Origin: an uncultured bacterium
GTDB lineage: Bacteria; Fidelibacterota; Marinisomatia; Marinisomatales; UBA1611
NCBI GenBank assembly: GCA_964343085.1
Contig: CAYFIF010000001.1
Coordinates: 1-54,172, forward strand
DNA: 54,172 nt
Reading direction: 5' to 3'
Part shown: positions 1 through 54,172 of the stretch, one piece after another
Layout of the letters: each line of letters opens with the position of its first letter
How positions within the stretch are numbered: the first letter of the stretch is position 1
Program-made: the position numbers and the translations under genes
The notes under the pieces: generated by a model
The model's database searches: none
The model's input: the letters and a program-made list of their open reading frames with translations, nothing else
What the model was told of the DNA's origin: nothing

Positions 1-3000
1 AGAAACATTCCAGTCCAAAGAATGCTTTCCGGGAGTATAATCTTTCTTACCAGTCGTAAAAACTAATTTTCCTAAAATATTGTGAATATATATTTCTGCT
101 ATTTGATTATCATTAAGTTCAAATCTAATGGTCAGTTTTGGGTTAAATGGATTGGGGAATAGATTAGTAATTCTATTTGACTTTGGGACTATACTTTTTT
201 GATCTATTTCAACTGTTTGAAATGATGTGTTAGCTTCGCCAGGAGAGCCAAAGTCAGATGATGCAGACCAAGAAGATGCAAGAGAATTATCCATTTCTGG
301 ATTAATTAGTTCTAGGCTGGGCCCATTTCCATCTGGTTCGGAGGGCCAAGGGGCCGTATCATCATATTCCAAAGAGTCAATAAGCGAATTGGATAGATTA
401 TATAACCGAACCTGATCTCCACCACCACTTAGACCAAAATCAAATGAGCCTATAACATTTTCAATATCAGGAAATACTGTATCAAACTGATTAATATTTC
501 TGGCGATAACTAGATAGTCTAATGCGGCAATTTCAGTACCATTTGGAATTGAAAAAAAATGCTCATCGTTATCATCTTTTAACAACCAACCTGAAATATC
601 TAAAGCAGATTGCCCTGGGTTATATAATTCAACCCAGTCTTCTGGATCAAAGCTGTTACTAGAATTATAATTAACCTCATTGATAATTATTATACTATCG
701 GAGCCGATAGTGGTTTGAGTGAATAATGCGGTATAGCTACTGTTATTATTAAAATTAGATATCGTCATGTTTGAAGCAGAGTCAGGATATTGAACCCACC
801 TAATAAAAGAATAACCTGGTTCAGGTATTGCTTTTATTTTGATAGGTATATTGGGGAAATAGTACCCGGTCCAACGCTCTATAATATTTAATGAATTTAT
901 TTTTATTTTTCCACTTCTTTGAGGCAATATATCTAGAATAATTTGATTCTGGTTTGGTAGGTCAAACTGTTGCTGAAGGTGACTGAGCGCGTAGGATGGT
1001 CTGTTTTCAGCAAAACTTACCATATTATTAATTTTATATTCCCAATTGAGCGCAGAGTTTGGCCAGTTTCCATTATTAAACCATCTGTCTTGATGTGACG
1101 AAATTTCATTTGAAATTGCAAATTTTATTGAGTCTAATTTGGGAATTAAATATTCTGGTTTAAATACAGAGTTCATTAAGTCGCAATAGATATTTATAAA
1201 AGTATTTTCAAAGTGATTGTTTTCCAATAATTTTCTAATAATAAAAGTACTCCATGGAGGGTTAGGCCACCCTGGACCATTAGATTCCAAGGCAAAATCA
1301 AGTGTATTGTGGCTGTATGCATTTTGATCCCAGATGCTAAATCCAAAATCTGTATCATAAAGGATCCACCTCCATTTTCCACCAGGTCGATGATCTCTCC
1401 AGAACTTTATATTATTGCCTGGCCAGTCCCGATTATCAATATATATCTGAAAGACCTGATAGTTAAAATAAGACTCTATATCTATCCAATTCTCAATTGC
1501 ATTCTGCACGCTTATATTATTTATATCTTCTGTCTCAAGGTAATCAAGGAGATTAATATAATCTGAATTAGTTCCGTGAATAATATTCCACTGATTATAT
1601 CCTTCAATATCTAAAAGATCTATATCATTAACGCTAAGATTATGGTTGTAGGCAATAAAATGTTCACTAACTTTTTCTCGAATATTTTGAATACCCCAGT
1701 AATCACCATTTAAATATAAAACAGCTGGTCTATATTGCTGGTGGTCTACATCTAGGCTATCAGCAATAGTAGTAATAAATCCATCTCGCATCATAGTAGA
1801 CTCCCAGTCATTACCTGAATTACGAAGTACAAAAGATTCATACGTTGAGAAGCTTAGCTCTGGGAAAAAACTATAATCAAACTGATTTGGTCCGTACTGA
1901 TTACGAGCAAAAATAGAAAGTGATTTTTGTGGAAAACCACGGCTCCACCCTCCAAATATTTTTGCACCGGCGTTTGCGCTATATCCGGAGCCATCTAGTT
2001 CTAATATTTCGAAGTGTATTGGTTTTTCCCAGTCTTCCCAAAAATTAGCTCCAAAATACGGAAAATTTGGATCAGCATCTAAGCCTAATGCATACATTCC
2101 ACTATCCTCATCAAAAAAACTATTTGGATCAGTGGTAATAAATATGATCGGTAAATCTTTTGGACTATCAAAAACATAAGTTTTTGACTCTATATCTGAT
2201 GGGAGCCAGCCGTCTAAAAAAGACCGAGCTCGGACAACAACATTTTGATTTGTTGTGTATGGATACTGGTACAAACTTGAAAAGGGTTGGGGCTCCGTAC
2301 CATCTATGGTGATACGTATTTCAGCATCTGGGTTTTCACTGGTAATGCCTATACTAATGGTTTGTCCAGGTTGATAAATTCCTGAGTTTTCTGAAAAAAG
2401 TGGTTTTGTTAATGCTCCACTATAACTTGGAGTGTTATTTGATGATCCAGGCGTTGGCTCGCCAAAAATGAGCCAAGAACCCGTTTCTTGATATTTACCT
2501 ATGGACATATCTGTTTGAAGTTGACCTGTATAAACTGAATCTAAAATTGTTTCATTTGCATCAGTTAAAACCACAGTCTCTCCATTTGAGTTAATTTTAA
2601 AATTAGTATGGAAAGATATATCAGGAATATCCATATCCGGATTAGGTGGGCGAACCGTGCCATTATCTATCCTAGTTTTATATCCAAGAGTAAGGAATGG
2701 TATGCAACTCATATCTGAAGAATTATTTGTATAGTTATGAACCTGAATGGCGAGTATATTATTTCCTGATATCAAAGGGAATTGTTCGAGGTCTAACCAG
2801 ATCGCTTCAGGGAAACCGCCTGAATAAATTTCAGCTTCATGAAGTGCATTGGTTAATTCATTGTATTCAACATCCGTGTTTGGTGCTCCAAGAGATCTGC
2901 GAGAAAACTCAATCCCATTTAAGTAGGCTATATAACCATCGTCATAATCAATATGAAACAAAAGTTTTGAAATATTATCAGGATCAGTAATATTAAATAT

Positions 3001-3483
3001 TTTTCTGATAAATATAGATGATGTTCCTGAAGGAACGTAGGTGTTGTCGTCATTATCACCATAGCCAAAGCCGCTTGCTCCTTCTTGCCAGTTTGAAACA
3101 TTTGTGTTTATATGATTCCAATTACTTACAGGCTGGCTGTTTCCTATCCAATATTTCCAATCATCACCCCAGTCAATAATTGCATCCCACTGCTGGACGA
3201 TATTCTTTCTGTCTTTATCCGAAGCAAAAACAATTAAAAATGTTTCAGATGCAATTATATATTCAGGGAAACTCCACTTGCAAATTTCATCTGGATCATC
3301 ACTCAGGCAAAATCCAGAAAGGTTTAGTTCTACATCCATTGGATTATAGATTTCAATCCAATCAGGTGAATCATTATCTTCATCAAAAAGAGTCGACCCA
3401 TTACTTGAAACTATCTCATTCAACTGTAAAGACTGCGAAAAAACGGAGTGTATTAGTAGAATTAAATATAATTTTTTATGCAT
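1..3483 (-). CDS. CotH kinase-fold family secreted protein with lamin-tail (LTD) domains and a T9SS C-terminal sorting domain; 3' end cut by the window edge
   Basis: Not in the supplied ORF track because there is no stop inside the window. My own minus-strand translation from ATG 3483-3481 is open for 1161 codons down to position 1. It starts with MHKKLYLILLIHSVFSQ (signal peptide) and LQLNEIVSSN..DWIEIYNP..LSGFCLSDD (LTD). CotH-type motifs are AKIFGGWSRGFPQKSLSIFAR, FVLRNSGNDW and VLYLNGDYWGIQNIREK. A second LTD reads IIIINEVNYNSS..DWVELYNPG. The protein ends in FPNPFNPKLTIRFEL (T9SS type-A CTD, about 1-170). Confidence 0.8.
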   Translation of the reverse strand, partial: MHKKLYLILLIHSVFSQSLQLNEIVSSNGSTLFDEDNDSPDWIEIYNPMDVELNLSGFCLSDDPDEICKWSFPEYIIASETFLIVFASDKDRKNIVQQWDAIIDWGDDWKYWIGNSQPVSNWNHINTNVSNWQEGASGFGYGDNDDNTYVPSGTSSIFIRKIFNITDPDNISKLLFHIDYDDGYIAYLNGIEFSRRSLGAPNTDVEYNELTNALHEAEIYSGGFPEAIWLDLEQFPLISGNNILAIQVHNYTNNSSDMSCIPFLTLGYKTRIDNGTVRPPNPDMDIPDISFHTNFKINSNGETVVLTDANETILDSVYTGQLQTDMSIGKYQETGSWLIFGEPTPGSSNNTPSYSGALTKPLFSENSGIYQPGQTISIGITSENPDAEIRITIDGTEPQPFSSLYQYPYTTNQNVVVRARSFLDGWLPSDIESKTYVFDSPKDLPIIFITTDPNSFFDEDSGMYALGLDADPNFPYFGANFWEDWEKPIHFEILELDGSGYSANAGAKIFGGWSRGFPQKSLSIFARNQYGPNQFDYSFFPELSFSTYESFVLRNSGNDWESTMMRDGFITTIADSLDVDHQQYRPAVLYLNGDYWGIQNIREKVSEHFIAYNHNLSVNDIDLLDIEGYNQWNIIHGTNSDYINLLDYLETEDINNISVQNAIENWIDIESYFNYQVFQIYIDNRDWPGNNIKFWRDHRPGGKWRWILYDTDFGFSIWDQNAYSHNTLDFALESNGPGWPNPPWSTFIIRKLLENNHFENTFINIYCDLMNSVFKPEYLIPKLDSIKFAISNEISSHQDRWFNNGNWPNSALNWEYKINNMVSFAENRPSYALSHLQQQFDLPNQNQIILDILPQRSGKIKINSLNIIERWTGYYFPNIPIKIKAIPEPGYSFIRWVQYPDSASNMTISNFNNNSSYTALFTQTTIGSDSIIIINEVNYNSSNSFDPEDWVELYNPGQSALDISGWLLKDDNDEHFFSIPNGTEIAALDYLVIARNINQFDTVFPDIENVIGSFDFGLSGGGDQVRLYNLSNSLIDSLEYDDTAPWPSEPDGNGPSLELINPEMDNSLASSWSASSDFGSPGEANTSFQTVEIDQKSIVPKSNRITNLFPNPFNPKLTIRFELNDNQIAEIYIHNILGKLVFTTGKKDYTPGKHSLDWNVS

Positions 3484-3514
3484 AAATAATATATAATTCA
3501 AAACAGAAATTAAT

Positions 3515-5377
3515 TTAATCCTTTTTAGTAAGATTAATCTCACTATACTTAGCCGCAGTAAGTTGTGAGTCATCATGACTCAAGGCGACAATACCTACAA
3601 ATAGGTTTTCACCCCAGTCTTTAATATTTAGTTCTCCGTACTTAGTCCAAGCGCTATTCTCAAAAATATAAAAACTTAATAGACTGTTCCTTCTGATTGT
3701 TTTTAGCTTTACCAGGTCCCATTCCAAATCAGGCCCTCTGTTTGCTTCCATTCTCTTTCCATTTTTTTCTCTAAAACCAAATTCAGTATTTCCTCCTGGA
3801 AAAATATTTATGAGCCCATGAGCTGAGTTTGTTTTAAGATTAGATCTGACCATTATGCCTGCTTTTGCATAACTGTGTGTATATAGTAGGTTATTTATTC
3901 TAACAGAAAATTCAAAATCTGTATTAAGTTTTTGATAAACAAACCTAAACTGATCTTTATCAGTCCATATATCATTACCTGCCCCATATAGAATCAAAGT
4001 GTCGGCTGATACAATTTGGCCACCTTTCAAGGGTCTTCCGATATCTTTAACTAGCCACTTATCTGGCAATTCATCTGTACCCGGTGGGGATAGAATTTTG
4101 GGAGGTTTTGGTGGTAGTGAGTCCAATTGACTGGGTTCTTTAATAGTTGTTAACCAAAATCTAAGATCTTCATCTATAGCATATTTTAAATTACCAAAAT
4201 ATTTAAACCAGTCTTTTATATCACTATAGCTAGCTTTCTCTATATCAATTTTTTTTAATTTTTCTTTATTGGTGACCATTCCCCAATTTGATTTTTTGAT
4301 TCCTCCATGGGTTTTAAATACTTTGTAAGACCACATAGTAGCGGGCCAATTATTTTTTTTATAAATATCAAAATACCTGCGCATCATTTCGCCTCCTCCC
4401 GCAGATTGGAAGACGACATTAAATTCCCCAATTAAGAGAGGTGAGTTGAATTGATTCATTTTATTAATCCACAACGGAATTGTATTTTGAATGAAGTCGG
4501 TATGGGTAAAGAGCGTGGGAGGGCCACCACCAAATAGACCGGGGTAAAAGTGCATAGTATAAATTATGTTTTCCACCTTAACTGAACGTATATTTTTATA
4601 GAAGTCTATTCCACTTCTGTGTCCTGGAAAAATAATAATGTGCCTATCATTATTACGCCTTATTTCACTATAAATTTTCAGGATTATTTTTTTTAAGTTT
4701 TTTTCGCTACTTCCCCAAGGTTCGTTTAGCAGATCATAGGCTGCGATTGTTCCTTCATTTTTATATCGTTCCGAAATTTGCTTCCAGAGCCAGATAGTTT
4801 GTTCCTGATATAATTTTTCATCCCAAAGTTTATTAAAATCAACTTCTCCAGAATGGTCCATACCGCTTTGGCGTCCAGGTGCGCCGTGCATATCAAGAAT
4901 AACATACATATTTCGTTTTTTTGCCATTTCTATTGTGTAGTCAATCCATTTCCATGCGTCTTCTTTTAGTCTGAATGGCTTAAGGTCTGATTCCATTAAT
5001 ATTTTATAATCAAATGGAAGTCTTACGGTGTTCATTCCAAATGATTTAATAATGTCCATATCTTTTTCGGTAATCCAATTTTCTCTATATACTTCCATTA
5101 ATTTATAGGCTTTTTCAGCGCCAAATCTATTTTCCAAAGTTTCTATGAATTGTTTTTGATCATGGATCCCTCGTCCTGCATAATCGAGCATCCACATTTC
5201 AAGAATAAGCCAGTTACCCAAGTTGCATCCTTCTAAAAACACAGGCTGATTGGCTTCATCTAGTATTTTTTGATTTTTAACCTTTATCAAGCCTGATGCA
5301 TTTAAAAACACCGTAATAAATACTATTTTAAAAAATAACCGCAATAAATAAAAAAATTCTATTTTTATATTTTTCAT
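3515..5377 (-). CDS. GH5 family beta-glucanase with a C-terminal ConA-like/laminin-G-like module (secreted or periplasmic)
   Basis: 620-aa ORF with a hydrophobic N-terminus. GH5 hallmarks are FLEGCNLGNWLILEMW, VRLPFDY, the acid/base NEP in DLLNEPWG and the nucleophile region LLIGEFN. The C-terminal module shows GAGNDIWTDKDQFRFVYQ..YAKAGIMVRS. Confidence 0.8.
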   Translation of the reverse strand: MKNIKIEFFYLLRLFFKIVFITVFLNASGLIKVKNQKILDEANQPVFLEGCNLGNWLILEMWMLDYAGRGIHDQKQFIETLENRFGAEKAYKLMEVYRENWITEKDMDIIKSFGMNTVRLPFDYKILMESDLKPFRLKEDAWKWIDYTIEMAKKRNMYVILDMHGAPGRQSGMDHSGEVDFNKLWDEKLYQEQTIWLWKQISERYKNEGTIAAYDLLNEPWGSSEKNLKKIILKIYSEIRRNNDRHIIIFPGHRSGIDFYKNIRSVKVENIIYTMHFYPGLFGGGPPTLFTHTDFIQNTIPLWINKMNQFNSPLLIGEFNVVFQSAGGGEMMRRYFDIYKKNNWPATMWSYKVFKTHGGIKKSNWGMVTNKEKLKKIDIEKASYSDIKDWFKYFGNLKYAIDEDLRFWLTTIKEPSQLDSLPPKPPKILSPPGTDELPDKWLVKDIGRPLKGGQIVSADTLILYGAGNDIWTDKDQFRFVYQKLNTDFEFSVRINNLLYTHSYAKAGIMVRSNLKTNSAHGLINIFPGGNTEFGFREKNGKRMEANRGPDLEWDLVKLKTIRRNSLLSFYIFENSAWTKYGELNIKDWGENLFVGIVALSHDDSQLTAAKYSEINLTKKD

Positions 5378-5386
5378 GTTTTAACC

Positions 5387-8300
5387 CTAAAAATTTATAT
5401 TTTTCTTATCCATGAAATATTGAATACTATCTATATTTCCCTTTCTGGTAAATAAATCTTTACAAATTCTAAAATTAATTACTGAATCATGAATTTTTTT
5501 TACTGAGCCATCCAAATATGTTATTATTATTTTTTCCTTAACTGGATGATTAATATCATAAATAATTGGAACCTGATTGAATGTAAATAGGAGCTGGTTT
5601 TTCTTGACCTTTATTTTTGATTCGCCAGTAGCTATGCTATAATGATTGAAAACTTTGGACCTAGTTAAAAATTCTGATTTTCTAAGTAAAAAAGGTGCAA
5701 AAACGAGCTTTCCTTTTTTAATAAAACAACCCAGTTCTCCAAAACGTGTTAAAATCTCTTCCTTTACTTGCCCAGTCATTCCAGGTTGCTGCGCGCCGGA
5801 ATGTGATGGAGAGTGCGAATATGGGTCAAAAGGAAAAGCACCATACTGTTTTGGTGTTTTTGCAGAGCTAAGACCACCTCTTATTTTGTAATAGAGTTTT
5901 CCAAGGGTAGTAAGTTCTGGATTTTTTGGGTTCTTTTTATAAAAATGATAAAAATTTTCCTGAACACTAAGAAGTAATTTGGCAACCATATGCCAGTATA
6001 TGGAGCCAATTCCCTCGTATGAAAACATTGTCCCAGATCGACCTGTATAATATCTGTGTTTAAAAACTGATTCGTAAATTTCAAGTATTTGAAGGTACTC
6101 ACTATCAATTAATTTTTTATATTTAGTCTCATTTTTTTTCAAAATGTTAAGTGCAGTTTTTAAATCAAATTCATTTTTTAAATCTGGATTAAATCGTATG
6201 TTATTTTTTGCATCTAAATTTACAATCCTAGTATCCCCTAAATCGATTAGCATTTTTAATGTTGAGCATTTTTCAAAAAGGGTTTTAGGGATTATGTTTT
6301 TATTAAGGAATGATACTATTTCTTTTGAAGGATAAAGGATAAAACTATTTTGATTTTTTCTATACAGTCTGCTACTGTATATAGCCTTAATTGTAGCAAT
6401 AACTTTGTCCAATGGGAGTCTTCCCGAACTCAAAGCAGCAACCTGGCCTTCCAGCATAATGCTAAGTTTATCAATCTGAGCTGAATTTTTTGATATGTTT
6501 AGGTCAATTATATTATATGCATTGAACAATCCATTTTTTTCATTAGAGTCAATTGTATGATCTAATATTTTTTTGCTAATCTCTAAAAAATCATATAATT
6601 CCTTGGCTTTTATCAAGCTTTTTTTCCTAAAACCCTTTTCATAAACCTTATTCCTATATGATGAGAATGCTTCTCCAGAGCCCATAATAAATTCCATCCT
6701 GATTTTATTATAATCTTTTTGATGGTTTCGTTTTTTATCCAGCTCTATTAGTAGGCTATTAATTTCAAAAAACCATTGAGCAACCTCTCTTGATATTGAC
6801 AAAGATTTTAGATCAGCTTGCTTTAAAATTTTCTGGAAAAAATTAATAAACCTCCTCAAATAATAAACGGTTACCATTGATGCTCCATAACCGACTAAAG
6901 CATTATTAGCATCGTTCCACTCAGGTCTTTGGGTATTTAGCCAGATACCACCGTCAGGGATGAGATTGGATAATTTAGCAAGTGCTAAAACAATTAATTT
7001 TTCACATAGATTTACATGGTATATATTTTTTTTGTTATCCTGAACAAGTTTGATATCAGTACCATAGACATTAACTAAAGCCATGATTTTTTTATTTTTT
7101 TTGAAGTCAAAGTTAATTGTCTCTTTAGGATTAGAAATTATTTCAGAAAACGATCGCAATCTGTAGGGTACATTGGCATAAGAATAAATTTCTAGAGAGA
7201 GGTTGTTAGTCAGTGTTTTATTGCTATAGTTATTTAGATGCTCAAGAAGCTTTTGCAAATAAATTATTTGATGATCATTCCAATAGCCTATATAACTCCA
7301 TGAATCATTAGGGTCGCTTACTTCCCAATCGATTCCATCGCTATCTATGCGATAAGGGTTATATCCGTCTACGGTTGTTGCATTGACAAATTTAGATATC
7401 ATTGAGTTTATTGATAAAGGAAAGCTCAAACCTAGGGCTTCCCAATTTTGGAAAATATCCCTCCAGTTTCCTTCATAATAGAGTAATTCACTGTTATTAT
7501 TATCTTTGGTTTTTATCTCAAATCTATTCCAAGGTCTGCTCGGGTCTCCATGTCGACGACCTAATCTAAGTGGAAGATATTCTCGACACAATCTCATGAT
7601 AGATTGATCTTTTGTTTCATTTGAGAAGTGAATTAATTGGTCCAAACTAACAGTAGCTTTATTTTGATTGAATCTATTTTTGAAGATTTTGTAGGCCTTT
7701 TTATTTCTAGTTTTGAGATTTTCAATAAAATCAGATAATCTAACATTATATTGATTATTAAATACTCCCCCTCTTAGAATATTAAATAGTACATTAGCAG
7801 TGTGATGGAGATCGTTAATATTTGATCGAGTAATTTGAAAACCATCAGCAGAGGCTATGGCATAAACTAACTTATTATGATTACTGATTATGCCTTGTTC
7901 GGTGTCATCAATTATATTTTTGGAGTTATTAAGCGATTTTATTATATGTGTTATCTCAGTTTGAGTTTTGTTTACATCGGCAAATAAATACCATTTCGAT
8001 TCTTCTTTAGGCTTTAACCGCAAACTTGATTTAGTTAGGATGCAGCCAGGTTTACCCGTGACAGTGTATTTTTTTCTAAATCTACCATTTTTTTTGAAAT
8101 TAAAAATTTCTTTATCAGAGACGGATACTTCAAGACTGTTTTCTGAATAGTATGAAACAATATTTGCCCTTAATGATTCTCCAGGCTGAGGTCTATCCAT
8201 TATTAATGAATTTAGGTAAAATAGTGAGCATTTTTTTTTGGGTAAATGCTCTGTTACTTTGTAAGCGTTTGCGAGGTTGTTCATCTCCTGTGTGGTTCGT

Positions 8301-8791
8301 AATCCTATGCCCGCAGGCAAGATATTCAACAAGCCATCAAGTATATCCAGTCTTATTGAATTTTTATTTTGATTTGTGATGGAACATTTTCTTATAAAAC
8401 CATGTTCAGAGTTTGAGTGCCACTGATAGTAAAAATTAAGTCCAAGATCATTATTGATTTCTTCAAAGATAATTGTATTTCCGATGCTATTTTTATAAAG
8501 ATTGCGATTTAGGTTAAACATATCGTTATTATTTGAGAAAGGTTCCCAGACAAGATCTTGATTGCCTTTTTTTATTCTAATAATTGTAATCGGACCAGTA
8601 AAGCTACTGTTTTTATGTAGTATGTCATCAGTGACATAAGGGAAAAGTGCAAACTCTGCTTTATTTCTTCCAGCTGTTAGACAACCTGTACTTGATATGT
8701 ACATCCAATGGTCTTCACCACTGGTAATGGTCATTAAAAATGGATCCATTAGATGAAAATCAGATATTTTATAAAAGGAAGAATCAATCAT
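5387..8791 (-). CDS. Large cytoplasmic GH94-superfamily-like glycoside phosphorylase, possibly a beta-1,3-glucan phosphorylase (GH149/GH161-like)
   Basis: 1134-aa ORF with no signal peptide, sitting between GH30 and GH5 in a beta-glucan operon. It contains RPEWNDANNAL (about 6901-6935), which resembles the (D/E)WND catalytic-Asp motif of GH94-type phosphorylases, and GRRHGDPSRPWNRFEI (about 7520-7565). Size and context fit GH149. The assignment is from memory of motifs only. Confidence 0.45.
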   Translation of the reverse strand: MIDSSFYKISDFHLMDPFLMTITSGEDHWMYISSTGCLTAGRNKAEFALFPYVTDDILHKNSSFTGPITIIRIKKGNQDLVWEPFSNNNDMFNLNRNLYKNSIGNTIIFEEINNDLGLNFYYQWHSNSEHGFIRKCSITNQNKNSIRLDILDGLLNILPAGIGLRTTQEMNNLANAYKVTEHLPKKKCSLFYLNSLIMDRPQPGESLRANIVSYYSENSLEVSVSDKEIFNFKKNGRFRKKYTVTGKPGCILTKSSLRLKPKEESKWYLFADVNKTQTEITHIIKSLNNSKNIIDDTEQGIISNHNKLVYAIASADGFQITRSNINDLHHTANVLFNILRGGVFNNQYNVRLSDFIENLKTRNKKAYKIFKNRFNQNKATVSLDQLIHFSNETKDQSIMRLCREYLPLRLGRRHGDPSRPWNRFEIKTKDNNNSELLYYEGNWRDIFQNWEALGLSFPLSINSMISKFVNATTVDGYNPYRIDSDGIDWEVSDPNDSWSYIGYWNDHQIIYLQKLLEHLNNYSNKTLTNNLSLEIYSYANVPYRLRSFSEIISNPKETINFDFKKNKKIMALVNVYGTDIKLVQDNKKNIYHVNLCEKLIVLALAKLSNLIPDGGIWLNTQRPEWNDANNALVGYGASMVTVYYLRRFINFFQKILKQADLKSLSISREVAQWFFEINSLLIELDKKRNHQKDYNKIRMEFIMGSGEAFSSYRNKVYEKGFRKKSLIKAKELYDFLEISKKILDHTIDSNEKNGLFNAYNIIDLNISKNSAQIDKLSIMLEGQVAALSSGRLPLDKVIATIKAIYSSRLYRKNQNSFILYPSKEIVSFLNKNIIPKTLFEKCSTLKMLIDLGDTRIVNLDAKNNIRFNPDLKNEFDLKTALNILKKNETKYKKLIDSEYLQILEIYESVFKHRYYTGRSGTMFSYEGIGSIYWHMVAKLLLSVQENFYHFYKKNPKNPELTTLGKLYYKIRGGLSSAKTPKQYGAFPFDPYSHSPSHSGAQQPGMTGQVKEEILTRFGELGCFIKKGKLVFAPFLLRKSEFLTRSKVFNHYSIATGESKIKVKKNQLLFTFNQVPIIYDINHPVKEKIIITYLDGSVKKIHDSVINFRICKDLFTRKGNIDSIQYFMDKKNINF

Positions 8792-8808
8792 TAAATTAAA
8801 TAAATATA

Positions 8809-10161
8809 TTAACTAATATTTGAAGCAGCTTCTGTAATTGTAATAATAGATCTTGGCGGTAGTAAAAAGCCCTCAACAGTTTTTCCGTTAACATAATTAA
8901 AGCCAACTGGTTTTTTCTTTTTGTTCATTACAATAGTGTTAACAGTTCCAGTCTTATTGATTGATGATAGTGCGAGCAAATCACCACTGTTTAGATTTGT
9001 TTCAATAATATTATCTCCACGCTTAATGAAACGAGAAAAATGCCCAAGATAATAATAAGAACTTTGGTATAATATATTTTGATTTTTTGTGTCAACAATA
9101 ATTGGCGCACTGCAGAGGTTTTGTACATGGTTAGGTCCGCCCGTTTCATCTAAAATAAGATTCCAATCTATCCAGGCAACGGTCCAACGGTTAAGATCAT
9201 TAATTATAGAAGTAGCGTATCGCTCACCTAGTTCCCACGATCCAATATGCGGACCATTTTCCTGGCACCCTTCAGTAAAAATTAAATTTTTATCAGGGAA
9301 TCGATCATGGACTTCTTGGACAGCATCAAAATGATCTCCATTATACCAATGAAACCCAGTTCCCCATACATATTTTGAAGCAATCTCGTCACTTAAAACT
9401 GTGGATGCCCTTTCGACCATAATATCTCTATTGTGGTCCCATATTACTAATTTTTTTTGCATTAGATTATTTTTTTCCAGTGCTGGTCCTAAGAACTTTT
9501 TTATAAAATCTCGCTCTTCTTCGGCTGTATATATACAGGAATCCCAGGTTTGTTTTGCCATTGGCTCATTCTGGACTGAAATGCCCCAGATTTGAATTCC
9601 CTCTTTTTCGTATTCAAAAATATATCTGCAATAATATTCTGCCCAGGCACTTTGATATTCACTAATGAGTTTACCGCCATTGTTCATTTCGCCGTTTGTT
9701 TTCATCCAAGCTGGAGGACTCCATGGGGAAGCTAAAATAAAAACAGGATCTATTGCGAATTCAATGCTGGCTTTGATAAAAGGGATTAGCCATTTTTTAT
9801 CTCTTGATATAGAAAATTTATTTAACTCGACATCGCCAGGTTCCTCAGTATACGCATAATTTCCAAGTGAAAAATCACAGCTGTTGATATGAGTCCGTGC
9901 GAAATTATATTGATTCCCATCTTTCCCAAAATAAGCACTGATAAGCTCATTTTTTTTATCTTCGTCTAGTTTACTATATACATACGCTGACGCCTCGGTA
10001 AAGGCACCTCCAAAACCTAGGATGGACTGTTTTTTATTATTGTTAACTATTAAACTAGGTAATTGTTCTGGGTTAGAAATACTGATTTGTTTTGGATCTA
10101 TATTTTCCAATTTTTGGCTGGTGTCTTTAGATGTAATTGAAATTGAAATATTTTTGCCCAT
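8809..10161 (-). CDS. GH30 family glycosidase (beta-1,6-glucanase/glucosylceramidase-like), cytoplasmic
   Basis: 450 aa. Motifs are GFGGAFTEASAY, ISVQNEP (acid/base) and IFTEGC (nucleophile). There is no signal peptide. Confidence 0.85.
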   Translation of the reverse strand: MGKNISISITSKDTSQKLENIDPKQISISNPEQLPSLIVNNNKKQSILGFGGAFTEASAYVYSKLDEDKKNELISAYFGKDGNQYNFARTHINSCDFSLGNYAYTEEPGDVELNKFSISRDKKWLIPFIKASIEFAIDPVFILASPWSPPAWMKTNGEMNNGGKLISEYQSAWAEYYCRYIFEYEKEGIQIWGISVQNEPMAKQTWDSCIYTAEEERDFIKKFLGPALEKNNLMQKKLVIWDHNRDIMVERASTVLSDEIASKYVWGTGFHWYNGDHFDAVQEVHDRFPDKNLIFTEGCQENGPHIGSWELGERYATSIINDLNRWTVAWIDWNLILDETGGPNHVQNLCSAPIIVDTKNQNILYQSSYYYLGHFSRFIKRGDNIIETNLNSGDLLALSSINKTGTVNTIVMNKKKKPVGFNYVNGKTVEGFLLPPRSIITITEAASNIS

Positions 10162-10166
10162 ATTTT

Positions 10167-11531
10167 TTAACCTCCATTCCTAAGAATTAGATCTCGATAC
10201 CAGAAAAAACTATTTTTTGGAATACGTTCTAGTGAATCAAAATCTACCCAGACTAATCCAAACCGCTGTCCAAAACCCTCACACCATTCAAAATTATCCA
10301 ATAGCGACCATGCGAAATAGCCTTCGCAAGGCACTCCGCTATCAATGGCCTTTTTTAGTGATAGGAGATGCGTATTATGATACTCTATTCTTTTATTATC
10401 ATTTATTATTTTATTTTTATCAGGACCAATTTTGTAAGAGCATCCGTTTTCAGTGATGTAAATTTTTTTTAATGAATAATCATTTTTAATTCTTATAAGA
10501 AGTTTATAAAAACTATCAGGGTGGATTTCCCATCCGAAATCTGTCTTATTACCTGTTTTGATTTCAACAGGAAGATTCTTTTCTTTGGGAACTTTTTTAT
10601 TTCTTACAATTGCTCTGCTGTAATAATTAACTCCCAAAAAATCCGTTTCTGTTGATATAGTTTTTAGGTCATTATCAAAAATAATTTCAAGATCAGACTT
10701 TTTAATTAAGTTATCCTTTAATAGCCAATCAAAAATATCTTGAGGGTATGATTTTTTGTATAATGGATCAAGGTACATCCTATTAAATACACCATCAAAT
10801 TTAGCACACTCATCAATATCATATTCGCTACTTGATGCAGGAATCCCAGGAGTAAGATTTAGTGTTATTCCTACATTTGCTGATAGTGAATTACTTTTTA
10901 TTTCTGGTATAGCCATACCATGAGATAATAGCAGATGGTGTGTGGTGGCAATACTTTTTGTCCAATTATTTTTTATTCCTGGAGGGAATTCACCCTCAAT
11001 GTAGCCCTTATAACTAATACACCATGGTTCATTATGGGTTATCCAGTTTTTAACACGGTCGCCTAAATGTTTTGAGAGCCAATAAGCGTAGTGTAAATAA
11101 TGATCAATAACATTTCTATTGGGCCAGCCACCTAAATCTTCAATACCTTGGGGTATGTCCCAGTGGTTTATAGTTAAAAAAGGTGAAATGTCATTTTCCA
11201 GTAGGGAGTCTACTATTCTGCTATAAAAATCTAAACCTAGCATATTAGGTTTTGTTTCGGTGCCTCTTGGAAATATTCTAGTCCAACTTGTTGAAAAACG
11301 ATATGCGTTTACGCCTAGATCTTTTAGTAGTTTAAAATCTTCTTTCCATAGGAAATAATGGTTACATGCTCTATCACCATTATCCTGATTTTTAATTTTC
11401 CCCATAGTGTGACTATGGGTATCCCATACCGAAAGACCCTTTCCGTCAACATCAAAAGCACCCTCTATCTGGTAGCTAGATGTTGCTGTTCCCCAAATAA
11501 AATTTTCAGGAAATTTTTTACCGTCTTTCAT
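10167..11531 (-). CDS. GH1 beta-glucosidase
   Basis: Motifs are FIWGTATSSYQIEG, ITHNEPW and YITENG. The track start at 11552 is a GTG that overlaps the upstream gene. The ATG at 11531 (MKDGKKFPENFIWG) lies 2 nt after the upstream stop and is preferred. Confidence 0.95.
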   Translation of the reverse strand: MKDGKKFPENFIWGTATSSYQIEGAFDVDGKGLSVWDTHSHTMGKIKNQDNGDRACNHYFLWKEDFKLLKDLGVNAYRFSTSWTRIFPRGTETKPNMLGLDFYSRIVDSLLENDISPFLTINHWDIPQGIEDLGGWPNRNVIDHYLHYAYWLSKHLGDRVKNWITHNEPWCISYKGYIEGEFPPGIKNNWTKSIATTHHLLLSHGMAIPEIKSNSLSANVGITLNLTPGIPASSSEYDIDECAKFDGVFNRMYLDPLYKKSYPQDIFDWLLKDNLIKKSDLEIIFDNDLKTISTETDFLGVNYYSRAIVRNKKVPKEKNLPVEIKTGNKTDFGWEIHPDSFYKLLIRIKNDYSLKKIYITENGCSYKIGPDKNKIINDNKRIEYHNTHLLSLKKAIDSGVPCEGYFAWSLLDNFEWCEGFGQRFGLVWVDFDSLERIPKNSFFWYRDLILRNGG

Positions 11532-11533
11532 AG

Positions 11534-13168
11534 CTAAACATTTTTCAGCCACCCAGGGGAGGCGGCCTTTACTAATTGTTTTGTGTATCTGGCCTGAGGC
11601 GATTGGATTAACTCTTCGGCAATGCCTTGTTCAACAATTTGGCCTTTTTGTAATACAATAATTCTATCTGCCAAATATCTTGCTGATGCAAGATCGTGAG
11701 TAATAAAAATAATTGCCAGATTATTTTTTATGCGCATTTGCGCAAAGATTTCTAGAATTTCCATCCTGATTGAGACGTCAAGCATTGAAGTCGGTTCATC
11801 AGCAACAATTAGATCTGGGCTGAGGCTCAGGGCTCTTGCGATTGCAACTCTTTGCCGTTCGCCACCGGACATTTCATGCGGAAATTTTGATGCAAAATTT
11901 TTTCCTGGAGTTAGACCAACTGTTTCTAATAATTCTACTATATAATCAAATATTTCTGATTGAGTTTTTATTTTATGTCTTACTAGTGGTCGCGAGAGAT
12001 GATGGTAGACTGTGTGTATTGAATTTAAAGAGCCAAATGGGTCTTGGAAGACCATTTGAATTCTCTGTCTATAATTAAGCGATACTCTTTTTGCTTCAGA
12101 TATCAGAATTTCTTTTCCGTTGATCCTTATATTCCCGCTCGTTGGTTTTATAAGTCTAGTAATCAATTTTGCTATAGTGCTCTTTCCACTACCAGATTCA
12201 CCAACTAGAGCCAAAATTTCTCCAGGGTGGATTTTAAAGTTTACATTTTTAACTGCTTCAAACATCTGGGGTTTGAAAAATCCAGATATAGGAAAACTTT
12301 TTGAAAGATTTACTATCTCTAAAATTGGCTTTTCCTTGATTATTTTCTTATTTGGTTTTGATAGAAGCCCTTTTTTTCTTGGTCCGGATGCGGAAGGGAG
12401 GGCCCCAATAAGTTTTTTTGTATATGGGTGTGAACCTCCAGTTTTAATATGTTTTGCGTTATCAAGTTCCATTATTTTACCATCTCTCATAACGGCAAGA
12501 CGGTCAGCAAATTCTAACAAAAGATTAAGATCATGAGTTATAAATAAAATTGTAAAACCCAATTCTTTTCTTAAATCAATAATTTTTGAAAGAATTGCTC
12601 TTTCAACTATCACGTCCAACGCGGTTGTTGGTTCATCCATAATTATAACCGGTGGCATTAGAGCCAAAGCAATTGCTAGCACAATTCGTTGTTTCATTCC
12701 ACCCGATAGTTGATGTGGATAGCTATCTAATCGAGTATGATCAATATCAACAAGTAAGAGTAGTTCATTTATGCGAGTATCTATTTCATCATCAGAAGAA
12801 TTTGTATGTGCCTCAAGAACATCCCTTATTTGAGATCGGATTGTGAGCACAGGGTTTAGTGCGTTTAAAGCGCTCTGGAGTACAATAGAGATTTCCTTCC
12901 ATCTAAAGTCCATAACCTGGTCATATGTTGATTCTAAAATATCTTTATCATTGAAAAAGGCATTGCCACCAGATATTACACCAGGAGGAGGAAGAGTTCT
13001 GAGCAGGGCTTGTACAACAGTACTTTTTCCACTTCCGGACTCACCTACAAGACCAAAAATCTCTCCCTTTTTTATATCGAATGAGACATTTTTCACTGCA
13101 TGGATTGAACCACTTTTTGTTATATAATCAACGCAAAGGTTTTGGACTGAAACTATAGGCTTATTCAT
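11534..13168 (-). CDS. Fused double ATP-binding subunit of an Opp/Dpp-type ABC importer (OppD-OppF fusion-like)
   Basis: There are two Walker A motifs (GESGSGKST twice) and two ABC signatures (LSGGMKQR, MSGGERQR). The likely start is ATG 13168 (MNKPIVSVQNL), which overlaps the permease stop in ATGAATAA. The track start at 13276 is an unlikely 36-codon extension. Confidence 0.9.
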   Translation of the reverse strand: MNKPIVSVQNLCVDYITKSGSIHAVKNVSFDIKKGEIFGLVGESGSGKSTVVQALLRTLPPPGVISGGNAFFNDKDILESTYDQVMDFRWKEISIVLQSALNALNPVLTIRSQIRDVLEAHTNSSDDEIDTRINELLLLVDIDHTRLDSYPHQLSGGMKQRIVLAIALALMPPVIIMDEPTTALDVIVERAILSKIIDLRKELGFTILFITHDLNLLLEFADRLAVMRDGKIMELDNAKHIKTGGSHPYTKKLIGALPSASGPRKKGLLSKPNKKIIKEKPILEIVNLSKSFPISGFFKPQMFEAVKNVNFKIHPGEILALVGESGSGKSTIAKLITRLIKPTSGNIRINGKEILISEAKRVSLNYRQRIQMVFQDPFGSLNSIHTVYHHLSRPLVRHKIKTQSEIFDYIVELLETVGLTPGKNFASKFPHEMSGGERQRVAIARALSLSPDLIVADEPTSMLDVSIRMEILEIFAQMRIKNNLAIIFITHDLASARYLADRIIVLQKGQIVEQGIAEELIQSPQARYTKQLVKAASPGWLKNV

Positions 13169-14093
13169 TTGATCTAACAACAGGAGTGACCCCATCAATT
13201 TTATTAATATTTGAAATTTTTTCTTTCCAAATCCGTTCTGAAATAAGTCTTGGGTTGGTGACCTCATCAATACCAAAGTTTATCAGAGTTAGGGCAAAAC
13301 TAATAATAGCAATGCCTAATCCTGTAGGAACAAATGTCCACCATGATCCTGTTAGAAGGGCCAGGTCATTACTAGCCCAATATAGATTAGTTCCCCATGT
13401 TACCGCACTAACATCCCCGAGGCCTAAAAATTCAAGAGCTACTTGAGCACCTATTGCATAGATACTCGCGCCTATAAAGGAGGATGCTATAAGCGATAGC
13501 ATTCTTGGCATAATCTCAACAATTATTATTCTGATGTTTCTCTCTCCGCTAATAATTGCAGCGGAGACAAAATCACGATTTTTAAATGACATCATTTGAG
13601 AACGGATGATACGAGCATTCCACGCCCACCCTGTTAAGGATAATACACCGATAAGGGTGAGAGGCCCGGGTGGCAGCCAGCTTGCTAGTATCACCATTAG
13701 TGGAAGTCCAGGCATAACCAAAAACACATTAATTAGCAATGACAAAATATCATCAATCTTGCCGCCATAATATCCACTAACTCCACCAATTATTGATCCA
13801 ATAATTACTACTAGGAACCCAGTAATGAATCCGACCAATAGGGTTTGTCTTCCTCCTGCTATCGTTTGTGCGAATACATCTTGACCCTGTCCATTTGTTC
13901 CAAACCAATATTCTGCAGATGGTGGTGAAAGAGGGGTACTTAAAAAGGCTGTAGGATCTTTTGTAAGTAATTGGCCAAACAATGAAATAATAATAAAAAA
14001 GCACACAAGCGAGGACCCGACGACAGCTTTTTTGTTTGACATTACACCTTTGATCCATCTGGAAATAATACTGTGGTTGTTAAATTTTTTCAT
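13161..14093 (-). CDS. ABC transporter permease (OppC/DppC-like)
   Basis: 310 aa with multiple TM segments and a BPD-transport EAA-like region (SAAIISGERNIRII). It lies between the other permease and the ATPase. Confidence 0.9.
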   Translation of the reverse strand: MKKFNNHSIISRWIKGVMSNKKAVVGSSLVCFFIIISLFGQLLTKDPTAFLSTPLSPPSAEYWFGTNGQGQDVFAQTIAGGRQTLLVGFITGFLVVIIGSIIGGVSGYYGGKIDDILSLLINVFLVMPGLPLMVILASWLPPGPLTLIGVLSLTGWAWNARIIRSQMMSFKNRDFVSAAIISGERNIRIIIVEIMPRMLSLIASSFIGASIYAIGAQVALEFLGLGDVSAVTWGTNLYWASNDLALLTGSWWTFVPTGLGIAIISFALTLINFGIDEVTNPRLISERIWKEKISNINKIDGVTPVVRSNE

Positions 14094-14096
14094 TTT

Positions 14097-15083
14097 TTAA
14101 TTACGTGTTCTTGGGTCTAGAAAAAGAATCAAAATATCTACGAACCAGTTTGCTGCTAAAATTGAAAAGGTTATTGTCATAAAAACGCCTTGCATAAGAG
14201 GGAAATCCTGTGATGTGACAGCCTGCAGCAATAAATATCCTTGCCCTGGATAGGAAAAAATCATTTCAGTCAATAGTGCTCCACTTAAAACGAATCCAAG
14301 CGCCATACCAAAGCCTGTGAAGTTTGGTAGAATAGCATTTCTTGCAGCATATCGAAACATTATAAGCCGGGATCGCAGACCTTTCGCTCTTGCAAAGGTT
14401 ATATAGTCTGCTCCTAATGTTGATATCATAGTATTTCTCATTGATAGCATCCAACCCCCTACGCTAACAAGGATCATGGTTAAGGCGGGTAGGGTGGCGT
14501 GATATAGTGCGCTAATGACAAACGAGAAACTGAAACTTGGGGATAGACTATCACTGTAGGCATGCCCTAGAGGAAACCACCCGAGCTTAAAACCAAAAAA
14601 ATAGAGTGATACCATAGCCAACCAAAAGTATGGAAAAGCACCTATGAAAGCCAGGGCAGGAGGTAAAATTGAATCTAATTTTCCTCCTCTGTTCCAGGCG
14701 ATTAGGGTTCCTAAAAAAGTACCTATAGCAAACGAAATTATTAATGAAGTCCCGGCCAAGAATATTGTCCAAAGCAGACCAGAAGCAATTACATTTGTAA
14801 CCGGCTCAGGAAAGTAAGCGATTGAAGTTCCAAGTTCACCTTGGAATATGCTTTTAAGATATGTCCAATATTGACCTATAAGCGGTTCATCTGTGAGGCC
14901 GAAAGTTTTCCTTAGTGAGTTCATTGCCTCAGGTTTTAATTTTCCTCTGAATCTGGCAAAGATGATTGATGCTGGATCACCAGGCATTAATCGCGGAATA
15001 AAAAAATTTAAGGTTACCGCAGCCCATGCTGCTAAAAGATAAAAACCAAGCCTCCGCAATAAATAATTAAATGATTGATTCAT
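14097..15083 (-). CDS. ABC transporter permease (OppB/DppB-like)
   Basis: 328 aa. It has a typical OppB N-terminus (YLLRRLGFYLL..FFIPRLMPGDP) and the motif ITFARAKGL. An ATGA overlap joins it to the binding-protein gene at 15080-15083. Confidence 0.9.
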   Translation of the reverse strand: MNQSFNYLLRRLGFYLLAAWAAVTLNFFIPRLMPGDPASIIFARFRGKLKPEAMNSLRKTFGLTDEPLIGQYWTYLKSIFQGELGTSIAYFPEPVTNVIASGLLWTIFLAGTSLIISFAIGTFLGTLIAWNRGGKLDSILPPALAFIGAFPYFWLAMVSLYFFGFKLGWFPLGHAYSDSLSPSFSFSFVISALYHATLPALTMILVSVGGWMLSMRNTMISTLGADYITFARAKGLRSRLIMFRYAARNAILPNFTGFGMALGFVLSGALLTEMIFSYPGQGYLLLQAVTSQDFPLMQGVFMTITFSILAANWFVDILILFLDPRTRN

Positions 15084-16738
15084 CTGTTTTTTAAGTTTAC
15101 TAAAACAAAAAGATTTTCTGGGGGATAGTTTGGTGAAAGTGTAGCATATGGATTTTCTTCGCTTGGGAAATTAGTAAAATATTTTGTATTGCACTCGGCC
15201 CAAGATGCCTCAGCAAACAATGGAATTGCGGGGGCATTATCGATAAAAAGATATTGTAATTTATATAGAATTTCTTTTATCCTTTTTTTGTCTGAGGTTT
15301 TTTCAAATTCCCTGAATAACGAATCTGCAGCTGGATGATTAAATCGATGCCAGTTACCATCAGCTATCGTTCCAACGGGCTGTAAATATTCGGAAGCCAT
15401 CATACCTTTATAAAGTGGGAAAGGGGTTGTCCCTTTATCAGCCCAACCAATAGCCATATCAAATTCACCTTTTTGCATGCGACTTATCCATGCTCCGAAA
15501 TCATAGGTTTTCACTTTTGTTTTAATACCAATCTGTTCAAGATTTTTACTTATGATTTGAGCAGATCGTATCCAGTCACTCCAGCCGGAGACTATAATGA
15601 TATTGAAATATAAATCTTCACCTGTTTTGGTTTCTCTTATACCATAATCATTTTTGAAATAGCCAATGCTGTCTAATATTTCATTGGCTCTATGGGGATT
15701 ATATCTAACCCAATTTTCCTTTTTCGCTATATCCGGTGGGTGCCACTTAGACATTTGGCCAGAAACACCAGTAACATGAGCAGGGACCGTGTAATTATAC
15801 ATTCCAACTTTAACGACAAGTTCTCTATTGATTGCGTAACTGATTGCCTTTCTAACCATTTTATCTTTAAATATCGATTTTTTTGTGTTTATATAGAAAA
15901 AAGTTGTGTGCCCAGTCTGAGGAAACCAGTATCTGTGATTTTCAGGATCTTTTTCAATGAAAACTCTATCGATCGCTGGTATAAATGCACCGGCCCAGTC
16001 TAGTTTCCCGCTAATAAGTGCAAGAGTTACTTGTTCATTGCTGGGGTATGTTGGAAATTTTAGTTTATTTATTTCAGGTTTTCCTTTTTGCCAATAATTA
16101 TGATTTTTTCCTAGCTCCCATACCTGATTCTCGAATCTCAATATTTCCGTAAAAGGTCCAGTCCCTATTGGTTCAGGATTTGTAAACTTAACCGGGTTTT
16201 CAATATCTTCCCAAATATGTTTAGCAACAATTGGCTGTCCCGCAACGTCATCAAATCCAGGTACGTAGACACGTTTAAATTCGAACTTAACGGTAGAGTC
16301 ATTTAGTGCCTGAACTTCTTTCAGATAACTCCAGGAGTCTCTTGTATCTAGACCGGCATGCATTTTTTTGAGATTAAATGTAAAAGCAACGTCCTCTGCA
16401 GTAAAAGGTTTCCCATCTGACCATTTTACTCCTGAACGAGTAGTTAAAATAAGTACCGTATTCTCGAGGTTCCATTCGTAGCTTAATGCAAGCCAGGGTA
16501 CATACTCAGCTTTTATCGAATTATAAATAAATAGAGGTTCATAGATTCCAGAGGATGTTGGCCAGCGTGCTGATCCTGCAGGAGTAAGAGGGTTGAAATT
16601 TCTTACCCATGAGGACTGAGATTCTTGGTATATCGTCAGTGCTCTATTTTTATCTAAGTTAGCCTTTTCACAGCTAATCAGGATAAGAAATAAAGCTACT
16701 TTGGAGGGGAGTAACTTTTCTAGGTATTTAATTTGCAT
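15080..16738 (-). CDS. Family-5 (peptide/oligosaccharide) ABC substrate-binding lipoprotein, predicted beta-gluco-oligosaccharide binding
   Basis: 552 aa with a lipobox (LILISCEK). Its size and sequence style match SBP_bac_5. It is flanked by GH16 and GH1/GH30 in one operon. Confidence 0.85.
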   Translation of the reverse strand: MQIKYLEKLLPSKVALFLILISCEKANLDKNRALTIYQESQSSWVRNFNPLTPAGSARWPTSSGIYEPLFIYNSIKAEYVPWLALSYEWNLENTVLILTTRSGVKWSDGKPFTAEDVAFTFNLKKMHAGLDTRDSWSYLKEVQALNDSTVKFEFKRVYVPGFDDVAGQPIVAKHIWEDIENPVKFTNPEPIGTGPFTEILRFENQVWELGKNHNYWQKGKPEINKLKFPTYPSNEQVTLALISGKLDWAGAFIPAIDRVFIEKDPENHRYWFPQTGHTTFFYINTKKSIFKDKMVRKAISYAINRELVVKVGMYNYTVPAHVTGVSGQMSKWHPPDIAKKENWVRYNPHRANEILDSIGYFKNDYGIRETKTGEDLYFNIIIVSGWSDWIRSAQIISKNLEQIGIKTKVKTYDFGAWISRMQKGEFDMAIGWADKGTTPFPLYKGMMASEYLQPVGTIADGNWHRFNHPAADSLFREFEKTSDKKRIKEILYKLQYLFIDNAPAIPLFAEASWAECNTKYFTNFPSEENPYATLSPNYPPENLFVLVNLKNR

Positions 16739-18008
16739 TATTTATTTTTTGATATACTCTTATGTAATCTATTTCCATTGTTGTAGGGAAAATAGTATCA
16801 TCAATCCCTTTTAGACCGCCCCAGGATCCTCCAACTGCTATGTTAAATAGCAAGTGGAAGGGTTGATCAAAAGGCCATCGCTGCCATCCTTGATTGTTTT
16901 TATAGTATTCTAATATTTTTTCGCCGTTTACAAATACAATCAATTTTTCTTCTTCCCATTCGAGAGCGTATAAGTTAAAGCTATTGCAAGCATTTTTTAA
17001 GGCGATTTTTCCTTGCTGATCAGATTTTGAAATATCACCAGAAAAGGCAATATTGTGTATTGAGCTTACAATTAAGTCTTGTTCGTGTCCTACATGTTCA
17101 AAAATATCGATTTCACCACTTAATGGCCAAGGTCCATATTCCCAGTTTGTGGGAAGCGCCCAACCGGCTGCCCATGTACCTCTACCTAGGGGTAGCTTTG
17201 CGCGAATCTCAAATCTTCCATATTTCCAACTTTTCCTAGTTTTAATTCTGGATGAGGTATATTCTGATCCCTTATTAAATTGTTTTCTGGCTTCTATGAT
17301 CAATTTTCCGTTTTCAATCCTGATGTTATCGTTCGAATCAGTGTAATACTGGAGCTCATTATTTCCCCAACCTCCGCCTGTAACCCAATTAAGTACAGAG
17401 TCAGTTCTAACTATGATTTCATTATCGCTAGAAGATTTGAACGATTCATTTGGGAAATATCTACCGGTCAAACCGGGTTGGTTTTTTTCTGATAAAAGAT
17501 TTTCATTTGGGACAAGGGATTTTTCAAATTGATTTGATTCCCAACCAAAAATTAAAGCCTCCCCACCTGATTTTTCGAAATATTCCAGCGTTATTTCATA
17601 TGATCTATTTCCCTCAAGATAAATTTTTCCTGATGATTCTGTAGCTGGTTGAGGGATCCACTTGTCGATAACCAGATTTTTATCAATAAACAGCCTCACT
17701 CCATCATCAGATACAATATAAAAAGTATAATCCGAAGAGTGATGGATTTTTATTTTTCCGGTCCATCTTACGGTAAAGTTATCCTTTGGAAAATTTTCAG
17801 GCATAAAGATGGGTGAACTAGTCCCATATTGTTCAAAAAAGGGGGCACCGGTTCCAATATCAAAGGTCCAGTCCTGTAGGTTAATATTTTTTTTGTCAAA
17901 TTCATCATGCCAAACCAATTTCCCATATGAATGCGAAGGTTTGTTAACATTTTTATTGCAGTTAAATATCAAAGCAGATAGGATCAAGATGAAAGCAATT
18001 TTAATCAA
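16728..18008 (-). CDS. PA14-domain plus GH16 endo-beta-1,3-glucanase (laminarinase) lipoprotein
   Basis: There is a signal peptide with Cys (LIFNCNK). The PA14 region reads FTVRWTGKI..DYTFYIVSDDGVRLFID..LEYFEKSGGEALIFGWE. The GH16 catalytic motif is SGEIDIFEH, with WPFDQPFHLLFNIAVGG downstream. Confidence 0.9.
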   Translation of the reverse strand: MIKIAFILILSALIFNCNKNVNKPSHSYGKLVWHDEFDKKNINLQDWTFDIGTGAPFFEQYGTSSPIFMPENFPKDNFTVRWTGKIKIHHSSDYTFYIVSDDGVRLFIDKNLVIDKWIPQPATESSGKIYLEGNRSYEITLEYFEKSGGEALIFGWESNQFEKSLVPNENLLSEKNQPGLTGRYFPNESFKSSSDNEIIVRTDSVLNWVTGGGWGNNELQYYTDSNDNIRIENGKLIIEARKQFNKGSEYTSSRIKTRKSWKYGRFEIRAKLPLGRGTWAAGWALPTNWEYGPWPLSGEIDIFEHVGHEQDLIVSSIHNIAFSGDISKSDQQGKIALKNACNSFNLYALEWEEEKLIVFVNGEKILEYYKNNQGWQRWPFDQPFHLLFNIAVGGSWGGLKGIDDTIFPTTMEIDYIRVYQKINNAN

Positions 18009-18025
18009 TCTAGTTATGCTTTAAG

Positions 18026-19054
18026 TTAGTCTAAAGTAGGAATTTCTGTACTTTTTCGTTTTAAAATCTTTACAGGAACCATACTTATATTGCCAACACT
18101 ATCATTTTCGTTTTCAACCATGTTTTCAATCATTTTAATCGCGCTGCTTCCTAAAAGAAAAAAATCAGTATATATTGATGTAAGCTCAGGAGTTATTATC
18201 TCCGAGAATGAAAGATTATCGTACCCAGCTATAATAAAATCTTCAGGCACTTTGTACCCGTTTTCTGTAGCTCCTTTAATAAATCCATAACATGTTTCAT
18301 CGTTACAGCCAAAAATAGCCACATCATTTAGATTGCGTTTCCTGAAGTCTTCAAATGCAACTTTACCGGTTGAGCTTGAAAAATCACCATCAAATGTCCA
18401 GACTAGTTTAAGTGATGGTTTCTCAGAGATATGGTCAAGGAAACCATTTTTTCTAAAAATTGCATCTATCGGCGGTTGCTTAAATGTGCCCTCTATTGGA
18501 CGCTTTGGGCCGGATATAAAACCAAAATTTTTATAGCCAAGCTCTTCGAAGTGTTTGGCTATCATATATCCGCCAGCGTAAGAGTCAAATGTGATTGTAT
18601 CAATTTTTGGATTTTTTATAGGAGTCAGTGTAACTATAGGATATTGGCCCACCCCATCCTTTATTTTTAAATAATCTTTATTGTCCAAGCTTGGAAGGAA
18701 AAGACAGATTCCTGTATACTTTTTGCTTAAGCTTATAATATACTCTATTGGATCTTCACTATGTTTTGCAAGGTTGATGATTACCACCTCAGAGGAAGTG
18801 TTTTTACTGGCTTTATAAAACCCATGCAAAAAATTTGCATAGAACTCTCCCCCAAAAAGCTCACTCACAAGGGCAATAGTTAGTTGACCCGAGTGTTTAT
18901 CTTTTCCTATAAATGGATAGCCAAGTCTGCGTGCTGATGCGTAGATTTTTTCTTCGTTCGAGGAATAGTTTCTTCGTTTGCGGCGAAGAGCTCTGGATAC
19001 AGTCGCGATGGACAGTCCGGTATCTTCGGATACGTGTTTAAGAGTTGTGCGCAA
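18026..19054 (-). CDS. LacI-family transcriptional regulator
   Basis: The N-terminal HTH is TLKHVSEDTGLSIATVSRALR, followed by a periplasmic-binding-fold sugar sensor domain. The start is a TTG at 19054-19052. It is the first gene of the minus-strand operon. Confidence 0.9.
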   Translation of the reverse strand: MRTTLKHVSEDTGLSIATVSRALRRKRRNYSSNEEKIYASARRLGYPFIGKDKHSGQLTIALVSELFGGEFYANFLHGFYKASKNTSSEVVIINLAKHSEDPIEYIISLSKKYTGICLFLPSLDNKDYLKIKDGVGQYPIVTLTPIKNPKIDTITFDSYAGGYMIAKHFEELGYKNFGFISGPKRPIEGTFKQPPIDAIFRKNGFLDHISEKPSLKLVWTFDGDFSSSTGKVAFEDFRKRNLNDVAIFGCNDETCYGFIKGATENGYKVPEDFIIAGYDNLSFSEIITPELTSIYTDFFLLGSSAIKMIENMVENENDSVGNISMVPVKILKRKSTEIPTLD

Positions 19055-19312
19055 GAGTTATCTACTAATTTTTAAATAAAAAATATCGGTTAAGATATTA
19101 ATTAAAATTTATTATTGCAAATTTTTTTCATTTTTTTAAAAATTATGAAAAAAGATTGCATCTTTTTAATATAACATATTACTTTTAATAGGGTAGGGGA
19201 ATAGTGTGTGGAATATTTTATCTGCTTAGGGCTATGCCTTTAGACTTTAAGCGGTGGAGTGTAAAATCATGGTATTTTATATTTTTGAAAGAAAAATAAG
19301 GGAGAGGTTAAT
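19055..19312. promoter_or_regulatory. Divergent control region between the LacI-led operon and the 1008-aa surface-protein gene
   Basis: This 258-nt AT-rich intergenic region contains two short palindromes: AATATCggttaaGATATT (19082-19099) and AAAAGAttgcaTCTTTT (19150-19166). A GGGAGAGG Shine-Dalgarno sits before ATG 19313. Confidence 0.5.
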
Positions 19313-22300
19313 ATGAGTAAACTGTTAAAATCATTAATGCTAATAATGTTGCCTGTTTTTTTAAATGGACAAATGATAAATAATTTTGATAGTGCGCCAG
19401 AGGAAGGATACTGGGGCTATGAAAGTTCTGAAAACTCAGATTCAACGCTTAGTAACGCGACTATCAGTTACATTCCATCTGGACCCGGAGTAGAGGGCGA
19501 CGGAGCTATGCAAATTGATTATAGTGTCCACAACAGTGAAGCATGGGGTGGTTATACCAAGATATTTCACATGGCTGGAGGAAATGATCCTGCTGGTGGA
19601 TCCTCTGTGGAGGGGACATGGATGCTAGCTGCTGAGGCCGGAGCAATGATGGTTGGGCCATCAGCTAATAGCGGTGAATGGTGGTCGAATTCAGTTGAAG
19701 ATGTTACAACAAGAGCATGTTTTTTTGATGATGAATATGTTTTCAACGCTGATGGTTCATTTCAAAATGTACAAGGTAGTGAGACTTGGTTAGAATCTTG
19801 GCAGGGTGTTGAAGCTGAACAATGTGGAGCTCCGGTTGCACCACATGATGGTTCAAATCCAGCCTCCTGGGCCTATGATGCTGCTACTGGCGCATTAACA
19901 CTTTCAGGTGTCGGGGCGTATCTTGGATTGCCGAAGGCTGTTAACGATGGAGAACTAAGCGCTGCAGAACCTCCTGCGGTTCCAGAAACAAGAACCTACA
20001 ACGCAACAGTTGTGGATGATACCATGAGGCTTGTTATTGAGTGCGGAACAGGATTGTTTTGGACTTTTAAGATGGTTGCGGTCGTTTCTACGCAAGAACT
20101 AGCAAGTTTATCTGATGATGTTCATTATTCGTTACTAGAGATTAGACCTACGGATGATGGTGTCTGGGACTGGTCGGGATATGATAGTATTTCTTTTTCA
20201 TACTATAATTCTATCCCTCAGGACTCTGCAGGTCGGGTGAACTTGAGGTTAAACTTGAGTGACTATGGTGATATTGCGGACCCTTCGAGCTACAATGGTC
20301 TAGGAGAGTATTACTATTCTTTTCTATATATTCTTGATAATGAACCAGGTTGGAATACTGTTACTATGCCACTTCTTCGTAATGATGACTGGGGTGGTGG
20401 TGGATTTAATCTTACTGGATGGGCTGGTGAAACAGGAAATGGTGAGCTTGACAAACATGCTATCGGGGGGTTCCATTTTGAATTTTCCGTAAGTGGTGGT
20501 GGAGATGGTGACCATGTAACTGGGACAATAGTGTTAGATGATTTTAGGTTAACTGGTTCACTCAATAAGTTGACAAACCCAGGGTTTGAGATTGAAGATG
20601 CGCAGGATGATGGAATGGGCTGGGGCTCAGCTATGGGTGGTGGACATGTGGATGTTTTAACTGATGCTTCAGTCGCACATAATGGTGATAATTACCTCAG
20701 CATTGGGGTTACAGATAATTGGGCTGTTTACTACACTGAGGACAGTATCCCTGCTCAATTTGGCGAGACCTGGCGTTTTAGTGGTTTTGGTAAAATGGTT
20801 CTAGGTGATACTACCGCTGGCGCAGCATTCAAGCTTGAGGCAAAGGATGTTGCGGGTACAATCCTTGGTACGACTGGGGATGTATTTCTTCAGTTAACGG
20901 AAGAGTGGGAGGAACACTCAATTGAGTTTGTGATGCCTGAAGGTACCCAAACATTGACAGCGGTTATTGTAGCGTCCCGGTGGGACGGTGTGGAAGTTGA
21001 TTACGCCTTTGACGATATGTTTCTAATGAGCATGGGGATTTTAGATGTCGTTCCACCTGCTCAGGTTGAAGATATCGGAGCTGTTCCCGCATCATACTAT
21101 AATTTGGTGACATGGGCTGATGTTTCTGGAGAAGATGGTGAAACATACAATGTTTATGCAAGTACATCGCCAATTACAGATATAACTGATCCTTCAGTAG
21201 ATGTCGTTGCAACAAACGTATTAGAAGGTAGTCAGGCTGCGGTACACTATCTATTTAATCCATTAGTGGATGCCAATGTTAGTTATTACTATGCTGTAGT
21301 ATGCAAAGATGCATCTAATAACGTTGGTCCTGCAGGCATGTCAGAGGTCTCGGTCCCTAACAATGCCAAAGGTGTTCCAACTGTTTCTCTTGAGCCGCCA
21401 ACAGCGTTTGCTGCTGATGGGGATTTATCAGAGTGGTATGATAGTGGGATTACGCCATTTATGGTTGGTGCAACAGAAAATTCTTATGGAACGCCTCATC
21501 TAGGTTTTGGAACGGTGGATAGCGATAATGATTTGCATGGAACATTTTACCTGGCTGTTGATAATGAATATCTATATATAGCGGCTGAAATATTAGATGA
21601 TGTTGTTGTCGATGATCAGGCTAATGGATGGTGGACCTCTGATGTTGTTCAGATCTGCATTGGGCTGTATGACCAGCGTGGACCAAAGCATGTAGGAATG
21701 GAAAGAGGTGAGGAACCTGACTATAAGATGTATTTTACTCCGGCTAGTGCTAATTCTGACAATGGCGCAGGGGTTTTAGCAGAGCATGGTGATGGTAACT
21801 ACTACTACGAAACTTTTAATCCGGACTATGTTTTTGAGTTTCGTATTTCACTAGATGATATCCTTATAGATGATGATGCTAGACTGACTCCATTAAATGG
21901 AATGCGAACACCTTTTGAGCCGATGATCCATGACAATGATGGTTCAGGTTGGGAGGGCCTTTTGGTATTGTCACCAATCAATAACGATAATGCGCATCAG
22001 ACCTGCGAGGTGTGGTCGAGCACATGGATCGGTGATCAGGCGACAACGATGAGCACGGGTAGTGATATTGTTTTAAATGAGTTTGCTTTACATCAGAACT
22101 ATCCCAACCCATTTAATCCAAAGACTACAATAAGGTTTTCTATTCCCGAGTTTCAGCTTGTTAATCTTTCGGTGTATAATATGCTTGGTCAGCAGGTGAT
22201 AACTCTCATAGATAAAGAACTTTCAGCTGGTTATCATGTTGCAAACTGGAACGCAGGAAATATTGCTTCCGGTATCTACATCTATAAATTAACATCTAAG

Positions 22301-22339
22301 GGTAAAACGCTTACCCAGAAAATGGTACTAATGAAGTAG
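19313..22339 (+). CDS. Secreted multi-domain putative glycan-binding protein (CBM4/9-like, FN3-like and CBM9/DOMON-like modules) with a T9SS C-terminal domain
   Basis: It has a signal peptide. Module motifs are LTNPGFEIEDAQDDGMGWG (CBM4_9-like), NLVTWADVSGEDGETYNVYAS..YYYAVV (FN3-like) and DGDLSEWYD..FYLAVDNEYLYIAAEILDD (CBM9-like). The C-terminus reads YPNPFNPKTTIRFSIPE..GIYIYKL. No catalytic motif was seen. The gene has its own SD and terminator. Confidence 0.6.
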   Translation: MSKLLKSLMLIMLPVFLNGQMINNFDSAPEEGYWGYESSENSDSTLSNATISYIPSGPGVEGDGAMQIDYSVHNSEAWGGYTKIFHMAGGNDPAGGSSVEGTWMLAAEAGAMMVGPSANSGEWWSNSVEDVTTRACFFDDEYVFNADGSFQNVQGSETWLESWQGVEAEQCGAPVAPHDGSNPASWAYDAATGALTLSGVGAYLGLPKAVNDGELSAAEPPAVPETRTYNATVVDDTMRLVIECGTGLFWTFKMVAVVSTQELASLSDDVHYSLLEIRPTDDGVWDWSGYDSISFSYYNSIPQDSAGRVNLRLNLSDYGDIADPSSYNGLGEYYYSFLYILDNEPGWNTVTMPLLRNDDWGGGGFNLTGWAGETGNGELDKHAIGGFHFEFSVSGGGDGDHVTGTIVLDDFRLTGSLNKLTNPGFEIEDAQDDGMGWGSAMGGGHVDVLTDASVAHNGDNYLSIGVTDNWAVYYTEDSIPAQFGETWRFSGFGKMVLGDTTAGAAFKLEAKDVAGTILGTTGDVFLQLTEEWEEHSIEFVMPEGTQTLTAVIVASRWDGVEVDYAFDDMFLMSMGILDVVPPAQVEDIGAVPASYYNLVTWADVSGEDGETYNVYASTSPITDITDPSVDVVATNVLEGSQAAVHYLFNPLVDANVSYYYAVVCKDASNNVGPAGMSEVSVPNNAKGVPTVSLEPPTAFAADGDLSEWYDSGITPFMVGATENSYGTPHLGFGTVDSDNDLHGTFYLAVDNEYLYIAAEILDDVVVDDQANGWWTSDVVQICIGLYDQRGPKHVGMERGEEPDYKMYFTPASANSDNGAGVLAEHGDGNYYYETFNPDYVFEFRISLDDILIDDDARLTPLNGMRTPFEPMIHDNDGSGWEGLLVLSPINNDNAHQTCEVWSSTWIGDQATTMSTGSDIVLNEFALHQNYPNPFNPKTTIRFSIPEFQLVNLSVYNMLGQQVITLIDKELSAGYHVANWNAGNIASGIYIYKLTSKGKTLTQKMVLMK

Positions 22340-22356
22340 TATCCGTATACACACAA

Positions 22357-22388
22357 AAAATGAGGGGCAAATAACTGCCCCTCATTTT
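22357..22388 (+). terminator. Rho-independent terminator
   Basis: AAAATGAGGGGCA-aataac-TGCCCCTCATTTT forms a perfect 13-bp stem with a GC-rich core. It is followed by a T-rich tail and lies 18 nt after the stop at 22339. Confidence 0.75.
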
Positions 22389-22452
22389 ATATTTTAACCT
22401 AGCAGATTATTTATATAATTTTTGTTCTAATCTTTACTAATATTTTTCAAGA

Positions 22453-25233
22453 ATGATAAAACGCTTGGCCCTTATTTTGATGCTTTCTTTTTCTTTTTCT
22501 CAGACAACGGGAAAGGTTTCAGGCGTTGTTTTAGAAAAAGAAAAATTAGGACCGCTTCCTGGGGCAAATATTTATCTTTTAAACACTCCTTACGGTGCCG
22601 CTTCCGATATTGAGGGAAGATTTACAATTATCAATATACCTCCTGGGAAATACACACTCAAAGTTGATATGATAGGTTACAAATCAGTTCAGCTGGATGA
22701 GCTTATTGTTTCTGTAAATAGGACAAGCTCGCTTGATATTGAGATGGAGTCAACTGTAATCGAGGGTGAGGTGGTTACTGTTGAGGTATCTAGGCTGGCT
22801 CAGAAGAAGGACCAAACTGGAACCATTAAAAATATTTCAGGTGAAGAGATTCAGGCACTTGCTGTCGAAAATATTGGTAGCGTTATTAACATGCAGGCCG
22901 GAGTGGTTAACGGACACTTTCGTGGTGGTAGAAATACGGAAGTGACCTACATGGTTGACGGTGTCCAGGTAGATGAATCTTTTGGTGGCGGAAGCGCAGC
23001 TGTTGACATCCAGCCAGAGGCCGTACAAGATCTAGAAGTGATAACAGGAACATTCAATGCCGAGTATGGACGAGCTATGAGTGGTGTTGTTAACATGGTG
23101 ACAAGAGATGGAGGGCCTAGGTTTGAGGGGTCGATTTCTGTGGCTTCGTCGTCCTATTTCACCAATAGTTTAGATGGTAATGGTGATACTATTTTTGTAG
23201 GACTAAATCCCAATCTTAATCGTAGTGAGGATCTAAAATTTAGTTTTGGTGGCCCAATATGGGGTGAGAAGATCACCTTTTTTACTAACCTGCGTAAGCA
23301 GAACAATAGAGGTCACCTCAATGGCATTAGAAGATACAAGCCATATGATGTTAGTGATTTTACATCAGATGATCCTGATGATTGGTGGTCAACTCAATCA
23401 GGAGACAGTTCTTATGTGCCGATGAATACGGGAGATAATTTTTCTTCACTACTCAAGCTTGGGTTTAACATTTTCAAAGGGATACGATTTTCTATTTTAA
23501 ACTCCTACAGCGATGATACCTGGTATTGGTATGACCATTCGATGAAATATAACCCAGATGGGAGAGCAGGAAATCATAAGAAGACTTATTACTCTGCTTT
23601 TCAATTAAATCACATGATTACTCCGAAGTTTTTTTATGAGCTCAAGCTAGCCTATATGGAAAATAATACAGGGACATACCTCCACCAAGATCCAATGGCT
23701 TATATCATTGCTGATGGTTCTAACTATGATCAATTATTCAACTATTTTGGAACCAATATACCAATCTATCATGATGGTTTACCTCATGAGGTGGGTGACA
23801 CTGTTTATCTGTATATCCATGATAGACATCTTGAAAATTATGGATCCGGCTTTTTTACGGGTGGTCAGCAGAAGGAACACACGAAGCACAGAGACATCGA
23901 TAAGACATTGAAGTTTGATCTAACCTGGCAGGCAAATCACAGTCACAATTTAAAACTAGGGGTTATGGGTATTACTCATGATGTAAAACATAAGTGGCGA
24001 CAGATAAGAAATAAATATGATGGACAGTCAAATGTTGATTATTGGGTTTATGAGCCAGAAGTTTTTCCTGACTCTACTGTGTATGCTGACATTTATAATG
24101 TTAGGCCAATAGAGGCCGCTGCTTACCTGCAAGACAAAATGGAATTTGAAAATATGGTCATTAATTTTGGAGTAAGATATGACTATTTTGACCCCGTAAG
24201 TTATTATCCCTCTGATAGACGAAATCCTGCTAATCAGTTAGTGCTTCCAGATTCGATGATGTCTGAATACATGGATGCGCCTATTATTGATCAGGTAAGT
24301 CCACGTATAGGGTTTGCCTACCAGCTCGGTAATCAAGCTGTACTACACTTTAGCTATGGTCACTTTTTTCAAATGCCACCGCTTTATTCTATGTATCAAA
24401 ACAAAAGTTTTTTGGTTGCTCCAAGCGATTATTCTACCACTATGGGGAATGTTCTTCTAGAACCAGAAAAGACAATCACCTATGAGATTGGTTTATGGCA
24501 AGAGCTAGCAAGAGGCCTGAATCTCGATGTCGCATTATTTTATCGAGATATATATAACCTGCTTAGTACAAAAATTATTTCTACATATAACCAGATTGAG
24601 TATGGTCTCTATAGCAACAAGGACTATGGGAATGCAAGAGGCTTAGAGGTTACCCTGGATCTGGGTTATGGATCGATCAAGGGTATGATCAACTATACCC
24701 TACAGTATACGAGGGGAAATGCGGATAACCCAACTCAGACCTTTACCCGAGCTGGGAATAATATGGATCCCGTGAATCGTTTTATACCTATGAGTTGGGA
24801 CCAGAGACATACACTAAATGGTACTCTGATGTACCTTGGACCACAATATGGTGCTACAATTACGGCATACTATAATTCGGGATCTCCATATACCTTTTCT
24901 CCCCAGAGCGAGAGTGTATTATCTAGGATTAATTTGTATCCAAACAATGATTATAAGCCCTCTAACTATACTGTTGACGCAACATTATATTATAGGTTCA
25001 AGCTTTTCGGCAGGTATAATGGTAATCTAGACCTCACTATTTACAACTTATTAGATAGACTAAATGAGTATGGCGTAAATAGTGAAACAGGTAGAGCATA
25101 TACAGCTGTTATAAGGGAGACAGATTATGCAGGTCATCGCAGCGATTTTAATGAATTTGAAGATAGAATAAAAAATCCATCAATGTTTTCAGCTCCGAGG
25201 ATGGTAAAACTTGCTCTAGGTGTTAACTTTTAA
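22453..25233 (+). CDS. TonB-dependent outer-membrane receptor (CarboxypepD_reg-like domain + plug + beta-barrel), SusC-like but with no SusD partner
   Basis: It has a signal peptide. The CarbopepD_reg-like region is GKVSGVVLE..GANIYL..SDIEGRFTIINIPPGKYTLKV. The plug region is ISGEEIQALAVENIGSVINMQAGVV..TYMVDGVQV. The 926-aa protein ends in ..LALGVNF, with the aromatic terminus typical of OMPs. Confidence 0.9.
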   Translation: MIKRLALILMLSFSFSQTTGKVSGVVLEKEKLGPLPGANIYLLNTPYGAASDIEGRFTIINIPPGKYTLKVDMIGYKSVQLDELIVSVNRTSSLDIEMESTVIEGEVVTVEVSRLAQKKDQTGTIKNISGEEIQALAVENIGSVINMQAGVVNGHFRGGRNTEVTYMVDGVQVDESFGGGSAAVDIQPEAVQDLEVITGTFNAEYGRAMSGVVNMVTRDGGPRFEGSISVASSSYFTNSLDGNGDTIFVGLNPNLNRSEDLKFSFGGPIWGEKITFFTNLRKQNNRGHLNGIRRYKPYDVSDFTSDDPDDWWSTQSGDSSYVPMNTGDNFSSLLKLGFNIFKGIRFSILNSYSDDTWYWYDHSMKYNPDGRAGNHKKTYYSAFQLNHMITPKFFYELKLAYMENNTGTYLHQDPMAYIIADGSNYDQLFNYFGTNIPIYHDGLPHEVGDTVYLYIHDRHLENYGSGFFTGGQQKEHTKHRDIDKTLKFDLTWQANHSHNLKLGVMGITHDVKHKWRQIRNKYDGQSNVDYWVYEPEVFPDSTVYADIYNVRPIEAAAYLQDKMEFENMVINFGVRYDYFDPVSYYPSDRRNPANQLVLPDSMMSEYMDAPIIDQVSPRIGFAYQLGNQAVLHFSYGHFFQMPPLYSMYQNKSFLVAPSDYSTTMGNVLLEPEKTITYEIGLWQELARGLNLDVALFYRDIYNLLSTKIISTYNQIEYGLYSNKDYGNARGLEVTLDLGYGSIKGMINYTLQYTRGNADNPTQTFTRAGNNMDPVNRFIPMSWDQRHTLNGTLMYLGPQYGATITAYYNSGSPYTFSPQSESVLSRINLYPNNDYKPSNYTVDATLYYRFKLFGRYNGNLDLTIYNLLDRLNEYGVNSETGRAYTAVIRETDYAGHRSDFNEFEDRIKNPSMFSAPRMVKLALGVNF

Positions 25234-28200
25234 TGTTGAATAAGATTTTAGTTAAGCTACTGATCTGCTTTTTTCTTCCTTTGCATCTTCTTTTTTCTCA
25301 GGGCAAAGAGTACCAAGGTCCAGAGGATCCAGCGGGTGATATTGCTGCTGAGAAAGAGGGCTACATGACAGGAAATAGAGTCTATATTTACTTTAGAAAT
25401 ACAACCGAGCTCTCCGACTGGCCAAGGGTAAATGTATCTAAATGGCCAAACAATCCTAATGGTTTGAAAATGACTGATGGTATTGGTCTACTTGTTGGAG
25501 CAAAGGTATATATTGAAGATGACGGAGATGCTGGGACAGTAGACACTATACCTATAACTGATCCATTAGACCTTTTCAACCCAAATAAAGAGCGTCACAC
25601 TCTATACTATCTACAAACTAGCTACAGGGAGGAAATGGACCTTGATCCTACTGGTACAGTAGAGTGGGGTTTTTACCCTGCGTTTGGTTATTTTAATGAG
25701 ACGGGTGAGTATCCTGCGCTATCCAATATACCAGGATCTTGGCCTTTAAACGGCTGGCCATCCACTGGATTTGAAACAAAATGGATCGGTGAGTGGAACG
25801 GACGCTTTGGTAGGGGGGTTACTTATGCTGATCAGGAGTCTTATTATGTTGTTAATGATGCACAAGACCAAGAAAACCTAGGCAGCGAAGATAATGTCAG
25901 GTACTATCCAAGGCCAGGTCGCTATATAGGAGACTTGAAACCAGATGTCACCGTACAACCAGGAGCCCCTTGGGGTGGTCTTGGTCTTAGGGTATCAGTC
26001 AGAGGGTTTCAGTGGAACAACCCTCAGGCAAGGGATGCAATATTTTGGGAGTATTCTGTTGCTAATATTTCAGACTATGATCTGAGGGATGTCGCCTTTG
26101 GTTATTGGCTTGATAATTCTATCGGTGGAGATGGTGATGATGATCTTGGATACTTTAATAAGCAGATAGATATGGCCTATTCTTGGGATATTAATGGGAT
26201 CGGAGCAGGTGGACTCCCAACGGGCGTCATGGGTTTTGCTTATTTAGAAAGCCCCGGGTTGGCCTATGACTATCGTGATAACGATAATGATGGTCTGGTT
26301 GATGAAAAAAGAGATAATGAAGCCACGGCCATTATAGGTGCAACTGAAGGAATAACAGATCTGAACGCATTTTTAGAGTTTTATAAACTGAATGTTGAGG
26401 ATCTCAAAGATCATTGGGATGCGGATGAAGATCAAGACTGGCAAGATGGTGAAGATCTAAATGGTGACGGGATATATCAGCTATCAGAAAACTATGGTGA
26501 TGATATAGGTATCGACGGAGTCGGACCCGGAGAGTTAAACTATAACGGTCCAGACTTAGACGGCTCGGAGTGTAACCACAAGCCAGATTTTTTAGAGGGC
26601 GTGGGTTGTGAGCCTAACTTCAACACAACAGATGTATCAGAGTCTGATATGGTTGGTCTAACAGCATTTCGTATGTTTCCTATACCTAGTCACGCTCCCT
26701 CCAATGAAACAACCTGGTTTAAGAATGATCAGGCAATGTGGGGGGTTATAGGTGTGGACTCACTTGAGGAGTACGTTGACAATGTATCTAATTTGGTTGA
26801 GGTATTCGCATCAGGTCCATTTCCTCTTTATCAGGGGAGGGTTGAGAGAATTTCAATGTCAGAACTTCATTCATATGATCCGCTGGAGGGACTCAGCTCG
26901 GAAAATCACACTGCACCTGCTTTATATGAGTTAAAGAGGATTGTTCAGGTTATATATGAAAAAGACTATCGTTTTGCACAGCCACCAGAGATGCCAACAA
27001 TTACCGCAACAGCTGGTGATAATAAGGTAATTCTAACTTGGGATGATATAGCGGATACAAAGACGCGAGATCCTTTTGTCGGTAATATCAATGATTTTGA
27101 GGGATATAAAATCTACAGATCTACGGACAAATACTTGTCCGATCCTGAAATTATTACTGATGGTTATGGAACGCCAATGTTTAAGAAACCGATATATCAG
27201 TGTGATCTTGATGACGGGATAAATGGATTCACTGATTTTGGTTTGGTTAATGGTATGGGATACAACCTGGGAACTGATACGGGTATATCTCATATTTTTG
27301 TAGATAATACGGTCCAAAATGGTAGAACCTATTACTACGCTGTTGTTGCCTATGACTTTGGTGCCCCTGATATTGGTCCCGGCATTGCACCCTCAGAAAA
27401 TAACGCAGTCATAGAGCTTGATGAAGCTGAGGAGGTACGTTCAGTTGGGAAAAATGTTGCCGTTGTTGTTCCTCACCAGCGTGCCGCTGGTTATATACCT
27501 CCTTCACTGGATATATTGGAGTCGAATTTGTTTGGATCTGGATTGGTGAACCCTTTGATCCGTGCTCAGGGAAGTCTCAAGCAGGGGCATGAATACGCTC
27601 TTACTTTTTTAGCCGATACTATTGAAGAGATAAGTGGGTATGAATACGGTTTTCAGTATGTCACAAATGGTTTGAAAATCTATGATTTGACTGATAGTAC
27701 TGTACTAGTTTATTCGGAGGACACGTCGAAATATATTGGCCAGAATCTAGTCTATCGCGACACATCAGATTTCTGGACTTTGAACCCTGAACAAAAAATA
27801 TATACCGATGTTTTTGATGGTCTGCAGGTTGAAATTGACCCAGATGTAGAAGTTCCGGAGTATAGTATTAATAGTTCAAAATGGATCAATGGTTACGGAA
27901 ATATGAGAATAACCCCAACGGTTGAGGAGGCACTTAAACTTGCTTGGAAATATCATATTGTTTTTACGGATAATGATTCTGCCTATGTCGGGATAGCCAG
28001 ATCAGGCACAGTAAGAGATGAAAATGGGAACTCAATAGGTTTAAAAAAAATAAATCAGCCTGCCATAAATTTTTATGTTCAGAATACCTCATTTATTGAT
28101 ACATCAACCGGACAGTTTCCGATTATGGATGTTGTTGCTCATGATGTAAATGAGAATGGCATCTTTGAGATTGCTCTAGATAGAATCTTTGTCGGCGCCA

Positions 28201-28703
28201 CAGTAGGTAGCAGGTGGAGAGCTACTGCGTTTATTATTGATTTTCAACTTGATTCTGCCTTGGATTATCCTGAAGCGGGTGATGTTTTTCAGGTGGACTG
28301 GAGGCGACCTTTTTTTAATACAGATACAATTAGGTTTACAGTTAAGAAAGAGACTGAGTTAGACATAGATAGTGTTAAGATAGATATGGATAGTATTAAA
28401 GTAGTTCCGAATCCATATGTTATGACCAATATGATGGAGTCAGCCGTTGCCAATCAGTTTTTAAATCAGCGTAGACGTATAATGTTTACTCATATACCTT
28501 CTGATTGCAGAATCAAAATTTTTACAGTAAGCGGTGTTTTGGTTGATGAGATTGTTGTAAATAATAAACCCGAAAATGGAATAATTCATTGGGATATGTT
28601 AACAAGAGAGAATTTAGAAATAGCCGCTGGAATGTATATATACCATATAGATTCAATTGAAACAGGTAAAGAAAAAGTTGGAAAATTTGCGGTAATTAAA
28701 TGA
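25233..28703 (+). CDS. 1156-aa secreted protein of unknown function with acidic Ca-binding-like repeats, an FN3-like module and a divergent T9SS-CTD-like C-terminus
   Basis: Its start overlaps the receptor stop (TAATG). It has a signal peptide (LHLLFSQG). Acidic repeats are DNDNDGLVDEKRDN and DADEDQDWQDGEDLNGDGI (about 26270-26540). The FN3-like module reads GDNKVILTWDD..FEGYKIYRS..GRTYYYAVVAYD. The C-terminus reads IKVVPNPYV..RIKIFTVSGVLVDE..GMYIYHI..GKFAVIK. I found no recognisable catalytic signature. Confidence 0.5.
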   Translation: MLNKILVKLLICFFLPLHLLFSQGKEYQGPEDPAGDIAAEKEGYMTGNRVYIYFRNTTELSDWPRVNVSKWPNNPNGLKMTDGIGLLVGAKVYIEDDGDAGTVDTIPITDPLDLFNPNKERHTLYYLQTSYREEMDLDPTGTVEWGFYPAFGYFNETGEYPALSNIPGSWPLNGWPSTGFETKWIGEWNGRFGRGVTYADQESYYVVNDAQDQENLGSEDNVRYYPRPGRYIGDLKPDVTVQPGAPWGGLGLRVSVRGFQWNNPQARDAIFWEYSVANISDYDLRDVAFGYWLDNSIGGDGDDDLGYFNKQIDMAYSWDINGIGAGGLPTGVMGFAYLESPGLAYDYRDNDNDGLVDEKRDNEATAIIGATEGITDLNAFLEFYKLNVEDLKDHWDADEDQDWQDGEDLNGDGIYQLSENYGDDIGIDGVGPGELNYNGPDLDGSECNHKPDFLEGVGCEPNFNTTDVSESDMVGLTAFRMFPIPSHAPSNETTWFKNDQAMWGVIGVDSLEEYVDNVSNLVEVFASGPFPLYQGRVERISMSELHSYDPLEGLSSENHTAPALYELKRIVQVIYEKDYRFAQPPEMPTITATAGDNKVILTWDDIADTKTRDPFVGNINDFEGYKIYRSTDKYLSDPEIITDGYGTPMFKKPIYQCDLDDGINGFTDFGLVNGMGYNLGTDTGISHIFVDNTVQNGRTYYYAVVAYDFGAPDIGPGIAPSENNAVIELDEAEEVRSVGKNVAVVVPHQRAAGYIPPSLDILESNLFGSGLVNPLIRAQGSLKQGHEYALTFLADTIEEISGYEYGFQYVTNGLKIYDLTDSTVLVYSEDTSKYIGQNLVYRDTSDFWTLNPEQKIYTDVFDGLQVEIDPDVEVPEYSINSSKWINGYGNMRITPTVEEALKLAWKYHIVFTDNDSAYVGIARSGTVRDENGNSIGLKKINQPAINFYVQNTSFIDTSTGQFPIMDVVAHDVNENGIFEIALDRIFVGATVGSRWRATAFIIDFQLDSALDYPEAGDVFQVDWRRPFFNTDTIRFTVKKETELDIDSVKIDMDSIKVVPNPYVMTNMMESAVANQFLNQRRRIMFTHIPSDCRIKIFTVSGVLVDEIVVNNKPENGIIHWDMLTRENLEIAAGMYIYHIDSIETGKEKVGKFAVIK

Positions 28704-29770
28704 AAAATAATTTTGTAACAATAATAACGGTTTTTACTTTTTCCTTTTTAAATATTCTGTGTGGTCAGACGATAAATCGTTACGGCACAACCGCTGCTAA
28801 TTTTTTAGAGATTGGTGTTGGTAGCGAGGCAAATGCAATGGGTGAGGCCTATGTTGCTGTAGCGAATGATGTTTCTTCGATATACTGGAACCCGGCTGGA
28901 CTATCTAGCCTAAAAAAATCTTCAGCTCTCTTTATGATTCAGCCTTGGTTTGTGGATATAGATATGTTGTTTGCAGGCGGTGCTATGGTAATTCCCAAAG
29001 TTGGAGTCATAGGATTAGGTATTACTCACCTAGATTATGGTGAAATGGAGGTAACAAACCTAGAGTACCAAGATGGCACCGGTGAAATGTTTCGGGCGTC
29101 TGATGTTGCTGCTTCGTTTACTTTTTCAAGAAAAATTGTCTCCTGGTTTTCATTCGGATCATCGCTAAAATATATTAACTCAAATATATGGCACAGTTCA
29201 GCAAGTGCTTTTGCTGTTGATCTTGGAGTATTAGTAAACACAAGTTTTTTTTCATTTACTGGTAATAATAAAGATGGAATTAATATAGGTATGAGTATCT
29301 CTAATTATGGTACCAGAATGAAATATGATGGGATCGATAGTTATCAGCCTATTGATATTTCAGAGTACGAAGAAGGAAACTATGGTGATGTAGCTGGGCA
29401 ATTTAGGACCTCGGAATGGGAGTTGCCTCTTATATTTAGAATAGGTGTCTCTCTAAAGCCAATAGTGACAAATAAGATGGATCTTATTATTTCCGCTGAT
29501 GCTCTTCATCCTAATAATAATGCTGAATCTATTAATATTGGAGCCTCTTTAGATAATAAGATTCCTGGATTTGGTGAAGTAAGTATTAGGGGAGGTTTAA
29601 AAAGTGGTATGAAAAATTTAAATACTGATGATAAAGATTTTGGGTTTGCGACTGGAGCCGGGCTGAAGCTCTATTTTCTAAACAATAAGGCACTGACCAT
29701 TGACTATACTTACAAGACCATGGGAATTTTGGGCAATGTCCAGGCCTATACTGTAGGTATTGCATTTTAG
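28700..29770 (+). CDS. PorV/PorQ-family outer-membrane beta-barrel (T9SS-associated)
   Basis: An ATGA overlap joins it to the upstream gene. It has a signal peptide. The N-terminal signature GTTAANFLEIGVGSEANAMGEAYVAVANDVSSIYWNPAGL matches my recollection of PorV/PorQ family proteins. The C-terminus is ..YTVGIAF. Confidence 0.7.
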   Translation: MKNNFVTIITVFTFSFLNILCGQTINRYGTTAANFLEIGVGSEANAMGEAYVAVANDVSSIYWNPAGLSSLKKSSALFMIQPWFVDIDMLFAGGAMVIPKVGVIGLGITHLDYGEMEVTNLEYQDGTGEMFRASDVAASFTFSRKIVSWFSFGSSLKYINSNIWHSSASAFAVDLGVLVNTSFFSFTGNNKDGINIGMSISNYGTRMKYDGIDSYQPIDISEYEEGNYGDVAGQFRTSEWELPLIFRIGVSLKPIVTNKMDLIISADALHPNNNAESINIGASLDNKIPGFGEVSIRGGLKSGMKNLNTDDKDFGFATGAGLKLYFLNNKALTIDYTYKTMGILGNVQAYTVGIAF

Positions 29771-29779
29771 TGATGAATA

Positions 29780-31255
29780 ATGGGGTTTTTATATCGCTTA
29801 GTTATACTTTTTTTTTTCTTTATTAGTTGTACAAAGCATTCTCAAATACCAGAAGAAATTATTCTTGCGAAGATTGGTCCTAGTATAATTACGATACAGG
29901 ATTTTATCAGAAGATCGGAATACACAATACGCCCAGATTATTGTAAGCAAGATAATTATATACACAAAAAAATAATTTTAAACTCACTAATTAGTGAAAA
30001 ATTAACTGCTTTAGAGTTTGATAAAGGCATAAGCCAGGTCAATGATGAGTATCTAGAGCACTTTTTAAATGGTCGTAAAGAACAGGTTATGCGCCAGCTT
30101 TATTTTTCAGAAGAGTTTTACTCTAAAGTAAAATTATCAGAAAAAGAAATAAAAGATGCTCTCAGATTTTCTGGTAGAAAAATCACTGTCAAATTTTTAA
30201 ATCTTCCAGACCTGGATTTAGTGGAAAAAATAAAGGAGCTAGACTCTGCGAATATAGCGCTGGATTCTATCCATAGTGTTCTTTGGGGTGGAAATGCACC
30301 TACTAAAGAATTTGATTGGTTTAATCGTGAAGTTGATGAAATACATGATGCCTTATTTAACGAAAATATTTTTAAAGGTATGTTGTTAGGACCGTTTGAA
30401 AGTGAGGAAGGTACATTTATTTTGATGAAAATTGTTAGTTGGAAAGATCAGATAAAGATCACAGAATACGATAAAAATCTTTTATGGAAGGATGTTAAAG
30501 AAAAGCTTACCGATAAAAAAGCAAAAAAAGCTTACCTTGAATCAATAAAAGATTTAATGAGTGGGAAAAAGATGAATCTAAATTCTGATGTTTTTTATAG
30601 ATACGCTGAAAAAGCCGCTGATTATTTTTTTAAAGTACACGAATCCAAGAAAAAAATGTTAAACCAGGTACTCTGGGATGATAATCAGATTGAGGATAAT
30701 ATGTTTACCTTTGATGTTAAAGATAATGATATCGACCCTGGCTCTATAATTCTAGACTACGGTGGTGAGTCTTGGACAGTTGGGGAATTAAATCAGCATT
30801 TAAAATCTCATCCTTTTGTGTTTAGAAAACGGAAAATGAATCGCAGCGAATTTCCGAAACAATTACGACTCGCTATTGCAGACCTTATCCGGGATATAGA
30901 GATTACAAAAGAGTGCTATAAAAGGGGGCTTGATAAAAATTGGAGCGTTAGTCTAAACTATAATATGTGGCAGGATGTATCCAAAAGCAAAAAATATGTA
31001 TCTAGTTTAAGGCTAAAGAATAAACAAATTGATAGTCAGGATGAGTGGTTGGCGTTTATGAACCCTTTGATAGATTCTCTCCAGAACATATACTCTGATA
31101 AGATAAAAATTAATATGGAGGTGTTTGAAAAGGTTGAACTCACTAAGACGGATATGATGGTCACTCAAAGGGGAGTTCCTTATCCTATTTTAGTGCCTTC
31201 CTTTCCAATCTTAACAACAGATGATAGATTAGATTTTGGAAGTAAGATAAAGTGA
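29780..31255 (+). CDS. SurA/PpiD-like periplasmic chaperone lipoprotein (degenerate parvulin-like region); function uncertain
   Basis: It has a lipobox (FFISCTK). ILAKIGPSIITIQDFIRR resembles a SurA_N start. GMLLGPFESEEGTFILMKIV resembles the end of a parvulin domain. The protein is Lys-rich and starts 9 nt after the PorV-like gene. Confidence 0.35.
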   Translation: MGFLYRLVILFFFFISCTKHSQIPEEIILAKIGPSIITIQDFIRRSEYTIRPDYCKQDNYIHKKIILNSLISEKLTALEFDKGISQVNDEYLEHFLNGRKEQVMRQLYFSEEFYSKVKLSEKEIKDALRFSGRKITVKFLNLPDLDLVEKIKELDSANIALDSIHSVLWGGNAPTKEFDWFNREVDEIHDALFNENIFKGMLLGPFESEEGTFILMKIVSWKDQIKITEYDKNLLWKDVKEKLTDKKAKKAYLESIKDLMSGKKMNLNSDVFYRYAEKAADYFFKVHESKKKMLNQVLWDDNQIEDNMFTFDVKDNDIDPGSIILDYGGESWTVGELNQHLKSHPFVFRKRKMNRSEFPKQLRLAIADLIRDIEITKECYKRGLDKNWSVSLNYNMWQDVSKSKKYVSSLRLKNKQIDSQDEWLAFMNPLIDSLQNIYSDKIKINMEVFEKVELTKTDMMVTQRGVPYPILVPSFPILTTDDRLDFGSKIK

Positions 31256-31363
31256 AAAATATCTTAAATAAATAATTATAAAAAGATCTTCCGGAGGTTA
31301 TAAAGCATAAAAATATGTTCTTAGAATTATTTAATATTAGAGTGTAACCGGAGTTTATTATTA

Positions 31364-32446
31364 ATGAACAAAAAATATTTTTTCAAAAATATAATCATAG
31401 CTCTTACTCTAGTATCTGTTGTTTTTTGTAAACCATATAAAGGTGGAGAATTAAGGACAGATGACACATACCGCTATGGCAGGTTCGAAGTAAGAATGAA
31501 GTCTGCTTATGGTAATGGTGTGGTTAGTTCATTCTTCACTTATCGAGATTTTTGGGAAGAGGGGCACACAAGTAATAGCTACTGGAATGAGATTGATTTT
31601 GAGTGGTTGGGTAATTATGATGATAAAGTCCAGACCAACCTTATCATACAAAATGCTTGGGATCTTCCAGAGTTGGTGGACTTGGGTGTTAGCCCGCATG
31701 AATCCTTTCACACGTACGCAATCGAGTGGACTCCCTCAGATGTTAAGTTTTTCATAGAGGATCAGTTGATAAGGATTGTTAATAATTTTTATGCTGATTC
31801 GTTATACCATTATCAAAAACTTATGATGAATATTTGGCAACCTATTTATGATGACTGGGTCGGGGATTTTAATCCAAGTATTTTACCTGTCTATGCTTTT
31901 TATGATTGGGTAAAATACTATGCGTACGTGCCAAACTCTGGTAATGCAGGAACGGATAATAATTTTATATTATTTTGGGAAGATGAATTCGACTTTTATG
32001 ATACATCACGCTGGTCCAAAGCCAACCACACCTGGGATGGTAATAATTCAGATCTTATTTATAGTAATGTCGTTTTTGAGTCAGGCTATCTTATTCTGTG
32101 TTTAACGACTCCACAGGACACAGGCTACAATGGAGACCCTCTTTCGATTAATGCTCAAGAAATACCATCTAAGGTATCTTTAGGCAGTCCCTATCCGAAT
32201 CCATTTAACCATAATATTACCTTACCTGTCTTCTTGTCAGAATCTGGGATAATCTCTTTTTCAATATATGATATAAAAGGCAAACAAATTAAATCCAAAG
32301 AACATCAGTTTTTAGATAGTGGGGAAAATAATATTTTTTGGAATGGTTCAGATAGAAGCGGTAAACAAGTATCCTCTGGAACTTATTATTTGCACATTCA
32401 GAATGAAGGCCGCTCTCAGGTAGAAGAAATCCTTTTTTTGAAATAG
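31364..32446 (+). CDS. GH16 beta-glucanase of the lichenase/endo-1,3(4)-type with a T9SS C-terminal domain
   Basis: YRYGRFEVRMKSA..GVVSSFFTY..WNEIDFEWLG carries the E-x-D-x-E catalytic motif and closely resembles the Bacillus lichenase pattern. The C-terminus is YPNPFNHNITLPV..GTYYLHI. Confidence 0.85.
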   Translation: MNKKYFFKNIIIALTLVSVVFCKPYKGGELRTDDTYRYGRFEVRMKSAYGNGVVSSFFTYRDFWEEGHTSNSYWNEIDFEWLGNYDDKVQTNLIIQNAWDLPELVDLGVSPHESFHTYAIEWTPSDVKFFIEDQLIRIVNNFYADSLYHYQKLMMNIWQPIYDDWVGDFNPSILPVYAFYDWVKYYAYVPNSGNAGTDNNFILFWEDEFDFYDTSRWSKANHTWDGNNSDLIYSNVVFESGYLILCLTTPQDTGYNGDPLSINAQEIPSKVSLGSPYPNPFNHNITLPVFLSESGIISFSIYDIKGKQIKSKEHQFLDSGENNIFWNGSDRSGKQVSSGTYYLHIQNEGRSQVEEILFLK

Positions 32447-32476
32447 TTTTTGGCTAGACAGAGTAATAAGGTTTTA

Positions 32477-33682
32477 ATGATTGATTTTTTAATAGTAATG
32501 ATTTTTTCATTTTCAATTTTCGGATGTCAAAAGGAGGAGGAAAGACCAGGTGATAGTGATTTAAATTTATTAGAAAATGATGACTGGGATTTGGTATGGT
32601 CAGATGAATTTGATGGAAATGAGTTAGATATCTCCAAGTGGAATAAACTAAGATGGCGACCTGGTTGGGTTAACAACGAGTTGCAGGCTTATACAGATAG
32701 AGACACAAATATTTTCCTTAAAGATGGATACCTAGTTTTACAGGGCCTAGTTGAGCCTGGTTATTTTGGGACTGACTATACGGGCTTTGATTATAGTTCA
32801 GACTATACCTCTGGTAGAATTAATACCGATGATAAAGTATCAAGGACATATGGTCGTTTTGATGTAAGTGCTAAACTTCCCAAGGGTAATGGATCCTGGC
32901 CTGCAATATGGATGCTCGGAGAGAGTATATCAACAGTTGGTTGGCCAGACTGTGGAGAGATTGATATTATGGAACATGTTGGATTTGATGATGGAATGAT
33001 CCATGGTTCGATTCATACTGGGGAATATAACCACATGAATAATACCCAAAAATCTGGTGCCAAATTTTTATCAACAGCTACAGACTCTTTCCACGTTTAT
33101 TCGTTGGAGTGGAGTCCTCACTATCTACGCTATCTCATAGACAACCAGCCTTATTTTTTTGTGTATAATGATAGTGATGGTGACACCGGAAAATGGCCGT
33201 TTGATGAACCCCATTACATTATTTTAAATCTTGCGATTGGTGGAGATTGGGGCGGTGCTCAAGGCATCTCTCCCAGTGCCTTTCCTATGAAGATGTTAGT
33301 AGATTATGTTAGAGTCTTTAAAAAGTCTGATGCTTATAAAGATGTTAGTGTAACTTTTAAGGTAGATATGAAAAATCAAAATGTTTCAGAGACCGGTGTC
33401 TGGCTATCAGGGGGGAATATTAGTTCTGGTCAGCCAGGTGGAATTCAGATGAATCAATCAGTAGATTCAAGTATTTGGGAAATCACTCTGACCCTTCCTC
33501 CTCATTCTAGTTATACTTACAAATTCAGAAATGGATATTTCCCAAATTCATGGCAAGGTGGCTGGGAGGTCATAGAAGGTGATTGCGGTGTTGGGCAATA
33601 TAATGATAGATCACTTACTGTTAGTGGAATGGATACTTTGCTTGCATCTGTTTGTTTTGGAGAGTGTACAGCATGCGATTAG
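32477..33682 (+). CDS. GH16 laminarinase lipoprotein with a C-terminal beta-sandwich CBM-like module
   Basis: Likely start is ATG 32477 (MIDFLIVMIFSFSIFGC lipobox); the track start at 32450 is a TTG. The catalytic motif is CGEIDIMEH, with WPFDEPHYIILNLAIGGDWGG downstream. The C-terminal module reads VTFKVDM..IWEITLTLPP..YTYKFRNG. Confidence 0.9.
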   Translation: MIDFLIVMIFSFSIFGCQKEEERPGDSDLNLLENDDWDLVWSDEFDGNELDISKWNKLRWRPGWVNNELQAYTDRDTNIFLKDGYLVLQGLVEPGYFGTDYTGFDYSSDYTSGRINTDDKVSRTYGRFDVSAKLPKGNGSWPAIWMLGESISTVGWPDCGEIDIMEHVGFDDGMIHGSIHTGEYNHMNNTQKSGAKFLSTATDSFHVYSLEWSPHYLRYLIDNQPYFFVYNDSDGDTGKWPFDEPHYIILNLAIGGDWGGAQGISPSAFPMKMLVDYVRVFKKSDAYKDVSVTFKVDMKNQNVSETGVWLSGGNISSGQPGGIQMNQSVDSSIWEITLTLPPHSSYTYKFRNGYFPNSWQGGWEVIEGDCGVGQYNDRSLTVSGMDTLLASVCFGECTACD

Positions 33683-35643
33683 TTCTAACTAGTTTTTTAT
33701 TGTTACAATTACTTTTTTCGCAGGGTTTCCTTCATAATGAAAATGGTGAAATTGTTGAGGGGAATGGGGAGCCGATATTATTAAGAGGTTTTGGGCTTGG
33801 TGGCTGGCTCGTTCCTGAAGGATATATGCTACATAATCAGGCTTGGATTTCTGGTTTTGAATCACCAACAGATATTGAGAATCATGTAGAAAACCTTATT
33901 GGTCCTGAGGCTGCAGAAGATTTTTGGATTTTATACAGAGCGAATTATGTTGCTCAGGCTGATATTGATCAAATTTCAGAATGGGGTTTTAATCACATAA
34001 GAGTCCCATTCCACTATAAACAATTTTATGATGAAACAGGATCTGGCACACCTATTGGTTACGCAATCATCGATGAGCTTATAACCTGGTGTGAGCCACA
34101 TAATTTGTATATTATTTTAGATATGCACTGCGCACCAGGAGCTCAGAACGGGGGCCCCATAAGTGACAGCGATGGAACCGCTCGGCTCTGGCTTGAGGAA
34201 GAGAATAAGGAATTAACCATACAAATATGGAGAGAAATAGCAGAATACTACTCAAGTGAGACCCTTATCGGAGGCTATGATTTAATCAATGAGCCAGTTT
34301 TGCCAGGTAACGTTAGTCTCGAAGAGTTTAAGCAACTGTATATTGACATCACCGAAGCAATAAGGGAAGTAGACAACAACCATTTAATTTGGGTGGAGGG
34401 GAATTGGTATGGAACAGATTTTTCTGGTCTTACACCTCCGTGGGACGATAATATGGGCTATTCATTCCATAAATATTGGGGGCAGACTGACATCACAACA
34501 ATACAATCTTACATAAATATGAGAAGTAATTATGGTGTCCCTTTATGGATGGGAGAGTCGGGTGAGAACTCAAATCATTGGTATTATGAAGTTTTTAAAC
34601 TATTAGAAGAGAATAATATTGGCTGGAATTTCTGGACTCACAAAAAAGTTGATAAAATAACAAGTCCATATTCAGCGTTAGTAACTCCTGAATATCAAAC
34701 CATTATTGATTATTTAACTGGGGCCATTGCACAGCCAGATCCTAATATAGCGGGTATGGGTCTGACAAGTTTTGCAAACAGTCTTAAAATAGAAAACTGT
34801 ATAACTCGACCTGGCGTGATTGCTTCATTAACAGATCCTGAATATGGAGAAGTGTCAAAACCCTATATTACTCACTCTATTCCAGGGGTTATTCCTGCTG
34901 CCTACTATGATATTGGTGCAAGAGGAATATCCTACGCAGATAGTGATTATTGGAACGATGGAGATGGCGGATATAATGATGGCTGGTCTTTCAGGAATGA
35001 TGGCGTTGATGTTGAACCAAGTGATGGTGATGATATTCCTTATACAGTAGGCTGGACAGAGGCAGCTGAATGGCTGAAGTATACGATTGAAGATGTCAGC
35101 CCAGGTACGTATGATGTCAAGTTTAGTATTTCTGCTCCGCAGTCTGGTGGTATTTTTTTTGCTCAGTTAAGTGGCCAAAATCTTGGTGTCATAGATGTGC
35201 CGTCAACAGGAGGATGGTATAACTGGGAAGAACTTGTAACTCAAGGTGTAGAGGTAGGTGGCGGTGAAAAATTTTTAAAGATTCAAATTGTTCAGGCAGG
35301 TTTTAATATTGAAAGTATCTCATTTGAATCAACGATGGGTGCAAAAGATCAGGATGTAATTTCAGAGAGTTTTTATTTAGGCAAACCATATCCTAATCCA
35401 TTTAATCCTAGGGTAAGTATGAAAATAAATATCAATGAACCTGGTGAACTTAATTTTTCAGTATACAATCTCAGAGGAGAGCTAATTCAAAGTTGGAGCA
35501 AAAATATATTCACCACAGGGAGTCATACTTTAGAGTGGGATGGATTTGATAGGTTTGGTAATGAGTCAAGCAGTGGTATCTATATCATTAATGCTACTAG
35601 CAAAGACTATGGTATGCAAAGAAAAGTTATTCTGCTTAGATAG
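33673..35643 (+). CDS. GH5 beta-glucanase with a CBM6-like module and a T9SS C-terminal domain
   Basis: Likely start is ATG 33673 (MRLVLTSFLLLQLLFSQG), which overlaps the upstream stop by 10 nt. GH5 motifs are LLRGFGLGGWLVPEGY, HIRVPFHY, DLINEPV and LWMGESGE. The CBM6-like region reads VGWTEAAEWLKYTI..GTYDVKF..TGGWYNWEE. The C-terminus is YPNPFNPRVSMKI..GIYIINA. Confidence 0.85.
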   Translation: MRLVLTSFLLLQLLFSQGFLHNENGEIVEGNGEPILLRGFGLGGWLVPEGYMLHNQAWISGFESPTDIENHVENLIGPEAAEDFWILYRANYVAQADIDQISEWGFNHIRVPFHYKQFYDETGSGTPIGYAIIDELITWCEPHNLYIILDMHCAPGAQNGGPISDSDGTARLWLEEENKELTIQIWREIAEYYSSETLIGGYDLINEPVLPGNVSLEEFKQLYIDITEAIREVDNNHLIWVEGNWYGTDFSGLTPPWDDNMGYSFHKYWGQTDITTIQSYINMRSNYGVPLWMGESGENSNHWYYEVFKLLEENNIGWNFWTHKKVDKITSPYSALVTPEYQTIIDYLTGAIAQPDPNIAGMGLTSFANSLKIENCITRPGVIASLTDPEYGEVSKPYITHSIPGVIPAAYYDIGARGISYADSDYWNDGDGGYNDGWSFRNDGVDVEPSDGDDIPYTVGWTEAAEWLKYTIEDVSPGTYDVKFSISAPQSGGIFFAQLSGQNLGVIDVPSTGGWYNWEELVTQGVEVGGGEKFLKIQIVQAGFNIESISFESTMGAKDQDVISESFYLGKPYPNPFNPRVSMKININEPGELNFSVYNLRGELIQSWSKNIFTTGSHTLEWDGFDRFGNESSSGIYIINATSKDYGMQRKVILLR

Positions 35644-35699
35644 TTTAGTATATAGCACTTATCTTTTGTTTTAACTTTAACCAAAAATATAATTTTGGA

Positions 35700-37718
35700 C
35701 TAAATTTCTTTTACAAAGATTGCCCCACTTGTAGGAGGAATATTTACATATCCCTCAGCAACTCGAATTCCGTTTACATCGACCTTTGTGGAGTTAGAGA
35801 GTTGCAACCATTTTCCATCTAAAAGTTTTATACTAATAGAATTGTTCGGATCTCCATTCAGATAAATAGCCAAACTATTATCGTATATATAGCCCAGTCC
35901 AAACTCATTATCTAAATCTAAAAACTCTATCTGACTAGCCGAAGAATTCCTTAATTGAGAATATTTTTTTCTTATTTTTATTAATCCTTTGTAGTAGTCA
36001 AATAATACTTGATTTTGCTTAACCTCATTCCAGTCAACCCAGTTTGTTTTATTATCTTTGTTGTAAGGGTTTCTATCCATTCTACCTATGTTCTCATCCG
36101 GATAATCTGTATCCGCAATAACCTGCGTATGCCCCCATTCTTGTCCCTGATGGATTAGTGGAATTCCCAAACTCGTGAATAAAACAGTAGCCCCTAATGT
36201 GTTCATTCTTAATATCTCTCCTGAGAGTTCTATGTGTTTGAGTTTATCTGTTATGATGTCTTCAGGTTTGTTTCTTCCAGATGAAAATCGTAGATAGTCG
36301 CTAAAACAATAATCATCGTGAACCTCAAGAAAATTTATAGCATGCTCTGGTACTTTGTAGATGCCTTTAGGACCTAGGTTGGTTCCAGAAATTATATTGA
36401 CCAGTTCATCTTTATTTTCATTAGGCCTATAGGATCCGAATAGAAATCCTTTTTTTGAATAGTCCCAGAGATCGCCTCTTAGTACATCTCTAAAATGTGC
36501 GTTGAAAGAGCCCCAACCCATTTCTGAAAATTTAGCACCTTTGTTGTCCCAGGCTTCTCCATAAATGTAGACCCTTGGATTAATATTTCTAAGCCGTTCC
36601 AAAATTATTTTTGCTGTTTCGCTAGATATAAGATGAGCCTGATCAAAACGAAATCCATCTATATGGTACTCTGTCATCCAGTATATTAAACTCTCAATAA
36701 TGTAGTCTCTCACGACCGGTTCATCAGTTTTAAGTAGATTACCACAACACTGACTGATGTAATTACCATTTTCATCCATTTTAAAGTATAAATCTCTGTC
36801 AATATACTTAAGCGGATGATAGTCGTAGTTTGATACGTGATTAACTACAACATCCATGATCACTGCAATGTTATTTTGGTGTAAGGTTTTAACCAATTCC
36901 TTTAGTTCATTAACCGCTTTACCTTTTATACCATTCCACTCTCCAGGGACATTAGACCCTTCGGTTGAGTAATAGCTCTCAGGCGCGAAAAAGAAGGTTG
37001 GCATATATCCCCAGTGATTTCTCTCATATGGATTCCAATCATTGTAGAATATATCGGCCTGTTTTTTATATGGAATTTCAAAGTTGGCAAAGTCCCATAA
37101 AGGTAAAAATTGTACTGCATTGATACCGAGACTTTTTAGATGTTCCAAGCCACCGCTCTGATTGTTTTCGATAAAACCAAGGTATGTTCCTTTAGATTTT
37201 GTTTTTGAAGAAGGGTGAACGGTCATGTCTCTTAGGTGGGCCTCATATATAACTAAGTTTCTAGGGTTAATGGTTTTCCAAGTATCTCCTTCCCAATTAA
37301 AATCAGACTCGATGACCAAGCTCTTTGCTATATGTCTCCATTTATTTTGAGTTATTGCAGCTTTTGAGTAGGGATCTGCTATAACGATATTTGAGTCATT
37401 TTTATTTCCAAACAGCCTGTATCCATATATAGAACCAGCTCCGATGCTATCAATAAAAGTAAACCAATCGCCATTGGAACCAGGTCTCATAGAGAACTCA
37501 GTCCCGATAGAATCTTCTGGATTAGAAAATATTACTAGATTAACGGAATCACTAGATGGAGAATATAGACGAAAATCGATACCGTCAGGACGTAGGAAAG
37601 CACCATAGGATAAACCAATTTTAGGAGCAGATTTTATACAACCAAAATTTATAATTAAGCTTGCAATAATAAAAAAGAGAGGGATTGCTTTTTTTCTTAT
37701 TATAGTGTTATATCTCAT
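35700..37718 (-). CDS. GH13 pullulanase/debranching-type alpha-glucosidase lipoprotein (CBM48-like N-terminus)
   Basis: It has a lipobox (INFGCIK) and the motif IYEAHLRDMT. GH13 regions are I VIMDVVVNHVS, II IDGFRFDQAHL, III YIYGEAWD and IV NFLEVHDD. Confidence 0.85.
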   Translation of the reverse strand: MRYNTIIRKKAIPLFFIIASLIINFGCIKSAPKIGLSYGAFLRPDGIDFRLYSPSSDSVNLVIFSNPEDSIGTEFSMRPGSNGDWFTFIDSIGAGSIYGYRLFGNKNDSNIVIADPYSKAAITQNKWRHIAKSLVIESDFNWEGDTWKTINPRNLVIYEAHLRDMTVHPSSKTKSKGTYLGFIENNQSGGLEHLKSLGINAVQFLPLWDFANFEIPYKKQADIFYNDWNPYERNHWGYMPTFFFAPESYYSTEGSNVPGEWNGIKGKAVNELKELVKTLHQNNIAVIMDVVVNHVSNYDYHPLKYIDRDLYFKMDENGNYISQCCGNLLKTDEPVVRDYIIESLIYWMTEYHIDGFRFDQAHLISSETAKIILERLRNINPRVYIYGEAWDNKGAKFSEMGWGSFNAHFRDVLRGDLWDYSKKGFLFGSYRPNENKDELVNIISGTNLGPKGIYKVPEHAINFLEVHDDYCFSDYLRFSSGRNKPEDIITDKLKHIELSGEILRMNTLGATVLFTSLGIPLIHQGQEWGHTQVIADTDYPDENIGRMDRNPYNKDNKTNWVDWNEVKQNQVLFDYYKGLIKIRKKYSQLRNSSASQIEFLDLDNEFGLGYIYDNSLAIYLNGDPNNSISIKLLDGKWLQLSNSTKVDVNGIRVAEGYVNIPPTSGAIFVKEI

Positions 37719-37753
37719 TAATTATTCACCAATCGCTTATTAAATTACGGTTA

Positions 37754-40099
37754 ATGTCCAGCCATAAAAAAGTCATCATATTTTTATTATTCTTATTTTT
37801 TTCTTGTGGAAAAGAAGATACACAAAAACTTTATCCTGTCCCAGTCATTGGAGTTTTACAAGGCAGTACGAAATCTTTTGATTTAAGAAAATATTTAGTC
37901 AGAGAAAACAGTTCAGTTTATCTTTTAAATCAAGTACAAGGTGTGTCGATCAATAAATATCAAATAAATATTACATCGGCAAGATTGAAACCAGGTCTGT
38001 ATCCCATAAATCTACTTGTAGATGGAGAAAAGTTTGAGGTCTATATGAGAATTGAAAAAATGATTAATCATAGGTTTCAATATGAAGGTAAAGAGGGTGA
38101 TGAAGTCTATGTTATGGGAGTATTTAATGACTGGTCAAGAAACGGATTAAGGATGGAGAATCAGCGGAATAATATATATGAAAAAAACGTATTCATGGAG
38201 CCTAAGAAGCATGAATACAAATTTGTGGTTAATGGTGAGGAACTAATAGACCCAGAGAACAGTCTTTTTATATCAAATAATATAGGCGGATGGAACTCTA
38301 TTTTAGATCTATCTGATAGCGCATCATCAGAGTCTGGCCTTTTGATAAAAGACAATTACAGTGGCAACTGGTTAACCTATAAATATCTATCGCCTCCTGA
38401 TGGATCAAGAGTTTTGGATTGGATAGTTTTATTGGATAATACGAGACTTCATCCTGATAAGACCGATCCACTTGAGGGTGGCGGACTAAAAGTAAATATT
38501 AGATCCATAGAAAATGGTTTACTACGGATCTTAGGAGTAGACTCGAGGGGACGGCCAATTTTAGAAAATCAGACAATTCTCATTAATGGTAGCCCTTTAA
38601 ACTCAAGCGATAAGTCTTGGCATTTTGAAATTATTTATAATACAATGATTGACAGGTTCTTTGATGGAGACATGAGCAACAATAAACCAATAAAAGATTC
38701 GAAGCTACATCCTCTAGCCAATTTTAATGGAGGAGATATAGTCGGAATCAAAAAAAAGGCAGAAGGAAAATATTTTGAGGATCTAAATGTTTCAGCCCTC
38801 TGGTTATCTCCTATACAGGAACAAACCGATACCAGTTGGGTAGAGTGGGTTAGCCCTAACCATTCATTTACTGGTTATCATGGATATTGGCCTGTTAAAC
38901 CTAGATCGATTGAAAAGCGCTTTGGAAGTTCAGATGACCTTAAAGAATTAATTGATTTTTTACATGAAACTGAAATTAAGGTCTTGCTAGATTTTGTAAG
39001 CAACCATGTACATCAGGACCATGCTTATGTAAAAAGTAACCCCGAATGGTTTGGAAATATTCAACTCCCTGATGGACGAAAAAATATACGCCTTTGGGAT
39101 GGGGGCACTAGGTTGACAACTTGGTTTGATGAGTTTTTGCCTTCCTATGATTATTCAAACTCGCCCGAGGCAATTACGCAAGTAGTAAATGACGCAATAT
39201 GGTGGGTAGAAACATATAACATTGACGGATTTCGACAAGATGCCGTTAAACATGTTCCCCATAAATTTTGGATTAGTTTAACAAAAAGTCTGAAGGTAAA
39301 ATTTCCAGATCGGAGTCTGTATCAGATTGGGGAAACATTTGGTTCAAATGACCTTATAGGGAGCTATGTAAATCCATCAGAGCTTGATGCCCAGTTTAAT
39401 TTTGATATTTATTTCAATGCTCGTCAAAAATTTGCAAGCGACAAATCAAATTTTGATGATATTAAATCTATTCTGCTTAGAAATAGGAAAAAATTTGGGC
39501 CTATCAATTTGATGGGTAATATTACAAGTAGTCACGATCAGTTAAGATTTTCAGCTTATGCTGATGGGCAGATTAAATTTAGTGATAACGGAACAGAGCG
39601 CACTTTCAATGATCCAGTTAAACAGATAAATAAAAAAACCACATACAATAAGCTTGCAAATTTTCATGCTTTCAATCTATCCTTGCCAGGGGTACCGATT
39701 ATTTATTACGGAGAAGAGATTGGACTTATGGGCGAAGGCGACCCTGGAAATAGGAGGATGATGCGCTTTGAACTGACTAAAGATGAGATGAAATTAAAAC
39801 AAACATTTTCAAAACTTAATTTCCTTCGCAGAAGTTATCCTTCACTGTCTATAGGTGATCTGTTGGTTTTACACTCTGATGGTCCATTTTTAGTTATATG
39901 CAAAGTATATTTTAATGAAATCATTATTCTGGCGATAAATAATAGTGCTTCGTCCATGTCAATGCCTATTGAAATACCGGTGGAAATAAAAAAACTAAAC
40001 TCTTTGGTGAAAAATCTCAATCATGATTTTGGCTCAAGCCCAATTTTTAAAATTGAGCTTGAGCCTTATAGCCATGATTTTTTTTATGCAGAATTTTAA
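37754..40099 (+). CDS. GH13 alpha-amylase-family lipoprotein with a CBM48/AMPK-like N-terminal module
   Basis: It has a lipobox (LFFSCGK). The CBM48-like region reads VYVMGVFNDWS..HEYKFVVNGE. Other motifs are IIYNTMIDRFFDGD and GYHGYWP. GH13 regions are I VLLDFVSNHV, II IDGFRQDAVKHV, III QIGETF and IV SSHDQLR. Confidence 0.85.
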   Translation: MSSHKKVIIFLLFLFFSCGKEDTQKLYPVPVIGVLQGSTKSFDLRKYLVRENSSVYLLNQVQGVSINKYQINITSARLKPGLYPINLLVDGEKFEVYMRIEKMINHRFQYEGKEGDEVYVMGVFNDWSRNGLRMENQRNNIYEKNVFMEPKKHEYKFVVNGEELIDPENSLFISNNIGGWNSILDLSDSASSESGLLIKDNYSGNWLTYKYLSPPDGSRVLDWIVLLDNTRLHPDKTDPLEGGGLKVNIRSIENGLLRILGVDSRGRPILENQTILINGSPLNSSDKSWHFEIIYNTMIDRFFDGDMSNNKPIKDSKLHPLANFNGGDIVGIKKKAEGKYFEDLNVSALWLSPIQEQTDTSWVEWVSPNHSFTGYHGYWPVKPRSIEKRFGSSDDLKELIDFLHETEIKVLLDFVSNHVHQDHAYVKSNPEWFGNIQLPDGRKNIRLWDGGTRLTTWFDEFLPSYDYSNSPEAITQVVNDAIWWVETYNIDGFRQDAVKHVPHKFWISLTKSLKVKFPDRSLYQIGETFGSNDLIGSYVNPSELDAQFNFDIYFNARQKFASDKSNFDDIKSILLRNRKKFGPINLMGNITSSHDQLRFSAYADGQIKFSDNGTERTFNDPVKQINKKTTYNKLANFHAFNLSLPGVPIIYYGEEIGLMGEGDPGNRRMMRFELTKDEMKLKQTFSKLNFLRRSYPSLSIGDLLVLHSDGPFLVICKVYFNEIIILAINNSASSMSMPIEIPVEIKKLNSLVKNLNHDFGSSPIFKIELEPYSHDFFYAEF

Positions 40100-42422
40100 A
40101 AAAATAATTTTATTTTTTTTTATATCTTATTTTGTCTATGGTGATGATAGCTGGAAAGTTTATGATGACTCTGAAATAGCTATTATCAACATATACATTG
40201 ATCAAGATAAAATAGATTGGATGTATGATAATGTATATAGTGATTCGCTGCATGTAGCTAGTATTTCTTTTCAAAATGCTCACATAAATGAGAGTACAGA
40301 CTCAATTGGCTTTAGGCTGAGGGGAAACACATCTAGGAATGCCGAAAAAAAATCGTTCAAAATAGATTTCAATCATTTTATATCAGGTCGCGATTTCTTT
40401 GGTGTCGAAAAATTAAATCTTAATGGAGAGCATAATGATCCATCCATCGTAAGATCAAAGTTATGCTGGGATCTATTCCAAGACATAGGGATGGTATCTT
40501 CGAGGGCCGCTCATGCTGAACTATATATCAATGGAGATTACTATGGGCTTTATGTTTCAGTTGAACATATTGATGATAGTTTTATAGAAAAAAACTATGT
40601 GGATGGCAGCGGAAACCTTTGGAAATGTATTTGGCCAGCAGACCTTACATATCGTGGAAATGATGCAGAAGATTATGAGCCATATTGGGGAGATGAAAGA
40701 CCCTACGAACTAAAGACTAATAAAGAAATTTATGATTATTCCAAACTAGCAAGACTGATTAGAATAATAAATCAAGAGCCTGATTCATTAGAGTTTGTTT
40801 TAAATGTTAAAGAGGCGCTACAGTATCTTGCGATGAATATTTTGACTGGTAGCTGGGATGATTACCGCTCTAATATTAATAATTTTTATCTTTATCATGA
40901 ACCTGAAAAAGATATTTTTCATTGGATACCGTTTGACTATGATAATACATTTGGTGTTGACTGGTTTGGGATTGATTGGTCTACCATTGACCCTTACGAA
41001 TATGAATTAATTAATGATGGCCCAAGGCCACTAACAGAATATTTATTTTCAGAAATAAGATACAGAAATTTATTCACACATTTTCTTGATTTTTATAATA
41101 CGAAATTATTTTCAGATACAATCGTAACATATCAGCCAGTGTCTGCAATCGAGTATAGATTAGAGACTCTAAAAGAGAGCAATTATATTTCTGCATTTAA
41201 TGACGTCTACAGGACATATGATTATGGTTTTAATATTCAAGATTACCAAAATAGTTTTGGATTTTCATTTGAAAACCAGCATGTAAAACAGGGTATTATG
41301 GAGTTTATTAGTTCAAGGAGTGTATCATTAAATAGTCAGCTATATTATAGTGGCTCAGAGCCGATTATTTATCAGGGAGAAATTGGGAAAAATATTGCCT
41401 TGTTAGATGATCCGTTTATTGTTAGCGTATCTGCTTTTGGTCCACAAGGGATAGATGAAATTAAATTCCATTTTAAGTTTGAAGAAGAAACAGACTGGGA
41501 GACAATTAACCTTAATTCTTCTTCTGTCCCCCTTACTTATAAGGTAGAAGAAAACGATCACTGGGAAGCCGAAGTTATTCCAACAGATATTGGTAATTAT
41601 ATTGGTTATTTTACTGCTAACTATAATGGAGACATTGATCGTTATCCTGTGTCAGGTTATAAAACCTTTGAGGTTGTTGAACCAGCCGGACAGATAAATG
41701 TAAAGATTAATGAAATCCTTGCTAAAAACGATCAGACAATTACTGATGAATACGGTGAATATGATGACTGGTTAGAGCTCGCTCCTGCAGATGGCTTTGA
41801 AGCTGATTTAAGTGGCCACTATCTAACGGATAAGCTAGATAATTTAACAAAATGGCAATTTCCCCAAAGCACACAAATTTTAAATTCTGGAGAATTTATG
41901 CTAGTTTGGTGTGATGAGGATGAATCACAGGGTTCTCTCCATACAAATTTTAAATTAAGTGCAGGTGGTGAATTTTTAGCATTAGTTGCTCCTGATGGCA
42001 ACACGATCATAGACTCTATTACATTTCCTGAGCAAAGTAGTGATATCTCATTTGGAAGATCAGGGACGCAGGGGAGTTGGGATTATATGACACCCACTCC
42101 ATATGAACAAAATCAAATATTAAATCTAGATCCAACAAAAAACGAAATCAGTTCATTCAAATTGAACTCCATATACCCAAACCCTTTCAACTCAGTTATT
42201 AACCTGGATATTACTGTTCAAAGTGCAAATCACAGTTTCGAGATCTATTTGGTATCATTATTAGGGAAAATTATTTCTAAGAAAAAGACTTTTTATTTAA
42301 AAACTGGGCTAAATACAATAAACTGGGATATAAGAGATCAAAAAATCAGTTCAGGTGTGTATTTTGTAAAGATAGATAGTGATAATCAAAAAATAAAAAG
42401 GAAAATTATATACCTGAAATAG
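40086..42422 (+). CDS. CotH kinase-fold family secreted protein with an LTD domain and a T9SS C-terminal domain
   Basis: Likely start is ATG 40086 (MQNFKKIILFFFISYFVYG), which overlaps the amylase stop by 14 nt. CotH motifs are IGFRLRGNTSRNAEKKSFKIDFN, KLNLNGEHNDPS and LYINGDYYGLYVSVEHID. The LTD reads VKINEILAKND..DDWLELAP..LSGHYLTDK. The C-terminus is YPNPFNSVINLDI..GVYFVKI. Confidence 0.8.
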   Translation: MQNFKKIILFFFISYFVYGDDSWKVYDDSEIAIINIYIDQDKIDWMYDNVYSDSLHVASISFQNAHINESTDSIGFRLRGNTSRNAEKKSFKIDFNHFISGRDFFGVEKLNLNGEHNDPSIVRSKLCWDLFQDIGMVSSRAAHAELYINGDYYGLYVSVEHIDDSFIEKNYVDGSGNLWKCIWPADLTYRGNDAEDYEPYWGDERPYELKTNKEIYDYSKLARLIRIINQEPDSLEFVLNVKEALQYLAMNILTGSWDDYRSNINNFYLYHEPEKDIFHWIPFDYDNTFGVDWFGIDWSTIDPYEYELINDGPRPLTEYLFSEIRYRNLFTHFLDFYNTKLFSDTIVTYQPVSAIEYRLETLKESNYISAFNDVYRTYDYGFNIQDYQNSFGFSFENQHVKQGIMEFISSRSVSLNSQLYYSGSEPIIYQGEIGKNIALLDDPFIVSVSAFGPQGIDEIKFHFKFEEETDWETINLNSSSVPLTYKVEENDHWEAEVIPTDIGNYIGYFTANYNGDIDRYPVSGYKTFEVVEPAGQINVKINEILAKNDQTITDEYGEYDDWLELAPADGFEADLSGHYLTDKLDNLTKWQFPQSTQILNSGEFMLVWCDEDESQGSLHTNFKLSAGGEFLALVAPDGNTIIDSITFPEQSSDISFGRSGTQGSWDYMTPTPYEQNQILNLDPTKNEISSFKLNSIYPNPFNSVINLDITVQSANHSFEIYLVSLLGKIISKKKTFYLKTGLNTINWDIRDQKISSGVYFVKIDSDNQKIKRKIIYLK

Positions 42423-42427
42423 AGCCT

Positions 42428-42823
42428 TCAATCATCTAAAATTTTTATATAATCCAGCTGAACCTTTTTTTGAACTTCATCATAGCCTAGACATCTGCCT
42501 CTTAAAGATATTTTATCATTTTTGTTTAGTGTTTTGTTTAATGATTTTTTTTCTATCCAGCATATCACTGAATTATTTAGTGAGATTGAGGTGTCAGATA
42601 AATCTGTTACCATTCCGCTGACAGATACAATTTCACCAATAATACTATTCCCTTCATTAACCTGAAATCGCCAAAATAAATCTTTTGAAGTTAACGTTAG
42701 CAAAGGCTCAGCTGTATATTTTGCTTCTTCCTTTTGGTGCATAAAAAATCCATATGCTCCCATAAGTATTACAAGGATGAATAATCGTTTGCCAACCTTT
42801 TTATGTTGAAAAAAGGACTTCAA
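42428..42823 (-). CDS. Membrane-anchored OB-fold (tRNA_anti-like) protein of unknown function
   Basis: 131 aa with an N-terminal TM segment (RLFILVILMGAYGFFM). The pattern IGEIVSVSGMVTDL..ISLRGRCLGYDE resembles the OB-fold tRNA_anti-like family. It is the last gene of the four-gene operon. Confidence 0.4.
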   Translation of the reverse strand: MKSFFQHKKVGKRLFILVILMGAYGFFMHQKEEAKYTAEPLLTLTSKDLFWRFQVNEGNSIIGEIVSVSGMVTDLSDTSISLNNSVICWIEKKSLNKTLNKNDKISLRGRCLGYDEVQKKVQLDYIKILDD

Positions 42824-42841
42824 TCAACAAAAAAATTAGAA

Positions 42842-43306
42842 CTAACCACCAAAAACCTTTAATATGTTTCCATCTAGCTCTGTGTCATACTCTTTGAGGT
42901 TACCAGTTGCAGGAGGATTGACTGCTTCTCCCATGAGATTAAACTGACCACCATGGCCAGATGAACAATCTGATTTTCCATTTTCAAAGGATAAAAGTTC
43001 GTAACCTGCGTGCGTACAATTTCGCGTATACGCAATTATATTTGATTCAGATTCGCGATACAACAATAAACCTTTGTTATCAATAGTGTTTCCATTAGTA
43101 ACAGCAGAACCACCCACTGTCTTTAGCACTGTATAAGGGTCTTCATTTAAATTAAAATTTTCACTCTCACCGGTTGTATCGATGTTAGAAACGGGGTTTG
43201 ATTCTCCGCAATTGGTTAGTAGTACTGAAGTTCCTATCATCGAACAAGCACAGGCTGTCTTTCCAGATAGTTTAATAAATTCCCTTCGATTAATTTTATT
43301 TTTCAT
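42842..43306 (-). CDS. TAT-exported Rieske-like [2Fe-2S] domain lipoprotein with non-canonical ligand spacing
   Basis: It has a twin-arginine motif (NRREFIKLSG) and a lipobox-like LLTNCG. The cluster motif is C97-T-H99 .. C114-S-S-G-H118 (nt 42953-43018). An ATGA overlap joins it to the upstream YceI-like gene. Confidence 0.6.
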   Translation of the reverse strand: MKNKINRREFIKLSGKTACACSMIGTSVLLTNCGESNPVSNIDTTGESENFNLNEDPYTVLKTVGGSAVTNGNTIDNKGLLLYRESESNIIAYTRNCTHAGYELLSFENGKSDCSSGHGGQFNLMGEAVNPPATGNLKEYDTELDGNILKVFGG

Positions 43307-43824
43307 TTTTTATTTTTCACATTCATTTTATACTCTATTTTTATTTGATCATCTATTTTTAAAAACATAAGAGAAGGCCTTTTGATATCAAAATCCGATA
43401 GGTTAATAATAAAATCGCCTTCTACTATAATTTCATCATTTATTTCTACTTTTGCATTTGAAATAATTTCTTTTTCTTTGCCTGCAAATTTCATCATACC
43501 GGTTATTTTTGCAAAGCCCGATTCGATATTGATGTTTGTTGATTTAAAAAGAATTTTTGGGTGTTCCAGTGCATTTGCATAGATTAACATGTTTGAGTCC
43601 CTGTTCCCGTTTTTGCTTTTAAAAGATTCAACAGGAACCTCAATCAGGCATCTATAGTTCTTACTGATGGCCTCATATATAATTTCGCCATTTATTGATG
43701 TACTCATTCCCTTCCAATCGTGAAGAGGGTGACTGCCATAATAGGAAACGTTTCCTTCAAAATGATTATACTTTTGGGAAAAAGAAATGCATATAAAAAA
43801 GAATAGGCTTATAATTTTTTTCAT
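43303..43824 (-). CDS. YceI-like periplasmic (polyisoprenoid-binding family) protein
   Basis: It has a signal peptide. YceI-style motifs are VESFKSKNGNRDSNMLIYANALEHPKILFKS, ITGMMKFAGKEKEI and INLSDFDIKRP. Confidence 0.6.
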   Translation of the reverse strand: MKKIISLFFFICISFSQKYNHFEGNVSYYGSHPLHDWKGMSTSINGEIIYEAISKNYRCLIEVPVESFKSKNGNRDSNMLIYANALEHPKILFKSTNINIESGFAKITGMMKFAGKEKEIISNAKVEINDEIIVEGDFIINLSDFDIKRPSLMFLKIDDQIKIEYKMNVKNKK

Positions 43825-43825
43825 A

Positions 43826-44416
43826 TTAGTAAGGAAGAAAAGTTAATATAGCTGAGAGTGACATTGAAAAAAGAGTTGCCAGTGCAACACGCTGATGTAA
43901 TTCAACGGCCTGCTGGTAGTTAGTTGATTGAGCAATATTTTTCCCGAGAATTGGTATCATTGCCATACCTGAAAAATGTAAATAGCTTAGCCAACGATGC
44001 AGTTTCATTGAATCAAACTTTTTTGAGTATCTTAGACCAGGTGGCGCAAAATAACTTAATGATGCTGATCCCATGTACATAGACCAAACTGGGACACTTA
44101 ACTTTTTGTGGATATCAAAATTTTCATAATTCCCATTAACCAATTGGTTGCCTATAAAACTTTGGTATGCAAATGATGCCCAGGTGATCAAAGCTAGTTT
44201 CTGATGTAACTGTAGCATAGTAGTCCTCAGCTTTAATTCGTCTATACGATTTTTTGGAGCAAGACCCGTAAGCCTAACAAAACCTTTTTCGCCCCATAAA
44301 ATTTTTGTATGAAGCGGCATGTTTTCAGGGAGCGGGTATGAGGATTCAGCTGCTATTAAGATATTGAAAAATAATAAAAATGATAATATTAATTTTTTTT
44401 TATCTTTCATATTCAA
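43826..44416 (-). CDS. Four-helix membrane protein with one His at the start of each helix (possible heme-binding, cytochrome b-like); unknown family
   Basis: 196 aa with a signal peptide and four hydrophobic segments. Each is preceded by His: LQLHQKLALITW, DIHKKLSVPVW, KLHRWLSYLHF and ELHQRVALATL. Its stop lies 1 nt before the YceI-like start. Confidence 0.35.
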   Translation of the reverse strand: MNMKDKKKLILSFLLFFNILIAAESSYPLPENMPLHTKILWGEKGFVRLTGLAPKNRIDELKLRTTMLQLHQKLALITWASFAYQSFIGNQLVNGNYENFDIHKKLSVPVWSMYMGSASLSYFAPPGLRYSKKFDSMKLHRWLSYLHFSGMAMIPILGKNIAQSTNYQQAVELHQRVALATLFSMSLSAILTFLPY

Positions 44417-44473
44417 AGTTATACCATTATTTCTTTTGATTGAAATGGATAATTAATCAATATAAAATTGGGT

Positions 44474-45640
44474 ATGAACAATCTATTACTTTATAGTTCA
44501 TTTTTATTTTGTATTTCTTTTGTTTTGAATGGTTGTGCCTCTACTGGTTTATTCAGCCTTCATGATATGCCTATGCCTAATGGTTTGCACACTGTCGGGA
44601 CAAAGCAATTTGATTGGGTCAATACGACACATATAGATGAATTTTCATCAGACTCAACAAAATATCGACGAATAATGGTACAGTTTTGGTATCCTGGGGT
44701 GGAAAATATATCAGATGAAAATTTTTTGTATTGTGATAACCAAATAATTATTGATGAACTAAGTAAGGAATATAATATTCCAGTTAAATTTTTGAATGAG
44801 GCTCGAAATGTTAAAACAAATTCTTATAGTAATATTATACCTCTGAAACAAAAAGGGCTGTATCCTTTAATAATTTTTTCCCATGGTAAGGGTGGTTATA
44901 AGAGTCAAAACACTATTCAATTTGAAGAACTTGCAAGTCAAGGCTATGTTGTAGTATCTGTAGATCATTCTTATGACGCCGTGATAACTGTTTTTAGTGA
45001 TGGGACTATTGCGCCTTATGTATCAGATGACCCTAAAAAAGTGGGAGACCCTGAATTAGCAGATAGCATAACTCAAAAAAAATTATCTGCAAGAGTAGCT
45101 GATATAAAATTTGTTCTAGATAAAATTTGGTTAGATATTAATTCGACTCCCCTATTCAGCATAATTGATACTTCTAAGATTGGTATGTTTGGACATTCTT
45201 TTGGTGTGGCTACAACGATTTTGTCCTTGCAATCAGATAATAGAATAGATGTTTCAGCTGGTCTTGATGGATGGTTTATTCCACTTTCAAATGAGCAATT
45301 AATAAAAGGATTAAATAAACCTTTTTTACATATAGGAAGAAAAAGCTGGGGTTTTTCTTCTAATAATTATGAAAAAATGGAAAAATTAATGAATAATTCA
45401 AAGGCTGAAAATGCGCACTACCCTGTAAAGAGACTCAAACATTTTGACTTTATGGACGGATCTTATTCAGCGTCATTAGCTATAAAATTAGTTCTTCCTC
45501 ATATGAGCACGTATAATAAAAGTAAGATAAAAGATTTAATGAATAAGATGCTGCTAGCATATTTCAATTCGACTCTTAAGGAAGATAATGCATTGACTGT
45601 GGAGATGGTATCTCGTGAGCTAAGCCTAATAGCAGACTAA
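44474..45640 (+). CDS. Alpha/beta-hydrolase lipoprotein resembling PAF-acetylhydrolase/lipase
   Basis: Likely start is ATG 44474, with a lipobox (VLNGCAS). Motifs are YPLIIFSHGKGGYKS, GYVVVSVDHSYD and the nucleophile elbow GHSFG (MFGHSFGVATT). Confidence 0.6.
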   Translation: MNNLLLYSSFLFCISFVLNGCASTGLFSLHDMPMPNGLHTVGTKQFDWVNTTHIDEFSSDSTKYRRIMVQFWYPGVENISDENFLYCDNQIIIDELSKEYNIPVKFLNEARNVKTNSYSNIIPLKQKGLYPLIIFSHGKGGYKSQNTIQFEELASQGYVVVSVDHSYDAVITVFSDGTIAPYVSDDPKKVGDPELADSITQKKLSARVADIKFVLDKIWLDINSTPLFSIIDTSKIGMFGHSFGVATTILSLQSDNRIDVSAGLDGWFIPLSNEQLIKGLNKPFLHIGRKSWGFSSNNYEKMEKLMNNSKAENAHYPVKRLKHFDFMDGSYSASLAIKLVLPHMSTYNKSKIKDLMNKMLLAYFNSTLKEDNALTVEMVSRELSLIAD

Positions 45641-45680
45641 TTTTATTTTTATGTAGCTATAAAAAAAATAGATTTAAATA

Positions 45681-46466
45681 TTAAATAATTTCAGGCACAT
45701 AATTAAAATTAGATCTTGGAGGACGCTCGTAATCTTTTTGCTGAGTTCTTTTTGGAAGTTTCACTTCTTCATGATCAATTTCTTGGTACTTTATTTGATT
45801 TAAAAAGTGAGAGATACAATTAATTCTAGCTTTTTTCTTGTTGTCAGATTCAACCACATACCAAGGAGAAGCCTGTGTGTCAGTATGCTCAAACATATTA
45901 TCTTTTGCTTTTGAATATTGATCCCATCGGTTAACTGATTCTAAATCCATTGGACTCAGTTTCCAGCCTTTGGTAGGATCATCTGCTCGACTTTTAAATC
46001 TTTTCATTTGTTCTTCAGCGCTAACTGAAAACCAATACTTAATTAGTTGAATACCAGAGCTTATAATCATTCTTTCAAATTCAGGACATGTTTGTAAAAA
46101 GTTAATATATTCTTTATCCGTACAGAAGCCCATAACTTTTTCAACTCCCGCTCGATTATACCAACTGCGATCAAAAATAATTATCTCTCCTGCCGCGGGG
46201 AGATGAGGAACATATCTTTGAAAATACCACTGGGTTTTTTCTTTTTCTGTTGGTGCGGCTAGCGCAATAACTTTACAGTATCTAGGGTTTAGATTCTCAA
46301 TCAATCTTTTGATTGTTCCACCTTTACCCGCTGCATCACGGCCCTCAAAAATAACAGCGATTTTTTTATTTTTATCTATTACCCAATCTTGGAGTTTGAC
46401 CAATTCAATTTGGAGCCTTTCTAATTTATTTTCATATTTTTTATTGAACTCTTTTTTATTGTTCAT
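45681..46466 (-). CDS. ppk2: Polyphosphate kinase 2 family protein
   Basis: 261 aa. PPK2 motifs are VIFEGRDAAGKGGTIKRL (Walker A-like), IIIFDRSWYNRAGVEKVMGF and PWYVVESDNKKKARI. Confidence 0.9.
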   Translation of the reverse strand: MNNKKEFNKKYENKLERLQIELVKLQDWVIDKNKKIAVIFEGRDAAGKGGTIKRLIENLNPRYCKVIALAAPTEKEKTQWYFQRYVPHLPAAGEIIIFDRSWYNRAGVEKVMGFCTDKEYINFLQTCPEFERMIISSGIQLIKYWFSVSAEEQMKRFKSRADDPTKGWKLSPMDLESVNRWDQYSKAKDNMFEHTDTQASPWYVVESDNKKKARINCISHFLNQIKYQEIDHEEVKLPKRTQQKDYERPPRSNFNYVPEII

Positions 46467-46527
46467 AGGATATCACCTCTTAATAAATTTTAGCAAAATA
46501 CATACCTGCAGGCATTGATTTTCTGGT

Positions 46528-47838
46528 TTAGTCTATATTATCCAAAGTTAAAATTTGCTCCTTATTTTGTAATCGAGCTTCTTTCTTCTTATTAAATGAT
46601 AATATTATCATTCCATAAAATATTGTTCCAATTACATAAAGTAAACTGGTAATAAAAAATATTTTATAATATTCAAATCCGTTTTCTCGGAGGAATTGAA
46701 ACAGTTTTGCACTTATAAACCATGAGGCACTCCACAAACTTGAATTGAGTGCACTAATAAGCTCCTGATTTTTTTCTCCGACATAATTCATTGTTAATTC
46801 ATTAGCTGAAGGGTGTGCCATATGCATTAGTGGCTGCCGAAAAACATATGCAAGAATAGCTATAGACAAGCTAAGGTCATTAGTAGAAAATATTTCGGTA
46901 AAAGCCAAGGTTAAGAGGCAAACTATTGAACAAGATTGTACAAACACAATGGAGACCCAATAACCAAATTTATTTTTTATCGTTGGCACAAATAATGCAG
47001 TTACAAAAACAATGAAAGATGTTATGCTTCCAAGAAGACTGAAGCTGTCGCTATCGAGCTGGAAAATAGAATTAAAGAATAAATTAATAAAGGGGATGGT
47101 TAGACCTGCTCCTATTGATATGGCAACGTTAGGCGTTATTGCTTTCAATATTAGGTGCCAGTCATATGATTCTACGATTGAAGAAAATGAGTTGTAATTA
47201 ATTCTATCTGTTTTAGAACTGTGCTTTTCATTAATTGAAACTGAAAAGGGCAATGACAAAAAGCTTAATAATGAGATTATAGTTAGTAGGGTGTATTCAT
47301 TAAAGTAAAATATTAAATGAAATATTTTTAAGTCGCCTATTGATTGTAATCCACTTATTATAAGTCCACTAAACATCATTGCCAGCGACCATGTTGAAAA
47401 ACTTAGTGAAAGGGATTCGATACTATTTTTATTATTTGTATTTCTTAGAATGAACGGTAATGAGCATACATTCATAAGCATCATTGATATACCCCAACCA
47501 AAAAATCCAAAGGGAATTAATAATTTTAGATTTTTGTCAATCGCATTAATAAGGACAAGGCTAAAAGAGGGAACAAGAAATGATGATAGTATAAAAAAAG
47601 GTTTTAGGTTTCTTGATTTAATAAATATTCCGAATGGAAGAGCAAACATAAGAACTCCCAAAAAGCGTAGTGAATTATAATTTGCAATTTGAGGATCACT
47701 AAACCCTTTTTTTCTTAGATAGATATTTAATATTAATACAAATGCGACATGTATAATGTTTAAAAAAAATTGTACTGCAATAAGGGAATGAATTCGTTTC
47801 GGAAGGAGACTATATTTATTTAAAATTCTCTTTAGCAT
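46528..47838 (-). CDS. MFS-type transporter (about 12 TM)
   Basis: This is a highly hydrophobic polytopic ORF of about 436 aa. The ATG at 47838 is preferred over the TTG at 47844. The substrate is unknown. Confidence 0.6.
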   Translation of the reverse strand: MLKRILNKYSLLPKRIHSLIAVQFFLNIIHVAFVLILNIYLRKKGFSDPQIANYNSLRFLGVLMFALPFGIFIKSRNLKPFFILSSFLVPSFSLVLINAIDKNLKLLIPFGFFGWGISMMLMNVCSLPFILRNTNNKNSIESLSLSFSTWSLAMMFSGLIISGLQSIGDLKIFHLIFYFNEYTLLTIISLLSFLSLPFSVSINEKHSSKTDRINYNSFSSIVESYDWHLILKAITPNVAISIGAGLTIPFINLFFNSIFQLDSDSFSLLGSITSFIVFVTALFVPTIKNKFGYWVSIVFVQSCSIVCLLTLAFTEIFSTNDLSLSIAILAYVFRQPLMHMAHPSANELTMNYVGEKNQELISALNSSLWSASWFISAKLFQFLRENGFEYYKIFFITSLLYVIGTIFYGMIILSFNKKKEARLQNKEQILTLDNID

Positions 47839-47884
47839 AAGCAATTTTTAATTATAATTTGTAATTATAGATATATTGAATTAA

Positions 47885-49357
47885 ATGATTAAAAAACTAC
47901 CAACCTATATTACCTTTTTCCTTGCTTTCCTAATAGTTGCAATCGTTTCTTTTTTTCTACCAAAGGAAAATCTGAAAAAAGGTGTTTTGGTCAATGATAT
48001 TAGTCGGATGAATCCCACATATGTTAAAGAAATTGTCTCGGCCGACTCCATAGAAAAAATCCAAAATGTAGTAAAGCGCGCAAACAAAGAGAATTTAAAA
48101 GTATCTATGTCTGGGACCAGACACAGTCAAGGGGGACACGCCTTTTATGATGGAGCAATTCTTTTGGACATGACCGGCTTAAATAAAATAATCTCTCTAG
48201 ATACGGTAAGTAAAATTATTCATGTTCAGAGCGGTGTCACTTGGGCACAAATCCAAGAATATATTAACCCGCATAATCTAGCTGTTCGTGCCATGCAATC
48301 CTCTAATATTTTCACTGTTGGTGGTTCTATGAGTAGTAATGTACATGGCAGAGATCCGAGGAATAGTTTGATTGTTGAAACGATAGAAGACTTTCGTTTG
48401 ATTCTAGCAACTGGTGAATTAATCAATGTCAGTCGAAATGAAAATAAAGAGCTATTCAGCCTTGTAATAGGAGGATACGGGTTATTTGGTATAATCACGG
48501 ATGTGAGGATAAGATTAAAGAAAAATAACATTCTTGAGAAGCAGGCATTGTTATTGGACTATAAAGATTTCCCAGAGTTTTTTAGGAACAATATTATGGG
48601 CGACCCTAAGGTTGAACTCTTTATTGCCCGGCCATCAATTTCGTCTAATTCATTTCTACGAGAGACTATTGTTAATTTGTGGAAGACTTCCGATATAAAA
48701 AAAGATACTGATGATAAAATATATGATTTATTAGGAGAGGAAAATGTTTTTCGGGATAAATTTTTCTTTTCATTATCTAGAGAATATGATCTAGGTAAAG
48801 ATATAAGATGGTATCTACAAAAAAAACTGGTGGCTCAGGTAAATAAAAAATATTTTCTGACTAGAAATAATTCGATGAGGCCACCTACAGCTCCTTTGAA
48901 ATTTTTGGATCATATTTCTCCCTATGATAGCGATATAATACAAGAATATTTTATTCCGATCGATAATTTTGTTTCTTTCCTAGATGGTTTGCGTGTGATT
49001 TTAACCGAGCAAAATGTAAACCTGTTAGGTGTTACAATTCGCTATGTACCAAAAAATAGTGAAACTTTTTTAACCTATGGTAAAAAGGAAGCTTTCTCTG
49101 TCGTTGTTTATTCAAACCAGGAATTGTCTGATCAAGGACTAGAGAAAGCAAAAAAGATGACTATGTCATTGGTTGATCTTGCGCTAGATAATGGTGGTAT
49201 TTACTATTTGACCTATCAAAAGTTTTATACTAAAGACCAAATGAAATCTGCATACCCGGAGATAGATCAGTTTTTTGCTAAAAAACTAAAATATGATCCT
49301 AAAGAACTGTTTATAAATAAATTCTATAACTATTACTCAAATCAGAAAAAACTATGA
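47885..49357 (+). CDS. Membrane-anchored FAD-binding (PCMH/FAD_binding_4 type) oxidoreductase
   Basis: It has an N-terminal TM segment. Motifs are VSMSGTRHSQGGHAF, VQSGVTWAQIQEY and GGSMSSNVHGRD. The C-terminal half resembles ALO/berberine-type oxidase domains. Confidence 0.7.
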   Translation: MIKKLPTYITFFLAFLIVAIVSFFLPKENLKKGVLVNDISRMNPTYVKEIVSADSIEKIQNVVKRANKENLKVSMSGTRHSQGGHAFYDGAILLDMTGLNKIISLDTVSKIIHVQSGVTWAQIQEYINPHNLAVRAMQSSNIFTVGGSMSSNVHGRDPRNSLIVETIEDFRLILATGELINVSRNENKELFSLVIGGYGLFGIITDVRIRLKKNNILEKQALLLDYKDFPEFFRNNIMGDPKVELFIARPSISSNSFLRETIVNLWKTSDIKKDTDDKIYDLLGEENVFRDKFFFSLSREYDLGKDIRWYLQKKLVAQVNKKYFLTRNNSMRPPTAPLKFLDHISPYDSDIIQEYFIPIDNFVSFLDGLRVILTEQNVNLLGVTIRYVPKNSETFLTYGKKEAFSVVVYSNQELSDQGLEKAKKMTMSLVDLALDNGGIYYLTYQKFYTKDQMKSAYPEIDQFFAKKLKYDPKELFINKFYNYYSNQKKL

Positions 49358-50253
49358 AAAAATCAATAATCTTGTTTATTTCCTTTTTTATATTGATCTC
49401 GGTATTGATTTATCGACCAAACTATAAAAATGTTAACAATGTACCTGATTCAGAATTACTTGTAATCGCCCACAGAGGATTTGGTAATTATGCTCCTGAC
49501 AATAGTAAATCTGCTGTAAAGATAGCCATATCTTCGGGGATGGATGGTGTAGACTTAGATGGGCAAATGACAGCTGATGGGGAGTTAGTTATTTTTCATG
49601 ATCCTAAAGTAGATCGTTTGACCAATGGAAGTGGCCCTCTCAAGGAGAAAACACTCTCTGAGCTTAGGCAACTTGATATGGGATATAAATTTGATGAAAA
49701 ATATACGGGTGAAAAAATTTCTACTTATGAAGAAATACTCCAACTTGTTGATGGCAGGTTGATTGTTTTTGTTGAGCTAAAGGTTAGCACGGTTGAGAGC
49801 GATGGGAGTGAAGAGCTTGCCGCGAGCCTGATTAAAAAATATAATGCCTACGATTGGGCATATCTAAGTTCTTTTAATCCAGTGGTTCTTTGGAGATTAA
49901 AAAAAATAGATCCTAAAATAAAGACAATGTTTATTTTTAAAGATATCGATGTTGATCCAGAAATATTGAAGGAAATACACCCTACTGATTCTAAAGGTAT
50001 CCCATGGGTTTTGCGGAATGAATTTTGCAGAAATTTGATGCGCAGATTAATTAAACCTGATCTTCTTAGTGCTGAAATCACTGTTAACAAGGGAACAGTT
50101 AGAAATTTAATTAAAAAAGGTTACCCTGTCTTTCTATGGCCACCAAATAACAAAAAAGAAATTGTTGACAGCATAAATGAAAGTCCTTACGGTATAATTA
50201 CGGATGAGCCTGAACTAACGATATCTTTGATTAAAGAGAGTGACGCTAAATAG
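49354..50253 (+). CDS. Glycerophosphodiester phosphodiesterase (GDPD) family protein, membrane anchored
   Basis: An ATGA overlap joins it to the upstream gene. Motifs are VIAHRGF..APDNS, DGVDLDGQMTADGELVIFHDPKVDRLTNGSG and VFVELK. Confidence 0.85.
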   Translation: MKKSIILFISFFILISVLIYRPNYKNVNNVPDSELLVIAHRGFGNYAPDNSKSAVKIAISSGMDGVDLDGQMTADGELVIFHDPKVDRLTNGSGPLKEKTLSELRQLDMGYKFDEKYTGEKISTYEEILQLVDGRLIVFVELKVSTVESDGSEELAASLIKKYNAYDWAYLSSFNPVVLWRLKKIDPKIKTMFIFKDIDVDPEILKEIHPTDSKGIPWVLRNEFCRNLMRRLIKPDLLSAEITVNKGTVRNLIKKGYPVFLWPPNNKKEIVDSINESPYGIITDEPELTISLIKESDAK

Positions 50254-50255
50254 CT

Positions 50256-50537
50256 TTAGGCAGCGAACCAGAGCGCAAGCAAAAAAATGTAATAACAGGC
50301 ATCGAGACTCTTTCCAATGTTTTTTTGTCTTTTTGCCTGAATATATTCTTCTCTCTTTTCATCACTGTACCGTTCACATTCTTTTGACATAATTTTCCAA
50401 TACTCAAACTCACGCTCAGTGAGGTCATGAATATCAGAGACTTCTATTTTATCAAAAATAGGGTCCTCGCATGGATTTGGATTTTGCGCGTATGCAATTC
50501 CGATGAAAAATAATATAGTAATAATTGTTTTCAGCAT
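50256..50537 (-). CDS. Small hypothetical protein with a signal peptide and a C-terminal TM anchor
   Basis: 93 aa. The N-terminus is MLKTIITILFFIGIAYAQ and the C-terminus is YYIFLLALWFAA. The middle is charged and contains three Cys. No homology was recognised. Confidence 0.3.
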   Translation of the reverse strand: MLKTIITILFFIGIAYAQNPNPCEDPIFDKIEVSDIHDLTEREFEYWKIMSKECERYSDEKREEYIQAKRQKNIGKSLDACYYIFLLALWFAA

Positions 50538-50640
50538 CTGATAAATTTAAATATTTCCTTTAAAATTAGGCTTTGTAATGTAATAAAAAAAAGTAATTGA
50601 AATAATTTATTTTAGACCTAAGAATTTAACCTTTTTTTTC

Positions 50641-51237
50641 TTAATTAAATCTCCAGTTGTACTGTTTTGAACAGGTATTTAAACCAGAGAATTTGTTTTC
50701 AATGAAATAGTAACTATAAAATATTAAGGGAGCATAGACTAAGTTTCCAACTAGGGTGCCTTTTATAAAAGGAATACCAGCTGCATAACAGCTGATAAGA
50801 CCTAAAAAATTTTTATCATAAAAAGTACCAGAGGCCCAAACCCCAAAATTAGAAATAAGAAAGAAGATAATACTCGATCCGATAGCACCACTCACTAATC
50901 GGGTTGGATTAATTTTTCTTTTGAAAAGAATTAATCCAAATAGAGCAATAAAAAAATAGCCTAGATATTGCCAGTGAAAGCCCTTGTAGAACCAAATAAA
51001 ATCAGATCCTTGTGGATTGTATATGTAATTATTTAAATAGAGATCACTTAACCAGGTTGAAAAAATTGGAACTGAGAAAGCTTGCCACTTTCGATAAAAA
51101 TGTGCAGCACCAAATAAGCATATTGCTCCAAGAGGCGAAAAATTTGGTATGTGCGGAATTATTCTTGAAAAAGCAAGAACAAGGATCAAGAATGACAGAA
51201 CTATTGGTTGGATAACTAGTCTAGGATTTGGACTCAT
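50641..51237 (-). CDS. DUF6580-like polytopic membrane protein (putative transporter component)
   Basis: RIIPHIPNFSPLGAICLFGAAHF..AFSVPIFSTWLSDLYLN matches my recollection of the DUF6580 N-terminal signature. 198 aa with about 5-6 TM segments. Confidence 0.5.
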   Translation of the reverse strand: MSPNPRLVIQPIVLSFLILVLAFSRIIPHIPNFSPLGAICLFGAAHFYRKWQAFSVPIFSTWLSDLYLNNYIYNPQGSDFIWFYKGFHWQYLGYFFIALFGLILFKRKINPTRLVSGAIGSSIIFFLISNFGVWASGTFYDKNFLGLISCYAAGIPFIKGTLVGNLVYAPLIFYSYYFIENKFSGLNTCSKQYNWRFN

Positions 51238-51419
51238 TACTTTTCTACTAAAATAAATTTAATCTTCAGATTGTATAATTGTTTTTCTATCAACTTTAAT
51301 TTACAAATTTGTTTTATTTCATTGGTAGAAATATAATAAGAGTTTCAATTTTTTTTGTTGCCAGTTTGAATTTTGAGAGGAAATATTTTAATTTTTATTA
51401 ACATATAAAATAAATAAAG

Positions 51420-51446
51420 TCAAAAAAACGATCAAAACGCTCAAAA
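51420..51446 (+). promoter_or_regulatory. Copy 1 of a shared upstream motif (GATCAAAACGCTCAAAA with TCAAAA direct repeats)
   Basis: GATCAAAACGCTCAAAA at 51430-51446 is identical to 53193-53209. TCAAAA occurs at 51420, 51432 and 51441. The motif ends 57 nt before ATG 51504. Confidence 0.4.
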
Positions 51447-51503
51447 ATGTGTTGCGTCCTATATTCATTGTTAACTAACATTAGTCATAACGAAGGAGCA
51501 AAA

Positions 51504-51776
51504 ATGAATATTTTAGAATCAATAGCACAGGGAACTGACAAAGTTCAAATTGTAGATGATAAGCATAGCAGCTACAACTTTGATGCGAAAAAAGCTGACA
51601 ATGATTTAAAGGCATGTCCTGAATGCAAAATGGTCTGGCAAATTCGCGAGTTTAATGATACAGTAGAATTCAAATATTATGACAGTGTGCCTAGCTATGG
51701 GAAAGTCAAAAAAGTATGTCCGCGCTGTAAAATTAGGATGAAAAATAAATACTATACAAACTCCGAAGTCTGTTAG
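51504..51776 (+). CDS. Small zinc-ribbon protein (two CxxC pairs), unknown function
   Basis: An AAGGAG SD lies 5 nt before ATG 51504 (MNILESIAQG). It has CPECK and CPRCK pairs. The track start at 51447 lacks an SD and directly abuts the upstream motif. Confidence 0.5.
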   Translation: MNILESIAQGTDKVQIVDDKHSSYNFDAKKADNDLKACPECKMVWQIREFNDTVEFKYYDSVPSYGKVKKVCPRCKIRMKNKYYTNSEVC

Positions 51777-51788
51777 AGCTTGTCTAAA

Positions 51789-52085
51789 ATGTATTTAGAT
51801 CATATTGCGGTAGTCTCTAAAGATCTTTCAAGGGATGTTAAATGGTACAAAGATAAATTTGAATGTAATGTTAGGTACCAAGACAGTACCTGGGCCTTAA
51901 TAGCGTTCGATAATGTATCGCTTGCTCTTGTTAATGAAAAAGAGCATCCAACGCATTTCGCTCTTGTGGATCCGGGAGTTAAAGAAAATCAAAAAGTTAA
52001 ACAGCATAGAGACGGCATATTTTATATCTACGAACGAGATCCTAGCGGAAACGTAGTAGAGATTATAGATAGAAATTCAAATTAA
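51789..52085 (+). CDS. VOC (glyoxalase/bleomycin-resistance/dioxygenase) family protein
   Basis: MYLDHIAVVSKDL..WYKDKF..HPTHFALV..DPSGNVVEII shows the typical single-module VOC pattern. The ATG at 51789 is preferred over the TTG at 51780. Confidence 0.75.
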   Translation: MYLDHIAVVSKDLSRDVKWYKDKFECNVRYQDSTWALIAFDNVSLALVNEKEHPTHFALVDPGVKENQKVKQHRDGIFYIYERDPSGNVVEIIDRNSN

Positions 52086-52111
52086 TTAACCCCAAAAAGT
52101 TAGGAGCTTAA

Positions 52112-52432
52112 ATGAAAAAACCAGCAACCAGAAAAAATAGAATGAAAAGTTCACCATGGATAGAAACTAAGTGGACAAAAAGTTCAAAATCACTAGGTGA
52201 GTACATTTTTAGACGACTCTCTATTGATCAGTCAAATAAAGATTATAATCGTATCAGACCCCGGCACATAATGAGCAAACTAATAGTGCAGTCAAAAGAA
52301 ATAGACAAGTATATCGCAGATTACTTATCCCTCCAAGATTCAAGAAGGTCAAATGTCGTTAATTCAGCAAAGCTGGAATCAGATTTGAAGAATAGTTTTA
52401 TAAATACCGACAATTTCCCAACGTCTTATTAG
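52112..52432 (+). CDS. Hypothetical basic protein
   Basis: 106 aa and Lys/Arg-rich. A good SD (AGGAG) precedes ATG 52112. No motif was recognised. Confidence 0.4.
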   Translation: MKKPATRKNRMKSSPWIETKWTKSSKSLGEYIFRRLSIDQSNKDYNRIRPRHIMSKLIVQSKEIDKYIADYLSLQDSRRSNVVNSAKLESDLKNSFINTDNFPTSY

Positions 52433-52436
52433 TGAA

Positions 52437-53027
52437 ATGTTAAAAGGCTTAGATTGGAGAAAAATTATGCTTGCAGGAATAGTAACAGCAGTCTCTGGAG
52501 CAGCAGTCATGTTGTTCGGAAAGAGTACTAAAATGCCTACGAAGAAAGTTGTCCCAAGAAATTCTTTTTATAAAATAAATGTTAGAGATATTAATGGTGA
52601 TATTTTTAATCTTAAAAAATACGCCGGCAAAAAGATATTGATCGTTAATGTTGCTAGTAAATGTGGATACACTGGTCAGTACAGTGATCTTCAAAAGTTG
52701 TATAGTCAGTACAATGATAAATTGGAAGTGATTGCTGTTCCTTGTAATGATTTTGGAAGGCAAGAACCAGGAGCTCCATCTGAAATCTCTGACTTCTGTG
52801 AAGTTAACTATGGAGTCACATTTCCCATTCTAGAAAAATCTAATATTAAATCAGATCCTAAAAGTGAGCTTTACGATTGGTTAACTGATGATGAAAAAAA
52901 TGGGTGGAACAATAGTGCACCCTCTTGGAATTTTTGTAAGTATCTCATCGATGAGCACGGAAATTTAATAAGGTTTTTTCGAAGTGGCGTGGGCCCTATG
53001 AGCAAGGATATTCTATCACTTCTGTAA
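52437..53027 (+). CDS. gpx: Glutathione peroxidase family protein (Cys-type) with an N-terminal membrane anchor
   Basis: Motifs are NVASKCGYT (the catalytic Cys is a TGT codon at 52662-52664), VPCNDFGRQEPG and WNFCKYLID. The N-terminal hydrophobic segment is MLAGIVTAVSGAAVMLFG. Confidence 0.9.
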   Translation: MLKGLDWRKIMLAGIVTAVSGAAVMLFGKSTKMPTKKVVPRNSFYKINVRDINGDIFNLKKYAGKKILIVNVASKCGYTGQYSDLQKLYSQYNDKLEVIAVPCNDFGRQEPGAPSEISDFCEVNYGVTFPILEKSNIKSDPKSELYDWLTDDEKNGWNNSAPSWNFCKYLIDEHGNLIRFFRSGVGPMSKDILSLL

Positions 53028-53063
53028 TTGTTTTAAGTAGTTGTTTAAGTATCGTGTTTGGAG

Positions 53064-53108
53064 AGGGAGGAGGATTATGGCGTTTTCCTTTTTGATTTCC
53101 TCCTCCCT
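53064..53108 (+). terminator. Probable rho-independent terminator (11-bp perfect stem, 23-nt loop)
   Basis: AGGGAGGAGGA (53064-53074) pairs with TCCTCCTCCCT (53098-53108). An A/T-rich tail with T-runs follows. The hairpin starts 37 nt after the gpx stop. Confidence 0.55.
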
Positions 53109-53192
53109 AGTATTTTAAAAATATTTTTTTAAGACAGGAATTAATTTAAAATTAGAGTCAAATCAAAAATTTTATGTTTTATTTGAAAAAAA

Positions 53193-53209
53193 GATCAAAA
53201 CGCTCAAAA
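53193..53209 (+). promoter_or_regulatory. Copy 2 of the shared upstream motif GATCAAAACGCTCAAAA
   Basis: This 17-mer is identical to 51430-51446, and the flanks also match (aaaaaaa.GATCAAAACGCTCAAAA.t). It ends 40 nt before ATG 53250 of the LitR/CarH-like regulator. Confidence 0.4.
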
Positions 53210-53249
53210 TTAGATACTGTTCTTTACAAATTCTGGAGTACATTCTAGT

Positions 53250-54131
53250 ATGAGATATCTTAACTCTAACGATGTTGCCGATATTTTGGGCATCAATATA
53301 TCAACCCTGAAGCGGTGGACGGAAAATGGAACTATCTCTTGTAAAAAAACCTCTGGTGGTCACAGGAAATTTACGATGTCGGATATTAGAGAATATTACA
53401 AGAATAACAAAAAGTCTGGAAAAAGTTTTGGTTTTGGTATTGAAAACTTGACTCATAAAAATGTATATAACTACCTCAGTTGCAGAGATTATCCAAAGTT
53501 AATCAGTTTTTTGGTAGATGCCAGTATAGAAGCTGATGAAACGGGTGTAAGTACTCTGATAAACGGTGCATATATGAAAAATATGCCAGTAGATGTAATA
53601 TTTGATGAAATTGTAGAACCTGCAAGCGATATAGTGGAAGAGGCCTTACAAAAAAAAAGCATAACACATCTTGATGCATACATTAGCCGTAAGCTAATAA
53701 CCAGAATCGTAGAAGGGATTAACCAGAATAGGCCTAATAATAAATCTAATAGAAAAGTGGCATTGTGTATTAACTTTGAAGACAATCTTCCGGATCTAGG
53801 AGTTGTTATGTCTGAAGTAGTATTACGCCATTTTGGTTACAATACATACAATGCAGGCTCTCACGCAGAAATCGGTGATTTGCATAGTGTCTTAGAAAAA
53901 AAATCTGTTGATGTGATTTTATTTTTCCTTTGTGATAGGCAGTGTTGCATGGCCTCAGCCGGTGATAATTTGACCAAAACCAGCAAGCAAATAGCATCCA
54001 TAATCGAGTCCGTTATTGATTATAATGTGAAAACTATTTTTGGCGGCAGAGGATTAAATCTTTTTCCCCAATTAAATGGTAAAATCGATAGTACTTTTTT
54101 TACCTTTTCTCAATTAAAAAAAATCCTTTAA
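53250..54131 (+). CDS. MerR-type HTH regulator fused to a B12-binding-like domain (LitR/CarH-like), lacking the canonical cobalamin ligand motifs
   Basis: The N-terminal MerR/excisionase-type HTH is LNSNDVADILGINISTLKRWTENG..GGHRKF. The C-terminal Rossmann-like B12-binding fold reads KVALCINFEDNLPDLGVVMSEVVLRHFGYNTYNAG..VDVILFF. Where DxHxxG is expected the sequence is EDNLPDLG, with no His. Confidence 0.65.
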   Translation: MRYLNSNDVADILGINISTLKRWTENGTISCKKTSGGHRKFTMSDIREYYKNNKKSGKSFGFGIENLTHKNVYNYLSCRDYPKLISFLVDASIEADETGVSTLINGAYMKNMPVDVIFDEIVEPASDIVEEALQKKSITHLDAYISRKLITRIVEGINQNRPNNKSNRKVALCINFEDNLPDLGVVMSEVVLRHFGYNTYNAGSHAEIGDLHSVLEKKSVDVILFFLCDRQCCMASAGDNLTKTSKQIASIIESVIDYNVKTIFGGRGLNLFPQLNGKIDSTFFTFSQLKKIL

Positions 54132-54172
54132 CAAATTCCTGACCTATTAAAATAAGTTACCGCCGTGGAATA

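Follow-up and report, generated by a model that had tools for sequence, protein, structure and literature searches.

A TonB-dependent receptor, a large CTD-bearing protein, and a PorV-like barrel form a conserved candidate outer-membrane uptake module in a Marinimicrobia laminarin island

In the SusC/SusD (RagA/RagB) systems of Bacteroidota, the gene for a TonB-dependent receptor with a CarboxypepD_reg domain lies directly 5' of the gene for a large secreted partner, SusD, which is a lipoprotein of TPR fold. TonB-dependent transporters also work with surface-exposed capture proteins other than SusD, as in BtuB-BtuG of Bacteroides and TbpA-TbpB of Neisseria; in the latter, Slam, a dedicated 14-strand barrel encoded nearby, brings the TbpB-type partner to the surface. 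BtuG and TbpB are both lipoproteins, Slam, which has a TPR domain, belongs to the DUF560 barrels and not to the PorV family, and no type IX signal is involved. In type IX secretion (T9SS), the CTDs of PorU and PorZ are reportedly not removed; it has been proposed that the former stays bound to PorV and that the latter is retained for PorQ binding, and these uncleaved domains are long, at 96 and 108 aa (PMC10202324, PMC11285876). Type B CTD cargo such as SprB is encoded beside its own PorP/SprF-like barrel, a proposed cargo-specific handler (PMC10202324).

The window analyzed here, a 54-kb stretch of DNA, comes from Marinimicrobia (SAR406) rather than Bacteroidota. It contains a laminarin-degradation island with a tightly packed four-gene outer-membrane unit, whose ORFs of 926, 1156, 356, and 491 aa lie on one strand (22453-31255). 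The 1156-aa protein is called X below. The unit and its surroundings are as follows.

3515-19054, minus strand: divergent arm with LacI, GH16-PA14, Opp-type ABC importer, GH1, GH30, GH149, and GH5 genes
19313-22339, plus strand: CBM9 + CBM4_9 protein, 1008 aa, with a canonical T9SS type A CTD
22357-22388, plus strand: G+C-rich hairpin of 13-14 bp with 6 G-C pairs and a T run on its 3' side, located between the genes for the CBM9/CTD protein and the receptor
22453-25233, plus strand: TonB-dependent receptor, 926 aa, with CarboxypepD_reg, Plug, and TonB_dep_Rec barrel domains
25233-28703, plus strand: X, 1156 aa, with a Sec signal peptide; its family has no model in Pfam or NCBIfam
28700-29770, plus strand: PorV/PorQ-family outer-membrane barrel, 356 aa, assigned by profile matches, with a signal peptide and a C-terminal Phe
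29780-31255, plus strand: SurA/PrsA-like lipoprotein, 491 aa, with lipobox Cys17, assigned from AF2 model matches
31364-35643, plus strand: GH16-CTD, GH16, and GH5-CBM6/35-CTD genes, 3' of the unit

Direct reading of the DNA bore out the ORFs and junctions given in a preliminary description of this stretch: the receptor stop overlaps the X start (TAATG, 25231-25235), the X stop overlaps the PorV-like start (ATGA, 28700-28703), and 9 nt (29771-29779) separate the PorV-like gene from the SurA/PrsA-like gene. The hairpin is likely to be an intrinsic terminator that forms the 5' border of the unit; because it and its T run stand between the receptor gene and the CBM9 gene 5' of it, the unit probably starts at the receptor. 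The PUL-like content claimed earlier (regulator, GH16, GH5, GH30, and GH1) was confirmed and extended by a GH149 and an ABC importer. The complete set comprises three GH16 and two GH5 copies, GH30, GH1, GH149 (a beta-1,3-oligosaccharide phosphorylase), a LacI regulator, the CBM9/CBM4_9-CTD protein, and the Opp-type importer, made up of SBP_bac_5, two permeases, and an ATPase. The 1008-aa CBM9/CBM4_9-CTD protein is a probable surface glycan binder that often has a homologue 5' of the module in other loci, and it could alone fill the role of glycan-capturing partner. A type IX system is very probably present in the organism, given that genes for at least five canonical CTD cargo proteins lie in the island.

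As the preliminary description had stated, no ORF in the 54 kb, the partial ORF at the left edge included, matches the SusD/RagB family. The TonB-receptor assignment also stood up to profile searching, which found the CarboxypepD_reg, Plug, and barrel domains; the protein has a signal peptide, a 22-strand-type barrel, and a C-terminal Phe. What fails is the premise of a SusC that lost its SusD. TIGR04056, the SusC/RagA model, fails to recognize the receptor, and no SusC is found among its PDB matches; because the receptor does not match this family, "SusD-less SusC" is a misframing, and the receptor is of a lineage distinct from SusC/RagA. The locus resembles SusC/SusD in having a CarboxypepD_reg-bearing receptor gene directly 5' of the gene for a large secreted partner, in placing the pair within a glycan-degradation island (regulator, surface binders, and glycoside hydrolases), and in the repeated duplication of the pair with varying CAZyme sets. 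It differs in that the receptor lacks the SusC/RagA signature, X is a 1156-aa nonlipoprotein with a CTD-like end rather than a TPR-fold lipoprotein, and the module also includes a PorV-like barrel and, in many loci, a SurA-like lipoprotein.

No Pfam entry covers the large family to which X belongs, and searches of X against Pfam and NCBIfam assigned no family. Its regions are listed here.

X aa 1-23, plus strand: Sec signal peptide
26268-26657 (aa 346-475), plus strand: conserved Asp-rich motifs, DNDxDGxxDE and DDVGxDGxGP...GEPNF..TDxDESD, which look like calcium-binding loops
26988-27467 (aa 586-745), plus strand: conserved Fn3-like region, DFEGYKIYRS ... NGRTYYYAVVAYD
27468-28367 (aa 746-1045), plus strand: beta-sandwich domains, pLDDT 80-94
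28368-28700 (aa 1046-1156), plus strand: divergent T9SS CTD-like 7-strand beta-sandwich ending ...GKFAVIK

The N-terminal ∼720 aa are modeled with pLDDT <50 over most of their length and contain well-conserved segments; aa 746-1045 are the best-modeled part of X, yet the least conserved family-wide. Conservation within the family peaks in the CTD. The earlier proposal that X ends in a CTD-like beta-sandwich holds: the last ∼100 aa are modeled as a 7-strand beta-sandwich (pLDDT 80-90), hhalign aligns the C-terminus with canonical T9SS CTDs at profile level (probability 96.3%, E 1.7e-9), and the only sequence matches of the family profile in the PDB are the CTDs of PorU (E 0.004) and PorZ (E 0.026), with which X shares the terminal motif FAVIK/FAVIR. 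PorZ and PorU are also the best Foldseek matches of the modeled protein. Among 24 diverse members, 12 matched the PorZ model, 6 the PorU model, and 4 the general CTD model; the PorZ/PorU matches are C-terminal wherever coordinates were shown (member 1 and the X profile searches). X from the window stays below the TIGR04183 and PF18962 CTD thresholds. The likeness to PorU and PorZ is only moderately specific because both models also draw weak matches from canonical CTDs encoded in this island. The family has an insertion of its own at aa 1063-1079, and the extra residues in the CTD of X lie between strands 1 and 2 rather than after strand 5 as in PorU/PorZ (PMC11285876).

The PorV/PorQ assignment of the 356-aa protein was upheld by profile searches, in which it exceeds the cutoffs of NF033709 (199.5 bits, cutoff 90) and Pfam PorV (35.7 bits, cutoff 27). 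Its scores are nowhere near the equivalog cutoffs set by NCBIfam: 88.5 against 250 for PorV, 90.9 against 220 for PorQ, and 56.6 against 325 for PorV2. Subfamily barrels down to 32% identity all lie within the module. Because one contig (L153) holds two complete modules in tandem, with one barrel each, the barrel is a dedicated paralogue and not a housekeeping PorV. A cargo gene adjoining its own PorV-like barrel gene recalls SprB-SprF, but the matches of the present barrel are to PorV/PorQ models, none to PorP_SprF being reported, and the CTD of X is type-A-like, CHU_C being weakly matched by only 2 of the 24 members. The fourth gene had been described as SurA-like, and so it proved: its lipobox Cys17 is invariant, and its AF2 model (pLDDT 78) matches the chaperones SurA, PrsA, and PEB4. 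It accompanies the module in only 30 of 60 loci.

A survey of FCB genomes and MAGs, as the preliminary description had proposed, shows that the receptor, X, and barrel genes are inherited, and also duplicated, as a unit over several phyla. The orthologous trio occurs together in 53 of the 54 genome loci with both flanks visible, in Marinimicrobia, Calditrichota, KSB1, Ignavibacteriota, and Rhodothermales, in contrast to the Bacteroidota hosts of SusC/SusD. The receptor orthologue adjoins X in 60/61 genome loci that extend 3 kb or more upstream. Searching in reverse, from the barrel, places X immediately beside it in 63/65 loci, and the receptor is present in all 30 with sufficient upstream sequence. 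This recurrence in related and in barrel-seeded loci places the arrangement far beyond chance. Spacing within the trio is usually 0-50 nt or overlapping, and the genes stay together even where their order is altered (L020, L025, L033, L103, and L121). At L133 the barrel gene is followed by the next receptor-X pair, two MAGs have two separate X loci each, and some loci (L010 and L065) have two or three X genes per barrel, which is ill-suited to a simple 1:1:1 complex. Bit scores of the three proteins over 60 loci are mutually correlated (r = 0.96-0.99), which mostly reflects shared phylogeny and indicates co-inheritance, not physical contact. Elsewhere the module's neighbors include GH16, GH3, GH92, GH95, GH42/35-like, and sugar ABC genes, and the flanks examined at several loci contain no gene for CTD cargo. 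Because the neighbors differ from locus to locus, a generic rather than substrate-specific role is indicated, and the module is not laminarin-specific. None of the findings named beforehand as telling against such a unit emerged.

We consider it moderately probable that the four genes form one outer-membrane nutrient-uptake module, general to non-Bacteroidia branches of the FCB group and serving laminarin use here. The best reading of the sequences is that X, exported by the type IX system and held by its own PorV-like barrel, acts with the receptor. X would cross the inner membrane via Sec and then be exported by the type IX secretion system; by analogy with PorU on PorV and PorZ on PorQ, it would be neither cleaved nor lipid-attached like ordinary cargo but would keep its CTD, docked on the cognate barrel. 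Anchored beside or over the receptor, X may help capture or hand over oligosaccharides that the CTD-bearing GH16/GH5 enzymes release and the CBM9 protein binds. The receptor would import these, GH30 and GH16 would trim them, and the Opp-type ABC system would take them up for final breakdown by GH1 and GH149. The SurA/PrsA-like lipoprotein may be a periplasmic chaperone of X or of both barrels. A literal SusD-like lid role for X is the least secure step.

An unlikely alternative is that X is a surface enzyme or glycan binder of a new family, co-transcribed with the receptor and independent of it, the barrel only secreting or anchoring X. Conservation extends over some 560 N-terminal residues, among them many invariant Asp, Glu, and Trp positions; secreted CAZymes are abundant at these loci; and the poorly modeled N-terminal part leaves room for catalysis. 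However, neither profile nor structure-database searches, diverse members included, matched a known catalytic family, and the receptor is almost always adjacent, often with overlapping stop and start codons. The invariant residues, moreover, persist while the CAZyme context shifts among GH16, GH92, GH95, and GH3, so a generic partner role fits better than a substrate-specific enzyme.

We judge it quite improbable that X and the barrel, perhaps with the SurA-like protein, constitute a locus-specific type IX attachment or shuttle unit that places the island's CTD enzymes on the surface near the receptor without handling substrate. The parallel with PorZ-PorQ and PorU-PorV is a large secreted protein paired with a PorV-family barrel and a CTD closest to those of PorU and PorZ, and CTD cargo genes surround the module in many loci. 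But outside the CTD, X lacks any C25-type PorU peptidase or PorZ propeller signature, several loci lack cargo genes in the flanks examined, and one attachment machine per receptor paralogue would be costly. Further differences from the PorU and PorZ pairs are that the barrel scores as an equivalog of neither PorV nor PorQ, that X and the barrel go with a TonB-dependent receptor, and that they are present in multiple copies (L153), with separate X loci in the two MAGs.

That X, the barrel, and the SurA-like protein are dedicated biogenesis factors for the receptor seems very unlikely. A chaperone does lie inside the unit, and there is precedent in BamG, a 14-strand FadL/PorV-like barrel that grips the surface protein BamH through extracellular loops beside the barrel-assembly machine (PMC12578637). 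Unlike the present unit, BamG-BamH is part of that essential machine, single-copy, and unlinked to receptor genes. The chaperone, however, occurs in only half of the loci, and a protein of 1100-1200 aa duplicated with every receptor paralogue (L153) points to a stoichiometric partner rather than an assembly catalyst. Fortuitous adjacency, with the barrel being the genome's sole ordinary PorV, a case raised in the preliminary description and one to which only the family-level PorV annotation lends itself, is scarcely credible given the sub-equivalog scores, the cross-phylum synteny, and the two barrels on L153.

We found no published description of this receptor/X/PorV-like module in the literature searched. 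The module may be an alternative to the SusC/SusD sugar-import pair in several Bacteroidota-related phyla.

The four genes of the module are encoded on one strand and together span 22453-31255. The ORF calls are as follows.

22453-25233, + strand: receptor gene, 926 aa, TonB-dependent protein
25233-28703, + strand: X gene, 1156 aa, protein ending in a domain like the C-terminal domains (CTDs) of type IX secretion (T9SS) cargo
28700-29770, + strand: barrel gene, 356 aa, PorV/PorQ-family protein
29780-31255, + strand: fourth gene, 491 aa, SurA/PrsA-like lipoprotein

When the DNA is read directly, the receptor and X genes overlap in a TAATG at 25231-25235, the X and barrel genes overlap in an ATGA at 28700-28703, and 9 nt separate the barrel gene from the fourth gene. 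The preliminary description had reported this layout, and because the ORFs, overlaps, and spacer all appear in the DNA, every element of that observation is confirmed. At 22357-22388, 5' of the receptor gene, the DNA can form a strong hairpin, with a T run after it.

The receptor has a signal peptide, and three domains were recognized in it: CarboxypepD_reg-like, Plug, and TonB-dependent barrel. The Plug (PF07715, 37.6 bits; cutoff 23.9) is followed by the TonB_dep_Rec β-barrel (PF00593, 95.3 bits; cutoff 27), the architecture of the TonB-dependent receptor superfamily, and the CarboxypepD_reg-like domain (PF13715, aa 22-110, 61.3 bits) is located before the plug, as it is in SusC/RagA proteins. 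An NCBIfam search gave no match of the receptor to the SusC/RagA model TIGR04056 at E ≤ 0.01. The receptor matches none of the solved SusC-like chains, and its only PDB sequence matches are PqqU and YncD (E ~5e-4). No SusD/RagB-family gene lies 3' of the receptor gene, and the proposed absence of SusD from the 54 kb holds, with no SusD-family Pfam match in any ORF of the window, the left-edge ORF included. SusD-family genes are likewise missing from the gene tables of four other module-bearing loci (L001, L002, L083, and L084). These profile and sequence matches place the protein among the TonB-dependent receptors and outside SusC. The assignments made at first sight to the PorV/PorQ family and to the TonB-dependent receptors are both upheld; membership in SusC/RagA is not. 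We dropped the broader idea that SusD is missing from all module-bearing phyla, since a SusCDE operon has been reported in Melioribacter roseus (PMC3534657).

The barrel scores 199.5 bits against the PorV/PorQ-family model NF033709 (cutoff 90) and 35.7 bits against the Pfam PorV model PF19572 (cutoff 27), and it matches F. johnsoniae PorV (6h3i_F) among PDB sequences with an E value of 1.5e-7. It has a signal peptide and a C-terminal Phe. Its scores fall far below the equivalog cutoffs for PorV (88.5 vs 250 bits), PorQ (90.9 vs 220 bits), and PorV2 (56.6 vs 325 bits). The module does not resemble a Slam-type system, in which a DUF560 barrel with TPR handles lipoprotein cargo: the barrel matches PorV and FadL models only, and no lipobox Cys is conserved in the X signal peptide.

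X carries a Sec signal peptide and belongs to no Pfam or NCBIfam family. Searches with X, four sub-fragments of it, and 24 diverse members against Pfam, NCBIfam, and PDB sequences returned nothing beyond weak CTD-type matches. The family is large: a search of 1.8 billion representatives (clusters at 50% identity) yielded 3227 clusters at E ≤ 1e-3, 421 of them at E ≤ 1e-30, and at 90% there are more than 1500 clusters, some of which hold hundreds of metagenomic members. All of the named close homologues are from Candidatus Marinimicrobia / Neomarinimicrobiota. The AF2 model of X, computed from a 43-sequence alignment of 54-94% identity, has a mean pLDDT of 61, with residues 21-720 mostly below 50. 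Because the model is weak over these residues, the Foldseek TM-scores are low and the C-terminal half alone is interpretable.

Within the C-terminal half, aa 1056-1154 are modeled as seven strands with a pLDDT of 80-90. The T9SS type A CTD models TIGR04183 and PF18962 do not match the X C-terminus even at E ≤ 10; TIGR04183 is matched by 4 of the 24 diverse members, and a CTD HMM built from the loci matches 3 of 85 family members. When profiles of 80 X C-termini (76 used) and 111 canonical CTDs were compared with hhalign, the last ~100 residues aligned with a probability of 96.3% and an E value of 1.7e-9. Among PDB sequences, the X-family profile matches nothing but the PorU CTD (E 0.004) and the PorZ CTD (E 0.026). 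The PorZ model is matched by 12 of the 24 diverse members and the PorU model by six, and every match with coordinates given lies at the C-terminus; as a caveat, canonical CTDs from the same island also match these two models weakly. The top Foldseek matches of the X model are again PorZ and PorU, and the C-terminal ends of X (...GKFAVIK) and PorZ (...IRFAVIR) are alike. X thus ends in the T9SS CTD fold, a 7-strand Ig-like β-sandwich homologous to known CTDs. This domain is also the best-conserved segment of the family, with a mean top-residue frequency of 0.57 vs 0.31-0.35 for residues 746-1045.

Two type IX components, PorU and PorZ, have long CTDs (108 and 96 aa, respectively) that are not cleaved off; the PorU CTD is reported to stay bound to PorV, and that of PorZ to be kept for binding PorQ (PMC11285876, PMC10202324). 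The extra CTD residues of X fall between strands 1 and 2, whereas those of PorU and PorZ follow strand 5. This family-specific insertion (aa 1063-1079, window 28419-28469) is modeled with low confidence; it holds an invariant Glu1069, with a conserved Arg1081 just after it, and could be an element that contacts the barrel.

The label "SurA-like lipoprotein" proves right for the fourth protein. Its lipobox cysteine is invariant, and its family profile aligns over 399 columns (probability 95%) with a SurA_N_3 gene located between the second X gene and the barrel of the module at L065, a distant locus. The AF2 model (pLDDT 78, pTM 0.75) matches LIC12922, SurA in BAM-SurA (9hg7_F), PrsA, and PEB4 with a probability of ~1.0, and it predicts a SurA_N-type helical chaperone module with a parvulin-like domain, as in SurA/PrsA/PpiD-type proteins. 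A Pfam search of the protein itself gave only an E value of 0.033, and Rotamase Pfam matches are restricted to distant counterparts in two other loci (L057 and L073). With an iterated HMM, a SurA-like gene was found in 30 of 60 loci.

Scanning species-representative genomes for X gave at least 556 loci, of which 80 were kept as the basis for the genome-locus counts; these belong to Marinimicrobia, Calditrichota, KSB1, Ignavibacteriota, Rhodothermales, and loosely labeled Bacteroidota MAGs. An orthologous receptor is present at 60 of the 61 loci with enough upstream flank and the barrel at 64 of the 67 with enough downstream flank. Of the 54 loci with both flanks, 53 contain all three genes, so the grouping first proposed from a single contig is borne out by synteny. 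Most neighboring genes of the trio are separated by -4 to +50 nt, and gene-order variants (receptor-barrel-X) still hold the trio together. In the reverse test, an alignment of 10 barrel sequences was run against metagenome contigs; the barrel directly adjoins X in 63/65 metagenome loci, and the receptor is present in every locus with enough upstream sequence (30/30). Two complete receptor-X-barrel modules lie in tandem on a single metagenome contig (L153:720-15784), and hence at least two barrels of this kind occur in one genome. Judged from gene order across genomes and metagenomes, the predicted receptor, CTD protein, and PorV-like barrel are shown to be co-inherited as a unit, often with the putative chaperone. 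We rejected the bit-score correlation among the three proteins as evidence of interaction, as it mostly reflects shared phylogeny.

Other arrangements were also observed. At L133:13-9008, a barrel is directly followed by a receptor-X pair in which X is 1509 aa. Two or three tandem X genes accompany a single barrel and receptor at L010:31-11760, L065:1055-12641, and L063:622-10250, the last with its X genes 5' of the receptor. Several X genes per barrel and receptor are a poor fit to a simple 1:1:1 stoichiometry.

The window is a laminarin island. It encodes a LacI regulator, three GH16, two GH5, a GH30, a GH1, a CBM9/CBM4_9-CTD protein, an Opp-type ABC importer, and a GH149 β-1,3-oligosaccharide phosphorylase; no T9SS core genes were found within it. 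The phosphorylase is a 1134-aa ORF at 5387-8791 (-) that has no Pfam family and is GH149 by its match to PDB 6hq6 (E 1e-290), with weaker GH161 matches; a test for paralogy to X showed that it is not a paralogue. As the GH149 protein has no signal peptide, the last step encoded by the island is cytoplasmic phosphorolysis of laminari-oligosaccharides. The Opp/Dpp-type ABC system (11534-16738, -), composed of SBP_bac_5, two permeases, and a fused double ATPase, is located between GH16-PA14 and GH1 and is probably the inner-membrane importer for β-glucan oligosaccharides; in distant modules, its place is taken by sugar ABC systems of the SBP_bac_1/8 type. On either side of the island a large CotH-kinase-like protein with Lamin Tail Domains and a T9SS CTD is encoded, one at 1-3579 (-), where the ORF extends past the window edge, and the other at 40023-42422 (+), and a secreted CotH/LTD protein also adjoins the module at the locus L070. 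Directly after the β-glucan island, two GH13 α-amylase-family genes (CBM48 type and AMPK1_CBM type) lie on opposite strands at 35700-40099, which suggests α-glucan or glycogen metabolism beside the island. For the GH5-CBM6-CTD ORF, a TTG start is listed that lies 31 nt inside the preceding GH16 gene (33652-33682), and the true start of the ORF may be further downstream. Across loci, the neighbors of the module vary and include GH16, GH3, GH92, GH95, GH42/35-like proteins, sugar-binding ABC proteins, and a penicillin amidase, which indicates that the module is generic and not laminarin-specific.

By analogy with PorU-PorV, PorZ-PorQ, and type B cargo with PorP/SprF barrels, the most economical mechanism would have X exported by the type IX system and then docked on its cognate barrel via the retained CTD, after which it would work at the receptor. 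The conserved CTD and N-terminal two-thirds of X, set against a variable middle β-sandwich, would fit docking surfaces together with a substrate-facing or spacer region. A bolder reading, which we consider less likely than not, is that most FCB phyla outside Bacteroidia may import glycans independently of SusD, through a non-SusC transporter in stable complex with a ~1100-aa, T9SS-delivered cap that captures substrate and is held non-covalently by its retained PorZ/PorU-like CTD on a dedicated PorQ/PorV-like barrel. Alternatively, the CBM9-CTD protein could be the capture element in place of X. Poor modeling of the N-terminal ~720 residues of X is the main reason for keeping three other explanations. 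That X is an independent surface enzyme or binder seems rather unlikely to us. We regard as quite unlikely that X and the barrel form a locus-specific attachment unit for CTD cargo, and as very doubtful that the accessory proteins are a dedicated receptor-biogenesis factor, as in BamG-BamH (PMC12578637).

Each component of the module belongs to a known kind: TonB-dependent transporters that have surface partners, CTDs that PorV-family barrels hold, and SurA-like chaperones. Their combination is, so far as we could establish, undescribed: we found no description of the module in full-text literature on PorV/PorQ, TonB, SusD, and T9SS in the module-bearing phyla, a body of text that leaves most subscription journals outside its coverage. 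Work on Melioribacter, Caldithrix, and Marinisomatota mentions TonB receptors or Por sorting domains, but not the module. Laminarin takes up a large part of marine primary production, and Marinimicrobia (SAR406) rank with the most abundant uncultured bacteria of the ocean. If the module is a transporter complex, it would serve to flag PUL-like loci that current SusC/SusD-based PUL predictors miss in Marinimicrobia, Calditrichota, KSB1, Ignavibacteriota, and Rhodothermales. It would also offer structural biologists a concrete complex to test, and it would mean that PorV-family barrels, beyond acting as shuttles in secretion, also anchor uptake machinery permanently. Should the SusD-independent cap prove true, it would represent a second answer to the SusCD problem, evolved independently of the first, and the first instance of a type IX system assembling a portion of an uptake machine.

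Follow-up and report, generated by a model that had tools for sequence, protein, structure and literature searches.

The locus described here raises the question of what a large protein, labelled 'hypothetical' in every source, contributes when its gene lies between those of a TonB-dependent receptor and an outer-membrane barrel. The window, that is the whole analysed stretch of 54,172 nucleotides, contains an ATG-initiated open reading frame for 1156 amino acids at positions 25233..28703 (forward strand, as are all features below unless stated otherwise). Its product had at first been called an orphan, a description that does not survive comparison with other genomes: more than 1,500 close homologues were found, the family comprises 3,227 clusters at 50% identity, and its members occur in no fewer than 559 species genomes, from Marinimicrobia, KSB1, Calditrichota, Ignavibacteriota, Rhodothermales and Eisenbacteria. 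The suggestion of an uncurated surface or secreted family was sound, as all members are 'hypothetical' and neither Pfam nor NCBIfam holds a curated model that covers them. Judged by sequence similarity, the protein is a member of a very large, never-annotated family.

The genetic surroundings point to glycan utilisation. The operon is headed by a gene for a 1008-aa type IX secretion system (T9SS) cargo protein with CBM4_9, CBM9 and a canonical C-terminal domain (CTD) (19313..22339), which is often found upstream in other loci as well, and a LacI-family regulator with homologues in 16 related loci is divergently transcribed (18026..19054, reverse strand). Downstream lie a 491-aa protein (29780..31255; lipoprotein-like N-terminus, ..FFISC), which matches SurA_N_2 below its cut-off (E 0.033), yielded no PDB relatives and accompanies the cassette only in closer relatives (a subset of loci), and a run of glycanases, namely a GH16 with CTD, a GH16 and a GH5 with CBM6/35 and CTD (31364..35643). 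The window as a whole encodes three GH16, two GH5, a GH30, a GH1 and a GH149 beta-1,3-glucan phosphorylase, together with the LacI regulator, an ABC importer and CBM-bearing T9SS cargo. The best explanation is a beta-1,3-glucan (laminarin) utilisation locus of Marinimicrobia (SAR406) of which the three-gene cassette described below is part. Related loci are flanked by GH16, GH3, GH9, GH94, GH92, GH95, malectin, CBM9 and LacI genes and by many Por_Secre_tail cargo proteins.

The two genes adjoining the family gene define this cassette. The upstream one encodes a 926-aa TonB-dependent receptor (22453..25233; Pfam) composed of a CarboxypepD_reg-like N-terminal domain, a plug and a 22-strand-type barrel. 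The downstream one encodes a 356-aa outer-membrane barrel of the PorV/PorQ family (28700..29770; NF033709, E 1e-58, 199.5 bits against a cut-off of 90), which is a full-length family member, matches the PorV chain 6h3i_F (E 1.5e-7) and, by the NCBIfam equivalog cut-offs, under which its scores stay, is neither PorV nor PorQ. In the window the TAA stop of the receptor gene overlaps the ATG of the family gene, whose TGA stop in turn overlaps the ATG of the barrel gene. A survey of 80 loci from species-level genomes, chosen by similarity to a laminarin-locus member and for that reason biased towards beta-glucan in its glycan context, found a same-strand TonB-dependent receptor directly upstream in 60 of the 63 loci with enough sequence and a PorV-like gene directly downstream in 61 of 68; four further loci carry the cassette genes in another order. 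The surveyed loci are labelled Neomarinimicrobiota, KSB1, Calditrichota, Ignavibacteriota, Rhodothermales and Eisenbacteria, and the family gene holds the central place in a cassette that has been conserved in several FCB phyla, a point absent from the initial annotation. The 1:1:1 picture is not strict, since one locus (L010) has three tandem family-gene copies with one PorV-like gene and another (L081) has neither partner. Tandem copies occur in some loci, and two genome assemblies contributed two loci apiece.

This arrangement makes it very probable that the protein assists the neighbouring transporter in taking up glycans. It also bears on the reading that makes of the protein a surface adhesin or S-layer-like coat, merely co-transcribed with the transporter and unrelated to uptake. 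Such a role would suit a large, acidic, all-beta protein with Ca2+-type loops and weak Foldseek matches to adhesin and S-layer structures, but a coat protein would not be expected to be linked so closely, and across phyla, with a TonB-dependent receptor and glycan-degrading genes, and we regard this role as very improbable.

The protein begins with a predicted Sec signal peptide (aa 1-22, 25233..25298; predicted helix at aa 2-21). Gln23, just past the predicted cleavage site, is retained in at least 90% of family alignment A1. An N-terminal Gln after signal peptidase I is the Bacteroidetes 'Q-rule', with which this nearly invariant residue agrees. What follows is an N-terminal domain (aa 24-585, 25302..26987) that AlphaFold2, given a 60-sequence input, predicts as a single compact beta-supersandwich (pLDDT 92.5, pTM 0.93). 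The Trp/Gly/Pro-rich region of the first-pass annotation is present, with its peptides GSWPLNGWPS...GRFGRG at aa 168-195 and PGAPWGGLGLRVSVRGFQWNN at aa 243-263, and its strands form part of this supersandwich.

Structural comparison of the domain by Foldseek gave weak matches only (E 1e-4 to 1e-3, TMq at most 0.32), to GH116, GH94, GH63, dextran dextrinase and PL26. The best, yet still weak, neighbours are the N-terminal beta-sandwiches of GH116, GH94 and GH63/GH15-type enzymes, with a sequence identity of 6-10% to the GH116/GH94/GH63-type domains; because the model is almost helix-free, these matches are read as non-catalytic N-terminal beta-sandwich domains. The carbohydrate-enzyme domains that the region weakly resembles are not classical binding modules. 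Neither an (alpha/alpha)6 nor any other catalytic domain appears in the predicted model of the N-terminal 562 residues, and the family is without the catalytic (alpha/alpha)6 barrel that defines GH116/GH94/GH63/GH15-type enzymes, and in comparison with these it alone has an acidic loop insertion of 120 residues.

This insertion (aa 349-472, 26277..26648) had been noticed as a cluster of D-x-D-x-D-G-type loops at nt 26270-26540. The quoted loops do lie there, at nt 26277-26531, but the exact DxDxDG pattern occurs only once (aa 349), with DLNGDG at aa 408 as one near match; the remaining loops differ in pattern and are therefore not repeats of one unit. The motifs are DNDNDGLVDE, DEDQDW..DLNGDG, DDIGIDGVGPG and EPNFNTTDVSESD, and the peptides DNDNDGLVDE, DADEDQDWQDGEDLNGDGI and GDDIGIDGVGPG occupy aa 349-358, 396-414 and 422-433, respectively. 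A likeness to thrombospondin type 3 repeats or dockerins was not borne out, as the Pfam TSP_3 and dockerin models were silent on the protein and on 20 relatives. The loops are nonetheless more than a chance feature, because 60 relatives, some as distant as 24% identity, share without exception 12 residues, 10 of them acidic (D349, D351, D353, E358, D424, G426, D428, G429, E460, D467, E470 and D472). They are modelled with a pLDDT of about 90-96 despite almost zero secondary structure, and from the DxDxDG pattern they are presumed to bind Ca2+.

Ten clustered invariant acidic residues at aa 349-472 in a protein from glycan loci, whose nearest N-domain structures are all carbohydrate-active (GH116, GH94, GH63, dextran dextrinase and PL26), might also be taken for the Ca2+-dependent active site of a new surface enzyme on beta-glucans or other glycans, of a family outside CAZy. 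The motifs, however, are DxDxDG-type metal loops and not a paired acid and nucleophile, and the structural neighbours are read as non-catalytic beta-sandwiches for want of a predicted catalytic domain. The earlier impression that there is no recognisable catalytic signature also held: Pfam gave zero matches to the protein at E<=0.1, no PDB sequence relatives were found, and a search for a glycoside hydrolase, lyase or peptidase match gave nothing confident, with zero catalytic-family sequence matches in Pfam, NCBIfam and PDB. Moreover, the locus is already fully equipped with secreted and periplasmic glucanases. A new enzyme thus appears distinctly improbable, and it is an even question whether the protein binds glycan directly.

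Beyond the N-terminal domain, the proposed FN3 module was recovered as an FN3-like module interrupted by a long insertion (aa 585-745, 26985..27467), recognised from DSSP strands, a Foldseek match to FN3 arrays (E 1e-5) and a weak match of the family profile to the 'Fn3-like protein' 3mpc (E 0.19). Its kept motifs are PPxPxLTA..GDGKVTLxWD, DFEGYKIYRS and NGRTYYYAVVAYD. The beta-rich region after it (aa 746-1040, 27468..28352; delimited by per-block conservation and DSSP strands) shows the lowest conservation within the family: per-column identity to the query is about 21%, and mean pairwise identity is 28% against 47% in the N-terminal 580 aa. It may be a specificity module or a spacer.

The C-terminus (aa 1055-1156, 28395..28700; hhalign, NCBIfam) is a variant T9SS type-A CTD, in concordance with the initial assignment. 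It aligns with four canonical T9SS CTDs of the window, with an extra segment after PNPY, and profile-profile comparison (hhalign) of the family CTD with the window's canonical CTDs gave 95% probability (E 4e-8). The extra segment reported earlier is real and family-wide, but it measures about 15-17 residues and not approximately 25, the former figure being too high because the 24-residue string takes in the next canonical strand, RRIMFTH. This insert of about 16 residues (about aa 1063-1080, 28419..28472; placed by alignments and by its position between PNPY and the next strand) is found in 21 of 21 diverse members with Glu E1069 invariant (A1), and a second set, of 23 C-termini drawn from other genomes, retains E1069 in at least 90%. 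It is missing from all five canonical CTDs of the window, and in the monomer model pLDDT is below 50 at aa 1061-1079. Since five proteins of the window have canonical CTDs, T9SS is present in the organism, and the protein is very probably exported by it.

Retention of the CTD on the cognate barrel we place at about equal chances. The PorV/PorQ-family gene, which overlaps the stop codon here and lies directly 3' in 61 of 68 loci, is strong circumstantial support, beyond anything cited in the initial annotation, for a CTD seated on a PorV-type barrel. Conservation is no argument for retention, as mean pairwise identity in related loci is only slightly higher for the family CTD (52%) than for the ordinary CTD (44.5%). 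The protein might instead be ordinary T9SS cargo whose CTD is cleaved by PorU, leaving an LPS-anchored or free glycan-binding protein, with the barrel serving merely as a dedicated secretion shuttle, as PorP/SprF does for type-B CTD cargo, or in unrelated FadL-type transport. The homology of the CTD core to canonical cleaved CTDs would agree with this, as would the hardly greater conservation, the weak FadL/Toluene_X match of the barrel, the pairing of three cargo genes with one barrel gene in L010 and the precedent of a cognate barrel adjoining type-B cargo (PMC10202324). Yet the conserved insert and its invariant Glu are unnecessary for the function of an ordinary CTD, and the window's five canonical CTDs lack them; canonical cargo of the same operon has no private barrel; and gene order and translational coupling with transporter and barrel are kept across phyla. 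Ordinary cargo therefore seems to us unlikely.

The CTD also carries the trace of another possibility, a T9SS attachment component that would resemble PorZ or PorU and sit on a barrel of PorQ or PorV type, in phyla without the Porphyromonas versions. In NCBIfam the CTD matches the C-termini of PorZ (3e-5) and PorU (0.003) and, under its cut-off, Por_Secre_tail (0.057). The PDB sequence matches of the family profile are PorU and PorZ CTDs only, barring the marginal 3mpc, PorZ is the top Foldseek match of the full-length model (E 8e-8) with PorU also listed, 1156 aa is close to the size of PorU, and a PorV/PorQ-family gene adjoins. An ordinary CTD in the window also matches the PorU C-terminus (E 1.3e-4), so such matches are not specific to retained CTDs. 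The resemblance to PorZ and PorU does not, however, extend beyond the CTD and beta domains of a generic kind (TM <0.15), equivalog scores are far under cut-off (22.6 against 260 for PorZ and 15.2 against 420 for PorU), and a Cys/His dyad is not conserved, A1 having no invariant His and its sole near-invariant Cys in the CTD. Furthermore, the gene comes in several paralogous and tandem copies and is consistently linked with a TonB-dependent receptor and with glycoside hydrolases. A part in the secretion machinery is hardly credible on this evidence.

By a modest preference, then, we read the protein as an accessory subunit at the cell surface, part of a TonB-dependent cassette for glycan import, and we infer a complex with transporter and barrel. 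The signal peptide would take the protein across the inner membrane through Sec, and recognition of the CTD by T9SS would bring it across the outer membrane. Unlike that of ordinary cargo, the variant CTD with its insert would be neither cleaved nor LPS-attached and would remain docked on the barrel of the next gene, as in PorZ-PorQ and PorU-PorV. The Ca2+-loop-stabilised beta-supersandwich with the FN3-like and variable domains may then sit beside or over the transporter, and could capture or pass on oligosaccharides freed by the co-encoded T9SS-secreted GH16 and GH5, a job done in Bacteroidia by SusD and surface glycan-binding lipoproteins. The cassette suggests polysaccharide capture without SusD.

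Among known systems, a type-B CTD cargo gene adjoins its own PorP/SprF barrel gene, as in SprB-SprF of Flavobacterium johnsoniae, and the barrel is thought to serve only that cargo (PMC10202324). The family gene likewise adjoins its own dedicated outer-membrane barrel gene, but its CTD is a type-A variant, matching type-A CTDs in hhalign, and its barrel belongs to the PorV/PorQ family, with the PorP/SprF models of Pfam and NCBIfam unmatched.

PorU and PorZ of Porphyromonas gingivalis keep their CTDs and sit on PorV and PorQ (PMC10202324). The likeness lies in a T9SS-exported protein, as is probable here, coupled with a 14-strand barrel of the PorV/PorQ family, and in anchoring by an uncleaved CTD, which for our protein is a proposal only. 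The passenger is unrelated, without beta-propellers or a C25 peptidase domain, the CTD bears the conserved insert, and the gene is multi-copy in nutrient-uptake loci and not in secretion machinery. Being multi-copy, it resembles SusD and surface glycan-binding families, unlike single-copy secretion machinery.

A further parallel is with SusC/SusD (RagA/RagB) and the polysaccharide utilisation loci of Bacteroidia. In both, a gene for a CarboxypepD_reg-like TonB-dependent transporter directly precedes that of a large surface partner, the partner gene occurs in paralogous copies, as with SusD and the surface glycan-binding proteins, and the regulated locus combines secreted and periplasmic glycoside hydrolases. 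The NCBIfam SusC/RagA models left the cassette transporter unmatched at E<=0.1. SusD is a helical (TPR) lipoprotein, whereas the present protein is all-beta, lacks a lipobox and a SusD Pfam match, and has a T9SS CTD in place of the lipid anchor; to the two-gene SusC/SusD plan the cassette adds a third gene, that of the PorV/PorQ-family barrel.

The open reading frame at 25233-28703 (+) is real and encodes 1156 residues, and the peptides quoted from it in the first-pass annotation were all recovered where they had been placed. Strings rich in Trp, Gly and Pro span aa 168-195 and 243-263; acidic loops occupy aa 349-358 (DNDNDGLVDE), 396-414 and 422-433; FN3-like sequence begins at about aa 585, and the C-terminus opens with VVPNPYV. 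These sequence observations were largely right. The description of the protein as an orphan was wrong, as protein and genome searches return thousands of relatives. A word-indexed search with the target gave 1,534 proteins at E≤1e-3, and the best 120 of these are full-length matches at 73-100% identity, called 'hypothetical' where they are named and belonging to Marinimicrobia/Neomarinimicrobiota where an organism is named. An exhaustive search of 50%-identity representatives yielded 3,227 clusters with E≤1e-3, of which 421 reach E≤1e-30, with full-length relatives reaching down to approximately 30% identity, and at least 559 genome stretches encode a relative in a scan of one genome per species. 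The labels of the matching genomes include Neomarinimicrobiota, KSB1, Calditrichota, Ignavibacteriota/Melioribacteraceae, Rhodothermales and Eisenbacteria; two assemblies supply two family loci each, and the cultured carriers are Rosettibacter firmus and Melioribacteraceae bacterium 4301-Me. Exact look-up of ten distant members again returned 'hypothetical protein' and nothing else. The target has no Pfam family at E≤0.1, no match in a PDB sequence search with the whole protein and weak C-terminal matches only in NCBIfam, while a Pfam scan of 21 diverse relatives gave faint matches of the C-terminal sorting domain (CTD) type and nothing else. No Pfam or NCBIfam family covers this protein, and the sources searched all call it hypothetical. 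A 94-aa antisense ORF within the gene (27033-27317, -) is most likely spurious.

The 21 diverse members could be aligned over the whole length. Identity to the query in individual blocks is approximately 0.3-0.5 for aa 160-480 and 0.4-0.55 for the FN3-like module at aa 560-720, and about 0.21 for aa 760-1040 and 0.5 for the last 80 residues. In a 60-sequence alignment G249, R257, D349, D351, D353, E358, D424, G426, D428, G429, E460, D467, E470 and D472 are invariant (full-length numbering). The acidic loops had been likened to thrombospondin type 3 or dockerin modules, a likeness for which no model gave support: PF02412 and PF00404 are without a match in the target or 20 relatives, DNDNDGLVDE at aa 349-358 is the sole exact DxDxDG in the target, and the feature in common with those modules is the generic loop pattern alone. 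Gln23 (25299-25301), right after the predicted signal-peptide cleavage site, is kept in at least 90% of relatives. Under the Bacteroidetes 'Q-rule' an N-terminal Gln becomes pyroglutamate, and the conserved Gln23 fits this rule.

The full-length AlphaFold2 model (pLDDT 80, pTM 0.65) is nearly all beta, and besides the signal peptide its sole long low-confidence stretch is aa 1061-1079, corresponding to an insert in the CTD. Foldseek searches with this model were dominated by FN3 and Ig arrays at TM <0.15. Since this was uninformative for the N-terminal domain, aa 24-585 were modelled on their own with 60 sequences, giving a single compact domain (pLDDT 92.5, pTM 0.93) in which the acidic loops have well-determined positions although they lack secondary structure. 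This model has weak PDB matches in Foldseek (E 1e-4 to 1e-3, TMq ≤0.32) to GH116, GH94, the phosphorylase domains of cyclic glucan synthase, GH63, dextran dextrinase and PL26, and nothing among viral structures at E≤0.001. Because the model is nearly without helices, the part common to it and these enzymes is read as their N-terminal beta-supersandwich, not as the catalytic (alpha/alpha)6 barrel. Such neighbours, together with the invariant acidic positions, would be compatible with a new Ca2+-dependent glycan-active enzyme. No glycoside hydrolase, polysaccharide lyase or peptidase catalytic domain was matched by sequence in the target or its relatives (Pfam, NCBIfam, PDB). Confident similarity to any hydrolase, lyase or peptidase family had been specified beforehand as contrary evidence. 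It was sought by sequence and, against the PDB, by fold and was not found, in agreement with the earlier reading of no recognisable catalytic signature, and we regard an enzyme as improbable. The FN3-like region has Foldseek matches to FN3 arrays at E 1e-5, their low TM reflecting the multi-domain nature of the full-length model; Pfam fn3 has no match in the target.

The best-supported role for the target is that of a surface partner of the adjacent TonB-dependent transporter. Directly 5' of the target lies the gene for this receptor of 926 residues (22453-25233, +), in which Pfam models for CarboxypepD_reg, Plug and barrel all score above their cut-offs; the NCBIfam SusC/RagA models are absent among its 12 NCBIfam matches at E≤0.1. 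Directly 3' lies the gene for a PorV/PorQ-family barrel of 356 residues (28700-29770, +), which scores 199.5 bits against NF033709 (cut-off 90, E 1e-58) over profile positions 1-326 of 326. It falls below the equivalog cut-offs for PorV (NF033710, 88.5 versus 250) and PorQ (NF033711, 90.9 versus 220) and matches the PorV chain 6h3i_F at E 1.5e-7. Judged by these scores, the barrel is on a separate branch of the PorV/PorQ family and is neither PorV nor PorQ.

The receptor TAA overlaps the target ATG and the target TGA overlaps the barrel ATG. The wider synteny was sampled in 80 loci from species genomes, picked by similarity to a laminarin-locus member. Where enough sequence is available, the gene directly upstream, on the same strand, encodes a receptor at 60 of 63 loci, and the gene directly downstream is PorV-like at 61 of 68; four loci hold the same genes in another order and three lack them. 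At one of these three (L081) neither receptor nor barrel was found, even in divergent form, with HMMs derived from 63 barrels and 60 receptors. Family genes may also be repeated: a KSB1 locus (L010, 282-12263) has three consecutive full-length copies followed by one PorV-like gene, with no receptor in the available sequence, and another (L063, 622-10250) has two copies followed by receptor and barrel.

A 491-aa protein (29780-31255, +), lipoprotein-like at its N-terminus (..FFFISC) and faintly matched by SurA_N, is encoded 3' of the cassette in closer relatives only. It was considered as a SusD analogue and rejected; with no SusD or PDB match and its confinement to closer relatives, it is left out of the core unit. 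Beside more distant loci PPIase (Rotamase_2) proteins often occur instead, making up 9 of 68 flanking ORFs, and these together with the nearby SurA_N-like protein suggest that a chaperone travels with the cassette.

The C-terminal domain of the target escapes the curated models of the T9SS sorting domain. TIGR04183 reaches 13.4 bits (E 0.057) where its cut-off is 23, and PF18962 (Por_Secre_tail) does not match the target at E≤0.1 and is matched weakly by 2 of 21 relatives; the NCBIfam matches here are to the C-termini of PorZ (E 3e-5) and PorU (E 0.003). When the family CTDs were compared with the canonical CTDs of other cargo proteins in the window, hhalign gave 95% probability and E 4e-8. 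The target carries VVPNPY, AAGMYIYHI and KFAVIK, and the hallmark of type A is a beta-sandwich of about 70-100 residues at the very C-terminus with a PNPF-type motif and a G.Y.Y...K...K end. The domain is, by sequence, a true homologue of type-A CTDs. Alignment of the last 115 residues with four canonical CTDs of the window revealed a common core and an extra segment after PNPY. The first-pass annotation had noticed this segment and put it at about 25 residues, a string that extended into the next canonical strand; the segment stands, and its length is about 16 (15-17) residues. The insert, with a near-invariant Glu, recurs in 23 C-termini drawn from genomes throughout the family. As the domain fails curated cut-offs and bears a conserved insert, we term it a variant CTD. 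A single Cys1092 (28506-28508) in the motif LPxxCTIRIF lies within it and is kept in at least 90% of relatives; the mature PorV-like protein is without any Cys able to pair with it.

On the best-supported reading the target would be exported by the T9SS, and its variant CTD would dock on the private PorV-like barrel, which would hold it at the surface to capture or hand over oligosaccharides. Of this picture the analysis shows the gene structure, homology, domain layout, synteny and locus content, whereas export, retention, complex formation and ligand binding are inferences from them. Retention of the CTD had been suggested earlier; the conserved three-gene cassette, absent from that account, strengthens the idea, which is plausible, and we consider the chances of retention on the barrel evenly balanced. 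It is the weakest link of the model since two arguments for it fail. Conservation of the CTD was dropped as an argument because mean pairwise identity in the family CTD (52%) is just slightly above that of ordinary CTDs from the same loci (44.5%). The family profile searched against PDB sequences matches the CTDs of PorU (E 0.002) and PorZ (E 0.0074), the sole other match being the Fn3-like protein 3mpc, which is marginal (E 0.19). As a specific sign of retention these matches are weakened by one canonical CTD of the window that likewise matches the PorU C-terminus.

The type-A hallmarks would also suit an ordinary cleaved T9SS cargo for which the barrel acts as a dedicated shuttle; next to the conserved insert, we find this unlikely. 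The PorU and PorZ matches might further be taken to mean a PorZ/PorU-like component of the secretion machinery. These matches are confined to the C-terminus, with scores of 22.6 against a cut-off of 260 for PorZ (NF052228) and 15.2 against 420 for PorU (NF033707), and the alignment of 21 members holds no PorU-type Cys/His dyad, being without an invariant His and having its sole near-invariant Cys (C1092) in the CTD. Such a component is scarcely credible.

About 35 kb around the target is a beta-1,3-glucan locus. It includes a LacI regulator, a cargo protein that bears CBM4_9, CBM9 and a CTD and, downstream of the target, two GH16 and a GH5-CBM6; the opposite strand encodes a PA14-GH16, an ABC importer and its solute-binding protein, GH1, GH30, GH149 and a second GH5. 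This gene order is retained in close relatives. The GH149 beta-1,3-glucan phosphorylase (1134 aa; 5387-8791, -) scores 1425 bits against NF058639, above the cut-off, and has no Pfam match. Together with GH30, GH1, an Opp-type ABC importer and a family-5 solute-binding protein, all encoded at 8809-16738 (-), it makes up a complete phosphorolytic pathway for laminarin. This ORF was rejected as a paralogue of the target, to which it has no BLASTP similarity. Canonical T9SS cargo abounds in the flanks of distant loci, which also hold GH16, GH9, GH94, GH3, GH92, GH95, malectin, CBM9, LacI, sugar-binding proteins and PPIase-type chaperones; a GH16 is found no more than 8 kb away in 26 of 82 loci, across all identity levels. 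In Rosettibacter firmus, at 1085382-1108471 of contig JAYKGJ010000001.1 (GCA_036860695.1), a sodium:solute symporter (SSF) and a CBM9 cargo precede the receptor, the family member and the PorV-family barrel, and a ROK kinase, three GH3 and a GH5 follow. An adhesin or coat protein is very improbable in such surroundings.

The 54 kb hold five canonical CTD proteins in all. Lamin-tail domains and T9SS CTDs occur together in two large CotH-kinase-like proteins encoded at 1-3483 (-) and 40023-42422 (+), one of which reaches beyond the window on the left. An alpha-glucan module (35700-40099) follows immediately on the beta-glucan genes, with a CBM48/GH13 enzyme (-) and a GH13 enzyme with an AMPK-type CBM (+) that ends at 40099; the start annotated at 40023 overlaps this ORF by 77 nt and is probably wrong for that reason. 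A MerR-type regulator with a B12-binding domain (53250-54131, +), of the light- or cobalamin-sensing type, is close to a glutathione peroxidase and a DUF6580 protein and is unrelated to the glycan locus.

SAR406/Marinimicrobia is an abundant ocean clade, and Marinimicrobia, Calditrichota, Ignavibacteriota and KSB1 degrade organic matter and are abundant. No account of their glycan uptake was found in the literature searched, and it is largely undescribed. With thousands of members, and its link to a transporter and a barrel in glycan loci, the family may be the missing surface partner for this uptake. In its general form the proposal is tentative, somewhat short of an even chance: non-Bacteroidia members of the FCB group, including SAR406/Marinimicrobia, would import polysaccharides by a hitherto undescribed three-part outer-membrane machine of a TonB-dependent transporter, a T9SS-exported beta-supersandwich protein of about 1100 residues replacing SusD, and a private PorV-like barrel gripping an uncleaved, insert-bearing CTD. 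If true, docking of T9SS CTDs on barrels would be a general principle of surface anchoring, serving nutrient uptake besides the secretion machinery. Should the anchoring model hold, PorV-family barrels and retained CTDs would gain a role in nutrient capture, and the three genes would provide a marker for polysaccharide utilisation loci outside Bacteroidia. The cultured carriers make the model open to testing. The full-text literature searched, which leaves most subscription journals outside, yielded no description of the cassette, though an earlier one may exist, and the genome papers of Melioribacter roseus and Caldithrix abyssi do not mention it.

TonB-dependent glycan loci and T9SS CTD-barrel pairs are known kinds of system, and we rate the cassette as not categorically new. 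The unit would work like SusC/SusD with surface glycan-binding proteins, from which it differs in its parts. SusD is a helical TPR lipoprotein, whereas the target is nearly all beta in its model, is matched by no SusD-type Pfam model and has a signal of the signal peptidase I type, the alignment of 21 members showing no conserved lipobox Cys; its receptor likewise lies outside the SusC/RagA models. PorU-PorV and PorZ-PorQ are the precedents for a CTD that stays uncleaved and anchors its protein on a PorV-family barrel, and type-B CTD cargo with PorP/SprF is the precedent for a private barrel encoded beside its cargo (PMC10202324).

Follow-up and report, generated by a model that had tools for sequence, protein, structure and literature searches.

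Four minus-strand open reading frames, tightly packed at positions 42428-44416 of a SAR406/Marinimicrobia contig, raise the question of what a His-rich membrane protein, a YceI-like protein, a Rieske-like protein, and a possible OB-fold protein might do together. The window, to which all positions refer, is the whole analyzed stretch of 54,172 nucleotides. A sequence-only reading of it had proposed a periplasmic redox module in which the membrane protein is a non-homologous analogue of YceJ, and had pointed to the pairing of yceI with yceJ in Escherichia coli, where the two genes are indeed adjacent in strain K-12.

YceI proteins are widespread, and to our knowledge their only cellular role tested so far is the LcoA-BcnA defense against lipid peroxidation. 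In Burkholderia cenocepacia, the cytochrome b561 LcoA and the YceI lipocalin BcnA have been proposed to detoxify lipid peroxyl radicals (PMC9113575). The pairing of lcoA with bcnA, the mutant phenotypes, and natural fusions have been published, as has the location of YceJ/LcoA genes upstream of YceI genes in Proteobacteria; an increase of membrane lipid peroxidation upon loss of the system has been published for Burkholderia only (PMC9113575). The operon analyzed here, with its genes for a cytochrome-like protein, a YceI protein, and a Rieske protein, looks like an undescribed variant of this known system for protection of membrane lipids from oxidation.

Organization of the locus

The four genes, all on the minus strand, encode a His-rich four-helix membrane protein that is a candidate di-haem b561-like cytochrome (g1, 43826..44416), an exported lipocalin-like protein of the YceI family (g2, 43303..43824), a predicted twin-arginine Rieske [2Fe-2S] lipoprotein (g3, 42842..43306), and a small protein with a possible OB fold (g4, 42428..42823). 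The tight junctions reported earlier were all read back from the sequence: (i) the TAA stop codon of g1 is followed by a 1-nt gap and the ATG of g2, (ii) g2 and g3 overlap by a shared ATGA at 43303-43306, and (iii) 18 nt lie between the TAG stop codon of g3 (42842-42844) and the TTG start of g4 at 42823. Upstream of g1, a 51-nt divergent intergenic region (44417..44467), presumably holding the operon promoter, separates it from a plus-strand gene for a lipoprotein of the PAF-acetylhydrolase isoform II family (44468..45640; PF03403, 98.3 bits). A scan for promoters and terminators gave no more matches than were obtained in shuffled sequence.

The region most likely forms one operon, and its conserved core consists of g1 and g2. 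Tight packing is ordinary for operons; it is the gene order, kept in two phyla, that goes beyond chance. The most likely true start of g1 is the ATG at 44410, because homologues begin there and the closest of them have 194 amino acids; thus, the coordinates of the earlier reading hold for the open reading frame, whereas its protein length of 196 amino acids should probably be shortened to 194.

Conservation of the g1-YceI pair

The product of g2 was assigned to the YceI family by its match to PF04264 (54.7 bits, cut-off 23.7), as the sequence-only reading had it, and a signal-like segment is visible at its N terminus. Further g1 loci were searched for with an alignment of an Ignavibacteria subgroup. 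In 104 of the 106 loci with enough flanking sequence, the next gene after g1 on its strand is a YceI gene; this holds for all 31 such loci from Marinimicrobia and for 73 of the 75 from Ignavibacteria/Bacteroidota. The constant location of g1 upstream of a YceI gene agrees with the proposal that the His-rich protein occupies the position of a YceJ-like partner. Two of the three outcomes by which the sequence-only reading would have been refuted, a lack of His conservation and a lack of synteny, were not seen. Of the four genes, the pair is constant and the Rieske gene optional, and the OB-fold gene recurs, among the genomes searched, only within the same genus. Streamlined genomes of about 1 Mb keep the pair (25 of 30 in one genus), and its retention in such marine genomes suggests importance in oxygenated sea water.

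The second YceI gene of the genome, on another contig (C41), has no cytochrome-like neighbor, and no b561 gene was found beside other YceI genes of the phylum in ten sampled neighborhoods, which included genes for DsbD_2/NicO-like proteins, pirin, LigB, a UbiE-type methyltransferase, an ion channel, and an ABC-2 transporter. Among the matches listed for this phylum, no PF01292 gene adjoins one for YceI, and no PF01292 protein was found in the genome itself, which is 71% complete.

Comparison with the LcoA-BcnA and yceJ-yceI systems revealed common features: a gene for a small four-helix, His-bearing membrane protein located immediately upstream of a YceI gene on the same strand, a pair kept across many genomes, and a periplasmic partner. 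The differences from LcoA-BcnA are that (i) g1 falls outside the YceJ/LcoA family, with no PF01292 match and hhalign probabilities of at most 6%, (ii) g1 begins with a signal peptide and includes some 45 conserved residues on the periplasmic side, (iii) g1 has five conserved histidines, and (iv) the g1-YceI pair is often accompanied by a Rieske lipoprotein or a cytochrome c.

The g1 family and its relation to known cytochromes

The g1 protein combines a signal peptide or N-terminal anchor with a periplasmic segment that is conserved and a membrane bundle of four helices. It belongs to an unannotated family in which clustering at 50% identity gives at least 406 clusters. The histidines stand in the motifs L-H71-Q-K, I-H103-K-K, L-H140-R-W, L-H147-F, and L-H174-Q-R. 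Their conservation, on which the earlier haem proposal had been staked, was determined with a set of 105 full-length representatives that are mutually at most 50% identical: H71 is kept in 106 of 106 sequences, H103 in 98, H140 in 104, and H147 and H174 in 103 each. The motifs and the four helices are thus present as described, but the nearly invariant histidines number five and not four.

The AlphaFold2 (AF2) model of g1 (pLDDT 89.3) contains four long helices. H71, H103, H140, and H174 are located at the starts of four consecutive helices of alternating topology, one on each, 32-37 residues apart. Each histidine points no more than 26 degrees away from the conserved side of its helix and is followed by G, A, or T at positions i+4 and i+7. 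Charged residues are almost absent from the four helical segments across the family, and TM1-TM3 are weakly hydrophobic (Kyte-Doolittle means 0.8-1.0). This pattern, which resembles that of the b561 proteins of PF03188, would suit two bis-His haems, one per membrane face. An estimate from helix counting puts about 27 Å between the two putative haem levels, a long distance for direct transfer from haem to haem. H147, the fifth near-invariant histidine, falls outside both proposed haem pairs.

The PF03188 family of eukaryote-type cytochromes b561 includes ascorbate-dependent and ferric-reductase proteins. The window protein itself scores 17.5 bits against this profile, under the 23-bit cut-off; however, PF03188 is matched by 27 of 60 g1 relatives, and at least 9 of 20 individually scanned relatives exceed the cut-off, with scores such as 36.2 (the best), 34.1, 34.0, 31.8, 30.2, 27.8, 24.6, and 24.2 bits. 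The register of the matches is inconsistent: TM2-TM4 of the window protein align with profile positions 2-92, whereas the matches of the relatives span two helices, TM1-TM2, at positions 50-130. The g1 family differs from PF03188 in these matches of only two or three helices, and in having four helices plus a signal peptide or anchor instead of six helices. Weaker matches among the 60 relatives were to PF01292, DUF4079, PepSY_TM, Ferric_reduct (5 of 60), DUF4405, and DUF420, and are almost confined to haem-binding or cytochrome-b-like membrane families.

Searches for a closer relation were negative. The Pfam scan gave no PF01292 match for the window protein, and profile comparison by hhalign revealed no detectable relation of the g1 family to E. 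coli YceJ (probability 6%), a probability of less than 1% against a three-sequence CybB-like profile, and one of 0.6% against 18 hydrogenase-type PF01292 proteins. Nor did hhalign detect a relation to the DUF420 protein of the same genome, a CtaB/SCO1 neighbor (1.5%); a weak DUF420 match on contig C167 was spurious, lying inside cytochrome c oxidase subunit I. Foldseek comparison of the g1 model with the PDB retrieved generic four-helix bundles only (E above 0.4). Sequence searches of the PDB with three profiles and one relative gave no meaningful match, the solved b561 structures being unmatched, and the weak matches (E of 0.004 or higher) were to short chains, either unrelated or designed de novo. 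The match at E 0.004 is the de novo haem protein m4D2.

Judged from these profile matches, g1 is probably a remote b561-like di-haem protein rather than a truly non-homologous analogue of YceJ. The claim of a YceJ analogue stands insofar as hhalign detects no relation to YceJ or PF01292, but the word "non-homologous" is probably too strong, because at least 9 of 20 relatives pass the PF03188 cut-off.

The Rieske protein and its substitutes

The identification of g3 as a Rieske-like product with a putative twin-arginine signal was substantiated by several features. It matches PF00355 (33.1 bits, cut-off 20.3), residues 45-154 of its AF2 model are mostly above pLDDT 86, and a Foldseek search with the model retrieved Rieske ferredoxins, iron-sulfur proteins of b6f complexes, and PetC3, all with probability 1.00; the PDB matches with E no higher than 0.001 numbered 46, and all listed ones are Rieske proteins. 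The structural neighbors include Rieske proteins of b6f complexes and of a green sulfur bacterium. The N-terminal signal reads N-R-R-E-F-I-K, with R7 and F10 invariant among 33 relatives, and scores 12.7 against TIGR01409 (cut-off 16.7). Cys33 is the lipobox cysteine and is conserved in at least 90% of the relatives.

The first ligand box, C97-T-H99, fits C-x-H. The second, C114-S-S-G-H118, has the form CxxxH and departs from the C-x-x-H of Rieske proteins; most linked Rieske relatives have C-P-x-H, and the same-family locus L004 has C-V-G-H. C97, H99, and H118 are invariant among the relatives. Because both Cys and His are kept in the second box, binding of an Fe-S cluster by g3 is plausible. 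The disulfide cysteines are absent from most linked Rieske proteins, whereas three Ignavibacteria loci have bc-type boxes, CTHQxC...CPCHGS, with disulfide cysteines.

A Rieske gene was found beside the g1-YceI core in 54 of 113 loci (13 of 33 in Marinimicrobia and 41 of 80 in Ignavibacteria), in three orders relative to the pair: downstream, upstream, and divergent. In six loci its place is taken by a mono-haem cytochrome c encoded directly upstream of g1. The survey of neighborhoods revealed no other neighbor that recurs as the Rieske gene does. The variation of the periplasmic partner, either Rieske protein or cytochrome c, suggests that g1 exchanges electrons on its periplasmic side. From this distribution, g3 is probably an optional accessory one-electron carrier of the periplasm rather than a fixed member of the module. 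We found no published report of a link between YceI and Rieske proteins.

The closest described counterpart of g3 is cyanobacterial PetC3, a periplasmic Rieske lipoprotein outside the bc/b6f complex whose function is described as unresolved in two reports (PMC10172866, PMC12341915). The g3 model superimposes on PetC3 (PDB 5CXM) with a Foldseek TM-score of 0.75 on the target. It differs in the CxxxH form of the second ligand box and in its genetic linkage to a b561-like protein and YceI, and the available text of these reports describes no such linkage for PetC3.

Proposed pathway and its alternatives

We consider it somewhat probable that the locus encodes a variant of the LcoA-BcnA-type system that relies on a new cytochrome family and is supplemented by a one-electron carrier in the periplasm. 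The gene anatomy, the conservation of the family, the synteny, and the Rieske fold are shown here; the haems, the route of the electrons, and the task of the module in the cell are inferred. In the cytoplasmic membrane, g1 would most likely bind two b-type haems, each between two histidines from alternate helices: H71/H140 would hold the haem at the periplasmic face, and H103/H174 the one at the cytoplasmic face. The g2 protein would be a periplasmic YceI lipocalin of the isoprenoid-quinone-binding kind, and g3 would be the optional periplasmic one-electron partner of g1, represented elsewhere by a mono-haem cytochrome c or by none. Electrons that originate in the quinol pool or on the side of the cytoplasm may travel via the two haems to the periplasmic face, where the quinone or lipid held by YceI would be kept reduced, either directly or through the Rieske center. 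The envelope would then be able to quench lipid peroxyl radicals, as proposed for LcoA/BcnA; this role in lipid peroxidation would be carried over by analogy from the proteobacterial system, which has a different cytochrome family.

A similar logic is known from MsrQ-MsrP, where a small haem-b membrane protein passes electrons of the quinol pool to a periplasmic partner that repairs oxidative damage of the envelope. The g1 module might likewise use a membrane haem-b protein to feed a periplasmic partner, although the families and the partners are different.

The repeated occurrence of a Rieske protein together with a di-haem-like four-helix protein, the bc-type boxes with disulfide cysteines in three Ignavibacteria loci, and the b6f and green-sulfur-bacterium Rieske proteins among the structural neighbors of g3 would also fit a small respiratory-type quinol oxidoreductase, in which the Rieske center and a b haem oxidize quinol delivered by YceI in a Qo-type reaction like that of bc/b6f complexes and pass electrons to a periplasmic acceptor. 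We regard this as unlikely, since about half of the loci have no Rieske gene, some of them having a cytochrome c instead, and thus the Rieske protein is not an obligatory catalytic subunit. Moreover, the disulfide cysteines are wanting in most of the linked Rieske proteins, the loci encode no equivalent of the cytochrome b C-terminal part or subunit IV and no conserved acceptor, and genes for a cytochrome c oxidase are present elsewhere in the genome. In its broadest form, with g1, a Rieske protein or cytochrome c, and a YceI quinol shuttle making up an unrecognized minimal Rieske/cytochrome-b quinol:acceptor oxidoreductase of the envelope, widespread in Marinimicrobia and Ignavibacteria, the idea is distinctly doubtful; if true, it would describe a stripped-down relative, in logic, of bc1/b6f that connects the inner membrane with the outer envelope by electron transport.

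Another way to narrow the module is to assume that only g1 and g2 cooperate and that g3 and g4 are unrelated genes co-transcribed in this lineage. The confinement of g4 to the same genus and the absence of g3 from 59 of the 113 loci agree with this, and for g4 the passenger explanation is probably correct. For the locus as a whole we find it improbable: the Rieske gene recurs beside the pair in two phyla and three orders, which is hard to explain other than by a functional link, and no other neighbor does so. Finally, g1 might not be a haem protein at all, its conserved histidines instead lining a transition-metal site (Cu, Fe, Zn, or Ni) that serves transport or sensing, with YceI and the Rieske protein as periplasmic accessories. 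The borderline homology to known cytochromes, the five conserved histidines where a di-haem protein needs four, and the presence in the same family as the window of other YceI paralogs located after a His-rich DsbD_2/NicO-like membrane protein speak for such a site. We consider it unlikely, as cytochrome b561 is the sole Pfam family reaching its cut-off and is followed by PF01292, PepSY_TM, Ferric_reduct, and related families, while metal-transporter families are absent from the top families of the 60 relatives. In addition, a single histidine on each helix, with small residues beneath, is typical of haem pockets, and the recurring neighbors, Rieske proteins or cytochromes c, are electron carriers.

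The favored LcoA-BcnA-type variant suggests that SAR406/Marinimicrobia and Ignavibacteria, large and mostly uncultured groups, may realize the LcoA-BcnA idea with a different cytochrome-like family, often with a dedicated periplasmic Fe-S or haem-c carrier added. If true, it would provide a function for at least 406 sequence clusters now labeled "hypothetical" and offer a candidate partner with which orphan Rieske lipoproteins of the periplasm, such as those of the PetC3 type, could work.

The g4 gene and the genomic surroundings

The g4 protein scores 22.5 bits against PF12869 (tRNA_anti-like OB fold), one bit below the cut-off of 23.5. The earlier description of this product as an OB-fold anchor thus comes down to a possible OB fold. 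The N-terminal hydrophobic anchor depends on the TTG start, and most public gene calls begin at an internal ATG, which gives 111 amino acids. A whole-genome search with PF12869 found nothing and missed g4 itself, so it is too insensitive to be informative. All database relatives of g4 are at least 78% identical to it, and among the loci examined it accompanies the module solely in the same-genus locus. Thus, g4 is probably a genus-specific passenger outside the conserved module. A weak g4-like match near the second YceI gene on contig C41 was discarded, as it lies within a 787-aa protein.

Eukaryotic members of the PAF-acetylhydrolase isoform II family hydrolyze oxidized phospholipids. The neighborhood with the divergent gene of this family is common only to the same-genus genome. 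A gene for a membrane-anchored glutathione peroxidase lies 8 kb away and, like the PAF-acetylhydrolase-family gene, provides weak context.

Organization of the predicted operon

Re-reading of the ORFs and their junctions confirmed four packed minus-strand genes at 42428-44416: g1 (43826-44416), encoding a His-rich four-helix membrane protein; g2 (43303-43824), encoding a YceI protein; g3 (42842-43306), encoding a Rieske lipoprotein; and g4 (42428-42823, TTG start), encoding a possible OB-fold protein. The tight packing claimed by the sequence-only reading was found at each junction: g1 and g2 are separated by a single nucleotide, g2 and g3 share the ATGA at 43303-43306, and the g4 TTG follows g3 after 18 nt. 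For g1, the ATG at 44410 is the most likely start, giving a 194-aa protein, as in its closest homologues. The predicted operon lies between a convergent CotH-like gene, which ends at 42422, and a divergent plus-strand gene, which starts at 44468, 51 nt beyond g1. The Pfam scores of g2 (PF04264 YceI, 54.7 bits) and g3 (PF00355 Rieske, 33.1 bits) exceed the respective cut-offs of 23.7 and 20.3, and those of g1 (PF03188 eukaryote-type cytochrome b561, 17.5 bits) and g4 (PF12869 tRNA_anti-like OB, 22.5 bits) are under theirs, 23 and 23.5.

Conserved g1-YceI core and its changing partners

Among the 301 genomes of the phylum sample, g1 is present in 50; in one genus with ~1-Mb genomes it occurs in 25 of 30. 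When species-representative genomes were scanned with a divergent g1 subgroup as the query, 80 loci were recovered; their titles name Ignavibacteria, Bacteroidota or Chitinophagaceae MAGs in every case but one, which reads Actinomycetota (the Ignavibacteria set below). Local profile searches over all loci placed a YceI gene immediately after g1, in the same orientation, in 31/31 Marinimicrobia and 73/75 Ignavibacteria loci whose flanks were long enough. The rest of the four-gene order is less constant: a Rieske gene adjoins the pair in 13/33 Marinimicrobia and 41/80 Ignavibacteria loci, and g4 was found at the examined loci of the same genus only, all its database relatives being at least 78% identical. 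The Rieske gene is also variably placed, being downstream on the same strand, as in the window, in six Marinimicrobia loci and divergent upstream in seven; in the Ignavibacteria set, it is upstream on the same strand in 37 loci and downstream in four.

In six Marinimicrobia loci from other families (L020, L022, L024, L025, L026, and L028), the Rieske gene is replaced by a gene for a small mono-haem cytochrome c (116-137 aa, PSCyt1/Cytochrom_C) just upstream of g1 on the same strand; it passes the Pfam cut-off for PF07635 in 6/6 loci and for PF00034 too in some. All other loci contain g1-YceI only, and no further recurring neighbour was seen at the examined loci, other large ORF clusters being antisense shadow ORFs. 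In our view, no other indirect evidence for an electron-transfer role of g1 is as strong as this combination of an unchanging core and periplasmic one-electron carriers that can replace each other. A larger CxxCH-containing protein is encoded further upstream in L020, L022, L023, and L024; those of L020 and L024, the two scanned with Pfam, have a dockerin-like C-terminal domain.

Conserved histidines and predicted topology of g1

A word-based search retrieved 155 close relatives of g1, none of them named or with a Pfam domain, and the homologues originate largely from marine surveys. Searching 1.84 billion cluster representatives with a profile expanded the family to 406 clusters at E <= 0.001 and 198 at <= 1e-10. 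The histidines on which the redox reading depended proved to be conserved: across 105 full-length representatives with pairwise identity of at most 50%, five are nearly invariant (counts out of 106), namely H71 (106), H103 (98), H140 (104), H147 (103), and H174 (103). Further conserved residues are W41, G45, R48, R57, E60, R64, G89, Y114, and P125-P126.

The confident AlphaFold2 model of g1 (pLDDT 89.3) has a hydrophobic N-terminal helix, a conserved segment with short helices, and long helices at residues 57-93, 100-122, 136-163, and 167-191. Charged residues are nearly absent from all four hydrophobic stretches family-wide, and 87/106 members have a signal-peptide-type hydrophobic N-terminal segment. 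In the topology predicted from these features, segment 25-70 would be periplasmic, H71 and H140 would mark the periplasmic side of the membrane, and H103 and H174 the cytoplasmic side. Each His deviates by no more than 26 degrees from the midline of its own helix's conserved face, and positions i+4 and i+7 after it are occupied by Gly, Ala or Thr, as would be expected of inward-facing ligands for a flat cofactor. The fifth His, H147, belongs to neither pair; it is on the helix face that also holds H140, two turns further down. Simple counting puts ~18 helix residues (roughly 27 A) between the two putative haem levels, a long distance for direct transfer.

Relationship of g1 to known cytochromes

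Taken alone, g1 of the window is under every Pfam cut-off. Among 60 diverse relatives, matches were obtained to PF03188 (27 relatives, best E 8.9e-9), PF01292 (16), DUF4079 (8), PepSY_TM (7), Ferric_reduct (5), DUF420 (4), and DUF4405 (1), all of which we take to be families of the Pfam two-haem cytochrome clan. When 20 relatives were scanned one by one, at least 9 passed the 23-bit PF03188 cut-off, with top eight scores of 36.2, 34.1, 34.0, 31.8, 30.2, 27.8, 24.6, and 24.2 bits. These matches span two or three helices only, and their register differs between g1 of the window and its relatives, which weakens a claim of straightforward PF03188 membership; partial, shifted matches would be compatible with a bundle in which His-capped helices are arranged with pseudo-symmetry.

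Profile comparison by hhalign gave probabilities of 6% for E. coli YceJ, <1% for a small CybB-like profile, 0.6% for 18 hydrogenase-type PF01292 proteins, and 1.5% for the true DUF420 protein of the window's own genome. With YceJ-type comparisons at or below 6%, we do not regard g1 as an orthologue of YceJ or of LcoA, the Burkholderia cytochrome b561. The proposal of a non-homologous analogue of YceJ stands insofar as no relation to YceJ is detectable, but the PF03188 scores of the relatives make "non-homologous" probably too strong. Our reading, based on these profile matches, is that g1 represents a remote, unannotated branch of putative b561-like haem proteins. Neither Foldseek nor PDB sequence searches returned a specific match for g1. 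The family alignment weakly matched (E 0.004) the loop-plus-His segment of m4D2 and 4D2 (PDB 9i38 / 8ccr), de novo designed haem-binding four-helix bundles, probably by convergence on the pattern of helix start, His, and small residues.

The Rieske lipoprotein

The PF00355 match and the fold support the Rieske assignment of g3, and sequence conservation is in keeping with a putative twin-arginine signal. Across 33 relatives, no variation is seen at C97, H99, H118, G119, or the twin-arginine motif residues R7 and F10, and at least 90% retain the Cys33 of the lipobox. The AlphaFold2 model is confident across residues 45-154, and Foldseek matched it with probability 1.00 to Rieske ferredoxins, b6f iron-sulfur proteins, kuste4569, a Chlorobaculum Rieske protein, and PetC3. 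The closest known architecture is that of PetC3, a Rieske lipoprotein of the periplasm whose potential is +135 mV and whose function is described as unresolved (PMC10172866, PMC12341915).

The second ligand box of g3 (ligand-box region, residues 97-118; window 42953-43018) is C-S-S-G-H (CxxxH), one residue longer than C-x-x-H, and recurs within the genus and in some relatives from metagenomes. Elsewhere in Marinimicrobia, the relatives carry C-D-R-H or C-V-G-H, C-V-G-H being the form at one locus of the window's family, and Ignavibacteria have C-P-x-H, the commonest form among linked Rieske relatives. Given these CxxH boxes, the second-box Cys appears to have shifted by one position within the window's lineage. 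Three linked Ignavibacteria Rieske genes (L107, L096, and L113) encode bc-type boxes C-T-H-Q-x-C and C-P-C-H-G-S, with extra disulfide cysteines and a longer N-terminal region, unlike other linked Rieske proteins.

Comparison with LcoA-BcnA and proposed function

As shown by Naguib et al. 2022 (PMC9113575), bcnA, a gene of the YceI family, is as a rule linked to a cytochrome b561 gene, lcoA, that lies upstream of it; the two are fused in many alpha-proteobacteria, and lipid peroxidation products build up in mutants (PMC9113575). Similarly, yceI of E. coli K-12 is immediately preceded by yceJ. The window operon has the same layout, a membrane protein gene followed by a YceI gene, but differs in the membrane protein family and in the added carrier. 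PF01292 proteins occur in 107/301 genomes of the phylum sample, with none adjoining YceI among the matches listed; of the 50 genomes with g1, only 4 have one among these matches, and these counts are descriptive, the genomes being related to one another.

From the shared layout, the different membrane family, and the carrier, we propose that g1 would deliver electrons to the periplasmic face, where YceI-bound quinone and the Rieske centre would be the recipients, for envelope redox protection; the cofactors (haem in g1, an Fe-S cluster in g3) and a ligand of YceI are inferred. The original interpretation as a four-gene redox module is retained in part: the g1-YceI core and the Rieske fold support it, whereas the Rieske protein is optional and g4 genus-limited at the loci examined. 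Literature searches yielded no paper on the g1 family or on a connection between YceI and Rieske proteins; in three papers the two words co-occur without such a connection.

The divergent neighbour (44468-45640, plus strand) encodes a PAF-acetylhydrolase isoform II family lipoprotein (PF03403, 98.3 bits) and is next to the operon in the window's genus only. Eukaryotic members of this family hydrolyse oxidised phospholipids; to our knowledge, the family is unusual in bacteria. A membrane-anchored glutathione peroxidase is encoded 8 kb from the operon. This local context is no more than suggestive.

Other YceI and respiratory genes

At five loci (L129, L136, L138, L139, and L140) in genomes of the window's own family without g1, another YceI paralogue is preceded by a gene whose 224-aa membrane product contains 11-12 His and matches DsbD_2 and, weakly, NicO; YceI is thus paired with a His-rich membrane protein in a second way. 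At C41:966-2294, the window's own genome encodes a second, longer YceI-domain lipoprotein (226 aa, 84.6 bits) with no sequence relation to g2 and, after it, a multi-pass membrane protein of 186 aa.

At C7:17218-20601 (L007), the genuine DUF420 protein of this genome (145 bits) adjoins haem O synthase-like and SCO1-like genes, recognized by eye from translations, a classical cytochrome oxidase assembly context. As these assembly genes are accompanied by cytochrome c oxidase subunits on contig C167, the organism is predicted to be aerobic.

Follow-up and report, generated by a model that had tools for sequence, protein, structure and literature searches.

The 3' end of the 54,172-nt stretch of DNA analysed here (the window) carries, all on the forward strand, an operon of four genes followed by the gene of a transcriptional regulator. 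The first gene of the operon (51504..51776) is an open reading frame for a Zn-ribbon protein of 90 aa with two CxxC pairs, which belongs to no Pfam family at the cut-off. It is followed by genes for a VOC/glyoxalase-fold protein (51789..52085; Pfam Glyoxalase, E 8.2e-5), a basic protein of 106 aa that likewise matches no Pfam family (52112..52432) and a glutathione peroxidase (52467..53027; Pfam GSHPx, E 9.4e-35). This order is not specific to the window, since in relatives the VOC gene (cluster k0) always comes after the Zn-ribbon gene, the gene of the basic protein (cluster k7) is kept in the same operon and the peroxidase gene (cluster k9) occupies the same operon position. Downstream of the operon, a terminator-like hairpin (53064..53108) is formed by an 11-bp GGGAGGAGGAU stem with a 23-nt loop and is followed by a T-rich tail; its centroid fold has -21.1 kcal/mol with a z-score of -2.27, and a similar GGGAGGAGG...CCTCCCTCC pair is found at the equivalent place in G010, a relative from the same genus. 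The consensus promoter/terminator scan of the window returned 9 sites against 12.5 expected and called no terminator, the hairpin being passed over because its loop is longer than 8 nt. The regulator gene (53250..54131) encodes a protein of 293 aa, in which an N-terminal winged helix-turn-helix (HTH) of the MerR type is recognized by Pfam HTH_17 (5.6e-10) and MerR_1 (5.1e-7), together with a weak B12-binding match.

The 17-mer GATCAAAACGCTCAAAA stands on the forward strand upstream of both the operon (51430-51446) and the regulator gene (53193-53209). The first-pass annotation had pointed out this identity, and re-reading both positions bore it out, as well as the distances of 57 and 40 nt to the respective ATG and each of the listed units (TCAAAA at 51420, 51432, 51441, 53195 and 53204, TGAAAA at 53184, TCAAA units at 53158-53168); the reported match of the flanks was roughly right, with 6 of 8 bases upstream and 1 of 3 downstream. 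A genome scan, which had also been suggested, found exactly two copies of the 17-mer in the whole 2.27-Mb assembly, both in the window. When up to three mismatches were allowed, the window contained the two known copies and none besides, while the same search in shuffled windows gave on average 0.32 matches and reached two matches in 5 of 100 shuffles. The view that TCAAAA is the repeat unit had to be abandoned, because the further TCAAAA units are not kept in G010 and the spaced pair TCAAAA-n3-TCAAAA is common, with 18 occurrences in the genome, where TCAAAA itself has 5859 copies. The conserved element is rather built of two directly repeated 9-bp units in tandem (unit WWCGYTCAW, full element WWCGYTCAW-WWCGCTCAW) at 51427-51444 and 53190-53207. 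Among all sites in the genome, the predicted operator copy 1 (51427..51444, AACGATCAA AACGCTCAA) gave the top match to a position weight matrix (score 28.3), and the predicted copy 2 (53190..53207, AAAGATCAA AACGCTCAA) reached 25.4, its first unit being degenerate as in the regulator promoters of relatives. The reversed-genome control gave nothing above 14. The four best matches in G000 (scores 23-28) were the two window sites and two sites on contig C158. The latter contig was considered as a paralogous locus of the same genome, however, it is used here as a related locus only and may be mis-binned, because its DNA is 88% identical to the genome of another genus, whereas the window is 68% identical to its relative from the own genus. 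An RNA element was also considered for the repeat and rejected, as Rfam gave no match at E values up to 1.

Across the phylum, the strict tandem pattern was matched 58 times in 32 of the 301 sampled genomes and the reversed control not once, and the 13-mer core had 123 matches in 54 genomes of the family versus about 8 for its control. A conserved repeat is present upstream of the regulator start codon in all 20 family-level loci, and in 19 of them G[ACT]TCAWAWCGCTCAW stands at the place of operator copy 2, the exception being L017 with GCCCAT as first unit. A second set comprised 35 close homologues, and in 30 of them the repeat starts 55-58 nt upstream of the regulator start codon. The repeat is also found before the Zn-ribbon operon in G010, where the site orthologous to operator copy 1 reads ATCGCTCAA AACGTTCAA, and in other relatives. 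The comparison of orthologous upstream regions, another suggestion of the first-pass annotation, hence favors its view, since in SAR406 relatives the position of the repeat ahead of both genes is retained. Moreover, the repeat occurs upstream of homologues that are only 22-30% identical, namely in G060, G072, Calditrichia, KSB1, Cytophagia and Ignavibacteriales, and B12-type homologues in Calditrichia, KSB1 and Bacteroidota have the same repeat. Of 45 distant loci, 28 show a period of 9 alone for their best tandem repeat upstream, and at the sequence level the 9-bp period was found in every site class.

The genes behind the repeat form a coherent set. In relatives, the gene most often found directly behind the repeat is an orthologue of the Zn-ribbon gene (cluster k5), and in SAR406 relatives the repeat also stands before photolyase, cryptochrome-like, DUF2878-lipocalin-amine oxidase, SDR, SOUL, DoxX and DUF2237 genes; the families recorded behind it comprise DNA_photolyase, DPRP, FAD_binding_7, DUF2878, lipocalin, amine oxidase, SDR, SOUL, DoxX_2, DUF2237 and GPx. 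A photolyase gene lies directly 3' of the regulator gene in 18 of 20 loci, and a rhodopsin gene adjoins sites in three genomes. The initial proposal of a small regulon, consisting of the regulator gene and the Zn-ribbon operon, is supported in its core, the repeat being conserved before both; it needs widening, as the predicted regulon of relatives is larger than these two units. The idea of an operator of a light- or oxidative-stress unit is likewise supported by the conserved sites and by the photolyase, cryptochrome-like and lipid/ROS-protection genes behind them.

Forward-oriented sites of relatives share a common order of repeat, 7 nt, -35 box, 16-18 nt and -10 box, and the -35/-10 match at this register is on average 8.0 of 12 compared to 5.9 at shifted control offsets. 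By the same geometry, a putative -35 box TTGCGT (51452..51457) follows 7 nt 3' of copy 1 in the window, with a putative -10 box TAACAT (51476..51481) behind an 18-nt spacer. At the regulator promoter, the -35 position is poor (TACTGT, 53215-53220), where orthologues have a TTTAAT-like -35 box 7 nt after the repeat, and the likely -10 box TACATT (53239..53244) lies 5 nt 5' of the regulator ATG. Exactly 7 nt separate each window copy from the putative -35 box downstream, and both copies span about -60 to -43. Shine-Dalgarno sequences had been assigned to both ATGs; the one at 51504 is preceded by a clear AAGGAG, but at 53250 a leaderless regulator mRNA is suggested in place of one led by a Shine-Dalgarno sequence, given the TATATT box that orthologues have 5 nt ahead of their start codon. 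In relatives, a second arrangement exists at the DUF4397 and DUF6370 genes, where the repeat is inverted and immediately follows the -10 box in promoters of the TTGACA-17/18 type, a classical position for a repressor. An ECF-sigma or other promoter element was discarded as an explanation of the repeat, since the latter is found in both orientations and lies either 5' of the -35 or 3' of the -10 box in promoters that are otherwise ordinary. An oligomer that grows beyond the 3' side of the repeat into the core promoter was considered as an explanation of both geometries; it is unsupported, because the start-overlapping repeat of Calditrichia has the opposite orientation.

The regulator combines a BldC/excisionase-type winged HTH with a four-helix bundle and a Rossmann domain resembling those of CarH and CtMerR. 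Foldseek aligned its AF2 model (pLDDT 85) with CtMerR (8JBS, TMt 0.82, rmsd 3.2 A), and other fold matches were TtCarH (5C8D/5C8E, probability 1.00), the AppA SCHIC domain and AerR. The phmmer search against CtMerR 8JBS (E 2.5e-14) paired query residues 6-211 with chain residues 20-234, covering HTH and sensor, and the HTH matched BldC (6AMK/6AMA) weakly (E 0.011-0.015), with KRW and GGH aligned. The early description as LitR/CarH-like regulator holds for the fold and the HTH, but not in the sense of a canonical B12 photoreceptor, for which the Wx9EH motif that caps the adenosyl group (here EEAL...LDAY) and the ligand His are missing. The pattern W-x(8-11)-[EDQ]H occurs in none of 35 close homologues versus all 45 distant ones, and the lower axial His of (D/E)xHxxG is replaced by Pro in all 35 close homologues (NFEDNLPDLG) but is present in 44 of 45 B12-type homologues. 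In the light-responsive signature of CtMerR (GxxW, EH, GxxH, GxxxP), W, EH and H are all substituted in the window regulator, which has Ala for Trp, Asp-Ala for Glu-His and Pro for the cobalt-ligating His; every residue that relatives use to hold B12 is gone. With these substitutions, the regulator is incompatible with a role as canonical B12 photoreceptor, and canonical AdoCbl photolysis cannot be its signal. The group of the window regulator has invariant Cys228, Cys232, Cys233, His140, His194 and His205, which B12-type homologues lack. It is conceivable, though we put this forward only tentatively, that the regulator founds a new LitR/CarH class, in which the cobalamin pocket has been rebuilt around these Cys and His residues for another cofactor such as haem in the manner of SCHIC domains, an Fe-S cluster or a metal, or as a redox-active thiol switch. 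If true, SAR406 would sense light or photo-oxidative stress by an undescribed mechanism and act via a BldC-type 2x9-bp operator.

Collectively, our data make it probable that both repeat copies are operators of the regulator encoded at 53250-54131, whose bound oligomer would repress a photoprotection regulon until a light or photo-oxidative signal arrives. Each 9-bp unit of the head-to-tail pair would be read by one BldC-like winged-helix domain, and the regulator would oligomerize through its CarH-like C-terminal domain. One operator would serve the operon of the Zn-ribbon, VOC, basic and peroxidase genes, the other the regulator's own gene in an autoregulatory manner, with the regulator transcript presumably running on into the photolyase gene on contig C103. 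In dark or unstressed cells, the bound oligomer most likely represses the promoters; light or a photo-oxidative signal would free them and thereby switch on photolyases, the cryptochrome-like protein, the peroxidase and lipid/ROS-protection genes. The binding by the regulator, the preference for repression over activation and the nature of the signal are what we infer from sequence comparison. Some features speak against this explanation: sites at -60 to -43 more usually belong to activators than to repressors, the -35 box in the regulator's own promoter is poor, and looping between the window operators is unlikely because they are 1.76 kb apart.

The regulator could alternatively have a dual function, activating via contact with RNA polymerase at -60 to -43, as at both window copies, and repressing only where the repeat overlaps the transcription start. 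Position-dependent activators typically keep such a strict distance to the -35 box (7 nt here), the -35 boxes of the regulator and DUF2878 promoters are weak (TTTAAT or TTTTTA), and BldC is known as both activator and repressor. However, the Zn-ribbon promoters of relatives are near consensus in the same arrangement (TTGACA-16-TATAAT, 10-12 of 12), hence an activator should be unneeded there, and in Calditrichia the same upstream repeat forms a pair with a second one at a repressor position of a divergent promoter. Furthermore, all members of the LitR/CarH family characterized to date are repressors, including the B12-free class II (PMC9758184, PMC8156234). We consider a dual function unlikely.

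It is even less probable that a different transcription factor binds the repeat and has the neighboring regulator gene as just one of its targets. The strict motif occurs in 21 of 47 genomes with a regulator homologue and in 11 of 254 without one, a co-occurrence that favors the regulator encoded in the window; the latter 11 of the 32 motif-bearing genomes, with no detectable regulator or HTH homologue, would fit another factor. In G012, G278, G042 and G054, which bear the motif, the regulator, its HTH and the partner photolyase were all not found, and profile and HTH-only searches of five motif-only genomes returned just one B12-domain match, in a protein of about 1190 aa taken to be MetH, and one weak HTH. 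However, the partner photolyase is missing or cut by a contig end in the motif-only genomes, which points to an assembly gap; in G004 the photolyase is cut by the contig start, and in G000 the contig ends right after the regulator. This fits a regulator locus left unassembled, without being proof of it. Against a different factor also speaks that the repeat, which is kept upstream of homologues in several phyla, co-varies with the recognition helix of the regulator, albeit in few independent lineages: CGCTCA units accompany regulators that have STLKRWT...GGHRKFT, CGTGCA/GCACGA units with an unchanged period of 9 bp accompany regulators that have ST(I/V)RRWA, and AACGCCTAT AACGCCTAA accompanies the L028 regulator. 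The small number of lineages in this co-variation and the weak HTH match to BldC were counted against the operator model favored here. Finally, the head-to-tail layout of 9 bp fits an HTH of the BldC type (PMC5859096).

A chance duplicate of A-rich low-complexity sequence, a generic intergenic repeat or an alternative-sigma promoter element, which the AT-rich window and the frequent TCAAAA words might suggest, has next to no probability and is already contradicted by the comparative data, namely the empty reversed-pattern controls against 58 matches, the confinement of the sites to promoters of one functional gene set, their two orientations and positions relative to ordinary -35/-10 boxes and the lack of an Rfam match.

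Marinimicrobia (SAR406) are uncultured and rank with the ocean's most abundant bacterial lineages, and we know of no experimental knowledge on their gene regulation. The repeat represents a concrete candidate operator that can be synthesized, with a defined set of predicted target genes and a regulator amenable to expression in E. coli. No earlier proposal of a DNA target is known to us for the CtMerR-type branch of the B12 photoreceptors, a branch spread over several Bacteroidota-related phyla, so the repeat would be the first. The part of this family to which the window regulator belongs has kept the putative operator while every B12 ligand was lost, and one may ask what serves as sensor in place of B12.

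Among known systems, CtMerR of Chloracidobacterium thermophilum (PDB 8JBS/8JBT, PMC11796333), a CarH-like AdoCbl photoreceptor with divergent HTH, is the best match to the regulator in sequence and fold. Both have the same excisionase/BldC-type HTH (...S.KRW...GGHR.F), and the B12-type homologues of the phylum keep the GxxW, EH and His signatures of CtMerR, whereas the window regulator lacks its Trp, Glu-His and cobalt-ligating His. The words 'operator' and 'promoter' are absent from the CtMerR paper (PMC11796333), hence the predicted 2x9-bp site would be the first operator proposed for this subgroup. A precedent for the DNA element is BldC of Streptomyces (6AMA/6AMK), a MerR-like winged HTH that binds head-to-tail to 9-bp direct repeats (PMC5859096). 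The BldC repeat has an AT-rich tetrad and a C-G pair 4 bp further on (AATTxxxxC), and the window unit can be framed alike (AWAA-CGCT-C). In the alignment of BldC with the window HTH, the Arg of KRW and the His in the wing (GGH) coincide. BldC is a stand-alone domain of 68 residues that oligomerizes via its HTH, whereas the window HTH is fused to a CarH-like oligomerization/sensor domain.

As a tetramer, CarH occupies direct repeats in tandem, and in the dark it acts as a repressor (PMC8156234). With CarH and class I LitR from Thermus thermophilus, Bacillus megaterium and Myxococcus xanthus, the window system shares the winged HTH, four-helix bundle and Rossmann fold and, as predicted, the use of tandem direct repeats and not a palindrome, operators at the promoters of the own gene and of photoprotection genes, and repression in the dark. 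However, the CarH operator consists of three or four tandem 11-bp units (nAnnTnnACAn) over the -35 or -10 box, compared to two 9-bp WWCGYTCAW units in the window, and CarH requires AdoCbl, for which the window regulator lacks the ligand residues. Class II LitR (PplR1 of Pseudomonas putida and PmlR2 of P. mendocina; PMC9758184) is a B12-independent repressor of a light regulon within the same family, and its regulon in Pseudomonas contains very similar genes for photolyase, cryptochrome-like protein, SDR and FAD oxidoreductase. It differs in consisting of the helical bundle alone, binding TGTACA-N12-TGTACA and receiving light via a LOV partner (PMC9758184), while the window regulator keeps both subdomains and has another predicted operator. 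An unsystematic look at the neighboring gene clusters noticed no LOV gene. The SCHIC domain of AppA has a B12-binding-like fold that holds haem in place of cobalamin. CarA of Myxococcus xanthus is a B12-independent paralogue of CarH without Wx9EH that is released by an antirepressor (PMC8156234). Both resemble the window regulator at the level of the fold, with no sequence-level relation beyond it, and they illustrate that this fold can be re-used without B12.

The first-pass annotation had noticed an identical 17-mer, GATCAAAACGCTCAAAA, before the Zn-ribbon operon (51504-53027, forward strand) and before the gene of the 293-aa LitR/CarH/CtMerR-like regulator (53250-54131, forward strand). Reading of the sequence confirmed both copies on the forward strand, at 51430-51446 and 53193-53209, as well as their distances of 57 and 40 nt to the respective ATG. 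No further match with up to three mismatches occurs in the window (shuffled mean 0.32), and in the whole assembly (G000; 2.27 Mb in 348 contigs, 33% G+C, 71% complete) the two copies are the only exact ones. The TCAAAA units from which it seemed to be built are present as listed, however, the extra ones have no conserved counterpart in the same-genus relative G010, where the Zn-ribbon promoter reads ATCGCTCAA-AACGTTCAA, 7 nt, TTGCCT, 18 nt, TAAAAT. TCAAAA-n3-TCAAAA was found 18 times in G000 versus 2 times in the reversed control, with the window sites representing only 2 of the 18; this excess may be due to codon or strand-composition effects.

The comparison of relatives revealed another unit. 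A conserved G[ACT]TCAWAWCGCTCAW is located upstream of the regulator start codon in all 20 loci examined, one of which (L017) deviates in the first unit. The family-wide search with a 13-mer core gave 123 matches versus about 8 for the reversed control, and at the approximately 60 core-match places that were read, true sites were always preceded by (A/T)(A/T)CG, which argues that the element is a tandem pair of 9-bp units with the consensus WWCGYTCAW-WWCGCTCAW, for example AACGCTCATAACGCTCAT. In the relatives' own regulator promoters the first unit is typically degenerate. The strict 16-mer CGYTCAWAWCGCTCAW occurs 58 times in 32 of 301 sampled phylum genomes and not once in the reversed control. 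When G000 was scanned with a weight matrix derived from the sites of relatives, the window copies came out on top (28.3 and 25.4), followed by two sites on contig C158 (24.9 and 23.2) and a fifth match at 19.0, while no match in the reversed genome exceeded 14; those matrix positions that the search pattern covers are necessarily circular, flanks and promoter boxes are not. Hence, the comparative data support the earlier interpretation as operator of a small light/oxidative-stress regulon, but with the 9-bp unit replacing TCAAAA as repeat unit.

The position of the repeat relative to promoters falls into two arrangements. In the forward one (31 sites and 19 regulator promoters), 7 nt separate the repeat from a -35 box, and another 16-18 nt separate this from a -10 box; on average, 8.0 of 12 positions agree with TTGACA/TATAAT in this register versus 5.9 of 12 at control offsets, and 10-12 of 12 agree in the Zn-ribbon promoters. 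Both window copies belong here, where a simple consensus promoter scan was uninformative. Copy 1 (AACGATCAA-AACGCTCAA, 51427-51444) precedes the predicted boxes TTGCGT (51452-51457) and TAACAT (51476-51481), and copy 2 (AAAGATCAA-AACGCTCAA, 53190-53207) a poor -35 box and the predicted -10 box TACATT (53239-53244), all on the forward strand. In the second arrangement, seen at 19 sites, the repeat is inverted and occupies about -6 to +12, immediately 3' of the -10 box in TTGACA-17/18 promoters; it is 25-30 nt upstream of the DUF4397 and DUF6370 start codons, and such a start-overlapping placement is a typical repressor position. Most regulator orthologues (L009-L026, L113-L146) have a TATATT box 5 nt before the ATG and no Shine-Dalgarno sequence, a spacing from which the transcript is probably leaderless. 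In G037, an SDR gene preceded by a site has the same TATATT-5 nt-ATG pattern without Shine-Dalgarno sequence. An 11-bp stem (GGGAGGAGGAU/AUUUCCUCCUCCC) with a 23-nt loop and T-rich tail at 53064-53108, between the GPx and regulator genes, has a similar counterpart in the equivalent place in G010 and is probably the terminator of the Zn-ribbon operon.

Orthologues of the regulator were found in 22 of 53 other family genomes. Nearly all loci examined have the repeat before the regulator gene, including those of homologues with 22-30% identity from Calditrichia, KSB1, Cytophagia/Bacteroidota, Ignavibacteriales and Fidelibacterota. In the latter, divergent promoters are often flanked by two inverted copies, and in 28 of 45 distant loci a period of 9 alone gives the best tandem repeat upstream. 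Moreover, protein and DNA co-vary: ST(I/V)RRWA helices pair with CGTGCA/GCACGA units and another helix variant with AACGCCTA units, both of 9 bp. In five other-family loci (L098, L099, L100, L101 and L104), RRWA replaces KRWT and CGTGCA/GCACGA replaces CGCTCA with period 9 kept; this difference marks a candidate specificity-determining residue. Of the 47 genomes that encode a homologue, 21 contain the strict motif, versus 11 of the 254 others, although these genomes are interrelated and not independent samples. In five of the 11 motif-bearing genomes in which no regulator was found, the search was done by profile and with the HTH alone; four of them (G012, G278, G042, G054) yielded neither regulator nor partner photolyase, and in the fifth (G004) the photolyase is cut by the contig start. 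Because the partner is thus missing or cut, and the regulator is frequently located on a small contig or at the end of a contig, as in G000, we infer assembly gaps.

Directly behind the repeat, relatives carry an operon of Zn-ribbon, VOC, SDR, basic protein and GPx genes, which lacks SDR in the window. Other genes in this position encode a 150-163-aa protein without Pfam match adjoining SOUL and DoxX_2 genes; DUF2878 together with a second domain, a lipocalin and an amine oxidase; DUF2237 with a cryptochrome-like protein (FAD_binding_7); a Rieske protein; and the regulator with a class II-type DNA photolyase. The photolyase gene is directly 3' of the regulator in 18 of 20 loci, often with a DPRP photolyase-related gene 5'. 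A proteorhodopsin gene adjoins sites in three relatives (L048, L072 and L054, i.e. G012:C43:1000-10000); in G012 the site lies between it and the divergent DUF2237 and cryptochrome-like operon. The window contig ends 41 nt past the regulator stop codon (54131-54172), and contig C103 opens with a photolyase (5153-6460, minus strand) missing the 9 N-terminal residues and sharing 73% identity with the post-regulator photolyase of G010, therefore both contigs are probably adjacent. The 4760-nt contig C158 of G000 carries SOUL, 148-aa protein, Zn-ribbon, VOC, regulator, photolyase and TPMT-like methyltransferase genes, with operators predicted by the matrix scan at 2928-2947 and 3626-3645 (minus strand); its DNA is 88% identical to G040 from another genus, the window 68% to its own-genus relative, and C158 may be mis-binned. 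The fifth matrix match, the weaker repeat AACGCTCAA-TTCGCCCAA on contig C65 (8834-8853, minus strand), is located before a MarR-family gene that seems to be leaderless, and its distance to a TTGCAA box is 5 nt instead of 7 nt. A MarR gene in G047, just 3' of the regulator-photolyase locus, is likewise adjoined by a core match.

Pfam assigned HTH_17, MerR_1 and a weak B12-binding match to the regulator, and its closest solved structure is CtMerR of Chloracidobacterium thermophilum (E 2.5e-14), an AdoCbl photoreceptor that is tetrameric in the dark (PMC11796333). The HTH aligns with RacA and BldC, too. The predicted AF2 structure (pLDDT 85, pTM 0.74) matches the CtMerR sensor domain (TMt 0.82) as well as TtCarH, AppA SCHIC and AerR. 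Canonical AdoCbl photolysis cannot be the signal: all 35 close homologues have lost the B12 signature, carry Pro in place of the ligand His, lack Wx9EH and share invariant His140, His194, His205 and C-x3-CC (Cys228, Cys232, Cys233). The 45 more distant B12-type homologues keep Wx9EH throughout and the His in 44, and are without this Cys/His set. In the domain that once took up cobalamin, the set may form a new site for a cofactor or for redox chemistry. An alternative signal is suggested separately by these invariant residues, by the match to a SCHIC-like fold and by the neighbouring photolyase.

It is possible that the regulator activates at the upstream, forward sites. Repression is favoured because some sites overlap the start, because the upstream sites are followed by promoters close to consensus, and because all family members characterised so far act as repressors. 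Most likely, a head-to-tail oligomer bound to both 9-bp units would repress the promoters until a light or photo-oxidative signal relieves repression. In its gene content, the set is similar to the regulon of class II LitR in Pseudomonas (PMC9758184). CarH likewise binds tandem direct repeats, as a tetramer, however with a period of 11 bp (PMC8156234) instead of 9 bp. BldC binds head to tail on 9-bp direct repeats, where it recognises an AT-rich tetrad with a C-G pair 4 bp beyond it (PMC5859096), and the repeat unit found here can be framed in the same way, AWAA-CGCT-C.
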